Source of the DNA: Octopus sinensis
Taxonomy: Eukaryota
Length of the DNA stretch: 64,000 nt
NCBI RefSeq assembly: GCF_006345805.1
Contig: NC_043006.1
Span: 27,900,001-27,964,000, forward strand
Direction of reading: 5' to 3'
A model generated the notes under the pieces. The model worked only from the letters and a program-made list of their open reading frames with translations, was not told the DNA's origin and searched no databases. Made by a program: the position numbers and the translations under genes. Each line of letters opens with the position of its first letter. Position 1 is the first letter of the stretch. Below, in pieces: positions 1 to 64,000 of this stretch.

Positions 1-894
1 CCTCAACACTTCCTCACCCTGCACTCGATCTCCATTTCACTTATCCTCTCCCCCTTCCTGAGTCACTCCAATTCTTTTTCTCCTCTCATACTATTTATCA
101 TCAACCACTCCTCCACATTAACCTCTACACCCATCTCTAACTATCTGTCACTTTCCTCACGCACACCTATGAAAATCCTCTTTTTTATTTTTTAAATACA
201 TTATTTTTAGGATTGTTAGCAATTTAATTTTAATATGGTAGGGTGTGGTCTAAGGAAGATTTAGTTGTTGTTTTTAACAAGTTTAACTCCCTCGTTGGCT
301 TGGAGATTGTTTGTTACTATTAGGTATGCTATCAAACAGCTATTAAAGAATGAATGCTTTTTTGACTCATCCTTTAAAATTCTATCTCTTAGTGTATGTA
401 CTGATTGGTAAAAGTGGAGGTGTTTTTATTATTTGGTTAAATTATGTATTTACTTTCAGTGTAGAATATAATTACTCTGGAAGAATTACTTACTTTTGAC
501 ATTCAGTTCAGTAACATGCTATTATTTATTCTCTTGCACAAACACACATAACTACATTAAAAATATTCAGTTTAGTCATGTCTCTATTCTCATCGCATCT
601 GTAGACTGCTAAGAGAGATGGATATTTGGTATATTGGTTAAAATACACCACATGTCACAGACATACAAAGTCAAACATTCCATTTAACTATATCCATAAT
701 TGTCAGCAGATACTATTTATTCCTAATCTGTTTTTAAGTTCTTCAAGTTTTGTGCAATATTTTACAATAATAATGTGAAGCTTCCCTTTTGCTTACATTA
801 TTCTATATATATATATATTGTATCTTTGTTTGAAGTATGTCAGCATACATTTCAGTGAATATATTTTTACAATATTTTTTGCTGTAATGTCATA

Positions 895-2145
895 GGAAGG
901 TTAGCAAGGAAAATAGCTTTTGTGTGTGATAGATGCACAGGTACAACAAACACCGAAAATGTACAGGAAATAGACTCCATCAACTGCCATGGGGGTAAGC
1001 TAGAGGTAGTAGATAGCTGATTTTATCTAGGTGATCAAGTTAGTAGCATAGCTCTCAGAATAAGATTAGGCTGGACAAAGTTTAGAGAGCTCCTGCCTTT
1101 GCTGGCAAGAAAGGGCCTTTCCCTCAGAATGAAGGCAGATTGTATGATACCTGTATACGAACAACTATGCTACATGGCAGTGAAACATGGGCTGTGACAA
1201 CCAAGGACATGCATAGGCTTGATAGAAATGAAGCCAGTATGCTTTGCTGGATGTGCAATGTCAGTGTGCATGTTCGACAGAGTGTAAAAGTATCTTGAGA
1301 GAAAAGTTAGGCATAAGAGGAATCAGATGTGGTGTGCAAGAGAGACAAATGCGCTGGTATGGTCATGTGATGCATATGGACGAGGACAGCTGTGTAAAGA
1401 AGTGCCGGTCCCTAACTGTGGAGGGGACCTGTGGTAGAGGTAGACCCAGGAAGACATGGGGTGAGGTGGTGAAGCATGATCTCTGAAATTTGGGCCTTAC
1501 AGAGGCAATGGCTAGTGATCGAAACCTTAGGTGATATGCTGTGCTTGAGAAAACCCATCAAGCCAAGTGAAATGGCAGTTGTGGCTGATGCTGGTGTCGC
1601 ATAACCGGCACCTGTGCAGGTGCATGTATAAAACACCTTTTGAGCGCTGAGCTTCACTGAGGCAAAGTGATTGAGCTCCTTTCGAATGTTGGGCCTCACA
1701 GAGGCAATGACTGAGACCTTTGGCATTATGTTTTGCTTGAGAAGAAGACTCATCAAGCCAAATAAAATCGCAGTCGTGGCAGATACCGGTGTCACACAAA
1801 TGGCATCCGTGCCAGTGGTATGTAAAGGCACCTTTTGAGCATTGGGGCTCATGAAGGCAAGGACTGAGATTAATTGGTATTATGCTTTACTTGAGAAAAC
1901 CCATCAAGCCAAGTAAAACTACAGTTATGGCAGATACCAGTGTCATGCAAATGGCATCTGAGCTGGTGGTATGTAAAAGTACCTATTACACTCTGGGAGT
2001 GGTTGGCGTTAGGAAGGGCATCCAGCCATAGAAACCATGCCAAAACAGACTGGAGTCTGGTGCATACTTCCAGCTTGCCAACCCTAGTCAAACTGTCCAA
2101 CCTATGCCAGCATAGACAACAGACATTAAATGATGATGATGATTA
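895..2145 (+). mobile_element. 5'-truncated RTE-clade LINE (RT C-terminus, 3'UTR, (GAT)n tail)
   Basis: Degenerate frame ...[37 protein letters not shown]...GRGRPRKTW. The shared 3' end ggagtggttggcgttaggaagggcatccagc...ttaaatgatgatgat recurs across the window. Confidence 0.9.
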
Positions 2146-2382
2146 ATCCACAGTGTGTTTAATTTCAAAAATTTATTATTGGTATATGCTCAGTTATTTA
2201 TATATGGTAAATACAGTCTTTTATTTCTATCAATTATTCTACCCCATTAAGTTTGGTATGGTAAAGGTAAAGACCCCTTTGGTCTTCTGTCAGATTTCAC
2301 ATCTATTACTTTGTTTTGTTTTGGGAATACTACTTTTGTAAAGAAGCTTACACAAAAATGTATATATTGATTTATTTCAGTT

Positions 2383-2509
2383 ATGGATGGTGATTTAAAG
2401 ATTGAAGCAAGTCCAAATGGAAGCCAACGGTTTCCTTTCTCTCACAACAATAGTTCAGGTTCCATTGCACCTGGATGTGTCTCATCTGCATCTTCTGCAT
2501 ACAACACAG
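2383..2509 (+). CDS. MLX: MLX coding exon 1 (MDGDLKIEASPNGSQRFPFSHNNSSGSIAPGCVSSASSAYNT)
   Basis: Acceptor tttatttcag ends at 2380, ATG at 2383, donor GTCAGT at 2510 in phase 1, joining in frame to the next exon. An upstream exon is implied but was not located. Confidence 0.85.
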
Positions 2510-3623
2510 GTCAGTTATTGAATGCTTTTCATTATTTCATTTATTGAAACTGTATTAAAACTAATTGAAAGAAAATTAACGTGTATTGATTTGGAATGTG
2601 GTTAATTTTATTAAATAAAGAAAAGTTAGAAAGCCATCATAGAGGAAATCTTCAATGCAATCTTATATTAAAAATCAGCAGTTTTTTTCCATTAATTCAA
2701 TACTTAATCCACTTAATACCTCAACTAAGGCTGCTCTTACTAAAGTGTTTATATTTAAAACTGAAATCTCAATAAAACTTGCATATGATATTTCGGTTGG
2801 TCAACACCACCCATATTATATAAGCCAACACCAACATATTAAAATAAAATAGATATACTTCACTAAGCCTCTCCAAAATTTTGATTAGATTGAACTTCAG
2901 CTGAAATACAAAGTTACTCATTAAAAATGTATCAATGCTAAGTTTTAACCTTTGTCGTTATCAGGTGCCTTATTCCAGTCTATATACAGGTTTAGGGACT
3001 GTATAGGGTATTTAGGCTAAATTCGACCCTTTTTTATGTCTCCCTTTTTCTGGAACAGCTTGATGTATTGGTGAACAGTCAATGACATCGAAAAGCATAA
3101 GGATTAAAGATGTAGTTGAGAAAAAGTTAGCTGACACAAGAGAACAGGCAGCCATTTGAATATTGATAAAGAGTTACTTGTATTGTAATGATTCACACCA
3201 GGTATCAAAATGCTGACATCATAACTGCTGCTCAATACTCTGTGAACACTGTAAAGGCTCTAAGACATGGCATGGACAATTGCAATGAAGATTACGAAGC
3301 TGTGGCCTGACTGAGTCTGCATGCCAGAATTCATCCCCATACATTTGAATAAGATCTTAAGACTCTATTCAGATGGCTATGTGAAGCTGCTGGAGACTGT
3401 GGTCCAACACATGCTAGCATAGAAAATGGATGTTAAACGATGATGATATATATGTATGTGTGTGTATATACATACATACATACATATATATGTATATATA
3501 TAAAGATAAATTAAATAGAGATACTATTGACAATCCAATAATTTATTTATATTATATAACAAACAGTTATTATTAAAAAACCCAAAAGGCCAACAAATTG
3601 TTTTGACTTATATGCATTTTCTG

Positions 3624-3656
<33 letters not shown>

Positions 3657-4832
3657 ATAACAGCTCCCTTATATATATAAGTCACTTCAGGGTCATTGTT
3701 TAAAAATAGATGAAATTCCATGTGAAAGGATGGCTGGATTGTAAAAATTAATTCAAAAGTCTATGTAATATGAGCATGAGTGTTAACTATTCAACCATGC
3801 ATCAATTACAATTAGAAGCAACAAAAACACTAACGGACAATACGACCAAGTAAGTGCAATCCACAACCATCGAAACCCGTTCATGTCCAAGAGAGTCCCT
3901 CGTCACCACAACATACAACAATAGATAGGTGTGTATATATATATGTATATAATTATCTATCTAGAACTGCAGCAAAACATATATAAACAATTACATCTTC
4001 AATACAACTCTTCTATAAATTTAAATTAATTGATATTAAAAGAATTATCTTTAAACAATGACCCTGAAGTGACATATATATATGGGAACTGTTATTGTGT
4101 ATGTATGTGTTTATATATATATCAGAAAGTGTATATAAGTCAAAACAATTTGTTGACCTTTTTGGTTATTTTAATAATTGTTTATGTTATATAATATTAT
4201 GTTATATTATATTCATAGTATATTATGTAATATTATAATATAAATAAATTATTAGATTGTCAATAGTATCTCTCTAATTTATCTTTGTAATTGTATTATA
4301 CCCATATTTATATGATATTCAACTGATGTACCAGTGAATTGGATGTTTAATGCACCTTTTGAAGGGACTCTTTTCCTTAGTTTGTTACTATATATACATA
4401 GGCACGTACCTACACAAGTACAAGCACGCACATATGTGCCCATACACTCAGATACATATATTCATATAGATGCGTATACACACGCATACACACACACACA
4501 TACACCCACATATATATATATATACATACACATGTACACACATATACACATGCATACATATATATATACATACATACCCGCACACGTACATATGTGTGCA
4601 CATATACTCATGTATACGAATACATACACATACAGATGCATATATGCACACATATATATTGTGTATATGTATGTCCCACCATACATACACTCACTCACAT
4701 CTCAGTACACACACCTACTCATATCCACAGGCATACACTCTCATATATATATATATATATATATGCACATACACAGGCATACACATATATTCATAAACAT
4801 GTTACCACCTGTACATACACATACACGCATAC

Positions 4833-4906
<74 letters not shown>

Positions 4907-5744
4907 TACATGTACATACGAATATGTGCATATATATACATACTTATGCATACTTAAATGTAGACATACATGCACATATTTGCACAAGAATATAAGTACA
5001 CACTTACATACCTAGTCACTTATGAGTATGTGCTCATGCCCCGGCACACATACATGTGTATATATACACATACAAAACATCTAATGGTAAATTTTTTCAC
5101 TCTGAAGAGATTATGCTCAGAAGTAACTTAATATTTAATTAATTCACTTTGTATGATTGAAACAGCTTTAAGGAATAACGATCAATTTGTTGTTGATAAT
5201 AAACTTTAACTTCACAATCTCCATTTTCTTCTTTCTTTATATGAATATAAACTACAGTTTATATATGCACCTGCTATTTTAAGGTATTGAACCAATATTT
5301 CCTTGGATGACCCATCCTTTCATGAGACTAATATAATCTCTAATTGAATTATATATATAGGCAGAAGAGTGGCTGTGTAGTAAGTAGCTTGCTTACCAAC
5401 CACATGGTTCCAGGATCAGTCCCACTGCATGGCAACTTGGGCAAGTGTCTTCTACTATAGCCTTGGGCTGATCAAAGCCTTGTGAGTGGATTTAGTAGAT
5501 GGAAACTGAAAGAAGCCCATCATATATATATGTGTGTGTGTGTGTCTGTATGTGTTTGTCTTTGTCCCCCCAACATCGTTTGGCAACCAATGCTGGTGTA
5601 TTTATGTCCCTATAACTTAGCAGTTGGGCAAATGTAACAATAGAATAAGTACTAGGGTTACAAAGAATAAGACCTGGGGTCAATTTGCTCAACTAAAGGC
5701 GGTGCTCCAGCATGGCTACAGTCAAATGACTGAAACAAATAAAA

Positions 5745-5788
<44 letters not shown>

Positions 5789-8700
5789 TACTTTGTATAA
5801 TTAGCGTTCAGCAAAAAAAATTTTACTTTACCACACACCGAACTTTTAGAAATAGCAGTCAAAGAATTTAGCTATTTCCTCTACTATAAGAAGAGTCTCC
5901 CAGACAATGTATACTCAAAAACAATTCACGCAGCTCTAATTATACAAAGTAATGTTAAATATACTGTAAATGGTCTTTTTATTTACTGAACACTGCTTGG
6001 TAAAATTATTAATTACTAATTAATTAATTTTACCCTTATTATTATGTATATATATATATATATAGGTTGGTAATAAGATTTTGCATTTACTTGGAATTTC
6101 AAACTATTTTCAGATGATGAAGATAGTGACAGCCGTACTACTATGATGAGTTATAAAGATCGCAGACGAGAAGCTCACACACAAGCTGAACAGAAACGCA
6201 GAGATGCTATCAAAGTAATTTCTTTTCATATCTTTTCTTTTTTTGTTATTGTGTAAGTCTGAAAAAGAATATGGTAAAATGAAATGGTAGTGATTAGAAT
6301 TGGTAGGTGAGCAATGGTCCTTATCAGTGGAAACCAATTTAAATTTAAGCAAGTCAGGTATTATGTTAAGTATGCCATGAGAAGTAGAGACTCCTGCTAA
6401 AAGTCTGACTTGAAATGCTTGTCTTTTCTTTTCATGGCACGTTAATATACACCTCTTTTATATATATATATATATGTTCCAAAACATATCACCATACTAA
6501 AGGTATATATACTGTTAGAAAGAAACATGCTGTGGAATTGTCTGAGGTAAATTTTATGGAGTGGGCAAGTCAGTTACATCAACTCCAGTACCTGACTAGT
6601 GAAGGCGCATGGCTCAGTGGTTAGAGCATTGAACTTACGACCATGAAGTTGGGAGTTCAAATCCTGGACCGGGCTGCGTGTTGTGTTCTTGAGCAAGACA
6701 CTTTATTTCACGTTGCTCCACTTCACTCAGCTGTAGAATTGAGTTGCCACGTCACTGGTGCCAAGCTGTATCAGCCTTTGCCTTTCCCTTGGATAACACT
6801 GGTGACGTGGAGAGGGGAGGCCGGTATGTATGGGCGACTGCTGGTCTTCCATAAACAACCTTGCTCAGACTTATGCCTTGGCGGGTAACTTTTTAGGTGT
6901 AATCATTCGTGACCGAAGTGGGTCTCCATAGTACCTGACTGGTACATTTTGTCAATCCTGAAAGAACAAAAGACAAAATTGATTTTGGCGGGATCTAAGC
7001 TCAGAATGTAAAAAGTGAGAGTAAATGCTGTTATGCATTTTGTTTGGTGCACTAATGCTCCTACCTTAGGTATTCATAATGTCCTTGGATGGATCCAAAC
7101 CCCCACCCTTTTGGATAACAACTGTTGTGTTATATAATGCAATTCAGATTTTTGTGTAAGTTATTTTGAGATGCTTTTGTTTTAAATGATATTTTTATAA
7201 CTTGAAATGATTTTCTTGTTATATACCAAAGCTAAAGTGTATTGAAAATCATTTTCTTTGTTTTGCAGAAAGGTTACGATGACTTACAGACGATAGTGCC
7301 AAAATGCCAACAACCTGACAGTTTGGGATCTCAGAAACTTAGCAAGGCATCAGTTTTGCAAAAATGTGAGCTGGTTTTAACATTTGTTGAATGATTTTTT
7401 TTTCTTTTCAGTCTTAGCACATTAGTTAAAGGTGGAAGGATAGAATATATTATTACCCCATCCATGGTGTATATACATATATTCTACCACCATACGCCTC
7501 TTACTCGCCTCATGCACTATGCCTGTCTCTCCCACTCTCAACTCCTGCAATGCACCCAATCACATGTTATTTCCTGTCTTTTGTTTGTTTACTCTTTCAT
7601 CATTACTTCTCTGTTACTCTCCTTCTCTTTTTCTACCATCTGTTGTCTACTCCCCCTACCTCCCGCAACTCATGCTGCATTGTTAATCCCCCACCCCATA
7701 TCCACCATGTTTACTCTTCAGCCCTACTCAAATTTGACAGTTGTTGCCTACTACTCCTCTCATCACCAATTCTTCATCTTTCACTCTGGTTTCAGTCATT
7801 TGACTGAGGCCATACTGGAGCACCATCTTTAATACTTTTAAAAGATTTGTTCTGACCTTGGTGCTTAGTCTGGTTCTTAATTTAACAAATGGCTATGTCA
7901 CTTTTTAGGGAACTATTCCACTTACTAAATACTACCAGGTATTAAACTTAATTTACCATTTAGTCTAGCTGGAAAAGGCAGTGTCTGTAGCCCTTTAGTT
8001 ATTTCAAGGTGCAGGCATGGTTGTGTGGTTTAGAAGTTTGCATCCCAACCACATGGATTTTGGTTCAGTCCCATTGCATGATACTTTTGGAAAGTGTCTT
8101 CAACTATAGCCTGTGACTGGATTTGGTAGATAGAAACTGAAAGAAACCTGTTGTGTGTGTATTTGTGTGTTTTTTGTCTTATTGTCTTGACATCACTTGA
8201 TAGTTGTAAATGATTATCACTATCATACATTTAATTTGGCAGGTGCTTGGCGGTGTGGGGAAGGGATTGATATTTCGGAATCTATTGTTCCCTGAAATGA
8301 TAGAAGCATCAGACTTGCCAAAGTACAGAATGCGTGAATGTCCCTATGCCGGACTCTCTCCTCATCACATTGTAAAGGGATGTGGACATTTTCCACGACT
8401 GTTTCCCCCCACTGCCAAGAAGACAAATGTTTCAAAGAGATGTACAGTTTGTAAAGCAAAAGGGAAACATAAGGAAACTAGATACCATTGTTCACAATAT
8501 GATATGCCACCGTGTGTGGTACTCTGTTTTGAACTCTACCACACCAAAGTCAAATTTTTGAATTCATGTGATTGTAAATACTTGAAGTTGATCTGACTTG
8601 TGCTGTCAAGTGATCTTATTCAGGAATAATACTATATGAATGTCCTGCACAGGGATATAGTTTAAGTAAATAAACAATACTTGCACTAAAGTGGTTGACT

Positions 8701-11700
8701 TAAATATACACCAAACATTCTCTTGCACTGAGTGCTGAGCTCAGTTGGCTAAAGTGATTGACGTAAATGTATGCCAAACCCTTGTTGTGTGCTAATTGCT
8801 GATTTCAACCAAGATGATTACTGTCAATGCAATCTAGTTGGTTGATAAAAAGAAACCATTGTCATGAGGTTAAAATAATCACAATGAAACAATCTTGATG
8901 ATAATGGTGAATGTAATAGAAACAAACTTTATTCAATTCTTTAGATATAATACATGCATTAGAACTAAACTATTTTTAATGATTTTATTATTTTTACTTA
9001 TTCAGCCATAGAATATATTAGCTTCTTGGTGGATCAGAAATCTAAACAGGAGCTGGCTCTTGATACTCTCAGAAAAGAAGTTATGGCTTTGAAGATTATG
9101 AAAGCGTAAGTAGCAATCTTTTTATTTCCAATTTTAAAATATTTTAGACTTACAAAACAGCTATGTTGTTATAATGAGTCTCCTCCAAATCTATGTGGTA
9201 GAAAGATGAAAGCAAAATGTTTCCTCTAAGCAATGTATAGAACAGTATCAAAGTTATATGAAATTAAGTGTCGGCCTTTCTTTTCTTTTCTAAATATGTA
9301 AATATTGAAGATGTACTTGGAAAGTTTGTCTATTCTAGAATGAATGAAATTCGAGAAAGATTATGATGATGATAACAAAATTTCATTGATCTGTTTAATA
9401 AATGCTAGGATGAATGCTTAAGAGATATGAAACATAAAAATATGTTTAATATTAGAATTGTTTATGCACAGTAATTGGTATTTTTAGGCTGTCTATTTTC
9501 AACTTTAATTGTTAAATATATTTGATTTCTAGCAACTATGAACAAATTTTGAAATCTCACCAAAACACACCTCTTGCTGGACAAAATCAGGTTTCTGACG
9601 AAGTCAAATTTCAAGTAGTGAGTAAATTTTCTTTCTAATAACTTTGGTATTGAGTGTGTTACAGGAAAATGTCTCATAGCCTATTGCATCATTGTGGTAC
9701 CAGTGAAAACTTGTTCTTTACACAGTGCCTGATCATTTTAATTGAACCATAAAGCACAGCTAGATAATTACATGTTAAATCTCACTGCATGGTAACTTTA
9801 ATCAAGTGTCTTCTACCATAAGTTCAGGTTTGTCCAACACCTCGTGACTGAAATTTAGTTGGGAGTCCTTGGATAATAAATTTAACCCTTTTGATACCAA
9901 ACCACCTGAAACTGCTCATCATCTCATGATCGTTTAATGTCTGCCTTCCATGCTGGCATGGGTTTGACAAAAGCCAGCCAAGTAGAAGGCTACACCAGGT
10001 CTCTGTGTCTGTTTTGGCATGGGTTTTATGGTTGAATGCCCTTCCTAACACCAACCACCCTGCAGAGTGGTTATATAATAAAAAGTTTCAAAATTCACTG
10101 AAACAAAAAAGCAATATATTTCTTGAAAATATGCTAAGAAAAAGGTTAAATCATTGGATAAACATTGGCACCTGGTCCTTGGATACCTTTAGCAAAGGTG
10201 CACTATTCAAGCTTTCAGGCCATACTTCTGGACTCAGGATAACTTCTTCCCTTTCATCAAATTCTTGAGGCCCTAAAAAGGATTGTGGATGCTGTTCTTC
10301 TGATTAATCCATTAAAAGAGACAAAAGTTAAACTTGAAACTGTTGGCATCTTTTAGAATTCAACGAAGAACATAGCTAGTTTAGATTAAAATTTACTTGT
10401 ATGTTGCTTAAATCGTCTACAGTTTTAAAAGTAATTTTCTATGTTGAGCTTAGAAAACAATATGGCTGTATTGACAAATTAAATCATTATTCATCATCAT
10501 CATCATTATTTAACATCCACTTTTCTTTGGTTACATAGATCAGATGGAATATGTTGAGACAGATATTCTACAACCCTTAACTGTTTTCAAGCAAGGCAAT
10601 ATTTCCCATGGCTAGACATGTTTCTTATAGAAGATTAGAAACAAATGACACTATTTGTAGAATGGTGATGCTCATTTACAACCATCACATGATGTCAGGA
10701 TAAGGGTACACGCACATGCTGGATGTCCTTCAGATGGACTGCTTTTAGTTTTCATCTACCAAATCTACACAGAAGGTTTTAGTTGGCCCAGGGCTATAAT
10801 AAAAGACACTTGCCAACATGTCACACAGTGGGACTAAACCAGAAACCATGTGGTTGAGAAGCAAACTTCTTAACCACACAGCCATACCTATGCACACTCA
10901 CACATGCATGCACTGACATAGGCTCACACACATACATCACTTAGCCACCTGACCTAAACTTTTTAACTACTACTAACCAGTCATATCTTCATATACACAC
11001 ACAAAGCTACACACTAGTCTCAGGCACATGCACTCAGCCACACAGAAATATACATACACACAATGTGTCTTACCATTTTCCTTACAATATTTTTGTTCTA
11101 ATTTTATGATTTGTTCATTATTTTATTTTGTTTCTTTACCCCTAAAATTTTAGTTCAAGCAGATTATGGACTCCTTATTCCAGTCTTTTGTATCAGCAGT
11201 GTCAGTTAGCAACTTTACTGAACTTTCAACATGTGTGATAAGTTGGTTAGAAGCATATTGCAAACCTAAGGTAAGGCTAATCTTCCTCTCTGCTATTTTT
11301 TTGTCATGTCATTTTTGTGGCATTCTCACAAATGGTAAGTATAGCTTCATAGTTCAGAAGTCCAGCTTCACAACTATCTGCTTTGGGAGTTTGTTCCTCT
11401 CCACCACCTCTGTGCTGTATCATAAGCAAATGTCTTTTATCATAGTTTTGGGTTCATCAAAGTCCTGTCAATGAAATTTGGGTGACAGAAACTTTTTGGA
11501 AGTTCATTGAAAGGACTCAATACCCACTTCCACCAAGGAGACAGTAGCACGCACATGTGTGCATGTTACTATTTCCTTGTCTTTATGTTGTGTGATAGCT
11601 ACAAATGAGTGTGACCATCTTACAAGCAGAGTCCATTGTTTCCAAACTTCCATGAAAACATGTCTGGCTATGGGAAAATAATTCCTTACTTGAAAACAAG

Positions 11701-12375
11701 AAGACAGACAGATGATGACAACACCACTGCTGCTGCTGTCGTTGTGCTAGTAGTAGTATATTATAATACAAGCTAGATGTTTTCCCTGCCCCTTCTCAGA
11801 GAGTAGTAACTATACATGAAATGAATAGGCTGCCCCATTCAATTCATGCCAGCTTTGTGTGCTGGCATAAAAGAGTATATATGCATATCCATGTGTTTGT
11901 ACACATCTGAAATTTACTGGTATATGAAGTCACGTCATTTTATGTGAAAAAAAGAAAACCTAATTTTTGCTGAACAGATACCAATAAAATATATACCAGA
12001 CTGGATCCTGTTGCCATGATTCTTTTTTAACAATTTGTATCAATATTCTGTTGTGTCTGAGAAGAGTCATTTTCTTTTTGTGCCTTATAATGTAACACAC
12101 TCATCAACAGAACATGCTTCAACACACAAACTCGTATAAAGAATCTTGCAAACCAAATCCAAAACAAAATATTGTATCAATATGTTATTTGTATAACCCT
12201 GTGTTATCACATAAATTTTTTTTAATTTTGTTGGAGTATCAATTCCATCTTGATATACCCACACAATCCTGTAATATATTTTATTTCATTTTTTCTTTTT
12301 TTTTTCCAGATTTTGAAAGGACTTGTGGTTGGTGTTTTACAGCAGGTTTCTAATCAACCAAATATCAACCAGTAA
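2383..12375 (+). CDS. MLX: Max-like protein X (Mlx/bigmax), full spliced CDS: join(2383..2509,6114..6214,7269..7365,9006..9105,9533..9617,11154..11270,12310..12375), 693 nt, 230 aa
   Basis: All six introns are GT-AG with compatible phases. The translation contains the basic region SYKDRRREAHTQAEQKRRDAIKKGYDDLQTIVP, the HLH KLSKASVLQKSIEYI, the zipper LRKEVMALKIMKANYEQI and the C-terminal KFQVFKQIMDSLFQSF...SWLEAYCKP, all diagnostic of Mlx. Confidence 0.96.
3002..3405 (+). mobile_element. Internally deleted Tc1/maT-like transposon remnant
   Basis: Degenerate HQ.QNADIITAAQYSVNTVKAL..MDNCNEDYEAVA and PHTFE.DLRLYSDGYVKLLETVV. Same type as the 26.6-27.9 kb element. Confidence 0.6.
3502..4286. repeat. 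Fold-back element with long inverted arms (about 3502-3706 and 4046-4286)
   Basis: The arms are reverse complements, e.g. gtcacttcagggtcattgtttaaa / tttaaacaatgaccctgaagtgac and gagatactattgacaatc / gattgtcaatagtatctc. Confidence 0.85.
4385..5075. repeat. Compound (TA)n/(CA)n low-complexity tract
   Basis: Dinucleotide-rich tract that produces the spurious H/T/Y/I ORFs at 4334-4995. Confidence 0.9.
5360..5748 (+). mobile_element. tRNA-derived SINE family A. Other copies: about 8008-8225+, 10690-10885-, 13938-14080+, 21080-21240-, 41420-41870+, 45178-45560+, 46220-46380+, 55820-56130+, 56550-56900+, 59748-59880-, 63040-63185+
   Basis: tRNA-like head (gtggctgtgtggtaag...ggttcagtcccactgc), internal microsatellite, and conserved tail ggcggtgctccagcatggccgcagtcaaatgactgaaac. 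Confidence 0.88.
6114..6214 (+). CDS. MLX: MLX coding exon 2 (basic region)
   Basis: ttttcag acceptor, DDEDSDSRTTMMSYKDRRREAHTQAEQKRRDAIK, GTAATT donor. Confidence 0.96.
6601..6927 (+). mobile_element. tRNA-derived SINE family B (second copy about 37003-37327)
   Basis: Head ggcgcatggctcagtggttagagc...gttcaaatcc has A/B-box-like motifs. The two copies align over about 320 bp. Confidence 0.85.
7269..7365 (+). CDS. MLX: MLX coding exon 3 (helix1-loop)
   Basis: ttttgcag acceptor, KGYDDLQTIVPKCQQPDSLGSQKLSKASVLQK, GTGAGC donor. Confidence 0.96.
8236..8800 (+). mobile_element. piggyBac transposase 3' remnant (Cys-rich C-terminal domain)
   Basis: GHFPRLFPPTAKKTNVSKRCTVCKAKGKHKETRYHCSQYDMPPCVVLCFELYHTK matches the PGBD4/piggyBac zinc-ribbon pattern. 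Confidence 0.8.
9006..9105 (+). CDS. MLX: MLX coding exon 4 (helix2-zipper)
   Basis: ttcag acceptor, SIEYISFLVDQKSKQELALDTLRKEVMALKIMKA, GTAAGT donor. Confidence 0.96.
9533..9617 (+). CDS. MLX: MLX coding exon 5
   Basis: ttctag acceptor, NYEQILKSHQNTPLAGQNQVSDEVKFQV, GTGAGT donor. Confidence 0.95.
10080..10272 (-). mobile_element. Mariner transposase 3'-end remnant
   Basis: Degenerate LKNLMKGKK...AKGIQG...AYF on the - strand, followed by an AT-rich TIR-like end. Confidence 0.45.
11154..11270 (+). CDS. MLX: MLX coding exon 6
   Basis: ttttag acceptor, FKQIMDSLFQSFVSAVSVSNFTELSTCVISWLEAYCKPK, GTAAGG donor. Overlaps the track ORF at 11166. Confidence 0.96.
12310..12375 (+). CDS. MLX: MLX last coding exon
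   Basis: Long T tract plus ccag acceptor, then ILKGLVVGVLQQVSNQPNINQ*. Resembles the Mlx C-terminal helix. Confidence 0.88.
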   Translation: MLKGLVVGVLQQVSNQPNINQ

Positions 12376-12949
12376 ACACTTTCTTTGTGTGAATAAGAAG
12401 GCTGAAAACTATTTTCTCTGCTTTGTAGCTGAGCCCAGATTGAATTATGAAAACTTATTAATACTGGTTAATGGGCCATTGCTGTTTTAATTTCATCTTC
12501 CATATCCTGTCTTAATGATTTTACTTCTGAAAGAACAGTTTCTAAGTATTGAATTACAGCAGTGACTTTTAATGACTGCAGTGTTATTCAAACATTTTGC
12601 AATAACCATTATAGGTGCTGCATTTTGCTCACAAATTTAAACTGACCAAACAATTTTTTTTGTCATGTTTCTGAATATAGATATTTTATATTTAAATTTT
12701 ATTAAAATCTATAAATTATATTTCAATGTTTCTTTTAATAACTTTAAATATTACCCACCCTTTCTGATCCTTCATTCCTATTTGTCTCACATTGTATTTT
12801 GAGAGTACACCCTCACCATCTTTCTTCTCTCTTTCCACCTTAGGAAACCATGTGTCTCCTCTTCAATAAGACGTCTATTCTTGTCTTATCATAGTCTAAC
12901 ATCTCAATGCCTGATATAAGGTCACCTCCTTCAATACTACGCTCTCACT

Positions 12950-13172
12950 CAGTTGAAGGGGTCTTGTCTTGCAAGTTACTTAGTGACCTCAATAGTGCTA
13001 GTGCCATGAAAAAAGCACGCAGTAAACTGGTTGGCATTAGGAAGAGTATCCAACCATAGAAACCATGCCAAAGCAGACATTAGAGCTCAGCACAGTCCTC
13101 TGGTTTATTAGATCCTTTTAAATCATTCAACCCTTGCTAACATAGAAAACAAGCGTTAAATGATGACGACAA
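12950..13172 (+). mobile_element. RTE LINE 3'-end fragment. Others: about 9910-10070-, 14370-14585-, 16555-16730-, 28030-28280-, 28965-29240-, 55452-55640-, 57890-57935-, 59340-59747+, 63396-63590-, 63775-63988+
   Basis: Shared ttggcattaggaagggcatccagc...aaccatgccagcatggaaa...ttaaatgatgatga end, in both orientations. Confidence 0.85.
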
Positions 13173-13399
13173 CTAAGCATTGTAAGAACAAGAAGTACAG
13201 ATTATATAGATATTCTTTCATGTGTTAATTAACAAATTAAAATTTAAAAACAACTTTAATGTAAAATATATTACACAAAATGTGAAGTGTAAATAATTGA
13301 GAAATATGAGTTTGGTATAGAAAAGAAACTGTTTGGATTCTACGTAACACAATTCTTAACTGTATTAATACACTGGAATCAGTTGCAGCTATTCTAATG

Positions 13400-13582
13400 G
13401 TCATGCGTAAAGTTTCCTATTGAGAGAACCTCTACTTGGTGGCTTAACCTACAAGAAATCTCATCTAGAAAATCTAGAAAACAGGAAAGGCACAATGAAT
13501 CTAATGATGGAATGGTCATAACTGGAATGACTTTGATCATAAGTCTGCTAAATCATAGCTGACCTGGGGCTAAACAATAACA
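13400..13582 (-). repeat. Unclassified dispersed repeat of about 200-250 bp (tgttgtttagccccaggtcagc...gatttggctgctatttctagcagg). Copies at about 235-300, 30810-30850, 35470-35665, 40280-40400, 43735-43795, 49545-49730, 51775-51930, 59965-60025, 60715-61085
   Basis: The motifs gacctggggctaaacaacaac and gatttggctgctatttctagc recur in both orientations. Confidence 0.7.
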
Positions 13583-16500
13583 CAGTGATATATGGCATGT
13601 ACCAAAGGAAAATAGATCAATAATTTAAATCAGTGTGTGTGTGTGTGTGTGTGTGTGTGAAGGAAAGAAGTTGAAAATACACTTGGAGTCTTTAAGAACA
13701 TTTATTTGCATGTACTGAACTGATTTCAAAATTTTGTGATTTTCAGAAGTAGAATGATATAAATGAAACTGGAGTTAAAGCTTTTGGTTTTGACTCATGA
13801 GACAAATTAAACATAGCCCTACACACCTACATCTCACACTACTTTTGAAATTCATGAAGTTGTGAAACCAGCTATACAGCAGTTTTCCTAGGAAAGGATT
13901 TACATTGTTCACTGTTGTAATAAATTGTCAATATAAACATGGCTGTGTGGTTAAGAAGCTTGCTTTGCAACTACTTGGTTCTGAGTTCAGTCACAATGCA
14001 CAGCGACTTCACCAACTATCTTCTACTTTAGCCCTGAGCCAACCAATGCTTCTGAGTAAATTTAGTTGATGGGATGTTAAATGATGATAATATATATGTG
14101 TGTGTGTATATACATCATTGTTATTATGCAAAAGTGTCGTAAGTCCAAAATGTTGCTTTTTCAGAAAACAAAAAATAGTTACACCATTCCATAACAAAAC
14201 CGTTATACTACACTTTGGCAATTTTTGATATCTTGGCATGTGAAGCAGCAAAGGAACCGGCTGTTGCAAGCAAAAATAAATATAAAAAAAAACGCATTGA
14301 CCAAATTTGGACATAAACCTGTTTAACATAACAGCAATAATATATATCTATATGCACATATATATTTATCATCCTCTTCATTTAACATCTATTTTCCATT
14401 CTCACGTGGGTTGGACAATTTTGACTGGAGCTGGCGAGGCCAGTTCCATTGTCTGTTTTGGCATAATTTCTACAGCTGGATGCCCTTCCTAATGCCAACC
14501 GTTTTACAGTGTGTACTTGGTGCATTTTATGTGGCACTAAGACTGAGTGGGTCATCAAGTACCTTGCAATGCAAAAATCCCTCAACTGGGAGTGGTTAGT
14601 AGTATTGAAGGGTGTGGCTTTGTGTCAGTTGAGAGGTTTAATGTTTAGAGGAAACAGATATAGGTGTCTTGCTGTGAAGTAGTAAGAAGAGTGATAGTGA
14701 GAGAGATGATTGCAGGGATGTATTGAGGCATGCATTTGAGAAACATGGGGGTAGTGAGACTAGGTGAGATGATGTAGAGGCTTGGACTGGTCAAGTGTAC
14801 AAGATGCGGTGAATGTAGCAAATGATGGAAAGAAATGTAGGACAAACTTAGGGTTTACTGTAGGTATGTGAGGAGTTGATGATGGAGTGCAGCACAGGAA
14901 GAGGAGTGGAGATGATTGATGAAAACAGGTGGGGAAGAAAGATAACTAAGAAAGTCAGATGTATTATGTGCCTATTCTACTCTAAGGTGATGGTGGAAGT
15001 GATGAGTGTTACGGGATGAAACGTAAACCATCATTGCTGCCCATCCAGAAAAATTTGTATCAATGTCTCTTGTCCACAAGCAGTTTAGCTGAGGCCCCTC
15101 TCCATCGTTCCTCATGCACACAACACACATCTACATACAACTGCTCAAGCATTTCAACAATTTCACCAGACCTACCTTTCATTGTGCCAACATTGCTGTG
15201 GCAACTCCGAGCTTGCAAACCTGGAAAGCCTGGGAGGGAATTGGGGGGATGTTATAAGCATCTAAATAGATATTTGCAGTTACTTGTCTGGAGGCAGTGG
15301 ATCCTTGTGCTTGGTGTAGGTAGGTACAGGTTGCAGCATGAATTACAATTAGAATTTCAGTTTGAATTTCCTTCAGTCCAGTAAAGCTTTTGTGGGTATG
15401 CAACTGCTACTGGGGTAGGGTGGGGGGAGTAGATAAGGTTCAAGTAGGAGTTTTCAGTATTATCAAAGCAACAATTAGTTTTTTGCAATGCAGAAGCCAA
15501 GCACACTGTGATAATATAGCCTTTTAAATTATCATCATCATAGTGTAAACATATATACATAAACACACACACATATGCACATAAGCACATACTTGAACAA
15601 TGCATCACATATAAAAAACATGTATGTAGGTCCCCTCAAGATGCTTATATACATATATATTAATGTGGTGTCATCTGCAATGATTATATATATATATATA
15701 CACACACATATATACACATACATATAATTATGTGCACATAAGCACATACTCATATGTGAGCAGATGTAAGCAAAATATACAAGCAGTCATATTTGTGCAT
15801 GCACTTGAACCTCCTTCACAAAGGTAGCAATGAGGAGTGGGAGAAGTAACAATAGAATTGAGACCATATAATTAGACAGCCCTCTGAAAATTTGACAGAA
15901 ATTAAAGTTATTGCTTGTTGATAGAGAGCCCTTATATTTAGTACCTGTGAGAAAGATAGATCGGTAGATAAAGACATGTCCATATCACAGAAAGAGAGAG
16001 ATGATATTATTACTATTCTTAAGAGAGACTTCAAACAGAGAAATTGAGGTGGGGAGAGGCTGTAGGGACTAAAGAAAATTTTAATGCAATTATATGGTCA
16101 TGTATATAAAAGAGCAACAAATTTGGAAAAGCTGAATAAAATAAATTAGTTTGCTTAGCTTTAGTTCAGGTAGCAACTCAGTATGCCAGCTCAACTGCTA
16201 TAAAGTAAATCAAGACCATGTGTTAAGGTCTTTTATGATATTCTGGGATCCCCAAGAACACGAAAATCTACAAGCGTTGGAAGAAACTATTATTTGCCAT
16301 TTTACTGACAATATTATCACCATCATCATCATTGAGAATATGTAAGAGTGCTGGAAGAACTATTTAACCATTCACCACTGTCATTATCAACAAGATCACA
16401 CATCTACCAAATATATCCTTTGTGGTCTATATGGGAGTTTCTGACAAATTGAAAGTTCTTTGCCTATCAATATAGCACCTGTAAGTGAGATAGACAGATC

Positions 16501-17142
16501 ACTAGATAGAGACATGTCCATAATACCACAAGGGGGAAAAAGTGGAAGAAGTTGTTATATAATCATTTAACATCTGTTTTCCATGCTGGCATGGGCAAGA
16601 CAGTTTGATAGGAGTTGAACAGCTGAAATGCTGTTCAGGTTCCATGTCTATTTTGGCATGGTTTCTGCTGCTGGATGCCCTTCCTAATGCCAACCACTTA
16701 ACAAAGTGTATGTGCTTTTTATGTGGTGCTCCATTTAACAATGCTATCATTACATCAATTTAAATGCAGAGCAATCCTCAGCTGCATAAAGACAGAATTA
16801 AATTAAATTAAAACAGATGGACACATTAGTATAATTTTACCTAAAACCTCCAAGGAGGTAAGGAAATAGACAAAGAACATGCTGTTTTCACTTCCACTTA
16901 GAAGCTCCTAAGGTATCAGGAAGAAAGACTTGTTAGAGATTCAGCTTGTCACTGTTTTTTTTGGGGTCAGTTTTAATTTGTAGACTTGTTTATCAAATCT
17001 TTGTATATCAATATCTAAAGCCAAAAAGCAAGGAGCAGTGTATGTTAGGAAGGGGGCTGAGGAAATCGACAGAAAGCATAGTGTATAAAATGTATATAAA
17101 AATGTATACATATATAAATATATGTTTATATATATATATATA

Positions 17143-17670
17143 TACCAGCAGTATAGCCCGGCTTTGCTCGAGATTAAGTTGGGATTATTAAGCTAATCAA
17201 GCTCTTTATTTCAAAGCGAAAAAGTAACATCAACGTCAAATTTGAGTGAAATCTGTTGAAATTGGTAAACTTTTGGCTGGAATTTTGAAGACAATTTGAT
17301 TGGGAAATCCCATAACGAATCATTTTTTCCACTCATCGATTATTATTTTTTTTCGTTTTTGGAGAACTTAAAGCATTCAAAGATCCATTGAGTCCCAAGT
17401 AATGCTGGCATCAAGTTTGAACAAAATACATCAAAATTGGTAGACGTTATGGTTGAAAAGAGTCAGATCTCTCCTTTCGAAAACATGGACAGTTTTGAAA
17501 CATTGTTTACAAAATGCAAATTTAGCACCCGGATGTAAGTTTTGTAAGTGGAATAGAGAGGCCTACCTTCTCCCACAGAGATGTGAGAGTCAGATCTCTC
17601 CTTTTGAAAACATGAACAGTTTCGAAACATTGTTTACAAAATAATAGCTGATCGTTTGCGAAGGGGCGTG
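17143..17670 (+). mobile_element. Non-autonomous Helitron/Helentron-like element
   Basis: Starts ataccagcagtatagcccggctttgctcg, a subterminal hairpin typical of DINE/HINE-like elements. An internal unit of about 55 bp occurs twice (17460, 17587). Confidence 0.5.
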
Positions 17671-18199
17671 TCTACAATCAACACGTAGGTCTTTTGCTCT
17701 GGTAACTTCTGCTCTCTCCCATGTTCACGCACGACCAGCTATATATCGTTATAAGTAAAGCAACGGATTCAGCTAATTTGGAAATTGTGGAGAAACGGAG
17801 AATATCGTTTATATATATATATATACAGGCAACACACACACACATTGCATACGTGAGTTTTGTACGCATACATGCTCGTGTGTGTGTGTGTGACTGAAGC
17901 CATTCACACATACATACATACATAACAACAACCGTCTGTCTGTTTTTGCCTGTCAGTAAAAAGACGAAATTTTAAAAATTTGTTATCTCTCTCTCCCTCC
18001 CTCTCTTTACACCATCGCTAGAAGGGGACTTAACTCATGTTTGTGAACAATGGTGGATTTCTCTGCCGTGAAAATTGTTAAATTATGGTCGAAAATTTAC
18101 TTTTACTGCTATTTGCTGGTGCCTCGGGGGAAAATAATTTGACGAAAATACAGCTAGGGTCGTGACGAATGTCCTCCTAAAATTGGAGTGACATGCGTG

Positions 18200-18326
18200 C
18201 TAATTTGTGGACGTGTATAAATTACATTCACGTACACACACACACACATCCTACCACTTATATATATACAGATATATATATATATATATATATTTATATA
18301 AATGTATGTATATATATCTATAAATG

Positions 18327-18388
<62 letters not shown>

Positions 18389-18470
18389 CAAATGTATCTA
18401 TATATATAAATGTGCGTGTATATATATATATATCTATAAATGTGTGTGTGTGTATATATATATATAGGTA
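18200..18470. repeat. (TA)n/(TG)n microsatellite
   Basis: Long pure TA run. Confidence 0.9.
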
Positions 18471-18479
18471 TAAGTTAGA

Positions 18480-19960
18480 GGTGTTTAAAAGCTCTAAGGG
18501 ATGGTTAAATCCAATGGCGTGTCTTGGTGATTACCTATGTAGGTACAGTCCTTGATAAAAGGTATAATATGGTAGCAGGTAATTCAGTGGGTAAACCGTA
18601 GTTTAAATTATATGCAAGAAGAAAATGGAGGAAAAGTAACAGGAAGAAGTTGGTTGTTTGCACTAGTAAGCCATTAATTTAATTAATTAATAAAGAAAAG
18701 TGGTAGTAATAGTACATTTACGATCGTTTCTGTTTACCAGTTGTAGTGGTAGATATCATTAGAATGTAGAGGTAAGAAGAGTGAAAGACAGGGATACATT
18801 GGTAACGAGAATAACAACAAAGAATGGCGAGTCTTACGTTATAGTAGATATCTTAGTTGTTAATTCTGCTATGAAGTGGATGTAGGGTGGAGGTTATTTT
18901 GATCTGTAGTCCCAAGTTTAACTATTTTCCACATGTTTATTCTGGCTAGATTTTTCATCAGCGGTGTAAAGAAAGGGGGTTAACTCTAACTCATGGTGAA
19001 AAGGGTGCTAAATCTATCCGGATTACTCAGTCTGGGGTGAGTAAGGAATTTATGTGTCTTTGGGACTTAAAGTTGTAGGAAGTTCGTAGTAATGGAGGAA
19101 GCCCTGTGTAGGTGTAAAATAATTTATTATCGGGTATGTAAAGCGAGTGGGGCTTGGGAGGTGAATGCTTGTAAGTAGGTGGTTCCTGGCTAAATGGGAT
19201 TATTTAGGTGAAGATGCTAGTGTAGGATTTGTACAGGGTCAAGTGGGTTTACTGATACTTGGAAAAGACAAAGAGACCTATATGAAGACAAAAATTACTG
19301 TTCTCGTATTTTCTATTAAGAAGAGGTGTTTTAGCCATTAAAATTTCCAGTCATTTGGTTAAACAGGGATTGCACCATCTATTGGTAGAGTTGTAAGAAG
19401 TTGTTTTTGTGCGTATGCGCCATTCTAGTCTATATCCTATTTTTTTTATCCTTAAGCTGCCAGATATAGCTACTAAGCCCTGTTGAATTTTCCTTACTCC
19501 TATTTTTGAAGCTAAGTTGGTGTGAGTTGTACCTAAGTATCATTTAGTTTTATGTGTCTCCTATATAGGATTTTATATGGCTATCTGTGTGTACGTCACG
19601 TTAGTAAACTACGTTTTTAGTGTTTACATCTATTAGAGAATTGGTACTTACTTCTATCCATGCAGCCACACAAATTATTAGGTATATCTGTGTTCGTGTT
19701 GTGTTATGGGGGGCTATTACTACTCTGGTCTTTGTCTATGTTACTAGGAGGTGGTTCATTAGTGGTGGGATTTGCTCTATTAGTCTGTTGGTTACTTACA
19801 TTTATTGTTCCTAATTTTCCTAGCTTCATAGAATGTGTCTAGTTTTCTTATTATTATTCAAGGCTATGATGGTAGCTGAGTTACTAGTCAGGCTGTGGCC
19901 TACTCTAATTTTATTCCTAAATGTTACTTATTATCTACATTTAAGTATTTATCTATTGGT
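18480..19960 (-). mobile_element. Degenerate Penelope-like element (GIY-YIG endonuclease plus 3' region)
   Basis: - strand: IDKYL..RNKIRVGHSLTSNSATIIALNNKK, LCGCMDRSKYQFSNRC, KSYIG...RYNSHQLSFKNRSKENSTGLSSYIWQLKDKKIGYRLEW. This is the PLE GIY-YIG signature, with stops and frameshifts. Confidence 0.8.
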
Positions 19961-19984
19961 CTTGACATTTTTTCTCTTTTTTCT

Positions 19985-20645
19985 TATTTGTTACCGGTTG
20001 ACACGCCTGAATATGAGAGCATTCCTTTACTTCAATTTTATTTGCGTCATGTCTAAGATTATTAATCTGAAATTCTTCAGAGTAGAGTAAAATTTTGGTG
20101 CTGTTCTAATTTTGTTAATATCTGCTTGCAGTAAGCCCTTGAGCAAAAATTAAACACTTGAACATGTCCAGTGTAAACTCATTCAATTTGAATTTATCAC
20201 ACTCTCTGGCATAGGTAACAAAATCTTCATCATCTTTTTTGACCAAATTTAAACAATGCCAGTGAATATTGAACAGGGAACTTCTTACACTGAAACTTTC
20301 CAGTAAATTGTTTCATTGAAACAAATCTCACCTAGTTTCTTTGGCAGAATATAATCACTATTTTTTCATGTTCAGCAGGGAATAACTTTCTTAAAAGTAG
20401 TCTTACTTTTTTCTCATCAGACCAACTTTTACATTCTTCTTTGAAGATTTTTTGTATGTTTGAAAATATGCGGAGAAGGTAATTTCTTCTGGATTATAAC
20501 TGAATTCTTCAAGTAAGTTTGCCACACTGTCTGGTGAGTACGAACCTGAAGTATTTTCAGACTTCTTCAACATTAATTCCAGCAACTGTTGGTTTTGTTG
20601 TTGTTGCTGTTGTAACTGCACCACAGAGGCCAATAGATCTTCCAT
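19985..20645 (-). mobile_element. Ty3/gypsy (K02A2.6-like) gag remnant
   Basis: MEDLLASVVQLQQQQQQNQQLLEL...PDSVANLLEEFSYNPEEITFSAYF / IFKEECKSWSDEKKVRLLLRKL / KKDDEDFVTYA.ECDKFKLNEFTLDMFKCLIFAQGL, with frameshifts. Confidence 0.85.
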
Positions 20646-21459
20646 GTAAAAACAATTTTTCTTTGGTTTCATACTAAAAAAAATTATTAGTGTCCAATAC
20701 AAGCTTTGAACAACTTGTCGCCACTTTTATATCCATGTGTTGGATATATAATTTAATGAAGCAGGGGGGAAAAAAGTATTTACATGACACAATGCAATCA
20801 CTATTACATGAGGCTCAATGCTCTCAATCACAGCTCACAGTGAACTGCTTACCAACCCGAACTGCCAATCGCTTGCAGTTCTTTATTTTATAACAATGAG
20901 TCAGTTCACCATTAGTCACTTGTTGGAGTGGTCGGAATCCTTCCACAACAGTAATGTGATCCCATGGCCAGATATGTTTCCATAGAAGACTGAAAATGAA
21001 AGATAATGGTTCAATACTGTTGATACTCATGATTATTACATGATACCAAGACAAGCAAACATGCACACATACATACGCACACGACAAGCTTCTTTTAGGT
21101 TTTTGTCTACCAAATCCACTTTCAAGGCTTTAGTTGACCTGGGGCTATAGTAGAAGACATTTGACAATAATGCTATGCAAAGGTGCTGAATCCGAAACCA
21201 CATGGTTGAAAAGAGACCTTCTTAAACTACACAGCCATGCCTGCACCTATAATATTATATATAGATATATATATATCATCATTTTAACATCCACTTTTCC
21301 ATGCTTGCATGATAACATTCATTTACAACTATCACACGAAGCCTAGGCAAGGAGACAGTAACACACACACACACACACACACATGTACATATGGCAGGCT
21401 TCTTTCAGCCTCCATCTACAAATCTGTTTTTGCATGTATAAAGATGTGTGTAAAATAAA

Positions 21460-21900
21460 TAATCTATTATATAAAATCCGTTCTGTCTGTCTGTGTATGT
21501 GTCTTCTAGGATCTCGGGCATCCCCCATCTGATTGCGCTCAAATTTGACATGTAGATACCTACGGTATCAGGGCATGTATAAGTCTTGAAAAAATTACAA
21601 AAATCGATTCCAGGTGAGAATGCGATCGATAAAGCCGTGGGAACATGCATTTGTATGCGCAAGTACATCAGCTGTTGCGATCGATACTACGTGTACACAA
21701 GAAAAATGTATGTGCAGTTTGCGCAAAAAAAGCCAGCTTGAAATAATGCCACAAAATGCAGTATATTTAAGAGACCAAAAAAGTAAAATGCAAAAGATAT
21801 ATTTTCTTCAAACTTGGCATGAAGGAAGGAAAGACTATTTGGTTTCTCAAGAAGTTTTCTTTTGCCGTAACTTCGTTTAACAAATCCCAAAATTTTATTG
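21460..21900 (+). mobile_element. Non-autonomous Helitron-like element
   Basis: 5' atctattatataaaatccgttctgtctgtctgtg start, typical of non-autonomous rolling-circle elements. Confidence 0.5.
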
Positions 21901-22563
21901 AAATAAAGGCATGCTTAATTATTTTTTAATGAAAAGAAAACACTGATTGCTTTTTATTCAGCACCATCCATTGGAGGGGGGGGGCGTTTTGCTCATTTTA
22001 AGAATATAAAAGTAAAGTTTGTTGATTTTTGTGTTTCTGAAACCCAGTTAATAGCAAAGGTCAAAACATTATGGCAAAATAATGTTCTTTATTTTGTAAA
22101 AAATAAATATGTCATTGTAAGTAATACTCTTGCAAAGTTAGTTTATCTCAAAGTCTAGTGTTGACAGATTCTGTGGCTGGCTACCACCGTGTATCATTAA
22201 TAACGTTAAGATTTTAGACAAGGCTGCTGAGATCAGTGAATCAACAAAAAAATCTTTTGATATATTTTACAGCACATAGCTTTGTTCCTTTTTAGTTAAA
22301 ATCATTGCTTAGATTTTTCCAGAGCTAGAGTAGAAACAATCAATTATTGGGCTTTGATTATTCAATAATCAATATGAAAAATATCACTTTGGGTAGTTGT
22401 AATAAATACACACAAACATATTTTTAATAAAATATATTTTACAAACAAATATTAGTACATAACAACTCACACTGAGATTTTCAAAAAATTAGTTTTGCTG
22501 TCACTGCAAATTTTCAACAGTTTAAAATGATAATGGTTTTCTTTCACATGTATTTTTTCTTTA

Positions 22564-22744
22564 TTATTTTGACTTTTTCTCTTTCTCACAGTTACAGTTA
22601 ATGTGGAGGCACATAGGGTAATAAATTGGACTCTGCCACATTTGATATAAAAGTATACAATGGCATAAATGAAGAAGACCACTACTCCAGTTAGTTGAAG
22701 GGTATGTATTCCAGCAGAGCTCAATGATTCCAAGAATAAGTAAT
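22564..22744 (-). CDS. ALG3: ALG3 last coding exon
   Basis: ttttaacttcag acceptor, [59 protein letters not shown]. It ends in KEKKSK, resembling a dilysine ER-retrieval signal. Confidence 0.96.
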
Positions 22745-25700
22745 CTGAAGTTAAAAATTGAATTAAAAAAGAAAAATTTTATTGATATTTTTAATACATT
22801 AAAACATAAAGAGAAAATAAATTTGACAGAATTTTATTTAACCCTTTAACACCAACTCATCTAAAACCACCTCTGGTTCTATGACAAACTTTCTGCTTTA
22901 AAGTGACCTAAATTAACACCTTCCATCAAAATCTCACATTAATTTATGTTGCAAACACCAGTTTAATAATGACAAAGTTATTTTTACTAAATTCTTCTTT
23001 ATTTTCAGAATTAATTAAAACAAAGGCAATGGTTTTCAACAGAAATATGGTAACAAAAGGGTTAAAGTTACAGAAAAAATGTCTCTTTAATCAGACTGAA
23101 ACTGAAATTGTAAAGAGACTTGAACATTTATATTTAATCGTCTCTGGCACACTTGAAGTCATATTTCTTAATTAGAAAAATCAAAACAATGTTGCTTTAA
23201 ATAAGATAGATCAGACTGGTAATGAAAAGTGCAGTTTAGTCATCAAGATTACCTATTTTATGTAAAATGATTTTAAAAACATTGATATCTGTTACACTGG
23301 GAAGAAATTTGATCTTATTAATAGCAATTTTACTTTAGGTGAAATTAAAAACAGGCTTAAAACATGACAGATCTTATAAATTTCACTAAATTAGAATTCT
23401 AAGAGAGAGGTATGGCCATGTGGTTAAGAAGTTCACATAAAAACCACGTGATTCCATATTCATTCTCATTACACAAGTTCTTGGGTTATAGTGTGAAGTC
23501 GACCTTTACCTTTTGAGCAAAATTTGGTAAAGGGAAATTCTTTTATTATCATAGTTCTGTTGAAACACATTGCCTTTATTTCAATTAATTTTTAAGATAA
23601 TGAAGAATTTATTACAATAACTTCATCATTATTGAGCTGGATGCCTTTCCTGTTACCAACTTAAAATGAAATTTTGATGAAAGGTTTTAATTTAGATCAC
23701 TTTAAAACATGAAATTCTGATGGAAAGCTTTAATTTATATAATCTTAAAACAGGAAATTCATGTTACAGTGGTGGTCTCAGGTAGGTTGGTATCAAAAGG
23801 GTTGAAGGTGTTGCAGGTAATTTTTTGGAAACTCAACAAACAATGATGAATGAAAATGAATGCCATACTCTTTGGGTTAATATAAATTACTTACTAAAGG
23901 CAGTGCCCTAGCATGGCCATTGTCCAATAACAGAAAAACAGTAAAATAAAAATAAAAATTAGTTATAGGGTTCTAGATATGAAAAATGATATAAAAGCCT
24001 TAGTAATGTAAATGCAGTGAAATCTGTGTATCAAATTCAAAGATGGCTTGAGGACTACAAACTAGTCCTCATGCCATCCATATTGTAACAAAGAATGATT
24101 CATTCATGCAAGAAGAGGGAAGTAATACTCCACTCTCAGTCTGACCTCTTCAGCAAAACATAGCTTTCACCATATTTGCTTAACCCTTTAGCATTTAAAC
24201 AAGCCATATTTAGCCAAAATATTCTACTTGTTCTATGTTCAAACTGGCCAGATATGGCTTCTCACACCCATTCTACAATGTCATTCTAAAAATATACAGT
24301 CACATCATCAAAATCTCAAAGCTATGAGATAATGTATGATTAATTCAAAACAATGTGAATTAATAAGGATTACATTTGATAGAGTAATCTGAATGCTAAA
24401 GGACTAAATAGTAATGAAAGAATTACGAAGTAAATATACAAGATGATGCATTGGTTGGTTTAGGAAAGTAGAATAGTTTAAAAATTTGATAATTCAGAGA
24501 TGCCATTCACACAAAAAGTAGTAGTTAAGTTCTTTTCAACATATTAAATGTAAAGAACACTAAAAATTATATTAGTCTAACACTAATATGATAGACAGGT
24601 GTGATGAAATTGTCAAACATAAAAGATTTATTTTGATTCACCTTGTGGATTTTATATCGATTTTTTGGCTTTCCTTGCTGTTTTAATGTGGTGGTTAATC
24701 ATATAGTCTTTACTGTTCACAATGTGAGGTAGATTGCATGTGTAAACAATGACCACACTAAAGTTAGAGTTTCCAAATATTTTTTAACCAGCATTATTTT
24801 ACAAATACATTTAATATAATTTAATGGGACAACGTTCAATGAACATAATAATTAGGAATCTTCTGTATATAAGTTGCTAAATATTTTGAAAATAGTGAAA
24901 GGAATTTAAATCACTGTATATACCTGATGTGCACTACTTGATACTACAAGTTAAAGTTGGTGCCTTTTGTTGAGTATGTTACATAAGGGAAATGAAAGAT
25001 GGAGAGAAAGACCAGCTCACTACAAGTAACATAGATTCCATGGTATGCCTTAATGGTTCTCTGGCCTGAGGTTGTATTTGTTGGCTTTTATAGCTGTAAG
25101 CCAGCTTCTAGAATCTTTGGCCAAACTTTTTGGCAGGAAAATCTGCATTACTTTGCACTGTATCATGTCAACGATATTAAGTCCACCAGTACATATTCAT
25201 CAAGCCATATTCTTGTATTTTTAATATCATTATTTAGAGATAAATTAATTCGTGGTCTTAGACTGGGAAAATCTGAGAGCTATGGTTTAAATCTCAGATG
25301 GGGTCAGATGTCCTCCTTTACTTGATATATTGTTCTTTTCTGTCTCCTCTTTTATTCTTTTTTGACAAGTAAATGATGTTTTTCCCTATACTCACATCAT
25401 CAGGCATACTTCTAAATGCAGCATGAAACGTGTGAGATGTCAATTATCAGTGATTAACTTTGCGATAAATTGTAATATGAAGGAGATCTATTCACAAGTT
25501 TATTTTCTTAATCGTTGTTTTTAGTAATTAGATTGTTACTCAAGTTAAGGTGATTGAACAAAATGGAAGTACTTACTTGAATGGTAACTTAATGGCATAA
25601 AGTAAGTAATGGAGAGTATGGAAATACCAGACATAGAACTGGTAATGGAGAGATCGACTGAAACACATTCCTATGAAATTTGCAGAAAATAAAGGAAGAA

Positions 25701-26576
25701 TGATCTGTGGGGTAAGTTAAGGTTATTTGGCAATATAGAAAGTATCAATTTATAACAGTAAAACAGGATAAATATTTGCAGGAGAGCCATTATGTAACAT
25801 TCATGCCTTTCTCAATAGCTGTTGAAGATATTAAAATTAGATAAAGACTTCATGTCAAATAAGGATGTTAAATGATTTTTAGACACATTTCAGTTTCTTC
25901 TAGTTTTATCTACATAGATTAATGCATACAAAAGTAGTGAGCTGGCAGTCATTAGTATGATGGAGAAAATGCTTAGCGGCATTTTGTCCATTCTTATGTT
26001 ACTGAGTTCAAATGCCACTGAGGTTGACTTTGTCTATAAATTTTTGGCAATTAATGAAATAATTACCAGTTGAGCACTGGGGATGATGTAATTGACTACT
26101 TCCTCTCCTCAAAATTTCAGGTCTTGTGTCTATAGTAGAAAGGATTATTTTTATCTATACATATATTGTAATCGCACATAAACTACAGCTGCTGTTACAC
26201 TTATCTACATATATATTCTAATCCACACACAAACAGCTGCTGCTGTTGTTATTCCTGTGTACATATAAACCACTGTTATTATTACATGCAAATAAGGCAG
26301 TGAGCTGGCAGAACTGGATTAAATGCTTAGCAGAATTTTGTCCATCTTTACATTCTGAATTCAATTTCCGCCAAGGTCGACTTTGTCTTTTGTCCTTTCA
26401 GGTCATTGAAGAAAGTACCAAACAAGCACTAGGGTTGATGTAATCGACAAACCCCCCACCACAGTTTCAGGTCTTGTGTCTATAGTAGAAAGGATTATTA
26501 CCTGCAAATAATTCTTTTTTATGTTCCTGAGATAATTCCCATCACTACAATATACAGCATAAAAATACTGATACTT

Positions 26577-26611
<35 letters not shown>

Positions 26612-28830
26612 CATATAGGGTGCAGTGAATAAATTGTCACCTAAATAATGCAAAAATGTAAATAACACCGACATCTCATTTTAACAGATATATTTACCAA
26701 AATTACATAAAAATACCTTGAAATACTAAAGAGTAAATTTATTCAATAAAATCACTATTGGCTTCAACCACGGTCACCTTGTTTATGTTGGTGAATGCTG
26801 CCATAATTGTTGCTTTCAGTTAATCTTTGGTGCTGCAAGGAGTTCTGTTGGTTCTCGCTCAACTGTGCCCCACACAAAATAATCAAGAAGGTTACAATCT
26901 GGGGAGTTAGGTGGTTGGATGTTAGGGGTGATGTGGTTGCAGAAATTGTCTGACAGCCATGAATTGGGTTCTTCTACTTGTGTGGCATGGTGCAGAGTCC
27001 TGGTGCCAGACATAGGTTCTTCCAGCAGCCACCCTATTGACCCAGGTCAGCACTACCTCCTCCAGGCACTTGATGTAGGCCTCCATGTTAAGTCTGAGGC
27101 CATGTTGAAGCTGAGTGGAGGCATAATGTCACCATCACTAGTGATCACTGCAAACACCATGATGTTGACTGGATGTTTGATTTTTATCATTCTCAGTACA
27201 GTTTTGGGGACATGGCAAACCAACAGTTGTTCTGTGAGTTCACCATCTGGTCCTGGCAGAAATTTTACTCGTCTGAGAAAAAACAAAACATGTTCAGTTG
27301 GAGGGGATGCTTGAGGCTGTTCAAAAGCTTTGTAGTTTGGTCTTTCCTCTTGTCCTTGATGGCTTGGGATAAAAATTAGCCCTTTCTCATCTTGTATGAG
27401 GAATACTGAATGTCTTCATGCACCACCTGCCTGATAAGAAACTCAGACACTCCCATATCCCTGGCAATGGACCTGATTGACTTGGAAGGATCGTTGTCAA
27501 TCAAGGCCTGAATCTCACCAACAAATTCAGGAGTTCTTTTCTTATCAGAATGATCAGAGTGAATTTCCCAAGCTGCTGTACTTTCATAATCACCATCAGA
27601 CTCATCTAACTCTTTCCAAATCCTCTGCACTGTTCTCAGATTGACACCCAAACACTGTGAAATGTTCGTATTGGAGCTTCCAGCATGAATGTCAGGCAGT
27701 GCAGCATGTTGTTTTGAAATTTCTGGCAGAGGGAATTGTGTCATGGTACTATTTTTCTCAGACGGTGCCCAACTGACCCTACTATACTGTGTAGTCGACA
27801 AAATCAAAAACTAACAAAGCACATGCACGAAATTAAAAATATAAAATGGCGACAAATCTTTACTTAAAATATTGCAGCTAAGGATAAAATTTCAAATAAA
27901 ATATCTAGATTTAGAAAATATTAGCTTTTATTAAAACTAAAAATTTTATTACAAGTTATTACTTCCATTTATTATTACTTGTTACTTCTATTAAAAATAA
28001 AAAATAACTCAATTGAAATATCTTTGCACTCTATCGTTCGTTCGTTTAACATCCGTTTTCCATGCTAGCATGGGTTGGACGGTTCGACCGGGAATCTGGG
28101 AAGCCAGAAGGCTGCACAGGCTCCAGTTTGATCTGGCAGTGTTTCTACAGCTGGATGCCCTTCCTAACGCCAACCACTCCTTGAGTGTAGTGGGTGCTTT
28201 TTACGTGCCACCTGCACAGGTGCCAGGCAAGGCTGGCAACGGCCATGATCGGATTAGTGAATTTTACGTGCCACCGGCACATCTATAAAAACATTAATTT
28301 TTTTCATTATCAATTAATTATTAGAAATTTGAAAATAGGGTATAAAAAATAATAGTAGTACATAATTAGTTAGTACAATGAATAGAATAATATAAAAATT
28401 AGTTATATATTACAGTAAAATCTACCTATAACAACAAATTCACAGTAAAATTTGTTTGAGTTATTGCCTAAGTTATTGCCAAGTCTTCACATTTTTAGTC
28501 TTGACCCAATGTCTATTTTTTACATAATGAATTTGTCTACCATATATACTATTCTACTTTGCATAAAACTTTAGCTATATTGGTACTTCTGGCTTTCATT
28601 TTTTAAATATTCTAATGTGTCAATATTTTAACAAAATGATGTTAACTTTTTTTAATTATAATGTTACTTGATAAATTAAAACCAAATAATTTTTAATATT
28701 CAAATTTTATCCTTAGCTGCAATATTTTAAGTAAAAATTTTCTTGTTCAATACTTTACCAGATATAATAAGTTGTCCTGAACTTTTCCAAGTGTCATAAC
28801 TTTTCCTGTAATTTTCCAGGTGTGCTCACC

Positions 28831-28866
<36 letters not shown>

Positions 28867-31800
28867 ATATATATGTATATATATAGATATATATATATAT
28901 ATATGTATGTATGCATGTATGTGTGTGCGTATATATACATGTTGCATTTTTGTTCCATTTATATACATATCATCATCATCATCATCAGCATACTTCAACA
29001 TCTGTTTTCCATGCTGTGGAATTGGCTGGACTTTGTAACCAGAGTTGACAAGCAGAAGAGCTGCACTAAGTTCCAGTCTGATCTGGTTTGGTTTCTATGT
29101 TTGGATGCCCTTTCTAATGCCAACCACTTTACAGTTTATGCTAGGTATTTTTAATGTGGCACCGGCATAAGTGCTTTTTTATGGCACTGGCACAAGTGTT
29201 TTTTATGTAACACCAGCACATAACTATTGCAGGTCAATCTTCTTTACCAGTAGGAGTGGGCTTAATACTTCTGCTATGAAAGATGGGTCTTTTTGAGTAC
29301 AGGATAGTGCCAGGTATCTCAGTCATTTGTCATCTTGTCTGAAATATTCAGTGTCCTGAGATTGTTCTTTACAACTTCATCCTGTCTTCCTGAGACTCTC
29401 TCTTCCACAAGTTCCATCCACTTTGAGAGAGTGGCACTTCTTTATGGGGCTGTTGTCAGCATCCACACTCACACATGTATATATATATACATACATATAC
29501 ATGCATAGTATATATATATATATATATATATATGCACAAACACACACGCACATATATATCGTAGAATAGTAAAGAAAAAGCTCTTGGTACAGTATTATAT
29601 ATATTTGCCAGAATGAGTAGTACGTATATGTATATATATGCATATGCATGTGTATATGTATGTGTGTGTATACGTGTGTGCATATGTGAGGTGGATGTAT
29701 ATATATATGTATATGTGTGTGTATTTGTATACATATGTGTTTATGTATGTCTATATATATGTGCATGCATACATGTGTATAAGTGGATATGTATTATATG
29801 TGTGTACATATGTATGTGTGTATATATATATGTGTGTGTGTGTGTGTATGTGTGTATATATATATGTGTGTGTGTATGTACATGTATATATATATATAAA
29901 AATTAATAATTACATATACTAGCAGAAAGACTGCCCTCTGGGTGGTTTTCTGCTAGCCCCTTGATAATATTTTGACATTTGATTCCCAGTTCTAATAATT
30001 TTTATATTCTATGTCTAATTACTTCTTTGTATTATAGTGCTTACTTACTAAATTTTGCTTTCATTATTTTATCACAGTCATAATCTCCCTTTTTAAACAA
30101 ACATCATGGTAGTCCAACAACAGAGGGAGAAGCAGTTTGTCAAGTTTTACCTTGCCCTCAAAACAACATAGAGATTTCAATTCAGCAGCCCATCTGTAAG
30201 CTTTCTAGTGTGTGTATGTAAGAGAGAGAAAATTGCAAACAATTAATGAAATAAACATGAAATGAAAAAAAAATCATATAAATAAAAGGGCATTACTACA
30301 GATGTATATGCCCCCGAATTTGTTGCCTCCTAACATCCAGAAAAATGAATACTTTTTAACAAAATTTTCTACATATACCACTTAGATATTGTAGCTTCAG
30401 AGTATATAGGGATTTATAGGACAGAATTTTTCCGAGGGGCTGGTGAGAAGAATTTCGGGAAATTCACTCAATCTGACTTTTTTCCCCTCATAACTTTCAG
30501 GAAGATGGGCATCTTTTAGTGAAAATTTATGCAAATCCCTTTCAAATGGCATAGATTGCAATTATAAAGAAATTTGTTGGGGGTATTTTCTCCATTTTTT
30601 TTTTTTAAGGTACAGTTTTCGAAATGATGGGGTTGGGAGCATCTTTGTATGAAAAATGTTTTGAAAACTCTTTTTTTTTACACCCTCCTTCCCTCATCAT
30701 CCCACTCCGGACCTATTTTGGGCAATTTTTTTTGCACTTCAAAACCATGGGTAGAGCATTTTCAGTAAAAAAAAAAAAATGCTAATATTTTCAGAGGGAA
30801 AAGTGAGTGATTTAAGGGCGATTTGGCTGTTGTTTCTAGCACGTCCAAAGTCAACCCTCCTCATTTCTTTATCACTTTCGCATGTATTGATGTTTTTCAA
30901 TATTTCACCCCCATAAATACATTTGAGAAATTATGAATTTTTTGCAACCCCACTGCCTGCCCCTGATTGTTTCTGTTCAGAAATTGATAGCCTGAGAAGA
31001 TCATTGCTGACATTTATCCATAGTGATTTAAACAAATTAGGGAGATGTACTTGCATAGCAAATGACTTGATCTGAAATCGTGTGCTGAAACAAAAACAAT
31101 TGCAGTATAGATGTTTGTAAGCCATTCAAGAACACACAAAACCATTAGTTTCATGGCACTACTTAAATACAGAGGTCCCAATGCATCTACATAACAATAT
31201 GAAGAGGAGGGTTAGTTTTTAAGGTTAGGGTTAGTTAGGGCTAGGGTGTCATTACATGTCCACACAGCATACATTTAAAAGGTTTTGTATGTAAGACCTG
31301 TATTTAAGTAGCATCATTAAGGGACCTCTGTATTCAAGTATTACCAGTTTCACTTCAATATTAAAATTTCATTTGTGCCCAAATATTTTCGTCGCTTTCA
31401 AACCAAAACCTGTTCACTGACAAAACTTCACAAAAGTGATGCAGCACAAAGTTTTGTCATTGAGCACACACATACTCATTGCCTTTCATTTGTGGGTATG
31501 TGTATCTCTGTGTGTGCAGAAGTGAGCACTGGTGTGTGTGTGTCACTGTTGAAGTTGCTTGCGTATATAATGGTTTAGTGGTATAGAATGTTTGGAAACT
31601 GTGAATAAGGTGCAAGTTTTGAGTACTTGTTGATAACTTTGTTTTTTTCTCCTCATCTTCTAATAGTAATTACCCAACTTTCTAGGCTCTTCTCACAGAT
31701 ATCCTGCATTCAAAAATTATATGGGTATTTAAAAAAATTTTCATTCAATAAAACATTTTTTTACATTACATATACATTAATGGAATAAACTATCAGTTTT

Positions 31801-34800
31801 TCAAATAGCGAATTAAAACTTAAAAGAGAAAGTGAGAGACTTTGCAAATGAAAATGGAATAGTCCGCAGTGAATGCAATGAATATTTAAATTTATGATGA
31901 ATTGGAGTTAAAAAAATTCAATAAACTTGAGAAATTGAAATTATAGGAAATTTCTTAGAACATGAATTTATAAAAATATTTCTAGACAGTCAGCTTTTTA
32001 ATAATTGCTTTCTTTTAGCAATTGTTACATACCTAATTAATAAGCAGCTTTCTCCGAGAACTAGCAGTCGATCATTCTAGAACTCCCAGAATAAAAATGT
32101 AAACGCCTGAAAGACTTTTCCCTCTATTCATTACTGAATGTCTTTCCCTCTTCTTCATTATTAAAAGTAAAGAAGCTAGAAAAGATTGATCGTATTTCGG
32201 TCTAATTGTCATTGTAAATGACTGAGGCTTTCCTTTCTCTGTGTCTATTGCTTCACTCCTTTTCCATATGGTTAAGAGAGTGAAGGTGTGTGGCTCAGTG
32301 GTTAGGGGTATTCAGCCCATGATCGTAAAGTCATGAGTACGATTCCCTGCGGCATGCTGTGTTTTTGAGCAAGGTGCTTGCTGCAGTCCACTCAGCTGGC
32401 AAAAATGAGTTGTAGCTGTAATTCAAAGGGGCCAACCTCGTCACATTCTGTGTGAGGCTGAATCTTCCTGAGAACTACCTTATGGTATGCATGTCTGTGG
32501 AGTACTCAGCTACTAGCATGTTAATTTTATGAGCAGACTGTGCATTGATCAGATAAACAGGAACCTCATTGTCGTAACCGATCGAGAGCCATTTTTTAAG
32601 AGAAAGAAAAGGAAATGTTCCATATCGTAAGGCAAAAATGTTGTGTGTGTAGTATAAACAGTGAAAGCTAAGACAAAATAATTGCTTTTCCGGCACGCAT
32701 TCACCCTCAGCTCATGCTCAGTTTGATAACAATAGGCTGTGCATTAGTGTTTATGTGGGGACTTGACCTCCAGATCTGTGAGACCCACAAATGCTGCTGT
32801 TAGGACCGGATTAACACCCATAGTGACCCTATCAACTAAAAAGATTTTCCTGTCCCTATATAGGATCTTTTATCATTTTCTCCCACCCACTTGAAGGTTT
32901 ATCTAGCTCCAGTCCACTCAGCTGGTCAAAATGAGTTGTAGCTGTAATTCAAAGGGGCCAGCTTTGTAATATTCTGTGTGAGACTGAATCTCCCTGAGAA
33001 TTACGTTAATGATATGCATGTCTGTGGAGTACTCAGCAACTTGTGAGTTAATTTTATCCTCATGTGGTAATGAAAAGTGAAAGTGACATCCAATATTTGT
33101 TGTATTTAAGTATCTATGTATCAACCTTTCTGTGGATCTATGTATCTACTGTCTCTCTCTCTTTCTCTTTCACTTCCTCTATGCTCCTCCTCTCTCCCAC
33201 TTTTAATTTAACAATGTGTGTATATATCTATGTATCTACTTTTCTTGCGATGTGATAAACATTTAAAAACAAAAAATCAACGCCATCACCACTCACTGTC
33301 CCTTTCACTCTCTCTCTCTCTCTCTCTTTTTCTCTTACTTCCTCTCTATTCTCTCTCGCTTTGCCACTCACTTCTTCTTTGAAGTAAGTGTGAGAGACAC
33401 CACAGGTACGGACAAAAACAAAACTAAGCGTATTAATATTATTGATAGGTCCAGGAGTAGCTGTGTGGTAGGTAGCTTGCTTAACAACCACATGGTTCTG
33501 GGTTCAGTCCCACTGCGTGGCACCTTGGGCAAGAGTCTTCTTCTATAGCCTTGGGCTGACCAAAGCCTTGAGTGAATTTGGTAGATGGAAACTGAAAGAA
33601 GCCTGTCATATGTGTGTATATATGTTTGTGTGTCTGTATTTGTTCCCCCACTATCACTTGACAATCGATGCTGGTATGTTTACACACACGTAACTTAGTG
33701 GTTTAGCAAAAGAGACCAATAGAATAAGTACTAGGCTCACAAAGAACGAGTCCTGCGGTTGATTTGTTTGACTAAAGGTGGTGCTCTAGCATGGCCACAG
33801 TCAAATGACTGAAACAAATAAATAAGTAAAAAAAATACATATATTTATACTTACTTTACTTTTACTTTTACTTGTTTCAGTCATTTGACTGTGGCCATGT
33901 TGGAGCACCACCTTTTAGTTGAGCAAATCGACCCCGGGACTTATTCTTTGTAAGCCTAGTACTTATTCTATTGGTCTCTTTTGCTGAACCGCTAAGTTAC
34001 GGAGACGTAAACACACCAGCATCGGTTGTCAAGCGATGTTGGGGGGACAAACACATATATATATATACATATATACGACGGGCTTCTTTCAGTTTCCGTC
34101 TACCAAATCCACTCACAAAGCTTTAATCAGCCCGAGGCTATAGTAGAAGACACTTGCGCAAGGTGCCACGCAGTGGGACTGAACCCGGAACCATGTGGTT
34201 GGTAAGCAAAATCTATTCGATAGGCTAAAATACTATTAGTAGACCTAAACCTTATAGAACAGGTGGTAAGAGATGCAACTTACGCATAAAGGAAATGTAC
34301 CAAATTTTTACTTCAAAATTTCATCCAATAAAAACAAGGCAAGAATGAGCACTAAGATGCCTTCACACAGGAAGATATACTTTTAAACAATTTAAATAAA
34401 CATTTAGAGCTCCTACCTCTGCTGGCAACAAAGGGCCTCTCTCTCAGAGTCAAAGGCAGATTGTATGATGCCTGTGTGCAAACAGCTATGTTACATAGCA
34501 GTGAAACATGGGCTGTTACAGCTGAGGACATGCGTACGCTTAAAAGAAATTAAGCCAGTGTGCTTTGTTGGATATGCAACATCAGTGTGCATGTTCAACA
34601 GAGTGTAAGCATCTTGAGAGAAAAGTTAGGCATATTAGGCATCAGATGTGGTGTGCAAGGGAGACGACTGCGCTGGTATGGTCAAGTAGTGCGAATGGAC
34701 GAGGACAGCTGTGTAAAGAAGTGCTGAACTCTAACTGTGGAGAGAACCTATGGTAGAGGTAGACCCAGGAAGACATAGGATGAGGTGGTGAAGCATGATC

Positions 34801-37800
34801 TTTGAACTTTGGGTCTCACAGAGGCAATGAATAGTGACCAAGACCTTTGGTGATATTCTGTGCTTGAGAAAACCTGTCAAGCTAAGTAAAATCATAGTCA
34901 TGGCTAATGCTAGTGTCATCTAACTGGCACATATAAAAGCACCTTTCGAGTGTTGGGCCTTACAGAGGCAAAGTGGCTGAGCTCATTTCAAGTGGTGGGC
35001 CTCACAGAGGCAATGACGGAGACCTTTGGTATTATGTTGTACTTGACATGACCTATGAAGCCGAGCAAAATCGCAGTCATGGCAGATAGCAGTGTCATGC
35101 AAACAGCATCCATGCTGGCGGCACGTAAAACCCATTACACTCTCAGAGTAGTTAACATTAGGAAGGGTATCAAGCTGTAGAAACCATGCCAAATCAGGCT
35201 GGAGTCTGGTGCACCCTTCCAGTTTGCCATCCCTGGTCAAACTGTCCAACCCATGCCAGCATGGACAATGGACATTAAATGATGATGATGATGATGATGA
35301 CATAACACTATATATAGTAATACTAATTATAATAATAGAGAAACCAAGAACCAGAAAAATAAATCAAGCATATTAGAATACCTCTACACTAATAATATAC
35401 TCTTTGCAATGAATGGAACAATAAACTTCTAGAATTAACGATAAATTTACATAAACATTTGACCTATTTTTAGGACCATCTTTTGCTTCACTTACAAGGA
35501 TAGTATAGGTGAACCCTAGGTCAAGATTCCTATGACTATTGATAGAAAATGGACGTAAGTGGAGAACATAGTTCTAGATATACTATAAGAAAACAAAAGA
35601 TGGCATGGTTAGAGCTGGAATACCTTTGATTGTAGTTCTGCTATTTCAGAGCTAAATAACAATAATTATTATGTTGCTCAGTTTAAACCAAGTTTTCATT
35701 TAAAGAAAAGGAAAAGGATATGATTTGGTCCAAGATTTTTCTGTTTCTTTGAGGATAAAGTCCAGTTTATTGGTGGAATCATACTGAAATTAAAAACAAT
35801 CTAATTAATTATAAGCAGCAAACAAGAACTGTAATTGGATATTTTCCCCAAAGTTATGAATTATATGTGGCGTAACTATGAAAGGTTTGAAATAAAATTA
35901 ATGCTATCTCTTCAGTAAATTGTATTCCTTGGTAGTTCATCTAACAATAAACCATAAATGTTTTACATTCGTAAACAAAGTGAAACAGGGTAGTCTTTCT
36001 TACATGAACACTTACATTTGAGGACACATGCTAATCTTTCTTATACAAATACTTACATTTAAAAGGGGTACACATGCTGAGTTGTCTAACCTATGCCAGC
36101 ATGGAAGGAGGACACTTAACGACGATGATGATGATACTGTGTAAAATTAGCTTGTTTAATCATCATCATCATCGTTTAACATCCGCTTTCCATGCTGGCA
36201 TAGAAATACTCCTTTATTTGGAATAGTGTGTTCACTTTAGTCTTCAGCATCCAAGAACAAGATCCTTTAAATAATTAGTGAATACTACCTCACCTGCATA
36301 CATCTTTTTTTCATATAATTTCTACATTGGTTTTTCTGACCCTTTAACTCTAACATGTCTTTCTGACACTATAGAGTGTCTCAGAATTAACTATCCCATT
36401 TCAATGAAATCGAGCAAATTTAAAAAAAAAAAAAACTGACAGAATTTTATATTACTTAGTTATGATACCAAAACAAATAGACTTGTAAATTCTAAAGTAT
36501 TCTAGGTAGACTTTCTTAATTAGATATAAACAATTAAAAGGATTAATTACCATTTCCAACGACATTGTATAAAAAGAAGTAGGACACAAATGTGCAAGAC
36601 AAGAAGACTTATATGGAAATAACGATTCAGAAAGATATCCTCTGGTAGAAACCGCCAGTTGACAGTCCATTGGAAAAGAAATTGTCGACCAAGGTCAAAA
36701 GAACGCACAATGTACCCAACATGATTTTCTATGAGGAATGGTAGCGCAAGTACGATCTGTAAAAAACAGAAACCAAAAATTCAACCAATTCAAGAGGTTA
36801 AAAGGTTTTTTTTTTTAATAAAGAAATAGAAAGATAAAAGTGCAAGTGATTTAAGAATGAAAAATAGGAGGAAAATAAATTTGTCCCTATTTCATCTTTA
36901 ACAAAATGCTGCTAAACCTGAGCCAAACATTTGAAATCTAAAAGAAATAATAGTAGTGTATTCTATAAGATATAATATAATGTTGATATTTATAATATAA
37001 AGTGAAGGTGCATGGCTCAGTGGTTAGAGCGTCGAGCTTATGATCGTGAAATTGATTCCTGGACCAGGCTGTGTGTTCTGTTCTTGAGCAAGACACTTTA
37101 TTTCACGTTACTCCAGTTAACTTAGCTGTAGAAATGACTTACATCACTGGTGCCAAGCTGTATCGGCCTTTGCCGTTCCCTTGGATAACATCAGTGGTGT
37201 GGAGAGAGGAGGCTGGTATGCATGGGCGACTGCTAGCCTTCCACAAACAATCTTGCTCAGACTTGTGCCTCGGAGGGTAACTTTCAAGGTGCAATCCCAT
37301 GGTCATTCATGACTGAAAGGGGTCTCCCCTTCCTCCTCATTTATAATATAATGATAACATATATAATATAATGCTAATATATATTATGTAATGTTTATAT
37401 ATAATATAATGTCATATATACTATAATGTTAATAGAGAGATCATGCAGTCTATATAAACTTGTTACATTTCACCCATTCTATAGAGTACAATATCTAATC
37501 TCTGAACTATTTGTTGAAATAAATTAAACATTTTTTATGTCACTTTTATTAGGCCTTTGTCTGTAATTAGGTACGGCATTTAATTAATGGAATATCACTT
37601 TAAGACATCACCCCCAATACAAGTTAGTCTGACAGAGCTAATTATGCTTTTAGGAGGATTTGGGGCTTTTCTGCTTATAGTGGCAAGCTGTATTGCTCTA
37701 TTATACACATTTCTAACTCTGTGAAGCAACTATTTAGGAGTTAACTGTCTTAATCATGGACTTAATGTACATTAGAGTTAGAGCAATGATAAATCTAAAA

Positions 37801-40800
37801 AGAAGAGATGAGCACCTGATGCGTCAAGTCTGCTACCTGGTTTAGATTTCCAGTTGCCATTCTTTCACAACACTAAAATAGGGCTTTTGTATAGCTAGTG
37901 CATGTAGGTAGTAACACAAAATGGGTAAAACATTGTCAAAAATGTGAAGAGATGAAAATGTAAATAATATCACAAACCTGAGGAAGAGCACATATTATTA
38001 AGTGGTAGATAGTTTTTAAAATGCCGTGCCTCACCAATAATAGGAGGAGGAGAGCCGGTGAAAAGAGAAGTATGTTCATTTTGACTGAAACACCAAAACT
38101 ACAATAAAATATTAAATATAATTAATAGGATATTGATAATTGTTATGAAATGATAATAATTAGAGAGGCATAAATGAAATGTTTCCCCGACTTTGCTTCC
38201 TTTCCTTTTATTTCTTTCTTTTAATGAAATAAAATAAAACTGTATTCTCTACAAACCACTTAGAAAGTACAATTTTAGTGTTCGTTTCAGAATGTTTCAA
38301 TAATGGACATGTCAACCCAATATTTCCATGTTGGGCTTTATAGAAGGCTTTCACAATATCTTAAACTTGGATTTTATTGAATGTTTTCCACAGTATTTCA
38401 GCCAAACCTCAACAAAGGAGGGCAAATAGTTTTATGACATGAAACCGCAGACAGTTTCATTTTCTTTTCTCTCTGAAACACATTAATTCTTACCCAAACA
38501 CAACTGATGAGCTCAACTTTTGCATTGTATACACTGCACCACTAACACTGCTGTTGTCACAGCTGCTACTACTACTGCTTCAGTAGGGGGTGGATGCTAT
38601 GAAAGTGTAGCTGCTAGAATAAGAATAGCCTCGGCAAAGTTCAGAGAGCTCCTACTTCAGCTGGTGACAAAGAGCCACTTGCTCAGAGTAAAAGGTAGAC
38701 TGTATGACGTATGCGTGTGAACAGTCATGCTACACGGCAATGAAACATGGGCCGTGACTGTTAAGGACATGCGTAAGCTTGCAAGGAATGAAGCCAGTAT
38801 GTTCTGCTGGATGTGCAATGTCAGTGTGCATACACAACAGAGTGTAAGCACCCTGAGAGAAAAGTTGGACCTAAGAAGCATCAGATGTAGTGTGCAAGAG
38901 AGACGACTGCGTTGGTATGATCATGTGTTGCGAATGAATGAGGACAGCTGTGTGAAAAAGGGTCACACCCTAGCAGTTGATGGAACCTGTGGAAGAGGTA
39001 GACCCAGGAAAACTTGGGATGAGGCGGTGAAGCATGACCTTCAAACATTGGGCCTTACTGAGGCAATGAATAGTAACCGAGACCTTTGGAGATTTTTCTG
39101 TGCTTGAGAAGACCCGACAAGCCAAGTGAGACCATAGCCCATGGCCTATGCCAGTGGTTGTAACCAGCCTATTTATGAATACCCCTCATTCATTGGACAA
39201 TAAACCTTGCTTGTGAAGACCTATTGAGGCAAGTGAAATCAAAATCAAAATCAAAATTGCTGACGTGGCCGACGACAGTACCGCCTGATTGGCACTTGTG
39301 CCAGTAGAACATTAAAAGCACATCTGAACGTGGGGCCACTTATGAGTACTCCTCATTCATTGGACAATGAACTTTGCTTGCGAAGACCTAATGAGGTAAG
39401 TGTAAACAAATCAAAATCACTGATGCGGCTGATGACATTACCACCTGATTGGCACTCATGCCAGTAGAATGTTTAAAGAAGCATATCTGAGCATGATCGT
39501 TGCCAGGGCCACGGATTGGCTCCAATGTAGGTGACATGTGAAAAGCACCATTTGAGCGTGATTGTTGCCAAAGTCACCTTACTGGCACATGTGCTGATGA
39601 CATGTTAAAAACAACATTTGAGCATGGTCGTTGCCAGTGCCGCCGGACTGTCTCCCTTGCAGGTAGCACATAAAAACACCTTTTGAGCATGGTCCTTGCA
39701 AGAACCGCCTGACTGGCTCTCGTAAAAAGCACTCACTACATTCTTGGAGTGGTTGGCGTTAGGAAGGGCATCCAGCAGTAGAAACTTGCCAGATCAGATT
39801 GAGCCTGGTGTAGCCTCTGGCTCACCAGTCCTCAGTCAAACCGTCCAACCCATGCCAGCATGGAAAGCAGACATTAAACGATGATGATGATGATGTAAAA
39901 CATCAAGAAGTTGACGAAAAGAATTTCCTTGAATAAGAAAAATAGTTTTAGCATCTTATTTTTACTTTATAATTAGTTTTCCCAAGCAAAACCAAAATTT
40001 GATGAGAACCAATAGTAAGATAATATAGTAATACAAACCTGTAGAATAAACATCCAAGACCCCAGTAGTCTCTGATGAAAAGTGAAACAGAGATAAAGAA
40101 AAGCAACATGGCAATTGGGTCATTGAAGAGACGAAGCACATAGATGGAGTGGATTCGATAGGATGCACAGCACATGAAGAGGAAAAAGTAAGGAGCAATC
40201 TGTAGTAAAAAAATGAGAGAAAAAGAAATAAAGAATATAAGATTCATAATTTTACCATCACAAACAATATTAGAATAATGAGGGGATCTTCTACATGGTC
40301 ATTTGACCTACTAGAAATAACAGCAAAATTTTTCTCACATCACACTTATTGGACAATGTAGTTTAGACACATAGTATCTTGGTAAGGATAACAACAACCT
40401 AAAATATCTGATAATAAATCTACTCAGCAGAGGGAAACATTTTAGAAATGAAATGCTAATTTAGGCTGCATAAAACAATGCGATCATAGAACAGACTGGA
40501 ACAAAGATATCCAAAGTACTGAACCAGTAAATGGTAGTTCCTAAACAGTTAGCAGGTCACTTTAACCCTTTCATTACTATATTTCTGCTGAAATACAATG
40601 CTTTTGCTTCAATTAATTTTGAAAATAATGGAAAATTTTGTAAAATTATTTTGTCATTATTAAGCTGGTACTTGGAACAAATTAACATAAAATTTTGATG
40701 AAAGGTTTTAATTTAGATTACCTTAATCCGAACGTGGCCAATGCCAGCGCCGCCCCGACTGGTTTCTGTGCCGGTGGCACATAAAAAGCACCATCCGAAC

Positions 40801-43800
40801 GTGGCCGATGCCAGCGCCGCCCCGACTGGCTCCTGTGCCGGTGGCACATAAAAAGACCATCCGAACGTTGCCAGCGCCGCCTTGGCTGGCTTCCATGCCG
40901 CTGGCACGTTAAAAGCACCTACCGATCGTGACTGATGCCGGACCCCCCCCCCGGCACCTGTGCAGGTGGCACGTAAAAAGCACCCACTACACTCGCGGAG
41001 TGGTTGGCGTTAGGAAGGGCATCCAGCCGTAGAAACTCTGCCAGAACAGACTGGAGCCTGGAGCAGCCCCTGGCTTCCCAGACCCCGGTCGAACCGTCCA
41101 ACCCGTGCGGAAAACGGACGTTAAACGATGATGATGATGATGATGATTTCTGTTGAAACATACTAATTTTACTTAAATTACTTTTGAAAATAATGAAGAA
41201 TTTAGTAAAATAATTTTGTTGTTATTAAGCTGGTATTAAGAACAAATCAACATGAAAAACAAGTTTATATGATAGAACTAGGGGCAGTCTCATGTGAGTT
41301 GGTAGCAAAAGAGTTAAAAAGAGTAAGTCAGAAAGATTAATGATGGCAGAATTACCTTCTGTCCTCATACAAAATGTTTATTTGTAAACAAAATACAAAC
41401 ATTGGTACATTGATACACAAGTGTGGCTGTGTGGTAAGAAGCTTGCTTACCAACTATATGGTTCTGGGTTCAGTCACACTGCATGGCACCTTGAGCAAGC
41501 GTCTTCTTCCATAGCCCCATGCTGACCAAAGCCTTGTGAGTGGATTTAGTAGATGGAAACTGAAAGAAGCCTATTGTGTGTCTGTATATATATATAATGT
41601 GTGTGTGTGTATGTAAGTATATATATATATATATATATCTATATCTATGTGTGTGTAACCTTATGTCTGTGTTTGTCCCACATCACCTCTTGACAACCGG
41701 TGTTGGTGTGTTTATGTCCTCATAACCTAGTGTTTTGGCAAAAGAGACTAACAAAATAAGTACTAGATTCACAAAGAATAAGTCCTGGGACTGATTTCTT
41801 CAACTAAAACTCTTTAAGGTGGTGCTCCAGCATGGCTGCAGTCAAATGACTGAAACAAGCAAAAGAATAAATGTATTTTTGTTGTCAATATTTAGAAAAT
41901 AGTTAAGGCAATGATCTGATAGAATCGTTAACATGCCAGGCAAAATGCTTAACAGTATTTCGTCCATGAGTTCAAAAATCAATATAATAAATACCAGTCA
42001 TATACTAGGGCAGTTCAATTGTTCTTCTCTCATATAAATGGTTGCTAATTTATGCTAGTCTTATAAATTCTATCTCTGAATAATTTTACTGTAAAAAACT
42101 CCAATAAGTTGGGTAGAAAAGCTACACACATACAAAAACATTTATATATAATCTTTACTCACTCGTTTTGATTGCCTGTAGATATCAAAGACAACAAGTA
42201 GTGTAACTAGATAAATAGCAGCAAATATATACTGTGCCAGGCGGATGTTAGTCCCTTTCTCTGTGAGGTGATATAACCCTAAGAATATATAAACAAATCC
42301 AGCGGGATATCTGAAACACAGATAAACATTTCTATGTTAAAAGCAATACAAAATAAGAAAGATAATTATACACAGAATACTAAAAAAGTTAAAGGATGGA
42401 CTAACTTAGAGGAAGAGAAGGTGACAATGACTCATACTAGGTTTACTGGCAACATTCTTAGCTATTATGTAGAGTACTGTTGCTGCATGAACTTTTTCTG
42501 TCATTTTGGCTGTTGATAAAAACTTTTTGATGATCTCAACTTCATCAACTCTAACAAGATCCTAAGAGTTTTCTTTGGGATTAAATTAAATTGGCTAAGT
42601 ATACTATCTGAGGCCTTCATTCAGGAGGATCCAGTCATATTTCATGGTGCTTCTGACTTGTGCTTTTTAGGCAAATGCTTTGCTTTTTGGTATCTAGATT
42701 GTTTGCAACTTTGCATAGCAATCCAAACCTCAGATGGCAAAGATACATTCTGTCCACACCAGTTTGTGTCTATGGTAACACCCAAAATTTTAAGTTGCTT
42801 TTTCATAGACAGTTTAGAATTGCAAGGGTTAAATTTAAAGCTGAATGAACTTTTTATTGCTAGCTTACACTTTGATGGTTCAAATGTCTTAGATATTGTA
42901 TGCCTTAAAATATATTGAGTTGAAATGAAAGTAACCTAGCATTCAATGTAGAGGCCATCAAGCTGCACTGTCTAAAGCCATCTATCTGCCAGTTCTTTTA
43001 TCCCATGTTGATACTAGTTCTTGTCCTTTGTGGCAAAGAACTCTTTCACTGAAACCTCCACCTCCTCTTGGTTGATGAAGTATTGTGAGTGCAAGCAGTG
43101 AGCTATGGATCAGAACAAGTAATAATCCAAGGGAAATATTTTTCCACAATCCTAATGTGCATAAGCAGTGGTTAAGCAAGGACCAGCTTCCAGAATCTGT
43201 TGTCAAACAAGGGTGTTTTGAATACAAAGTGATGCTTTGCATCTGGTGGAATTATGAGGGGATAATTCACTATGAGTTCATTCTGGATGGTCAAACTATC
43301 AATGCCAACCTGTGATCCAAACAACTGGAACAAATGTATGCCACTGTGTGGAAAAAATATCTGGCATTGGTTAATATAGAGCAAGTTCTTCTGCAGCAAA
43401 ACACAACCTTTCATACCTCTTGAACGACCCAGAATAAACTCCAGGAATTTGAGGGAATGGAAATGATACCACACCCAGCTCCCTCAGATTATTACTCATT
43501 CCGATCCATAGCTCACTGTATTCGTAATGCTTCATCAACTAAGAAGAAGTGGAAACTTTAGTGAAGGAGTTCTTTGCCACAAAAGACAAGAACTAGTATC
43601 AAAAAGAACTGGCAGAAAGTGGTGCAACATGATGACCTCTACATTGAATGCTTTTTGTTGTAAAATAATGAATAAAGCAAATAAGATACCAAAATATTGC
43701 TAAACTTTTGACTCAACACAATAAGATGAAGTGAGCACAGGTTTGATCATAGATTTACTTGAGCAGTTTTGACCTGGGGCTAAGCAACAACAAAATAGAT

Positions 43801-46800
43801 AAAAGTAACATTTAGTAAAGAACTTACACCAGAGGTCCAGTGTCCCCATTTAATTTTGTATAGTCGTATGTGCCATTTACAACACCTTCAACTTCTTGCA
43901 TATATGCACGCCAGTCAATTTCTGTATCTGAAGTAAATTAGAAATAAATGAATAAATTCTTCATATTTTGCCAAAATTGTAATTATGCCAAGTCGTTTTT
44001 TAATAATAGCACAAACTGAATACTCATACATAAACCAAGATTACCCACTATCTTTCTAACAACAATTTTATCATGTTTTCAATTCAATATCTCAAACACT
44101 CAACATGCTTATAAAATTAAAAAACAGCACAGTGCCCATAAGTGTTGGAAGCATTTTTTCATGCTTGGAAATGCTGAAGCATGGAATAAACTTCCTGTGT
44201 TTGTTGTTAACTGTGAGAAAACTGCATCCTTTACAAATTCCATGCTTCCTGAAATTCACCGACATTACTTCCGATATGCCTATGCACCCTTATTCTCTTA
44301 TGTTCATTTTTCTCCGTTTTAGTATTTTATTCTGTGTACTCTGCTTTCTAGCTGTTACTGTTGTCTTTCTCTACTTGAATTAGGCTAAATCTTTTACAGG
44401 GCTTAGAAAACCCAAAGGACTGCTGCAATAAGTATCTGTGAACCTGAGAGGAGAATATGTTTGACAAAATCTTAATTAACTGATCCCCCTGTATTTTCTT
44501 TTACCCAAAGCCAGGAACTTTTCAGTACCCCCTCATAAAGGCAACAAACTTTAATGGAAGTATGCAAGTAACCTGCCAAACAGTTGGGTGGAACATTCTA
44601 GGATGGTTAAAAGCTATAGAATGGTTGGCAAATTGAAACAAACTAGTCATCTAGGAGAATCTATGTTGTTTGTCTCAGTGAGTTGTTCTCTCCCACTCTT
44701 TTACTTTTAAGTAACATGTTTATGTCATACTTGACAAAAGGCACTCACCATAACTTGTAATGTCAAGTAAAGCACATTAATTATATGCAATGATTTAAAT
44801 TCTTTACACTACTTTCATAATATTATCCACTTTATATATAAAGTTATATACAGAAGATTACTAACTGTTAGTCTGTTGAAAATTGTTCCATTTATTTATT
44901 AGATGTGTAATTATTAATATAATGGTACTGGTTAATAAACTATTAGCAAACTTTAGTGCGGTCAATGTCTACATGTAGAGCCTACCTCACATTGTGAACA
45001 ACATAAGAAGAATATATGACTAGCCATCATACCAAAGTGGACTGAACAAGTGAAAGCTATTATTTTGACTGAGAATACAGCACAGCACCAATACCTCATT
45101 GAATCAGCCAGGTACGACTCTCATTAAATTTCATTTCATATTTTATTTTCTGTCTTTTATCTCCTAAATATAATTTAGTGTAGGCATAGTTGAGTAGTTA
45201 AGAAGTTCATTTTGCAACCAAATGCTTTTGGGTTTAGTATCATAAAGTGGTACACTGAGCAACAGTCTTCTGTTATATCCCCAGATTGTGAGAGTATCTG
45301 ATAGACAAAAACTGTAAGGAAGCCTGTTATATGTATATACGTTCATCCATACATATATACATATATGTGTGTGTGTGTGCATCTTTGTCTCTCACTGCTC
45401 TCATTGGCATTAGTATGTTTATGGCTCTGTGACTTAGAGGTTCAGCAAAATGAAACTGATACAATAAGTACAAGACTTAAAAATAAGCACTAAAATTGAT
45501 ATGATTGACTAAACTCTTCGAGGTAGTAGCCTGCAATCCAGTAACAATATGGCCACAGCCCAATAACTGAAACAAGTAAAAGAATAACAATAATTTTATT
45601 TGAAAAATTATTGTTATTTTTTTAAATATTATTATTAAATATTATTCAGCTATTTAAATTCAGTTTGCGTAATATCACTCATTTGCATAATTCATCATAA
45701 TTATATAAATGAGTAACTGAGATCAGGAATCAATAATATAGTGGAACCTTATTGGGATAATAACAGTGGCAACACAAGAGAACAACAGAGTATGACAATT
45801 CACAAATGATTATAAAATAATGAAAAAAATTAATATAATTGATTCTATTTGATGCTGATGGTGGCAGCAGTGGTGGTGATGGTGATGATGATGAAGACAA
45901 TTATGATAAAAAAAATTGCTTATTATCATAAAGCATTTTGTAAATTGGACAACAGATGATAAAAAATTTCATTCTTTTGCTTTGCAACAATAACAGGGCC
46001 TTTGTGGAAGCCTTCTTACATAGTCAGTAAATAGTTGTTTTACTTTTTATTTTGAGATATAATCAACAAGGTGTTCAATATTTTAAAATTTGCAAAAGAA
46101 AAATCAATAGCAATTAAATGTTGCCCATTTTATGATACATCTGCCATATTTACTAAATATATGAATGAATTTACTTACAATTTCTGACTTAGTAAACACA
46201 AGAACAAAAACGATTGGTTAGGTGCAGGCTTGTCTGTATGGTCAAGAAGCTTACTTTGCAACCATATGGATTTGGGTTCAGTCCCACTACATAACACCCT
46301 GTGCAAGTATCTGGTGAGTGAATTTGGCAGTGGAAGCCCATCATGTGTGTGTGTGTGTGTTAGTGTTTGTATTTGCTATCCTCCACCTTAGCTAAATAAC
46401 CAGTTTATTTTTTATTTTTATCTAGTTTCAGCTCACAAGCTGTGGCCATGCTGGGGCACCGCCATTTGGTGTTGCTACACGATTTTACTTCACGAATGCT
46501 TTTTAGCAATTGCCATTTGGTGCATGAGAGAGTTCAATGCAGCTGCCCTCATCTGCACCTCCTGCCGTGAAGTTGGTTCATCTGGGACACCTGACAAGAG
46601 ATCCAGTTTTATTTTAAAGACATCTGCATCCACCCCATGCAGTGTTGGTTTTTTTTCTGTTGTCATAAATTGGCAGTTCATCAAAAGTACCAGGCTTAAA
46701 AAATGAGTTCTGGGGTTCATTTGTTTGACTAACCCTTCAAAGCTGAAACTTCAAAGTCATTGTCAACCTCTTCCTTGTAAAATGAATATGTTTGTGTATG

Positions 46801-49395
46801 TGTGGGTGTAAAAAAGAGGCCAAATAAAGTAGACGCATTACATTTGCCAGTTGACTCAAAAGATGAGATTCACTTCCACCTACGTTGTCTTATTTTATGA
46901 AAATTTTGATCTTATTTGAATCATTTCAATGAAATTTAATTGATTTAATCTACTGTGACAGTTTTGTAGTATATAGTTATATCCAGAGCTGGATGTAAGG
47001 CTGTTAATCCGTTAATCATTAATTAACGAAGTTGACATTTTCATTAACGATTTAACTTTTAAGTTAACTTTGAAAATCATTATCGGACTAATTAACTTCC
47101 GTTAAATTTAGCTTCAGTTAACTGAAATCCATTAACCCAAAAATTTCATAAAAACCAGTCAACATTTAAAAGTTTCTATTGTTTCCAGATTGTCTTAGCA
47201 TATTGTACACGTCGTTCTTTCAGCTTTTTTAGGCCCTTTAAAATCTAAAACTATAAAATCAGCATTATTTAACTCTACAATAAAAAACAAAAAAACCCAT
47301 AGTTTTTGGGTTCTAAAGCCCTCAAAAAGGCCAAAAAAGCTGATTTTATAGTTTTGGCACTTTTTAACCCTTTAGTGTTTAAATCAGCCCAAACCCATTT
47401 TATCTAATTCCTCTACGAAATCTTTTAGAAGATAAACGAATCTCATTAGTGAATTCTCGTAGCTTTGAGATAATGTGAGGGCTTTTCTTCCAGAAAGCAC
47501 AGAACTGGAAGAAAAGCAAAATTAACTGAGGTAGACGTCAACAGAGAAAATATTGACTTCCATAAAGTGCAAAAAATAAATGGAGGGAAAAAACTTTGTA
47601 AATATTTTGGTGTGAACACAAATAGCTGTTACGTAGGAGCAGGGCATGCTAGAAATAACAGCCAAATCTTTCCTTTCCTGGAAAAAGGAGCTGTTTATGT
47701 GTGATTTCAACATCACATTTGATGAAAGCATGCAAAATAACATGGAAAAGAAAAAAGACCCGTGAAACAAAACTCACTTGATGGGAAAATTTGAGGTCCC
47801 CACCACCCTTCCCACCTTTCTTGTCTGGAAAAAGTGGCATGCAATGGGCTTAAAAGTCAGCTACATTGAATGCACCCATAAAAACTGTGGGAAAAAAATT
47901 ATTTCACACTGAAACATGAAATATTTACCGAAAGAATAAAATCTTGTACTGATTATACCTGTATTTTAATTAATTCAAATCAAATTACCTCATCTTGAAA
48001 AGTGCAGAATTTTGTTTGTTGCCATCTGGAATAATTTTAATAATAAATCAAACAGGTAAGACGCATTAAGAATGTCAATTTTAGTGTTTATCCATAATGC
48101 ACCTGTTGATTAAATTTACCTGCCCATAAAAGTCAAATTTACTCTGCAAAATCAGCTAAAATTACATACATAACTACAAACCAGTGGTATATAAAGCACC
48201 CACTGACAAAATTTCAAATCTGTATGTAAAAAATTTACAAAGTTACAAGCAAATATTGTGGACACCCCTCTTGAACCTGAATAATTCAAAACAATATGAA
48301 CAAATAAGCATTACATTTGACAGATTAATATGAACACTACAGATGATTTTAGGCGTCTTTTTTCTTACACACATAACATGGCCTCGCTTGGTTGGGACAA
48401 CACGTGTGTTACTTCGACATCATCATTCGATAAAATTTGTTTATGGGGAGAAAAATATCAATAGATGTGTGAGTGAGAAAGAAACGAGGGAGGTTTTGGG
48501 ATGTGCTAGAAACAACAGCTAGGTCTCCCTTCAATCACACATTTTCCTCTGAAATTATTAACAATTTTTTTTTGAACCGAAAATGTTTCTCTCACGGGTT
48601 TTAAGTGTGTATTGAAAAAAACGGCCAAAATCGTTTTGGACTGAGGTGGTGAGGAGGTGGCAGGAGTGAAAAAAATTTTCAAAATTTTTCCCATTTTTTT
48701 TTCATGAAAAGATGCCTTCCATTATTCTAAAGACTCTGGTGAAAAACATTGGAAAAAATCCCCATCAAAACGGAGAAACTCCAACTTATGTGGGCCGTCT
48801 GATCCGAAACTCCGCCCCTTCCAAAAAAATTTGCCTACAAATTTCTTTTTAATTGTAATCTTCACCGTTTGAAAAGTATTTGTATAAAATTTCATTAAAC
48901 AATACCTATTTTCCAGAAAGTTACGAGGGGGAAAATATTTTCTAACAAATCTTCATATACACTCAATCTACAGGATATAAAGCGATTATTTGGTGGAAGT
49001 TTCGTTAAAAAGGGTAATATTGTAAATATTAACCCATAATATCCATTTTTCTGGAAGTTATGAGGTAACAAAGTCAATGGGGTATTAAACTGTAGTTATG
49101 CCTTTTTTTCAATAAAAGTTAACGATAACTTCCGTTACATTTTCAAAGAATTAAAGGATTAACAAAATCAACCTTTCGATTAATGGTGCCCACCTCGGGT
49201 TATATCTCTCTACATTCAGATTTCAAATCCCACTGGAGTCAACTTTGCATTTCCTCACTCCAGTGTAGATAAGACTAATTATATGCTGGGAGTGATTTCC
49301 AATAAGTATGAGAAAATGTAAGAAATTGCTATTAGCAATAGTAATTTCGCATCGTTGAAGCCCGCATCTTTAAATAGGCATGCGATGCATTTTGA

Positions 49396-49433
<38 letters not shown>

Positions 49434-50506
49434 TGGAGTATAAAAAGGGCACCGCGCAACAGGATTTTTAAACGTCAGTTAGTCAACATATAACTCATCA
49501 CTGAAATGTATTAAACGTTTAATTTTTTTTTCCTATTATGTGGGAGCAGGTAAAACCCGATCGAGCACGCTTATGATGAAAGGAATTACTCAAGCCGCCA
49601 CTATCTCATTCTATTTTAAGGCATGTTGTATGTAGGACAACACTGAAGTGTACATGTCTTTTTCCTTAAAGTAGGAGGTGAAATTTGAGAGCGATTTGGC
49701 TGCTATTTCCAGCAGGTCGAGCTATCTTGTTTCTTCTTTGTAAGTGAGAGCGCTTGCCCTTATTTTGTCACTTTGATGTCTCAAACAGCATTTTCGAATG
49801 AATTCTCGATTACCAATTTTCTATATTTCTTTTGCCGAAAACTTGAAACACAATTCCCCAAACATCCTTCAAACTCTTGAATTGTTATTGACAGCACTCA
49901 ACCTTTTTATGTAGCGTGTAGAATTAAAGAATTCGCCAAGCATGTTTACAGATAAATGTTATCACTACCCTTCAGCTCTATTTCAGCATGTCTTGCAAAC
50001 AACTTGCACATGCTAGTGCTACCAGTCAAAAGCTCCGTATACCTCTCGACGGCATCAATGCGCACCGGCCCCCCTCACTGATATGAGGCCCCGCTTGCTA
50101 GATCAGCTGGTTATGAAGTTAAACTCATAAACAGAACGGTTTTATTCTGGGTTCACTTTATTATCATCTGTGCTATCTCATTATGTTAAAGGCAGTGAAT
50201 GCACATCGCATAACTAGGAAGCAAAAAAAGTTTAAAAGTACACAAACTATATTTACTGTTCCACACAATCAAGAGAGAGGAGACAAGCAACTTACATTTT
50301 ATTTCGTTTATAATAAAGTAATTAACGACGATTTCTGCCAGGAAAAGACAAAACATTATCGGCAATGGAAAACGTGGATCATAAAGAATTCTTTCCACAA
50401 GGGCCGGCAGTCGGGCCATGTGGGATCGAACTTTCACCCACTGCGATTGTAGCATGACGATAAAACTTCTGAAAGAAATACAGAACGGAAGGATATTTAT
50501 CGACAT
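22564..50506 (-). CDS. ALG3: Dol-P-Man:Man5GlcNAc2-PP-Dol alpha-1,3-mannosyltransferase, spliced CDS: complement(join(22564..22744,25577..25706,35722..35783,36551..36756,37978..38098,40039..40199,42163..42310,43828..43927,50296..50506)); alternative ATG at 50455
   Basis: Nine exons join in one frame (1320 nt, 439 aa; 422 aa from 50455). The protein carries ALG3 motifs [83 protein letters not shown] and [11 protein letters not shown]. Confidence 0.97.
22842..23061. mobile_element. piggyBac-type MITE family 1 (220 bp). Partial copies at about 23550-23805, 40565-40722, 41148-41318
   Basis: TTAA on both sides (22838-22841, 23062-23065) and CCCTTT...AAAGGG termini. Confidence 0.85.
24184..24403. 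mobile_element. piggyBac-type MITE family 2 (220 bp)
   Basis: TTAA|CCCTTTAGCATT ... AATGCTAAAGGA|CTAA, with a degenerate right end. Confidence 0.75.
25577..25706 (-). CDS. ALG3: ALG3 exon 8 (130 bp), begins after a U12 AC acceptor
   Basis: CCTTAACttaccccAC|AG ATC..., [50 protein letters not shown] donor. Confidence 0.96.
25935..26500 (+). mobile_element. Two tandem copies of SINE family C (25935-26150, 26295-26500). Others at about 41905-41970 and 61810-62015
   Basis: Shared ggcagtgagctggcaga...gagttcaaat...aagtaccagt...ggggtcgatgtaatcgac...tatagtagaaaggattatt. Confidence 0.8.
26617..27860 (-). mobile_element. Near full-length degenerate Tc1/mariner maT (DD37D-like) transposon
   Basis: HTH region [64 protein letters not shown], and [36 protein letters not shown]. 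One end reads TA-TAGGGTGCAGTGAATAAATTGTCACC. Frameshifted. Confidence 0.88.
29460..29915. repeat. Compound (TA)n/(TG)n tract
   Basis: Dinucleotide tract that produces the spurious ORFs at 29377-29922. Confidence 0.9.
29919..30800 (+). mobile_element. Non-autonomous DNA element (Helitron-like 5' hairpin; body related to 48540-49075 in the opposite orientation)
   Basis: Starts CTAGCAGAAA...TTTCTGCTAG. Shared blocks include cctcctaacatccagaaaaatg versus catttttctggaagttatgagg. Confidence 0.5.
31160..31340. mobile_element. MITE-like element with 20-bp TIRs and an internal TTAGGG-like run
   Basis: tacttaaatacagaggtccc / gggacctctgtattcaagta, with ggttagggttagttagggctaggg at 31223-31246. Confidence 0.55.
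32281..32590 (+). mobile_element. tRNA-derived SINE family D (partial second copy 32905-33065)
   Basis: Head ggtgtgtggctcagtggttagg. The body cagtccactcagctggc.aaaatgagttgtagctgtaattcaaagggg is duplicated. Confidence 0.75.
33448..33830 (+). mobile_element. SINE family A, full length
   Basis: Complete from head to tail. Confidence 0.88.
33849..34208 (-). mobile_element. SINE family A, inverted copy tail-to-tail with the previous one
   Basis: Reverse complement of the family A consensus, with many CpGs retained. Confidence 0.88.
34403..35300 (+). mobile_element. 5'-truncated RTE LINE
   Basis: [23 protein letters not shown]..., [18 protein letters not shown], and a (GAT)n tail at 35280-35300. 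Confidence 0.9.
35722..35783 (-). CDS. ALG3: ALG3 exon 7 (62 bp), ends at a U12 AT donor
   Basis: aatttcag acceptor, [21 protein letters not shown], then C|ATATCCTTTT. The phases (2 in, 1 out) fit both neighbours. Confidence 0.9.
36551..36756 (-). CDS. ALG3: ALG3 exon 6 (206 bp)
   Basis: ttttacag acceptor, [74 protein letters not shown] donor. Confidence 0.97.
37978..38098 (-). CDS. ALG3: ALG3 exon 5 (121 bp)
   Basis: ttgtag acceptor, [47 protein letters not shown] donor. Confidence 0.97.
38582..39895 (+). mobile_element. 5'-truncated RTE LINE with an expanded 3'UTR minisatellite
   Basis: ORF 38727-39107 (LHGNETW...[28 protein letters not shown]...GRGRPRKTW), tandem units of about 65 bp at 39270-39720, and a (GAT)n tail. 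Confidence 0.9.
40039..40199 (-). CDS. ALG3: ALG3 exon 4 (161 bp)
   Basis: ttactacag acceptor, [59 protein letters not shown] donor. Confidence 0.97.
40724..41146 (+). mobile_element. Young RTE 3'UTR fragment with 66-67 bp tandem units
   Basis: Units start at 40728, 40795 and 40861. CpG-rich, with a (GAT)n tail. Confidence 0.88.
42163..42310 (-). CDS. ALG3: ALG3 exon 3 (148 bp)
   Basis: tttcag acceptor, [55 protein letters not shown] donor. Confidence 0.97.
42600..42900 (-). mobile_element. Degenerate non-LTR RT remnant
   Basis: - strand [10 protein letters not shown]...[11 protein letters not shown] resembles the LINE RT motif LGVTID. Confidence 0.4.
42939..43075 (-). mobile_element. Inverted copy of the same mariner 3' end
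   Basis: Reverse complement of 43545-43655 (gagttctttgccacaaa.gacaagaactagtatcaa...gaactggcaga...cctctacattgaatgc). Confidence 0.8.
43076..43720 (+). mobile_element. Mariner (DD34D-type) transposase 3' half
   Basis: [39 protein letters not shown]...[25 protein letters not shown], and KEFFATKDK, with stops and deletions. Confidence 0.85.
43828..43927 (-). CDS. ALG3: ALG3 exon 2 (100 bp)
   Basis: ttacttcag acceptor, [40 protein letters not shown] donor. Confidence 0.97.
44110..44400 (+). mobile_element. CR1-type LINE 3' remnant
   Basis: [32 protein letters not shown] resembles the CR1 RT C-terminus (HFFS.RV..AWNKLP). Confidence 0.65.
46404..46645 (-). mobile_element. CR1/L2-type LINE 3' end
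   Basis: [39 protein letters not shown], then the tail ggcggtgccccagcatggccacagcttgtgagctgaaactagataaaataaa. Confidence 0.7.
46984..49198. mobile_element. Non-autonomous hAT-type element (2,215 bp) with nested insertions
   Basis: Perfect 8-bp TSD GTTATATC (46976-46983 and 49199-49206). Imperfect TIRs CAGAGCTGG / CCGAGGTGG. No transposase ORF. Confidence 0.75.
47368..48345. mobile_element. Longer member of piggyBac-type MITE family 2 nested in the hAT element
   Basis: TTAA|CCCTTTAGTGTTTAAA start. The 3' part attcaaaacaatatgaacaaataagcattacatttgacaga matches 24340-24395. Confidence 0.55.
50296..50506 (-). CDS. ALG3: ALG3 coding exon 1
   Basis: ...[31 protein letters not shown] followed by T|GTAAGT (phase 1). 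The start is ATG 50506 or ATG 50455. Confidence 0.88.
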
Positions 50507-51132
50507 CTGGCGGCCACTAATTGCAAGCGAAGAGGAAATAACTCTAAGTTATCGCATAGCAACCAAACCCATTGGGATGGCTTTTTAATGAAATAAGTCT
50601 ATAAATAAATTTATAAACATTTCTATAAATAAATTTATAAACATGTCTAAATAAATCCCTTATTAATCTTCGCTAATAAAGATTTTCTGTTTAGTAAATC
50701 TACCTAATCTATCGGACAAATATAAGTTTGAAGTATTTTCAACAATCACTTTTGGTGACTACGTAGTTAACGAGATTTGTTGAGGGAGAGCCACGTCATC
50801 GTCGATCCTGCTGACAGTTGCTGATGTGTCACAACATTGTCTCTTGTTATTGTTGTTCAGATCAACACAACTCTTCACAATGAAACGATGAACACACAAT
50901 GAGTTCATAAACAGTAAACATTTGCTAATTTACAATGATACTCTTACGAAAACACTTTTTCTTGCTAAAACTAAACAGATTTCAAAATACTTCGTAACAC
51001 AACAGACCATATCAGAAAACTAAAACTTCCTCATCTCATTCGGACTTTTCAATATTGTTCATTCCCTCGATTACATTGTTTATCCGTCAGTTTATGTAAT
51101 ATTTTGAAGTAACCCATCATTGCTGCCTCAAG
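50507..51132. promoter_or_regulatory. Putative bidirectional promoter/5'UTR region between ALG3 and the CREB3-like gene
   Basis: The divergent start codons are about 630 bp apart. The interval is TE-free and CpG-retaining, unlike the surrounding DNA. Confidence 0.7.
50790..50799 (-). promoter_or_regulatory. UPRE/CRE-like element TGACGTGG(C)
   Basis: The + strand reads GCCACGTCAT, so the - strand reads ATGACGTGGC. This is an exact match to the UPRE consensus TGACGTGG bound by XBP1s, ATF6 and CREB3-family bZIPs. Confidence 0.55.
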
Positions 51133-51240
51133 ATGAACGAAGCTCCAGAAAACGAGCGGCTTTTGGACATGTTATTTAATACGAACGACGGAATTCTTAA
51201 AGACGAATTTCGTACTGATCCTTTCGATAACATGGATTGG
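51133..51240 (+). CDS. First coding exon of a probable CREB3/OASIS-family ER-bound bZIP factor (CREB3L3/CREB3L4/Luman-like); the rest of the gene is mostly or wholly beyond the window
   Basis: MNEAPENERLLDMLFNTNDGILKDEFRTDPFDNMDW followed by GTGAGT (phase 0). LLDMLFNTNDGIL resembles the N-terminal LLDLLFDRQDGIL motif I recall from CREB3L3. No bZIP exon was seen in the window. Confidence 0.7.
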
Positions 51241-53028
51241 GTGAGTAACTTTTATTTTGTCTGTTGATAACTGTGTGAACAATGGACAAGTAGTCGATGT
51301 TTTGCTTGACCTAATCCGTCATATTTTCACTTGGCTGAAATGTTGCATCATCCAGCTTCGTCATGTAATTTGTTAGCCAGGCACATGATACTCCCCGGCT
51401 GTCATCAACGAAGCCAATCTGTTCTTCTGCTTTAATACCACCAAACATTAACAATTTATTTTACTTTTATATCACTATCACGCTGTTTTTTCTCACGTTT
51501 TCAATCACACGGATATGAAATTATTGTTTCAGTTTCACTTGTCTAAAGAGATGGACTTCAAGTATTTCATCATTTCTCGATCGGACTCTTCGTAGTTATT
51601 GACATTACTCATGTCATGCAGCTAAACTTAAAATATGTTGTTTATTCTTTTAAAAACTTATACAAATTCAAGCTGTTTATATTTAAGATTGTATTTTCAT
51701 TTCAGTTTGTCTTAAAACTTTTTTGTAAAGTATTCATATCAAAGCGTTGTTAGAACTTTTTATCCATCTCTAACTTTTGTTTTAGCCCCAGGTCACCTCC
51801 AAGCCATGCCATGACACACCATTTATATCGGGGCAGGGTATATCCAGTATCATATAATCTAATGTGTCCTTCCTAGTAGGATGTAATCTTAGGTAGATTC
51901 AGCTACTATATCTAGCATATTGGGCTGGCGTGTTAAGATTTCTTCCTTGAACTTTCATCTAATTCTTCCAAATCTTTCTGTTAAAATTGTATTGAAACCA
52001 TTTGTGGGGAATTAGTACACATTGGAAGTTAGAATAAATACCATTAGCAAAGCTTTAGGATATTAGTTCAGACCTGAACTATAATTACATGCTGCATGAT
52101 TATAATCAACATCATTTGACGCCCGTTTTTCTAGCCTTGCATGTGTTGAACCTATCACTACAACTATGTAATATTTGGGGATTGTATTCCTGTTATATAA
52201 GATGTAAACTTTTGAAAATGTTTATAACTTAAGTCCATGCTAAACTTGATGAGTCCACACAAATCTCAAGTTCTTGTTAAAACGTATTGACTATCTTGAA
52301 CGAGTATAATGTACTTTTACTGAAAGGTTATTTTGTCTTGGTGAAATTTTTAAAAAAAAATCTAAGTCTGAGTATTCTTAAACTTGAAGAGAATGTAAAA
52401 AAAAAGACACCATATTTTCTTATTCAAAATTCTAAAAAGATCACAGTAAATCCCTCTTTAGAATTGAATCCCACCCAGTATGAAATAAACTTTGGTAACA
52501 TCTGTTAAGGTAAATTAGTGTTTTTCAAATGCTAACTGTGCCTTTTTTTTTTACACACACACAGTTCGAGTGGGCGGGGTTTGTTTATTAACCATTATTT
52601 ATGTGAGCATGTTTATTCTGTATTTGGGACTTCTTGTATTGCTTATTTTATGTCATGCTCAATAGTTTTGAATGTTAATAGAATTTTATCAATCCGTTTC
52701 TATTGAAATTTGATGAGGGTTTCGTTCTAAAGTAATGTTTACATGCAATCCCATACACACGCACAGGGTGCGTGCGTGTGTGAGTGTCCGTCCGTCCGAT
52801 GTGATTATGTTTCTGTTAAGGCCGGGGACATGTAAAGAGGAATATTGTTAAACTGCCAATGAACATTTTTAAAGTCTTCACATACCTTAAATTATACACG
52901 CCACTTTAAATTAGTATACCCTAAATAGATAGAAATATCTAAGTACATTAGATAGAAATATACAATGTTTTATTTAGAAATAACATCCGCGGAACTTTTC
53001 TTCTCTTCAAGAGAGTATGTGTATAGAT

Positions 53029-53247
53029 CAGTGCTTTTCAACCTTTTTGCTGGAGCGGAACCCCAAAGAAACATTCCACTGGCTCGAGGAACCCGTGTGC
53101 AATAATTTAATAGTCTTATGCACACATATCTGCACAGGAGAATTAAAAATTACTGCCGATTTTAGCAGTTTTGTAACTTCTTGCGGAACCCCAGGACTGT
53201 ACTGTCGGAACCCTAAGATTCCGCGGAACACTGGTTGAAAACCACTG
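53029..53247. mobile_element. hAT-Charlie-type MITE (219 bp)
   Basis: TIR CAGTGCTTTTCAACC / GGTTGAAAACCACTG and a perfect 8-bp TSD GTATAGAT (53021-53028, 53248-53255). Confidence 0.92.
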
Positions 53248-53721
53248 GTATAGATATTTGAATTAATACGTCCCCCAATACCTTCACATAAAGACCTTTC
53301 TTAAAGTTGCCTGCCATCGATCTTTATTTACACGGCTACACGTGTCTACTTCCATACGTAAGCATTTGTATATGCGCACGGTAGCATGTTCTGAGAACAA
53401 ATTACGATATCATGTTGTGCGTGTGTGTTGACTACACACCAACAACACATGCACTCACGGCTTAGCTAGATATTCATGCTAAGAGATGTTACGACAGGGT
53501 CCATATGGAGTGTCTGTGTATGTCTGTAAGGACTTGATACTATTCTTGTTCTCTCGATTTTTACAATCAACGATGTAGGAACAATAATTTCTGATCTAAA
53601 ATTTGATATTTATCGTCAAGAAGTGTTTTAAAAAGCTAATTCTATATCTGAAATGATTTTCTAAGTGCTTTTAATTGAAAACAAAATCCTACTTTACAAA
53701 ACTTATGTCAGACTTATATAT

Positions 53722-53872
53722 ATATAAGTTTTGTCCGACGAACGGCAACGGGAAACTCAGAGTAACAGGTTTTGTTGAATTTTCTGCTGCTTTAAATAAA
53801 GCATATTACTCTACCACTGGTATTTAAGTACTCTTTTTTCCACCTTGTTTCACATATATGTGTTTACTCCGG

Positions 53873-53875
<3 letters not shown>
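53722..53875 (+). repeat. Penelope-derived/retrozyme-like short repeat containing a hammerhead-like motif
   Basis: TTTGT-CCGACGA-ACGGCAACGG-GAAA-CTCAGAGTA-ACAGG at 53730-53769, embedded between TA runs. Confidence 0.45.
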
Positions 53876-53903
<28 letters not shown>

Positions 53904-54020
53904 ATATACTTTTTCTTTACTACCCACAAGGGGCTAAACGCAGAGGGGACAAACAAGGACAGACAAACGAATTAAGTCGATTACATGGACCCCCGTGCGT
54001 AATATATATATACACACATA

Positions 54021-54238
54021 CAACAATCCCTCGACTATCGCGGGTGTTACGTTCCAAACCCCACCGCGATAGGTGAAAATCCGCGAAGTAGAAACTACTG
54101 TACTGTATATTTTTTAATTATTTTATAATTTGTATATATTTATTTTATTATGAATGCAAAACAACACCACAGAGGAATCGACGTAAACGCAAATAATAAA
54201 CCACGATAGGTGAACCGCGATATGGCGAGGGATTACTG
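54021..54238. mobile_element. Tigger/pogo-type MITE (218 bp)
   Basis: TA TSD, TIR CAACAATCCCTCG..TATCGCGG / CCGCGATA..CGAGGGATTACTG. Confidence 0.85.
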
Positions 54239-54540
54239 TAATGTGTGTGCGCGCGCGCAAACACACATACATGACAAGCTATAAATAACGGTCATATTTT
54301 TCATTTATTGGAGTAAATTTGGCTTACAGCTGTTTCCAACAGTCATTATACATTCGTTACTGATAGGTTTCTCAATTGGTTTATTGATCAGTTGAGAAAA
54401 GCTGAATGAACTAAAAAATTAATGCTTCTTTCGTCAGAGGTATTTCTGTTTATAACAAAGCATATACATGCATATACACGCACACTAAAGCATATCGTTG
54501 AAGTCTTTAACTTTTTCTGTTTGAAGGGTCGTTTAACCCA

Positions 54541-54815
54541 ATACAAGGTGGTATCAATAAGTTCCCGGACTACTTCTGTAGTGCGCCAACAGATGACACC
54601 ACATGGTTGCGTGCTCAGTGAGAACTAGCAGTGACCTTTATGAGGCAGTGTGCTGAGTTTACTTCGCAAGATTTGAAATTTGTGTATTTTGTGATCACAT
54701 GTTATGTTGTAGTCTGTGCGATTTTGTCATGGACAGGAACAAAGAGCTAACATGAGATTTTGCGTTTAACTTGGGAAGTCTGCTACAGAGACATTGAGCA
54801 TGCTTCAGCAATAAC
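54541..54815 (+). mobile_element. Mariner 5' end remnant
   Basis: TA-CAAGGTGGTATCAATAAGTTCCCGGACT TIR, then degenerate MDRNKE..NMRFCV.LGKSATETLSMLQQ. Confidence 0.7.
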
Positions 54816-55649
54816 CTATTGTTACATAACCTCCTAAGAAACACAGGTTGTATGTATTTACCTACTTCATTTCCTACACCCAATGATATATATATATGCA
54901 TGTGTGTGTGCACGTGCATAGACACACACACATAAGATATATTGGGTTCCTGTGATGCCAAATCTCAGGAACATCTGACTGAACACCAAGTGTAATCTCT
55001 TGAAGAGCGCTGAACAATTTAAGAGTTAATCTTCATGTATAAAAGCCTGATGTGATAACAGTATGATACCACATCCATTTTCTAGTGACTTTACTTATCT
55101 CCCACAGATCTAATCAATGTAGCATCTCTTTCTTACGTAGGTGTAATAAAGATATTTAACAACATTTTCTTCTTAATATCAATTCTTCCCATCTAAAACT
55201 GACTTATTCTCCTCAATTTTTGAAATTCATTCTTTTTCGGTCACTTTCTTACAATCCGCCAACAGAAAGATCCTAGTTGGCCAACTAACTTTGCTGTTCC
55301 TTTTTTAATTAAGATTATAACACACACACGTGTTTGTGTGCTTGGGCCACTTTCAATTGTGTCCATCTAAGAGTTGTTTTAACCCAACATTCTACACTCA
55401 TAGTGTTATTTACCTTTAGTTCTGGCATAAAAAAATTATATGATATATATATCATCATCATCATCATCATCATTTAATGTCCGCTTTCCATGCTAGCATG
55501 GGTTGGATGATTTGACTGAGGTCTGGCGAACCAGACCACAATCTGATCTGGCAGAGTTTCTACAGCTGGATACCCTCCCTAACGCCAACCACTCTGAGAG
55601 TGTAGTGGGTGCTTTTACATGCCACCGGCACGAGGGCCAGTTTGGTGGT

Positions 55650-55812
55650 ACAGGGAGAGTTTACGAAAAAAACAAAAGATGAAGACAGGTGGTGTACAAA
55701 ACAAACAGATGTATAATGCTCAGGAATAGAAAAAGTCTTTTACGTTTCGAGCCTATGCTCTTCTACAGAAAGAGACACAGAAAAAACGAGGAGAGAAAAA
55801 AGTGTGTGTAGT
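55650..55812 (-). repeat. Short repeat with a minimal hammerhead-like motif (second copy about 57985-58150)
   Basis: The two copies align (gaaaaacaaaagatgaagacaggtg...gtctttta.gtttcgagcc.atgctcttc.acagaaag). Confidence 0.6.
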
Positions 55813-56240
55813 GACTATGTCTTCTACTATAGTCTCAGGCTGACCAAAGCCTTATGAATGGATTTGGTAGACTGAAACTGAAAGAAGCCCATCATGTGTA
55901 TATATAAATATATATGTATCTATGTGTGTGTCTTTATGTTTGTCCCCTACCACTGCTTAACAACTAGTGCTGCTGTGTTTATGTTCCCTGTATCTTAGCA
56001 GTTCAGCAAAACAGACTGATAGAATAAGTACTAGGCATACAAAAGAAAAAATAATGGGGTCAATTTGTTTGACTAAAACCCTTCAAGGCAGTGCCCTAGC
56101 ATGGCCACAGTCAAATGACTGAAAGAAGTAAAATATATATATATACACATATATTTTATATAACCAGTATATATATATTGGTTAGTTGTTCAAATATCTG
56201 AAAGAAAAGAAAGCATACTCTAAAGCATTAGAGCTGTAAT

Positions 56241-56450
56241 ATTTAGAAGGTTGTTTGTTGTAGCTGGTCAGAGAGTGACCATTGGTTTTTTACCTATAAA
56301 GTACTTAGCCATATTGATGAATCACCAGATTCAAATGGATGTGTCTCTCTGGCCATTTGAGTCTGATGAACTGCCTATGTGGCTAAGTGCTTCATCTGTG
56401 AGAAACCAATGGTCACTCTCTGACCAGCCACAACAAACAACCTTCTAAAT
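56241..56450. repeat. 210-bp near-perfect palindrome (fold-back MITE-like)
   Basis: The outer 48 bp are reverse-complementary with 1 mismatch. The inner arms also pair around a loop of about 10 nt. Confidence 0.9.
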
Positions 56451-58239
56451 CTGTCTGCAAATGTTAATGTTCAACCATATGACAGTTTTCAAAACCCAGC
56501 ACGAGTTTTAAATTAAAGAAAAATATGAAAATTAGAGGAAAAAAATTTACTAGGTTCAGTCCCACTGCGTGGCACCTTGGGCAAGTGTATTCTACTATAG
56601 CCTCGGGCCGACCAAAGCCTTGTGAGTGGATTTGGTAGACGGAAACTGAAAGAAGGCCGTCGTATATATATGTATATGTGTGTGTGCGTGTATGTTTGTG
56701 TTTGTCCCCTAGCATTGCTTGACAACCGATGCTGGTGTGTTTATGTCCCCGTTACTTAGCAGTTTGGCAAAAGAGACCGATAGAATAAGTACTGGGCTTA
56801 CAAAAGAATAAGTCCTGGGGTCGAGTTGCTCGATTAAAGGCGGTGCTCCAGCATGGCCGCAGTCAAATGACTGAAACAAGTAAAAGAGTAAAAAAAAAAA
56901 AGAGTATACCATTCGCACACATATATATAGCTTTAAAAACAAAATATAAATTTCACAAAATTATATAGTAATCATATCTATATATGTATATATGTTTTAA
57001 TTTTTTGAAATTTTATATTTTGTGCATGTGTTTATGAAATGTCATTTAAATTTTTTGACTTTTTCTTTAATTTTTACCTTTTCCATTAACTTAAAACCTG
57101 TACTGGGTTTTAAAAGAATTATACATTTGAACATTAACATTTGCTAGATATAAATAATTCATAGAGCACTGTTTTAAATGAATTACTGTATTTAGTCACC
57201 ATTAGCCCTTATCAAGGATCCTCATCAATAGTCAAATCTCTCAACAATCTGAGGGGATTGAGTTTTCTTTTTATGCAACATGAATCGATGAAATAAATAC
57301 ATAAAAAAATGGTATTGATTCAGTAAATTCCACATGTTTTCACTTAAAAACGTGTCTTTATGCCTTTTTTTAAAACATCAATATTTGTTATCTGTTTGTC
57401 TGTCACTGTGTGTGTGTATCTATGTATGTATGTATACATATATATATATATATAATCTTTTGTCTTGTTTAACATCACCAGCTGGTCTCTGAGTGAGTAG
57501 CATTTACTAATTTGAAAGTATCCAATCTAAGTCTCCTGATTGAAGATAATTCCTACCTCTATCAATCTCAGATTTGTGCAGCCTTTCCTTCTCTGATTCA
57601 GCTATATAATATATATTATCTGAAAAGTATAGTGTTAAATATCCATCACGGCTGATCTTACCAATCGGTTATGTGTAAAGAATACAATGGGGTGTTAAGT
57701 AACAATCTGATTATGTAACTTAATGCTCATCAGAGTTAGCCGATATGGAAGGGAATATGGCGATTGGTAAGATCAGCCATGATGGATATTTAATACTATA
57801 CGTTTTGGATAATATACTCACTCTACTGACAAATATATGAGTGCATCTTTTCCCTGACTTATGGTCTCCTAGATGACTCGTATGTATATTATCATCATCA
57901 TATGTCTGTTTTCCATGCTGGCATGGGTTGGATGGGATATATATATATATATATGTATGTATGTATGCATGTATATATATAGTTGAAGTTTAGAGAAAAA
58001 CAAAAGATGAAGACAGGTGTATGAACAACAAGCAAGTGTATTAGTTTGATGCTTGGGGAAAATGAAAAGGTCTTTTATATTTCGAGCCAATGCTCTTCAA
58101 CAGAAAGGAATAAGAGAAAATGAACAGAGAGAATGAAAAAAAAAACTTGTAGATTTCAGCAGTCCAGCTTGATATATATATATATGGACAAACTCAGGCC
58201 GGATTTGAATTGTGTTTTCATGAGGTTGATGTTGCTTTG

Positions 58240-58730
58240 ATAGTTTCAATTCTGTGACAGACTTCAAGGTTGCATTGACTATCTGAGGTCAACTTCCATG
58301 CTTGACAACTGGAAGGATTTGCTTTTAGTCGCCAACAAACAAAACGCATATTCCTCGAAACTGATCTTTACACCTCCTGATGTTGCAAAAGGAACGATCC
58401 AAGCATTCAACATCCTGAAGAATTTTGCAGTTGCATCTTGTTCAGATATTTGGCAAATAGACTCTGGCGTGATATTGATAGGAATTTTGCAGTGAGAGTG
58501 GCGGGTTCGACCATTGTATAGCAGGGTAGCTGCAATTCCTGAAAGAGCAGTAGCGAGTACGATTTTTTCTCTGATCATAGAAAATCTACAATTGCATTCA
58601 TGAGATATGTTTTCCCAGTTCCACCACTTGTACTCATGGTAAAAATCTTGTTTTCAGTGTTTTTACTTAGAACGGCATTTACTACCTTATCATACACATC
58701 TTTGCTCTATGTTCAACACATTATACACCT
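58240..58730 (-). mobile_element. Helitron Rep/Hel PIF1-type helicase pseudogene fragment
   Basis: VYDKVVNAV...STSGGTGKTYLMNAIVDFL* (Walker A), KIVLATALSGIAATLLYNGRTRHSHCKIP, and after a frameshift VECLDRSFCNIRRCKDQFRGICVLFVGD*KQILPVVKHGS*PQIVNATLKS. Confidence 0.88.
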
Positions 58731-61700
58731 CAGTAGACGATCTTGTCAGACTATCAGTATACCAAATGTCATCATTGTATATTCCTATATTTAAGGAACT
58801 AAGCTGTGTTGACTTAGCCAGTACAAGATTACCTCTGAATAGTTTTATGAGTGAACCTTTTGCTGAGTGATATTGGATGGGATAAAATGATCAGTGCTTT
58901 CACTGTCTGCTAAAATTTGCATTGATCTATGGTTAATTACAATATTAACGAGTGTATAAGACAAAAGATGTTTTAATGGAGCTGATAAACTTTAAGTTGG
59001 TTTATTATATGTGTTACTTAACCTTGTCTTATCATCATATGGTATCTCTTGCTGGATATTTGTGTAGTCATGGATGTACTCCCACTTTCCGAAAAAATAG
59101 CTGTTGAAATAACTTCCTGCTCACTGACCTCCTGTAACAGTAGTAATAGTAGTGGTGATATTGGTGGTAGGAGCAGTAGTAATATTTATGAGGATGTCCT
59201 GGTTACAAAAGCTAGCTTTCTTTTGGGCTGTGTCTAATGTTTGGTTTGTGGGACTGTTGCTTCTAACTCAGCATTTCATTTTCCAGTTGTCTGAATCTTA
59301 AGCTGGTTGAGATTATTCCAGAAATAAAAGTAATCACTTTCAAATTTGCCCACTTATGCATACCTTTCCTTCATTGGACAATAATCTCTGCTTGCGAAGA
59401 CCTGTTGAGGCAAGAGAAATCAAAATCAAATTTGATGACTGGCTCCCATGCTAGTGAAGCGCTAAGCGCACCATCTGAGTGTGATCATTGCAGGTGGCAT
59501 GTAAAAAACACCATTTGAGTGTGGCCATTGCCAGTACCACCTGACTGGCCCTTGTGCTGGTGGCACGTAACAGCACCCACTACAGTCTCAGAGTGGTTGG
59601 CGTTAGGAAAGGCATCCAGCTGTAGAAACTCTACCAATCAGATTGGAGCCTGGTGCATCCATCTGGTTTGTCATTCTTCAGTCAAATCATCCAACCCATG
59701 CTAGCATGGAAAGCGGACATTAAACGATGATGATGATGATGATGATGGGCTTCCTTGAGTTTCTGTCTACCAAATTCACTTGTGAGTCTAGAGCTATAGT
59801 AGAAAACACTTGCCCAAGGTGCCATGCAGTGAGACTGAACCCAAAGCCATGAGGTTAAGATATTAGCTTCACAACCACTCAGACATTCTTGTTCATATAA
59901 TGTAGATATTAAGTACTTTATATCATAGCTCTAGTGGTCACAATGTGTTGTTCCATTTTAAGTTAGTAGTGAGATTTAGCTGCTATTTCTAGCAAATTGA
60001 GTAGCCATGTAGATGCCCTCTCTTGTCTTATGAACAAGTAATAGATAACGAAGTAATTCAATTATAGAACATATTTGATGAGCCAAAATAGAGTTTCAAA
60101 ATTAAAACATAAGGCACCAAACATATGGTACCATTAAAACATATTTTTTGGCTGTTGTTAACAGTTTGTCTCAATCCTATATCCTTATACTCAAGCACGC
60201 ACACGCACACTGTACATGTTTTATGCATGTATATAAGCCTGTTTGTATATATAAGCACTCAGATGTGTATGCTTATATATAGATTTTATGTTCCCTGCAT
60301 GTGTGTAGTTTGACCTAATACTTGTGCTGTGAAGAAAATCTACCAGACTCAGCATCTGTAATTTATTTCTTGGTCAGCATTTTTTAAAACTAACTTGATG
60401 ACCATGCAAAATTTCTCAGCATCCACTTAAACAAAAATGTTGTTTCCTTCCTCCCCCCATTCACTGTTTCTCTTTCTGTCTCCTTTTTCTATTTATATAT
60501 TTAGCTGCTTAGTTTTCTCATTGAAACATTTATACAGTTCTTTTATCAGCAGAAATGATCTTACTGACTTTCTACATCAGTAAGCAGGTTAGCAATTGTA
60601 AAAACGCTTATGAGATATTATTTCTCACTGTTAAAGCACTGACTTTGGGATTTTCCATCTAACTCTGTTTGTCTACTTAATCAGCATAGAGCAGCTGTAC
60701 TGTATATCTACAGTGGTACCATTGAAATTGAACAGGGACAAGGGAGCTTCTACATTGTCGCTCAAGCTGCTAGAAATAGGAGTTAAGTCTTCTTCAAATC
60801 ACAACCTAACTCTTAAAAAGAGAACACATTGAACTATATGATCTTTGAATAAACAAAAAGGAATGTCTTTCTTCAAGGATTTGCTCAATTAGGGCTGACC
60901 TGGGGCTAAACAATAACAGGGAGACTGCTGCATGACTGCTCAAACTGCAAGAAATAGCCAAATCTTTAAAAAAACAAAATACACATTTAGTAATGTATTT
61001 GTAGATTCATCACACCTGAAATATACAGGATAGCCACATCTGGAATACCTTTGATAAGACTGATTTGAGGCTAAACAACAATAACAGATGTATCAATACT
61101 TAGTCAATGTCTACTGGCTGTATTTATCTGGTTGTGTTATATCCAGATAATGTCATTCCCTAGTTGACATAGCAAGCCGCTGACAACCTCTGCCAGTAGA
61201 AGCTTATGTAACATCTATAATTGATGCCTACATTAAATTTTTCTTCTAAACCATTACATGTAGTGTTTTTGCAAGACAGACATCTGTGAAGAATATTAAT
61301 TAATTTCTGAGATGTGAGATTACAGAATATTTTATTCTGTTTCAGCTTTTTTGTAGTGTTCCATACTTTTTTTTTAAATATCCTGATTCCTACTTAACTA
61401 TTTTTTATCTGGCAGATCTGGCATCCCAGTAGTATTAAATTTCTAAATAATATTTAAAAAAAGTTTTTCACTATAAAAAAAACAAAACATTCTGTACACA
61501 ATTTGTTTATTCTTCCTTTTCAGCAAACTTCAGTGAGTTTATACCTTGCCGAAACAAATCTACTGTTCTCTTATGTATTAGTCAGAAAAGGGTGGGGAAA
61601 TCTAATAGCAGTCATTGCTTTCTAATATTTATTTACTCATTACATATTTTACTTTATATTGTTAATGCTCTATGCATTCAATACGCTAACACCTACTAGG

Positions 61701-64000
61701 CTAAATGAAAAGTTATCTTGATGAAAACCCATTTGAAATATGATGCACATATGATCAGCTTGAATTCCAGTACCAATTAAATGGGATCATTCTGATTCTG
61801 AAGACAGAATGTTGGCAGAGTCATTAGTGTATTGGACAAAATGCTTATAGGAATTTCTTCCACCTCTTTACATTTGAGCTCAAATGCTGTTGAGGTTAAC
61901 TTTGTCTTTCATCCTTTCAGGGTCAATAAAATAACGTACCAGTCAAGTACTGGAGGTTTATGTAACCAAATTGCTCCCCTCCCCTCAAAATTGCTGCCTT
62001 GTGCCAAAAATTAGAAAGAGTTCTTTCTTTCTTTTTTGTTGAGTTATAAACAGAATTTGAATTTTTGAAAACCTATTTTAAAGCATATCATTTCAGGTTT
62101 AGATTTTACACCTTTTATATTTTGCATCAAAATTTGAGGGCAAACTTCAACATTTGATGACTTCATAAATGATATTGAATATAATAGAAATAGATTACTT
62201 GGCTAGGAACTTTAAGAAATAGCCATTTTAGATATCTTTCCCCAATTCTATAAATTGTAAAGTCTAATCATCATCATCAACATCATCATGTCTCTTTTTC
62301 CAAACACCACTTAAAATTATGAGAAAGCATCATTCAGAGTAAAACAAGAAGTTTGTACAGATTAGAAAAGTTAGAAAATACAGCTACCATTTTGATGATA
62401 TTTTAAAATTTATTCCTTGTCTAACCACCTAACCACATAATATCATCTTGTAGATGATTGATACATTATATGATTTTCTGTAAATATTAAATCAAAGTAT
62501 TTTTTCATTTTCTAATGAGAAGATGTATCTCGATCTATTTGAAAATGATAAGGACATCTCCAAGAAGAAACATTTACAAATAGTCTGAAGTTGTAAATTT
62601 TTACACAGCAAATAAAGTCTTGAAAATGAATTTATAAAAAACAAAAATGTAATTCTTGTTATTTTTGGATGCTATTAAAGTAACCTGGCGTTTTTATTGT
62701 AACTATAGCTTCAGTTAATGACAGCTGACAATAGGGATTACATGACAGAAAACGGCAGTATTCAGGAAATTAAACAGATTTTATAGCATGAATTCATTTG
62801 AATGTTTTATTAGGAAGTCCATGATAATTAGCAGTATTGGTCATCAGCTACGCACAAAGTGGAGTTTGTTTTCACTGTCTACTCTAGCTGACATATTTGG
62901 ATCACAAGAAAGCCAGCAAAGCTTATTGAAATGCTTTCACTTAGAGATCTGACCACAACATAAAATGAGAAAATTCATAACTATATTGTTTTCTTATTTA
63001 CTATTTTTTAATAGGTAAAGGTATGATTGATTAAGAACCTCATTTTACAACTGTGTAGTTTAGGGTTCAGTCCTGTTCCGTGGCACCTTGGGCAAGTATC
63101 TTATGCTATAGCTCCGGGTCAACCATGACCACTGCCATGTGAGAGAATTTGGTAGACAGAAACAGTGTGGAAAACCATTGTGTGTGTGTGTATACATATA
63201 TATATATATATATGTATAAATTAGAAAAAAAATTAAAATTTTTTTTGTAACCTCTTGTGTTTCCATAGCTTGCAATGAGTACACTGAATTCCTGTTCACA
63301 CCATTCCTACATGTCAAGTAAGGCATTTGCCTGAAGGGTAAATATATATAGTTTTATGCGCGCGCGTGTGTGTGTATACACATATACATACATATATCAT
63401 CATCATCATCATCATTTAACATCCATTGTTCATGCTGACATGGGTTGAATGGTGTTACTAGAGCTGGCAAGCTGGGGAGCTGCACCAGGCTCCAGTCTGA
63501 TTTGGCATGGTTTCTACAGCTGGATGCCCTTCCTCATGCCAACCACTTAACAGAGTGTGCTGGGTGCTTTTACATGGTGCTGCACAGGTACTTTTAGTTT
63601 TGCCAAAATTAGATTCATCAAAATAGTTCTGCCTGTTCCATTAGAAGCATTCAAGGAATTTTAACACCTATACCTATACCTATTCCTCTATCATACTTTA
63701 GCTTCTCAACATCTGGTGTAATGCCACCCCCCCCCCTCTCTACTATAACCTCAACCAATTGTGGTGTCTTTTCTTTACCTTGTGAGTTACTTGACAACCT
63801 CGCTACTTCTAGCGTCATGGAAAAAGGCACCCAGTACACTCCGCAAAGTGATGGCCTTAGAAAGGGCATCCAGCCATACAAACCATGCTAAAATGGACAT
63901 TGAAGCTCAACACATTCCTCCAGCTCATTGGATCCTACTGAGCTATGCATTACATGCCTGCATGGAAGATGGATGTTAAATGACGATGTATATATAATAT

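Follow-up and report, generated by a model that had tools for sequence, protein, structure and literature searches.

The mechanism by which U11, U12 and U4atac/U6atac-U5 act on minor introns is established. Introns of this class amount to about 0.5% of all introns or fewer, and about 26% of the human ones have AT-AC termini (PMC10639083), in agreement with the initial annotation of the octopus locus treated here, which had described AT-AC introns as a small subset of a rare class. In the classical AT-AC introns of the U12 type (Hall and Padgett 1994; Tarn and Steitz 1996, cited in PMC10639083) the donor is /ATATCCTT, a TCCTTAAC-like box is located near the 3′ end, a polypyrimidine tract is lacking, the phase is non-zero and the position is deeply conserved. 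Human ALG3, along with ALG6, ALG8 and ALG12, has been named as a minor-intron gene tied to congenital disorders of glycosylation (PMC7507305), in agreement with the initial annotation, according to which vertebrate ALG3 figures in minor-intron catalogues. In the survey of more than 3,000 genomes by Larue and Roy, Octopus sinensis is part of the conservation matrix and its minor introns were catalogued, molluscs being relatively enriched in introns of this kind (PMC10639083).

Intron 7 of the O. sinensis ALG3 gene resembles the classical examples in all of these traits, with no substantive difference, and is already known in kind, as an ordinary, deeply conserved AT-AC intron of the U12 type. 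Because human ALG3 is catalogued, O. sinensis has been surveyed genome-wide and the RefSeq junction is exact, the intron has little value as a discovery. It can serve annotation pipelines as a clean positive control, the model of O. vulgaris being truncated at the donor, and also as an example of a donor of 8-9 nt and a branch box that stay unchanged across bilaterians around an interior that ranges from 270 bp to 10 kb. By-products of the check were the mis-annotation in O. vulgaris and a lineage-specific, 5- to 18-fold difference in intron size.

The window (the whole 64-kb stretch of O. sinensis DNA that was analysed) contains on its minus strand the gene encoding ALG3 (Dol-P-Man:Man5GlcNAc2-PP-Dol alpha-1,3-mannosyltransferase), the exons of which were modelled from minus-strand stop-to-stop segments and the sequence flanking them:

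22564..50455, minus strand, span of the ALG3 coding sequence, 9-exon model
50455-50296, minus strand, exon 1
43927-43828, minus strand, exon 2
42310-42163, minus strand, exon 3
40199-40039, minus strand, exon 4
38098-37978, minus strand, exon 5
36756-36551, minus strand, exon 6
35783-35722, minus strand, exon 7, 62 nt, 3′ end ...GGA CCA AAT C, followed by a phase 1 intron
25706-25577, minus strand, exon 8, 130 nt, 5′ end AG ATC ATT, its first residue (Q) completed at the junction
22744-22564, minus strand, exon 9

The 422-aa product covers positions 2-358 of the 358 in the Pfam profile PF05208 (E 1.4e-138) and, in an exact-sequence look-up, was 100% identical to RefSeq XP_029641566.1, O. sinensis ALG3, evidencing that the public RefSeq model already uses the 35722/25706 junction. 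Both the identity of the gene and the numbering of its exons had thus been recognised correctly in the initial annotation, and its question of whether the current annotation of this locus is correct can be answered in the affirmative, the O. sinensis RefSeq model being exactly right. The product shares 96% identity with that of O. bimaculoides and 56-58% with vertebrate ALG3. At the level of the junction, the exon 7 peptide is colinear with its cephalopod orthologues, exons 7 and 8 when joined give a peptide that matches the Pfam ALG3 profile, and the junction peptide PNQI is kept as far as mammals. Introns 1-6 and 8 are of the GT-AG type, with T-rich 3′ ends followed by CAG or TAG; AT-AC termini are found only in intron 7, whose elements are located as follows:

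25707..35721, minus strand, ALG3 intron 7, 10,015 bp, AT-AC termini, putative U12 type, phase 1
35713..35721, minus strand, predicted U12-type 5′ splice site ATATCCTTT, right after exon 7
25716..25722, minus strand, putative branch-point box CCTTAAC in the context AACCTTAAC, with the predicted branch adenosine at about -11
25707..25708, minus strand, terminal AC of intron 7, the last intron base being 25707

Past 35722 the minus strand of intron 7 reads ATATCCTTTTCC from 35721 on, and exon 8, at 25706, is preceded on the same strand by AACCTTAAC-TTACCCC-AC. The U12-type call was made by consensus matching of the donor, the branch box and the termini. The donor consensus /ATATCCTT (+1 to +8) is satisfied by ATATCCTTT, and the box ACCTTAAC at 25723-25716 agrees with TCCTTRAC in 7 of 8 positions, the first being A and not T; in U12-type introns such a box is expected about 10-15 nt upstream of the 3′ splice site. 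A polypyrimidine tract is absent from the last 30 nt of the intron, ATATTGCCAAATAACCTTAACTTACCCCAC, as read directly. The bounds (35721..25707, 10,015 bp) had been placed right to the base in the initial annotation, and the AT-AC/U12 class that it proposed is supported by the extended donor, the branch box and the AT...AC termini, all of which are present.

Taken singly, each of the splice motifs is at chance frequency in the 64-kb window, with 2 matches to ATATCCTTT (1.17 expected), 3 to CCTTAAC-N6-11-AC (2.67 expected) and 4 to RTATCCTT (6.2 expected). Every donor from 35775 to 35561 was also paired with every acceptor from 25900 to 25601, and no GT-AG or GC-AG pair in this enumeration was open in frame through exon 9, in agreement with the earlier claim that there is no GT donor at this junction. 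The frame is preserved by 17 AT-AC pairs, and both consensus elements together with the 422-aa RefSeq product are obtained only at 35722/25706. The nearby AG, previously said to break the frame, does so: use of the acceptor AG at 25706-25705 results in a frameshift. What is above chance is the presence of both motifs exactly at the only frame-preserving, homology-supported boundaries, and their recurrence in seven other species.

For the comparison among species, orthologous loci were fetched and the annotated protein of each was mapped back to the DNA with an exact spliced mapper. The resulting introns 7 are given below with their length, donor, branch box and the number of bases that follow the box within the intron, terminal AC included:

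Octopus sinensis, 10,015 bp, donor ATATCCTTTT, box CCTTAAC, 9 nt after the box
Octopus vulgaris, 9,717 bp, donor ATATCCTTTT, box CCTTAAC, 9 nt after the box
Octopus bimaculoides, 1,990 bp, donor ATATCCTTTT, box CCTTAAC, 9 nt after the box
Argonauta hians, 544 bp, donor ATATCCTTTT, box TTCTTAAC, 9 nt after the box
Pecten maximus, 893 bp, donor ATATCCTTGA, box TCCTTAAC, 10 nt after the box
Branchiostoma belcheri, 270 bp, donor ATATCCTTTA, box TCCTTAAC, 10 nt after the box
Danio rerio, 275 bp, donor ATATCCTTTC, box TCCTTAAC, 11 nt after the box
Sciurus carolinensis, 949 bp, donor ATATCCTTTA, box TCCTTGAC, 10 nt after the box

The intron ends in AC in 8 of 8 species, and the first eight bases of the donor, ATATCCTT, are identical in all those compared (n = 8); in the cephalopods O. 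vulgaris, O. bimaculoides and Argonauta hians the identity with O. sinensis extends to the whole of ATATCCTTTT. A TCCTTRAC-like box is found 10-13 nt from the 3′ end in all seven other species, with the branch A at -11 to -13 in the orthologues that have TCCTTAAC or TCCTTGAC. Between O. sinensis and O. bimaculoides the branch box is unchanged and the bases on either side of it differ. The intron is in phase 1 and in the equivalent codon everywhere, Gln (C|AG) except for Glu in amphioxus, and the positions and phases of all eight ALG3 introns are common to octopus, argonaut, scallop, amphioxus, zebrafish and squirrel.

The mammalian comparison was made with the squirrel orthologue and not with the human sequence; the 90%-identity cluster to which it belongs has 406 member sequences. 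As in octopus, intron 7 of squirrel ALG3 is a phase 1 intron that interrupts this Gln codon (C|AG), begins with the donor ATATCCTTT and ends in AC; between its box, TCCTTGAC, and the following exon there are 10 nt, and the eight intron positions of the gene are those of octopus. The squirrel and O. sinensis introns differ in length (949 bp vs 10,015 bp) and have unrelated interiors. To judge from these shared features, intron 7 of octopus is in all appearance orthologous to the AT-AC intron in the ALG3 genes of molluscs, amphioxus, fish and mammals. Since the same position and phase are found in these four groups, the intron is at least as old as the bilaterian ancestor; ALG3 of Hydra vulgaris consists of a single exon and is uninformative on this point. 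Comparison of position and phase with other ALG3 genes, which the initial annotation had proposed as a check, thus gave the same codon and phase 1 in seven other species and bears out its suggestion that the intron is ancient.

We consider it very probable that intron 7 of O. sinensis ALG3 belongs to the AT-AC subtype of U12-dependent (minor-spliceosome) introns; which spliceosome removes it in octopus is something that we infer from sequence. According to this model, U11 would pair with the donor ATATCCTTT and U12 with the branch box CCTTAAC, about 11 nt short of the 3′ end, catalysis would be carried out by U4atac/U6atac-U5, and C and AG would be joined into a Gln codon, giving the full 422-aa mannosyltransferase. 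It is reasonable to infer that expression of ALG3 in octopus would depend on minor-spliceosome activity.

It is well known that terminal dinucleotides alone do not decide the type of spliceosome, and the major one is responsible for a few AT-AC introns, a background that leaves room for the reading of intron 7 as a U2-type (major-spliceosome) AT-AC intron. This is very unlikely, however, considering that U2-type AT-AC introns have neither the extended ATATCCTT donor nor the TCCTTRAC box near the 3′ end, both of which are present in intron 7 in eight species. The lack of a polypyrimidine tract and the cataloguing of human ALG3 as a minor-intron gene likewise argue against it. Retention of minor introns is also an established phenomenon, and the O. 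vulgaris model in GenBank (CAI9728207.1, 344 aa) reads through the AT donor to a TGA 31-33 nt into the intron. Taken at face value, such a model would mean that the ALG3 transcript is left unspliced at intron 7 and is translated into a truncated protein. We regard this as hardly credible, given that the truncated ALG3 would lose about 100 C-terminal residues including invariant motifs, whereas exons 8-9 are contained in the RefSeq models of both O. sinensis and O. bimaculoides and are almost unchanged between octopus species. Specifically, pN/pS between O. sinensis and O. bimaculoides was 0.14 for ALG3 exons 1-7, and a single substitution was found in the 86 codons of exons 8-9; from this it follows that these two exons are constrained and have to be part of the product. 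Synonymous differences between the two species in exons 8-9 were 0, vs about 5 expected from exons 1-7.

Transcripts of related cephalopods also speak against read-through. Two mRNA-like Logan contigs of 1.6 kb, from two sequencing runs, encode a product about 70% identical to the octopus protein, and each of them contains an uninterrupted ALG3 ORF of 444 codons with the junction ...GGA CCT TCT C^AG ATA GTT...; as the joined junction lies within one uninterrupted ORF, the contigs represent spliced mRNA. Finally, the frequency of the single motifs in the window, which is that of chance, would be compatible with their coincidence at a mis-assembled or pseudogenised locus. Such a coincidence is extremely improbable: the 422 codons form an intact ORF, the whole intron is colinear with the O. 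vulgaris assembly at 96-97% identity, seven other species have the same intron and purifying selection acts on the coding sequence. Together with the identity to the RefSeq protein, these observations refute it.

With regard to the interior of the U12-type intron that is favoured here, its large size in this lineage would be accounted for by interspersed repeats, a decayed Tc1/mariner element and microsatellites, the terminal signals having stayed unchanged. In O. sinensis and O. vulgaris, intron 7 exceeds that of O. bimaculoides and Argonauta 5- to 18-fold in length. The O. bimaculoides intron aligns to that of O. sinensis at about 88-94% identity and lacks two blocks, one of about 4.6 kb (intron coordinates 152-4740, window ~35570-30982) and one of about 3.4 kb (intron coordinates 4956-8332, window ~30766-27390). 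The Argonauta intron gave no alignment to the Octopus intron outside the splice signals and, being unalignable, cannot show whether insertion or deletion was the source of the length differences. The following elements are located inside O. sinensis intron 7:

26819..27810, minus strand, remnant of a Tc1/mariner-type transposase, decayed, with several frameshifts, recognised as ORF pieces
34356..34724, plus strand (antisense to ALG3), ORF remnant resembling the 3′ end of a non-LTR retrotransposon, recognised by eye
28831..29898, strand not applicable, (TA)n and (TATG/TGTA)n microsatellite arrays
26580-26617, (TA)19 array

In the transposase remnant, 115 nt separate the Asp codons of HQDSAPCH and LLDYFVW, which amounts to 37 residues plus a 1-nt frameshift; these are the second and third catalytic Asp, and a distance of about 37 codons between them agrees with a maT-like DD37D element. 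The Pfam matches of the remnant to HTH_Tnp_Tc3_2 and HTH_23 were weak and all below the cut-off. A PDB search with the remnant at 26819..27810 matched no transposase, and terminal inverted repeats of the element were not found, so that the assignment to maT comes solely from the Asp spacing; the maT transposon named in the initial annotation is supported only in part, as a putative maT-like element. The O. bimaculoides intron contains most of this transposon as well, including pieces 2-5 of the transposase, and lacks the N-terminal 144 codons (the 5′ third). As these pieces are common to both species, the element predates the split of these octopus lineages, and the partial state of the O. bimaculoides copy indicates that some of the length difference is due to deletion there and not to gain in O. 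sinensis. The proposal that the intron grew by absorbing repeats is accordingly retained in part, repeats, transposon and microsatellites being present and part of the difference being attributable to deletion in O. bimaculoides.

The ORF remnant at 34356..34724 sits in a multi-copy repeat (34406-35304) with up to 5 other copies in the window. It had no match in Pfam; from the RTE LINEs described previously, a putative retrotransposon-like 3′ ORF fragment can be kept, without the attribution to the RTE clade. Both O. sinensis and O. vulgaris have this fragment in the intron; O. bimaculoides does not. Of the interspersed repeats of intron 7, up to 7 additional copies occur in other parts of the window. 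A search of selected ORF pieces against Pfam gave no nested gene in intron 7, and no Rfam family was matched in the 64-kb window, this intron included. It is conceivable, although we think it improbable, that the 5- to 18-fold expansion of this ancient U12 intron in the lineage of O. vulgaris and O. sinensis brings a functional cost or serves some use. If this were true, slow or inefficient minor splicing of 10 kb of repeat-filled sequence could render the output of ALG3, and so the supply of N-glycan precursor, sensitive to minor-spliceosome activity or subject to regulation via intron retention; the lack of synonymous differences in exons 8-9 could then reflect splicing signals within these exons that support intron 7.

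The gene models generated by the NCBI pipeline for ALG3 of O. sinensis, O. bimaculoides and Argonauta are correct, and the warning of the initial annotation against GT-AG-only gene predictors is borne out by the truncation of CAI9728207.1 at the donor. In the same O. vulgaris annotation a separate gene of 165 aa starts from an ATG inside exon 8, in a frame that differs from that of ALG3, and short "hypothetical proteins" beginning right after intron 7 are found in several fish and in the snail Littorina.

In the GenBank model of Octopus vulgaris ALG3 (CAI9728207.1, 344 aa), the donor of the AT-AC intron is read through and the protein terminates at a TGA located 31-33 nt inside the intron, the equivalent stretch in the O. 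sinensis window being 35722-35689. A second, separate gene call of 165 aa is initiated at an ATG within exon 8, in a frame that differs from that of ALG3. The combination of the read-through model and the out-of-frame call means, therefore, that ALG3 is split or truncated in the O. vulgaris annotation. The positions concerned are as follows:

Locus L009 (O. vulgaris OX597822.1), 24008-24050 and 33808: mis-modelled O. vulgaris ALG3.

Entries named "hypothetical protein" and limited to the part of ALG3 located 3' of the AT-AC intron were detected in Albula, Pagothenia, Phoxinus, Lucifuga and Littorina. The two short entries whose sequences were read (those of Albula and Littorina) start directly after this intron, that of Albula with MVLILFTSNFIG. 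This pattern suggests that several annotations outside RefSeq mis-model the same ALG3 AT-AC junction.

Large size differences from one octopus species to another are likewise seen in other ALG3 introns: intron 3 spans 12,821 bp in O. bimaculoides (locus L007, 12923-25743) vs 1,963 bp in O. sinensis (window 42162-40200), and intron 1 spans 9,888 and 6,368 bp, respectively. Among the introns of ALG3, the U12 intron is thus not exceptional in having changed in size. Eight ALG3 intron positions are common to every bilaterian examined, whereas in Hydra vulgaris the gene consists of one unbroken exon (Hydra locus L004, 1001-2263), a contrast that points to wholesale intron loss or to replacement by a retrogene in Hydra.

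Exons 8-9 (window 25706-25577 and 22744-22564) displayed 0 synonymous differences compared to O. bimaculoides across 86 codons, vs ~5 expected from the pS of 0.10 of exons 1-7 (Poisson probability ~0.006); this absence of synonymous change could be due to chance or to a splicing-related constraint.

At the 5' end of the gene, three candidate starts are present in frame (window 50506-50419, minus strand), MSINILPF..., MLQSQW... and MARLPAL..., and the O. vulgaris model and one O. bimaculoides model begin 17 codons further upstream than the RefSeq model of O. sinensis. A gene encoding a bZIP-domain protein is arranged head-to-head with ALG3 in Argonauta (locus L001, 1-332) and O. vulgaris (locus L009, 1-9372), in the latter ~630 bp from the ALG3 start; in O. 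sinensis the corresponding place would lie on the plus strand of the window, upstream of 50455. In both Pecten and Branchiostoma the opposite-strand neighbour upstream of ALG3 is a Folate_rec-domain gene, possibly a case of conserved microsynteny. Elsewhere in the window (58706-58282, minus strand), ORF pieces with a P-loop motif (...GGTGKTYLMNAIVDFL...) resemble, as recognized by eye only, Pif1/Helitron-type helicases.
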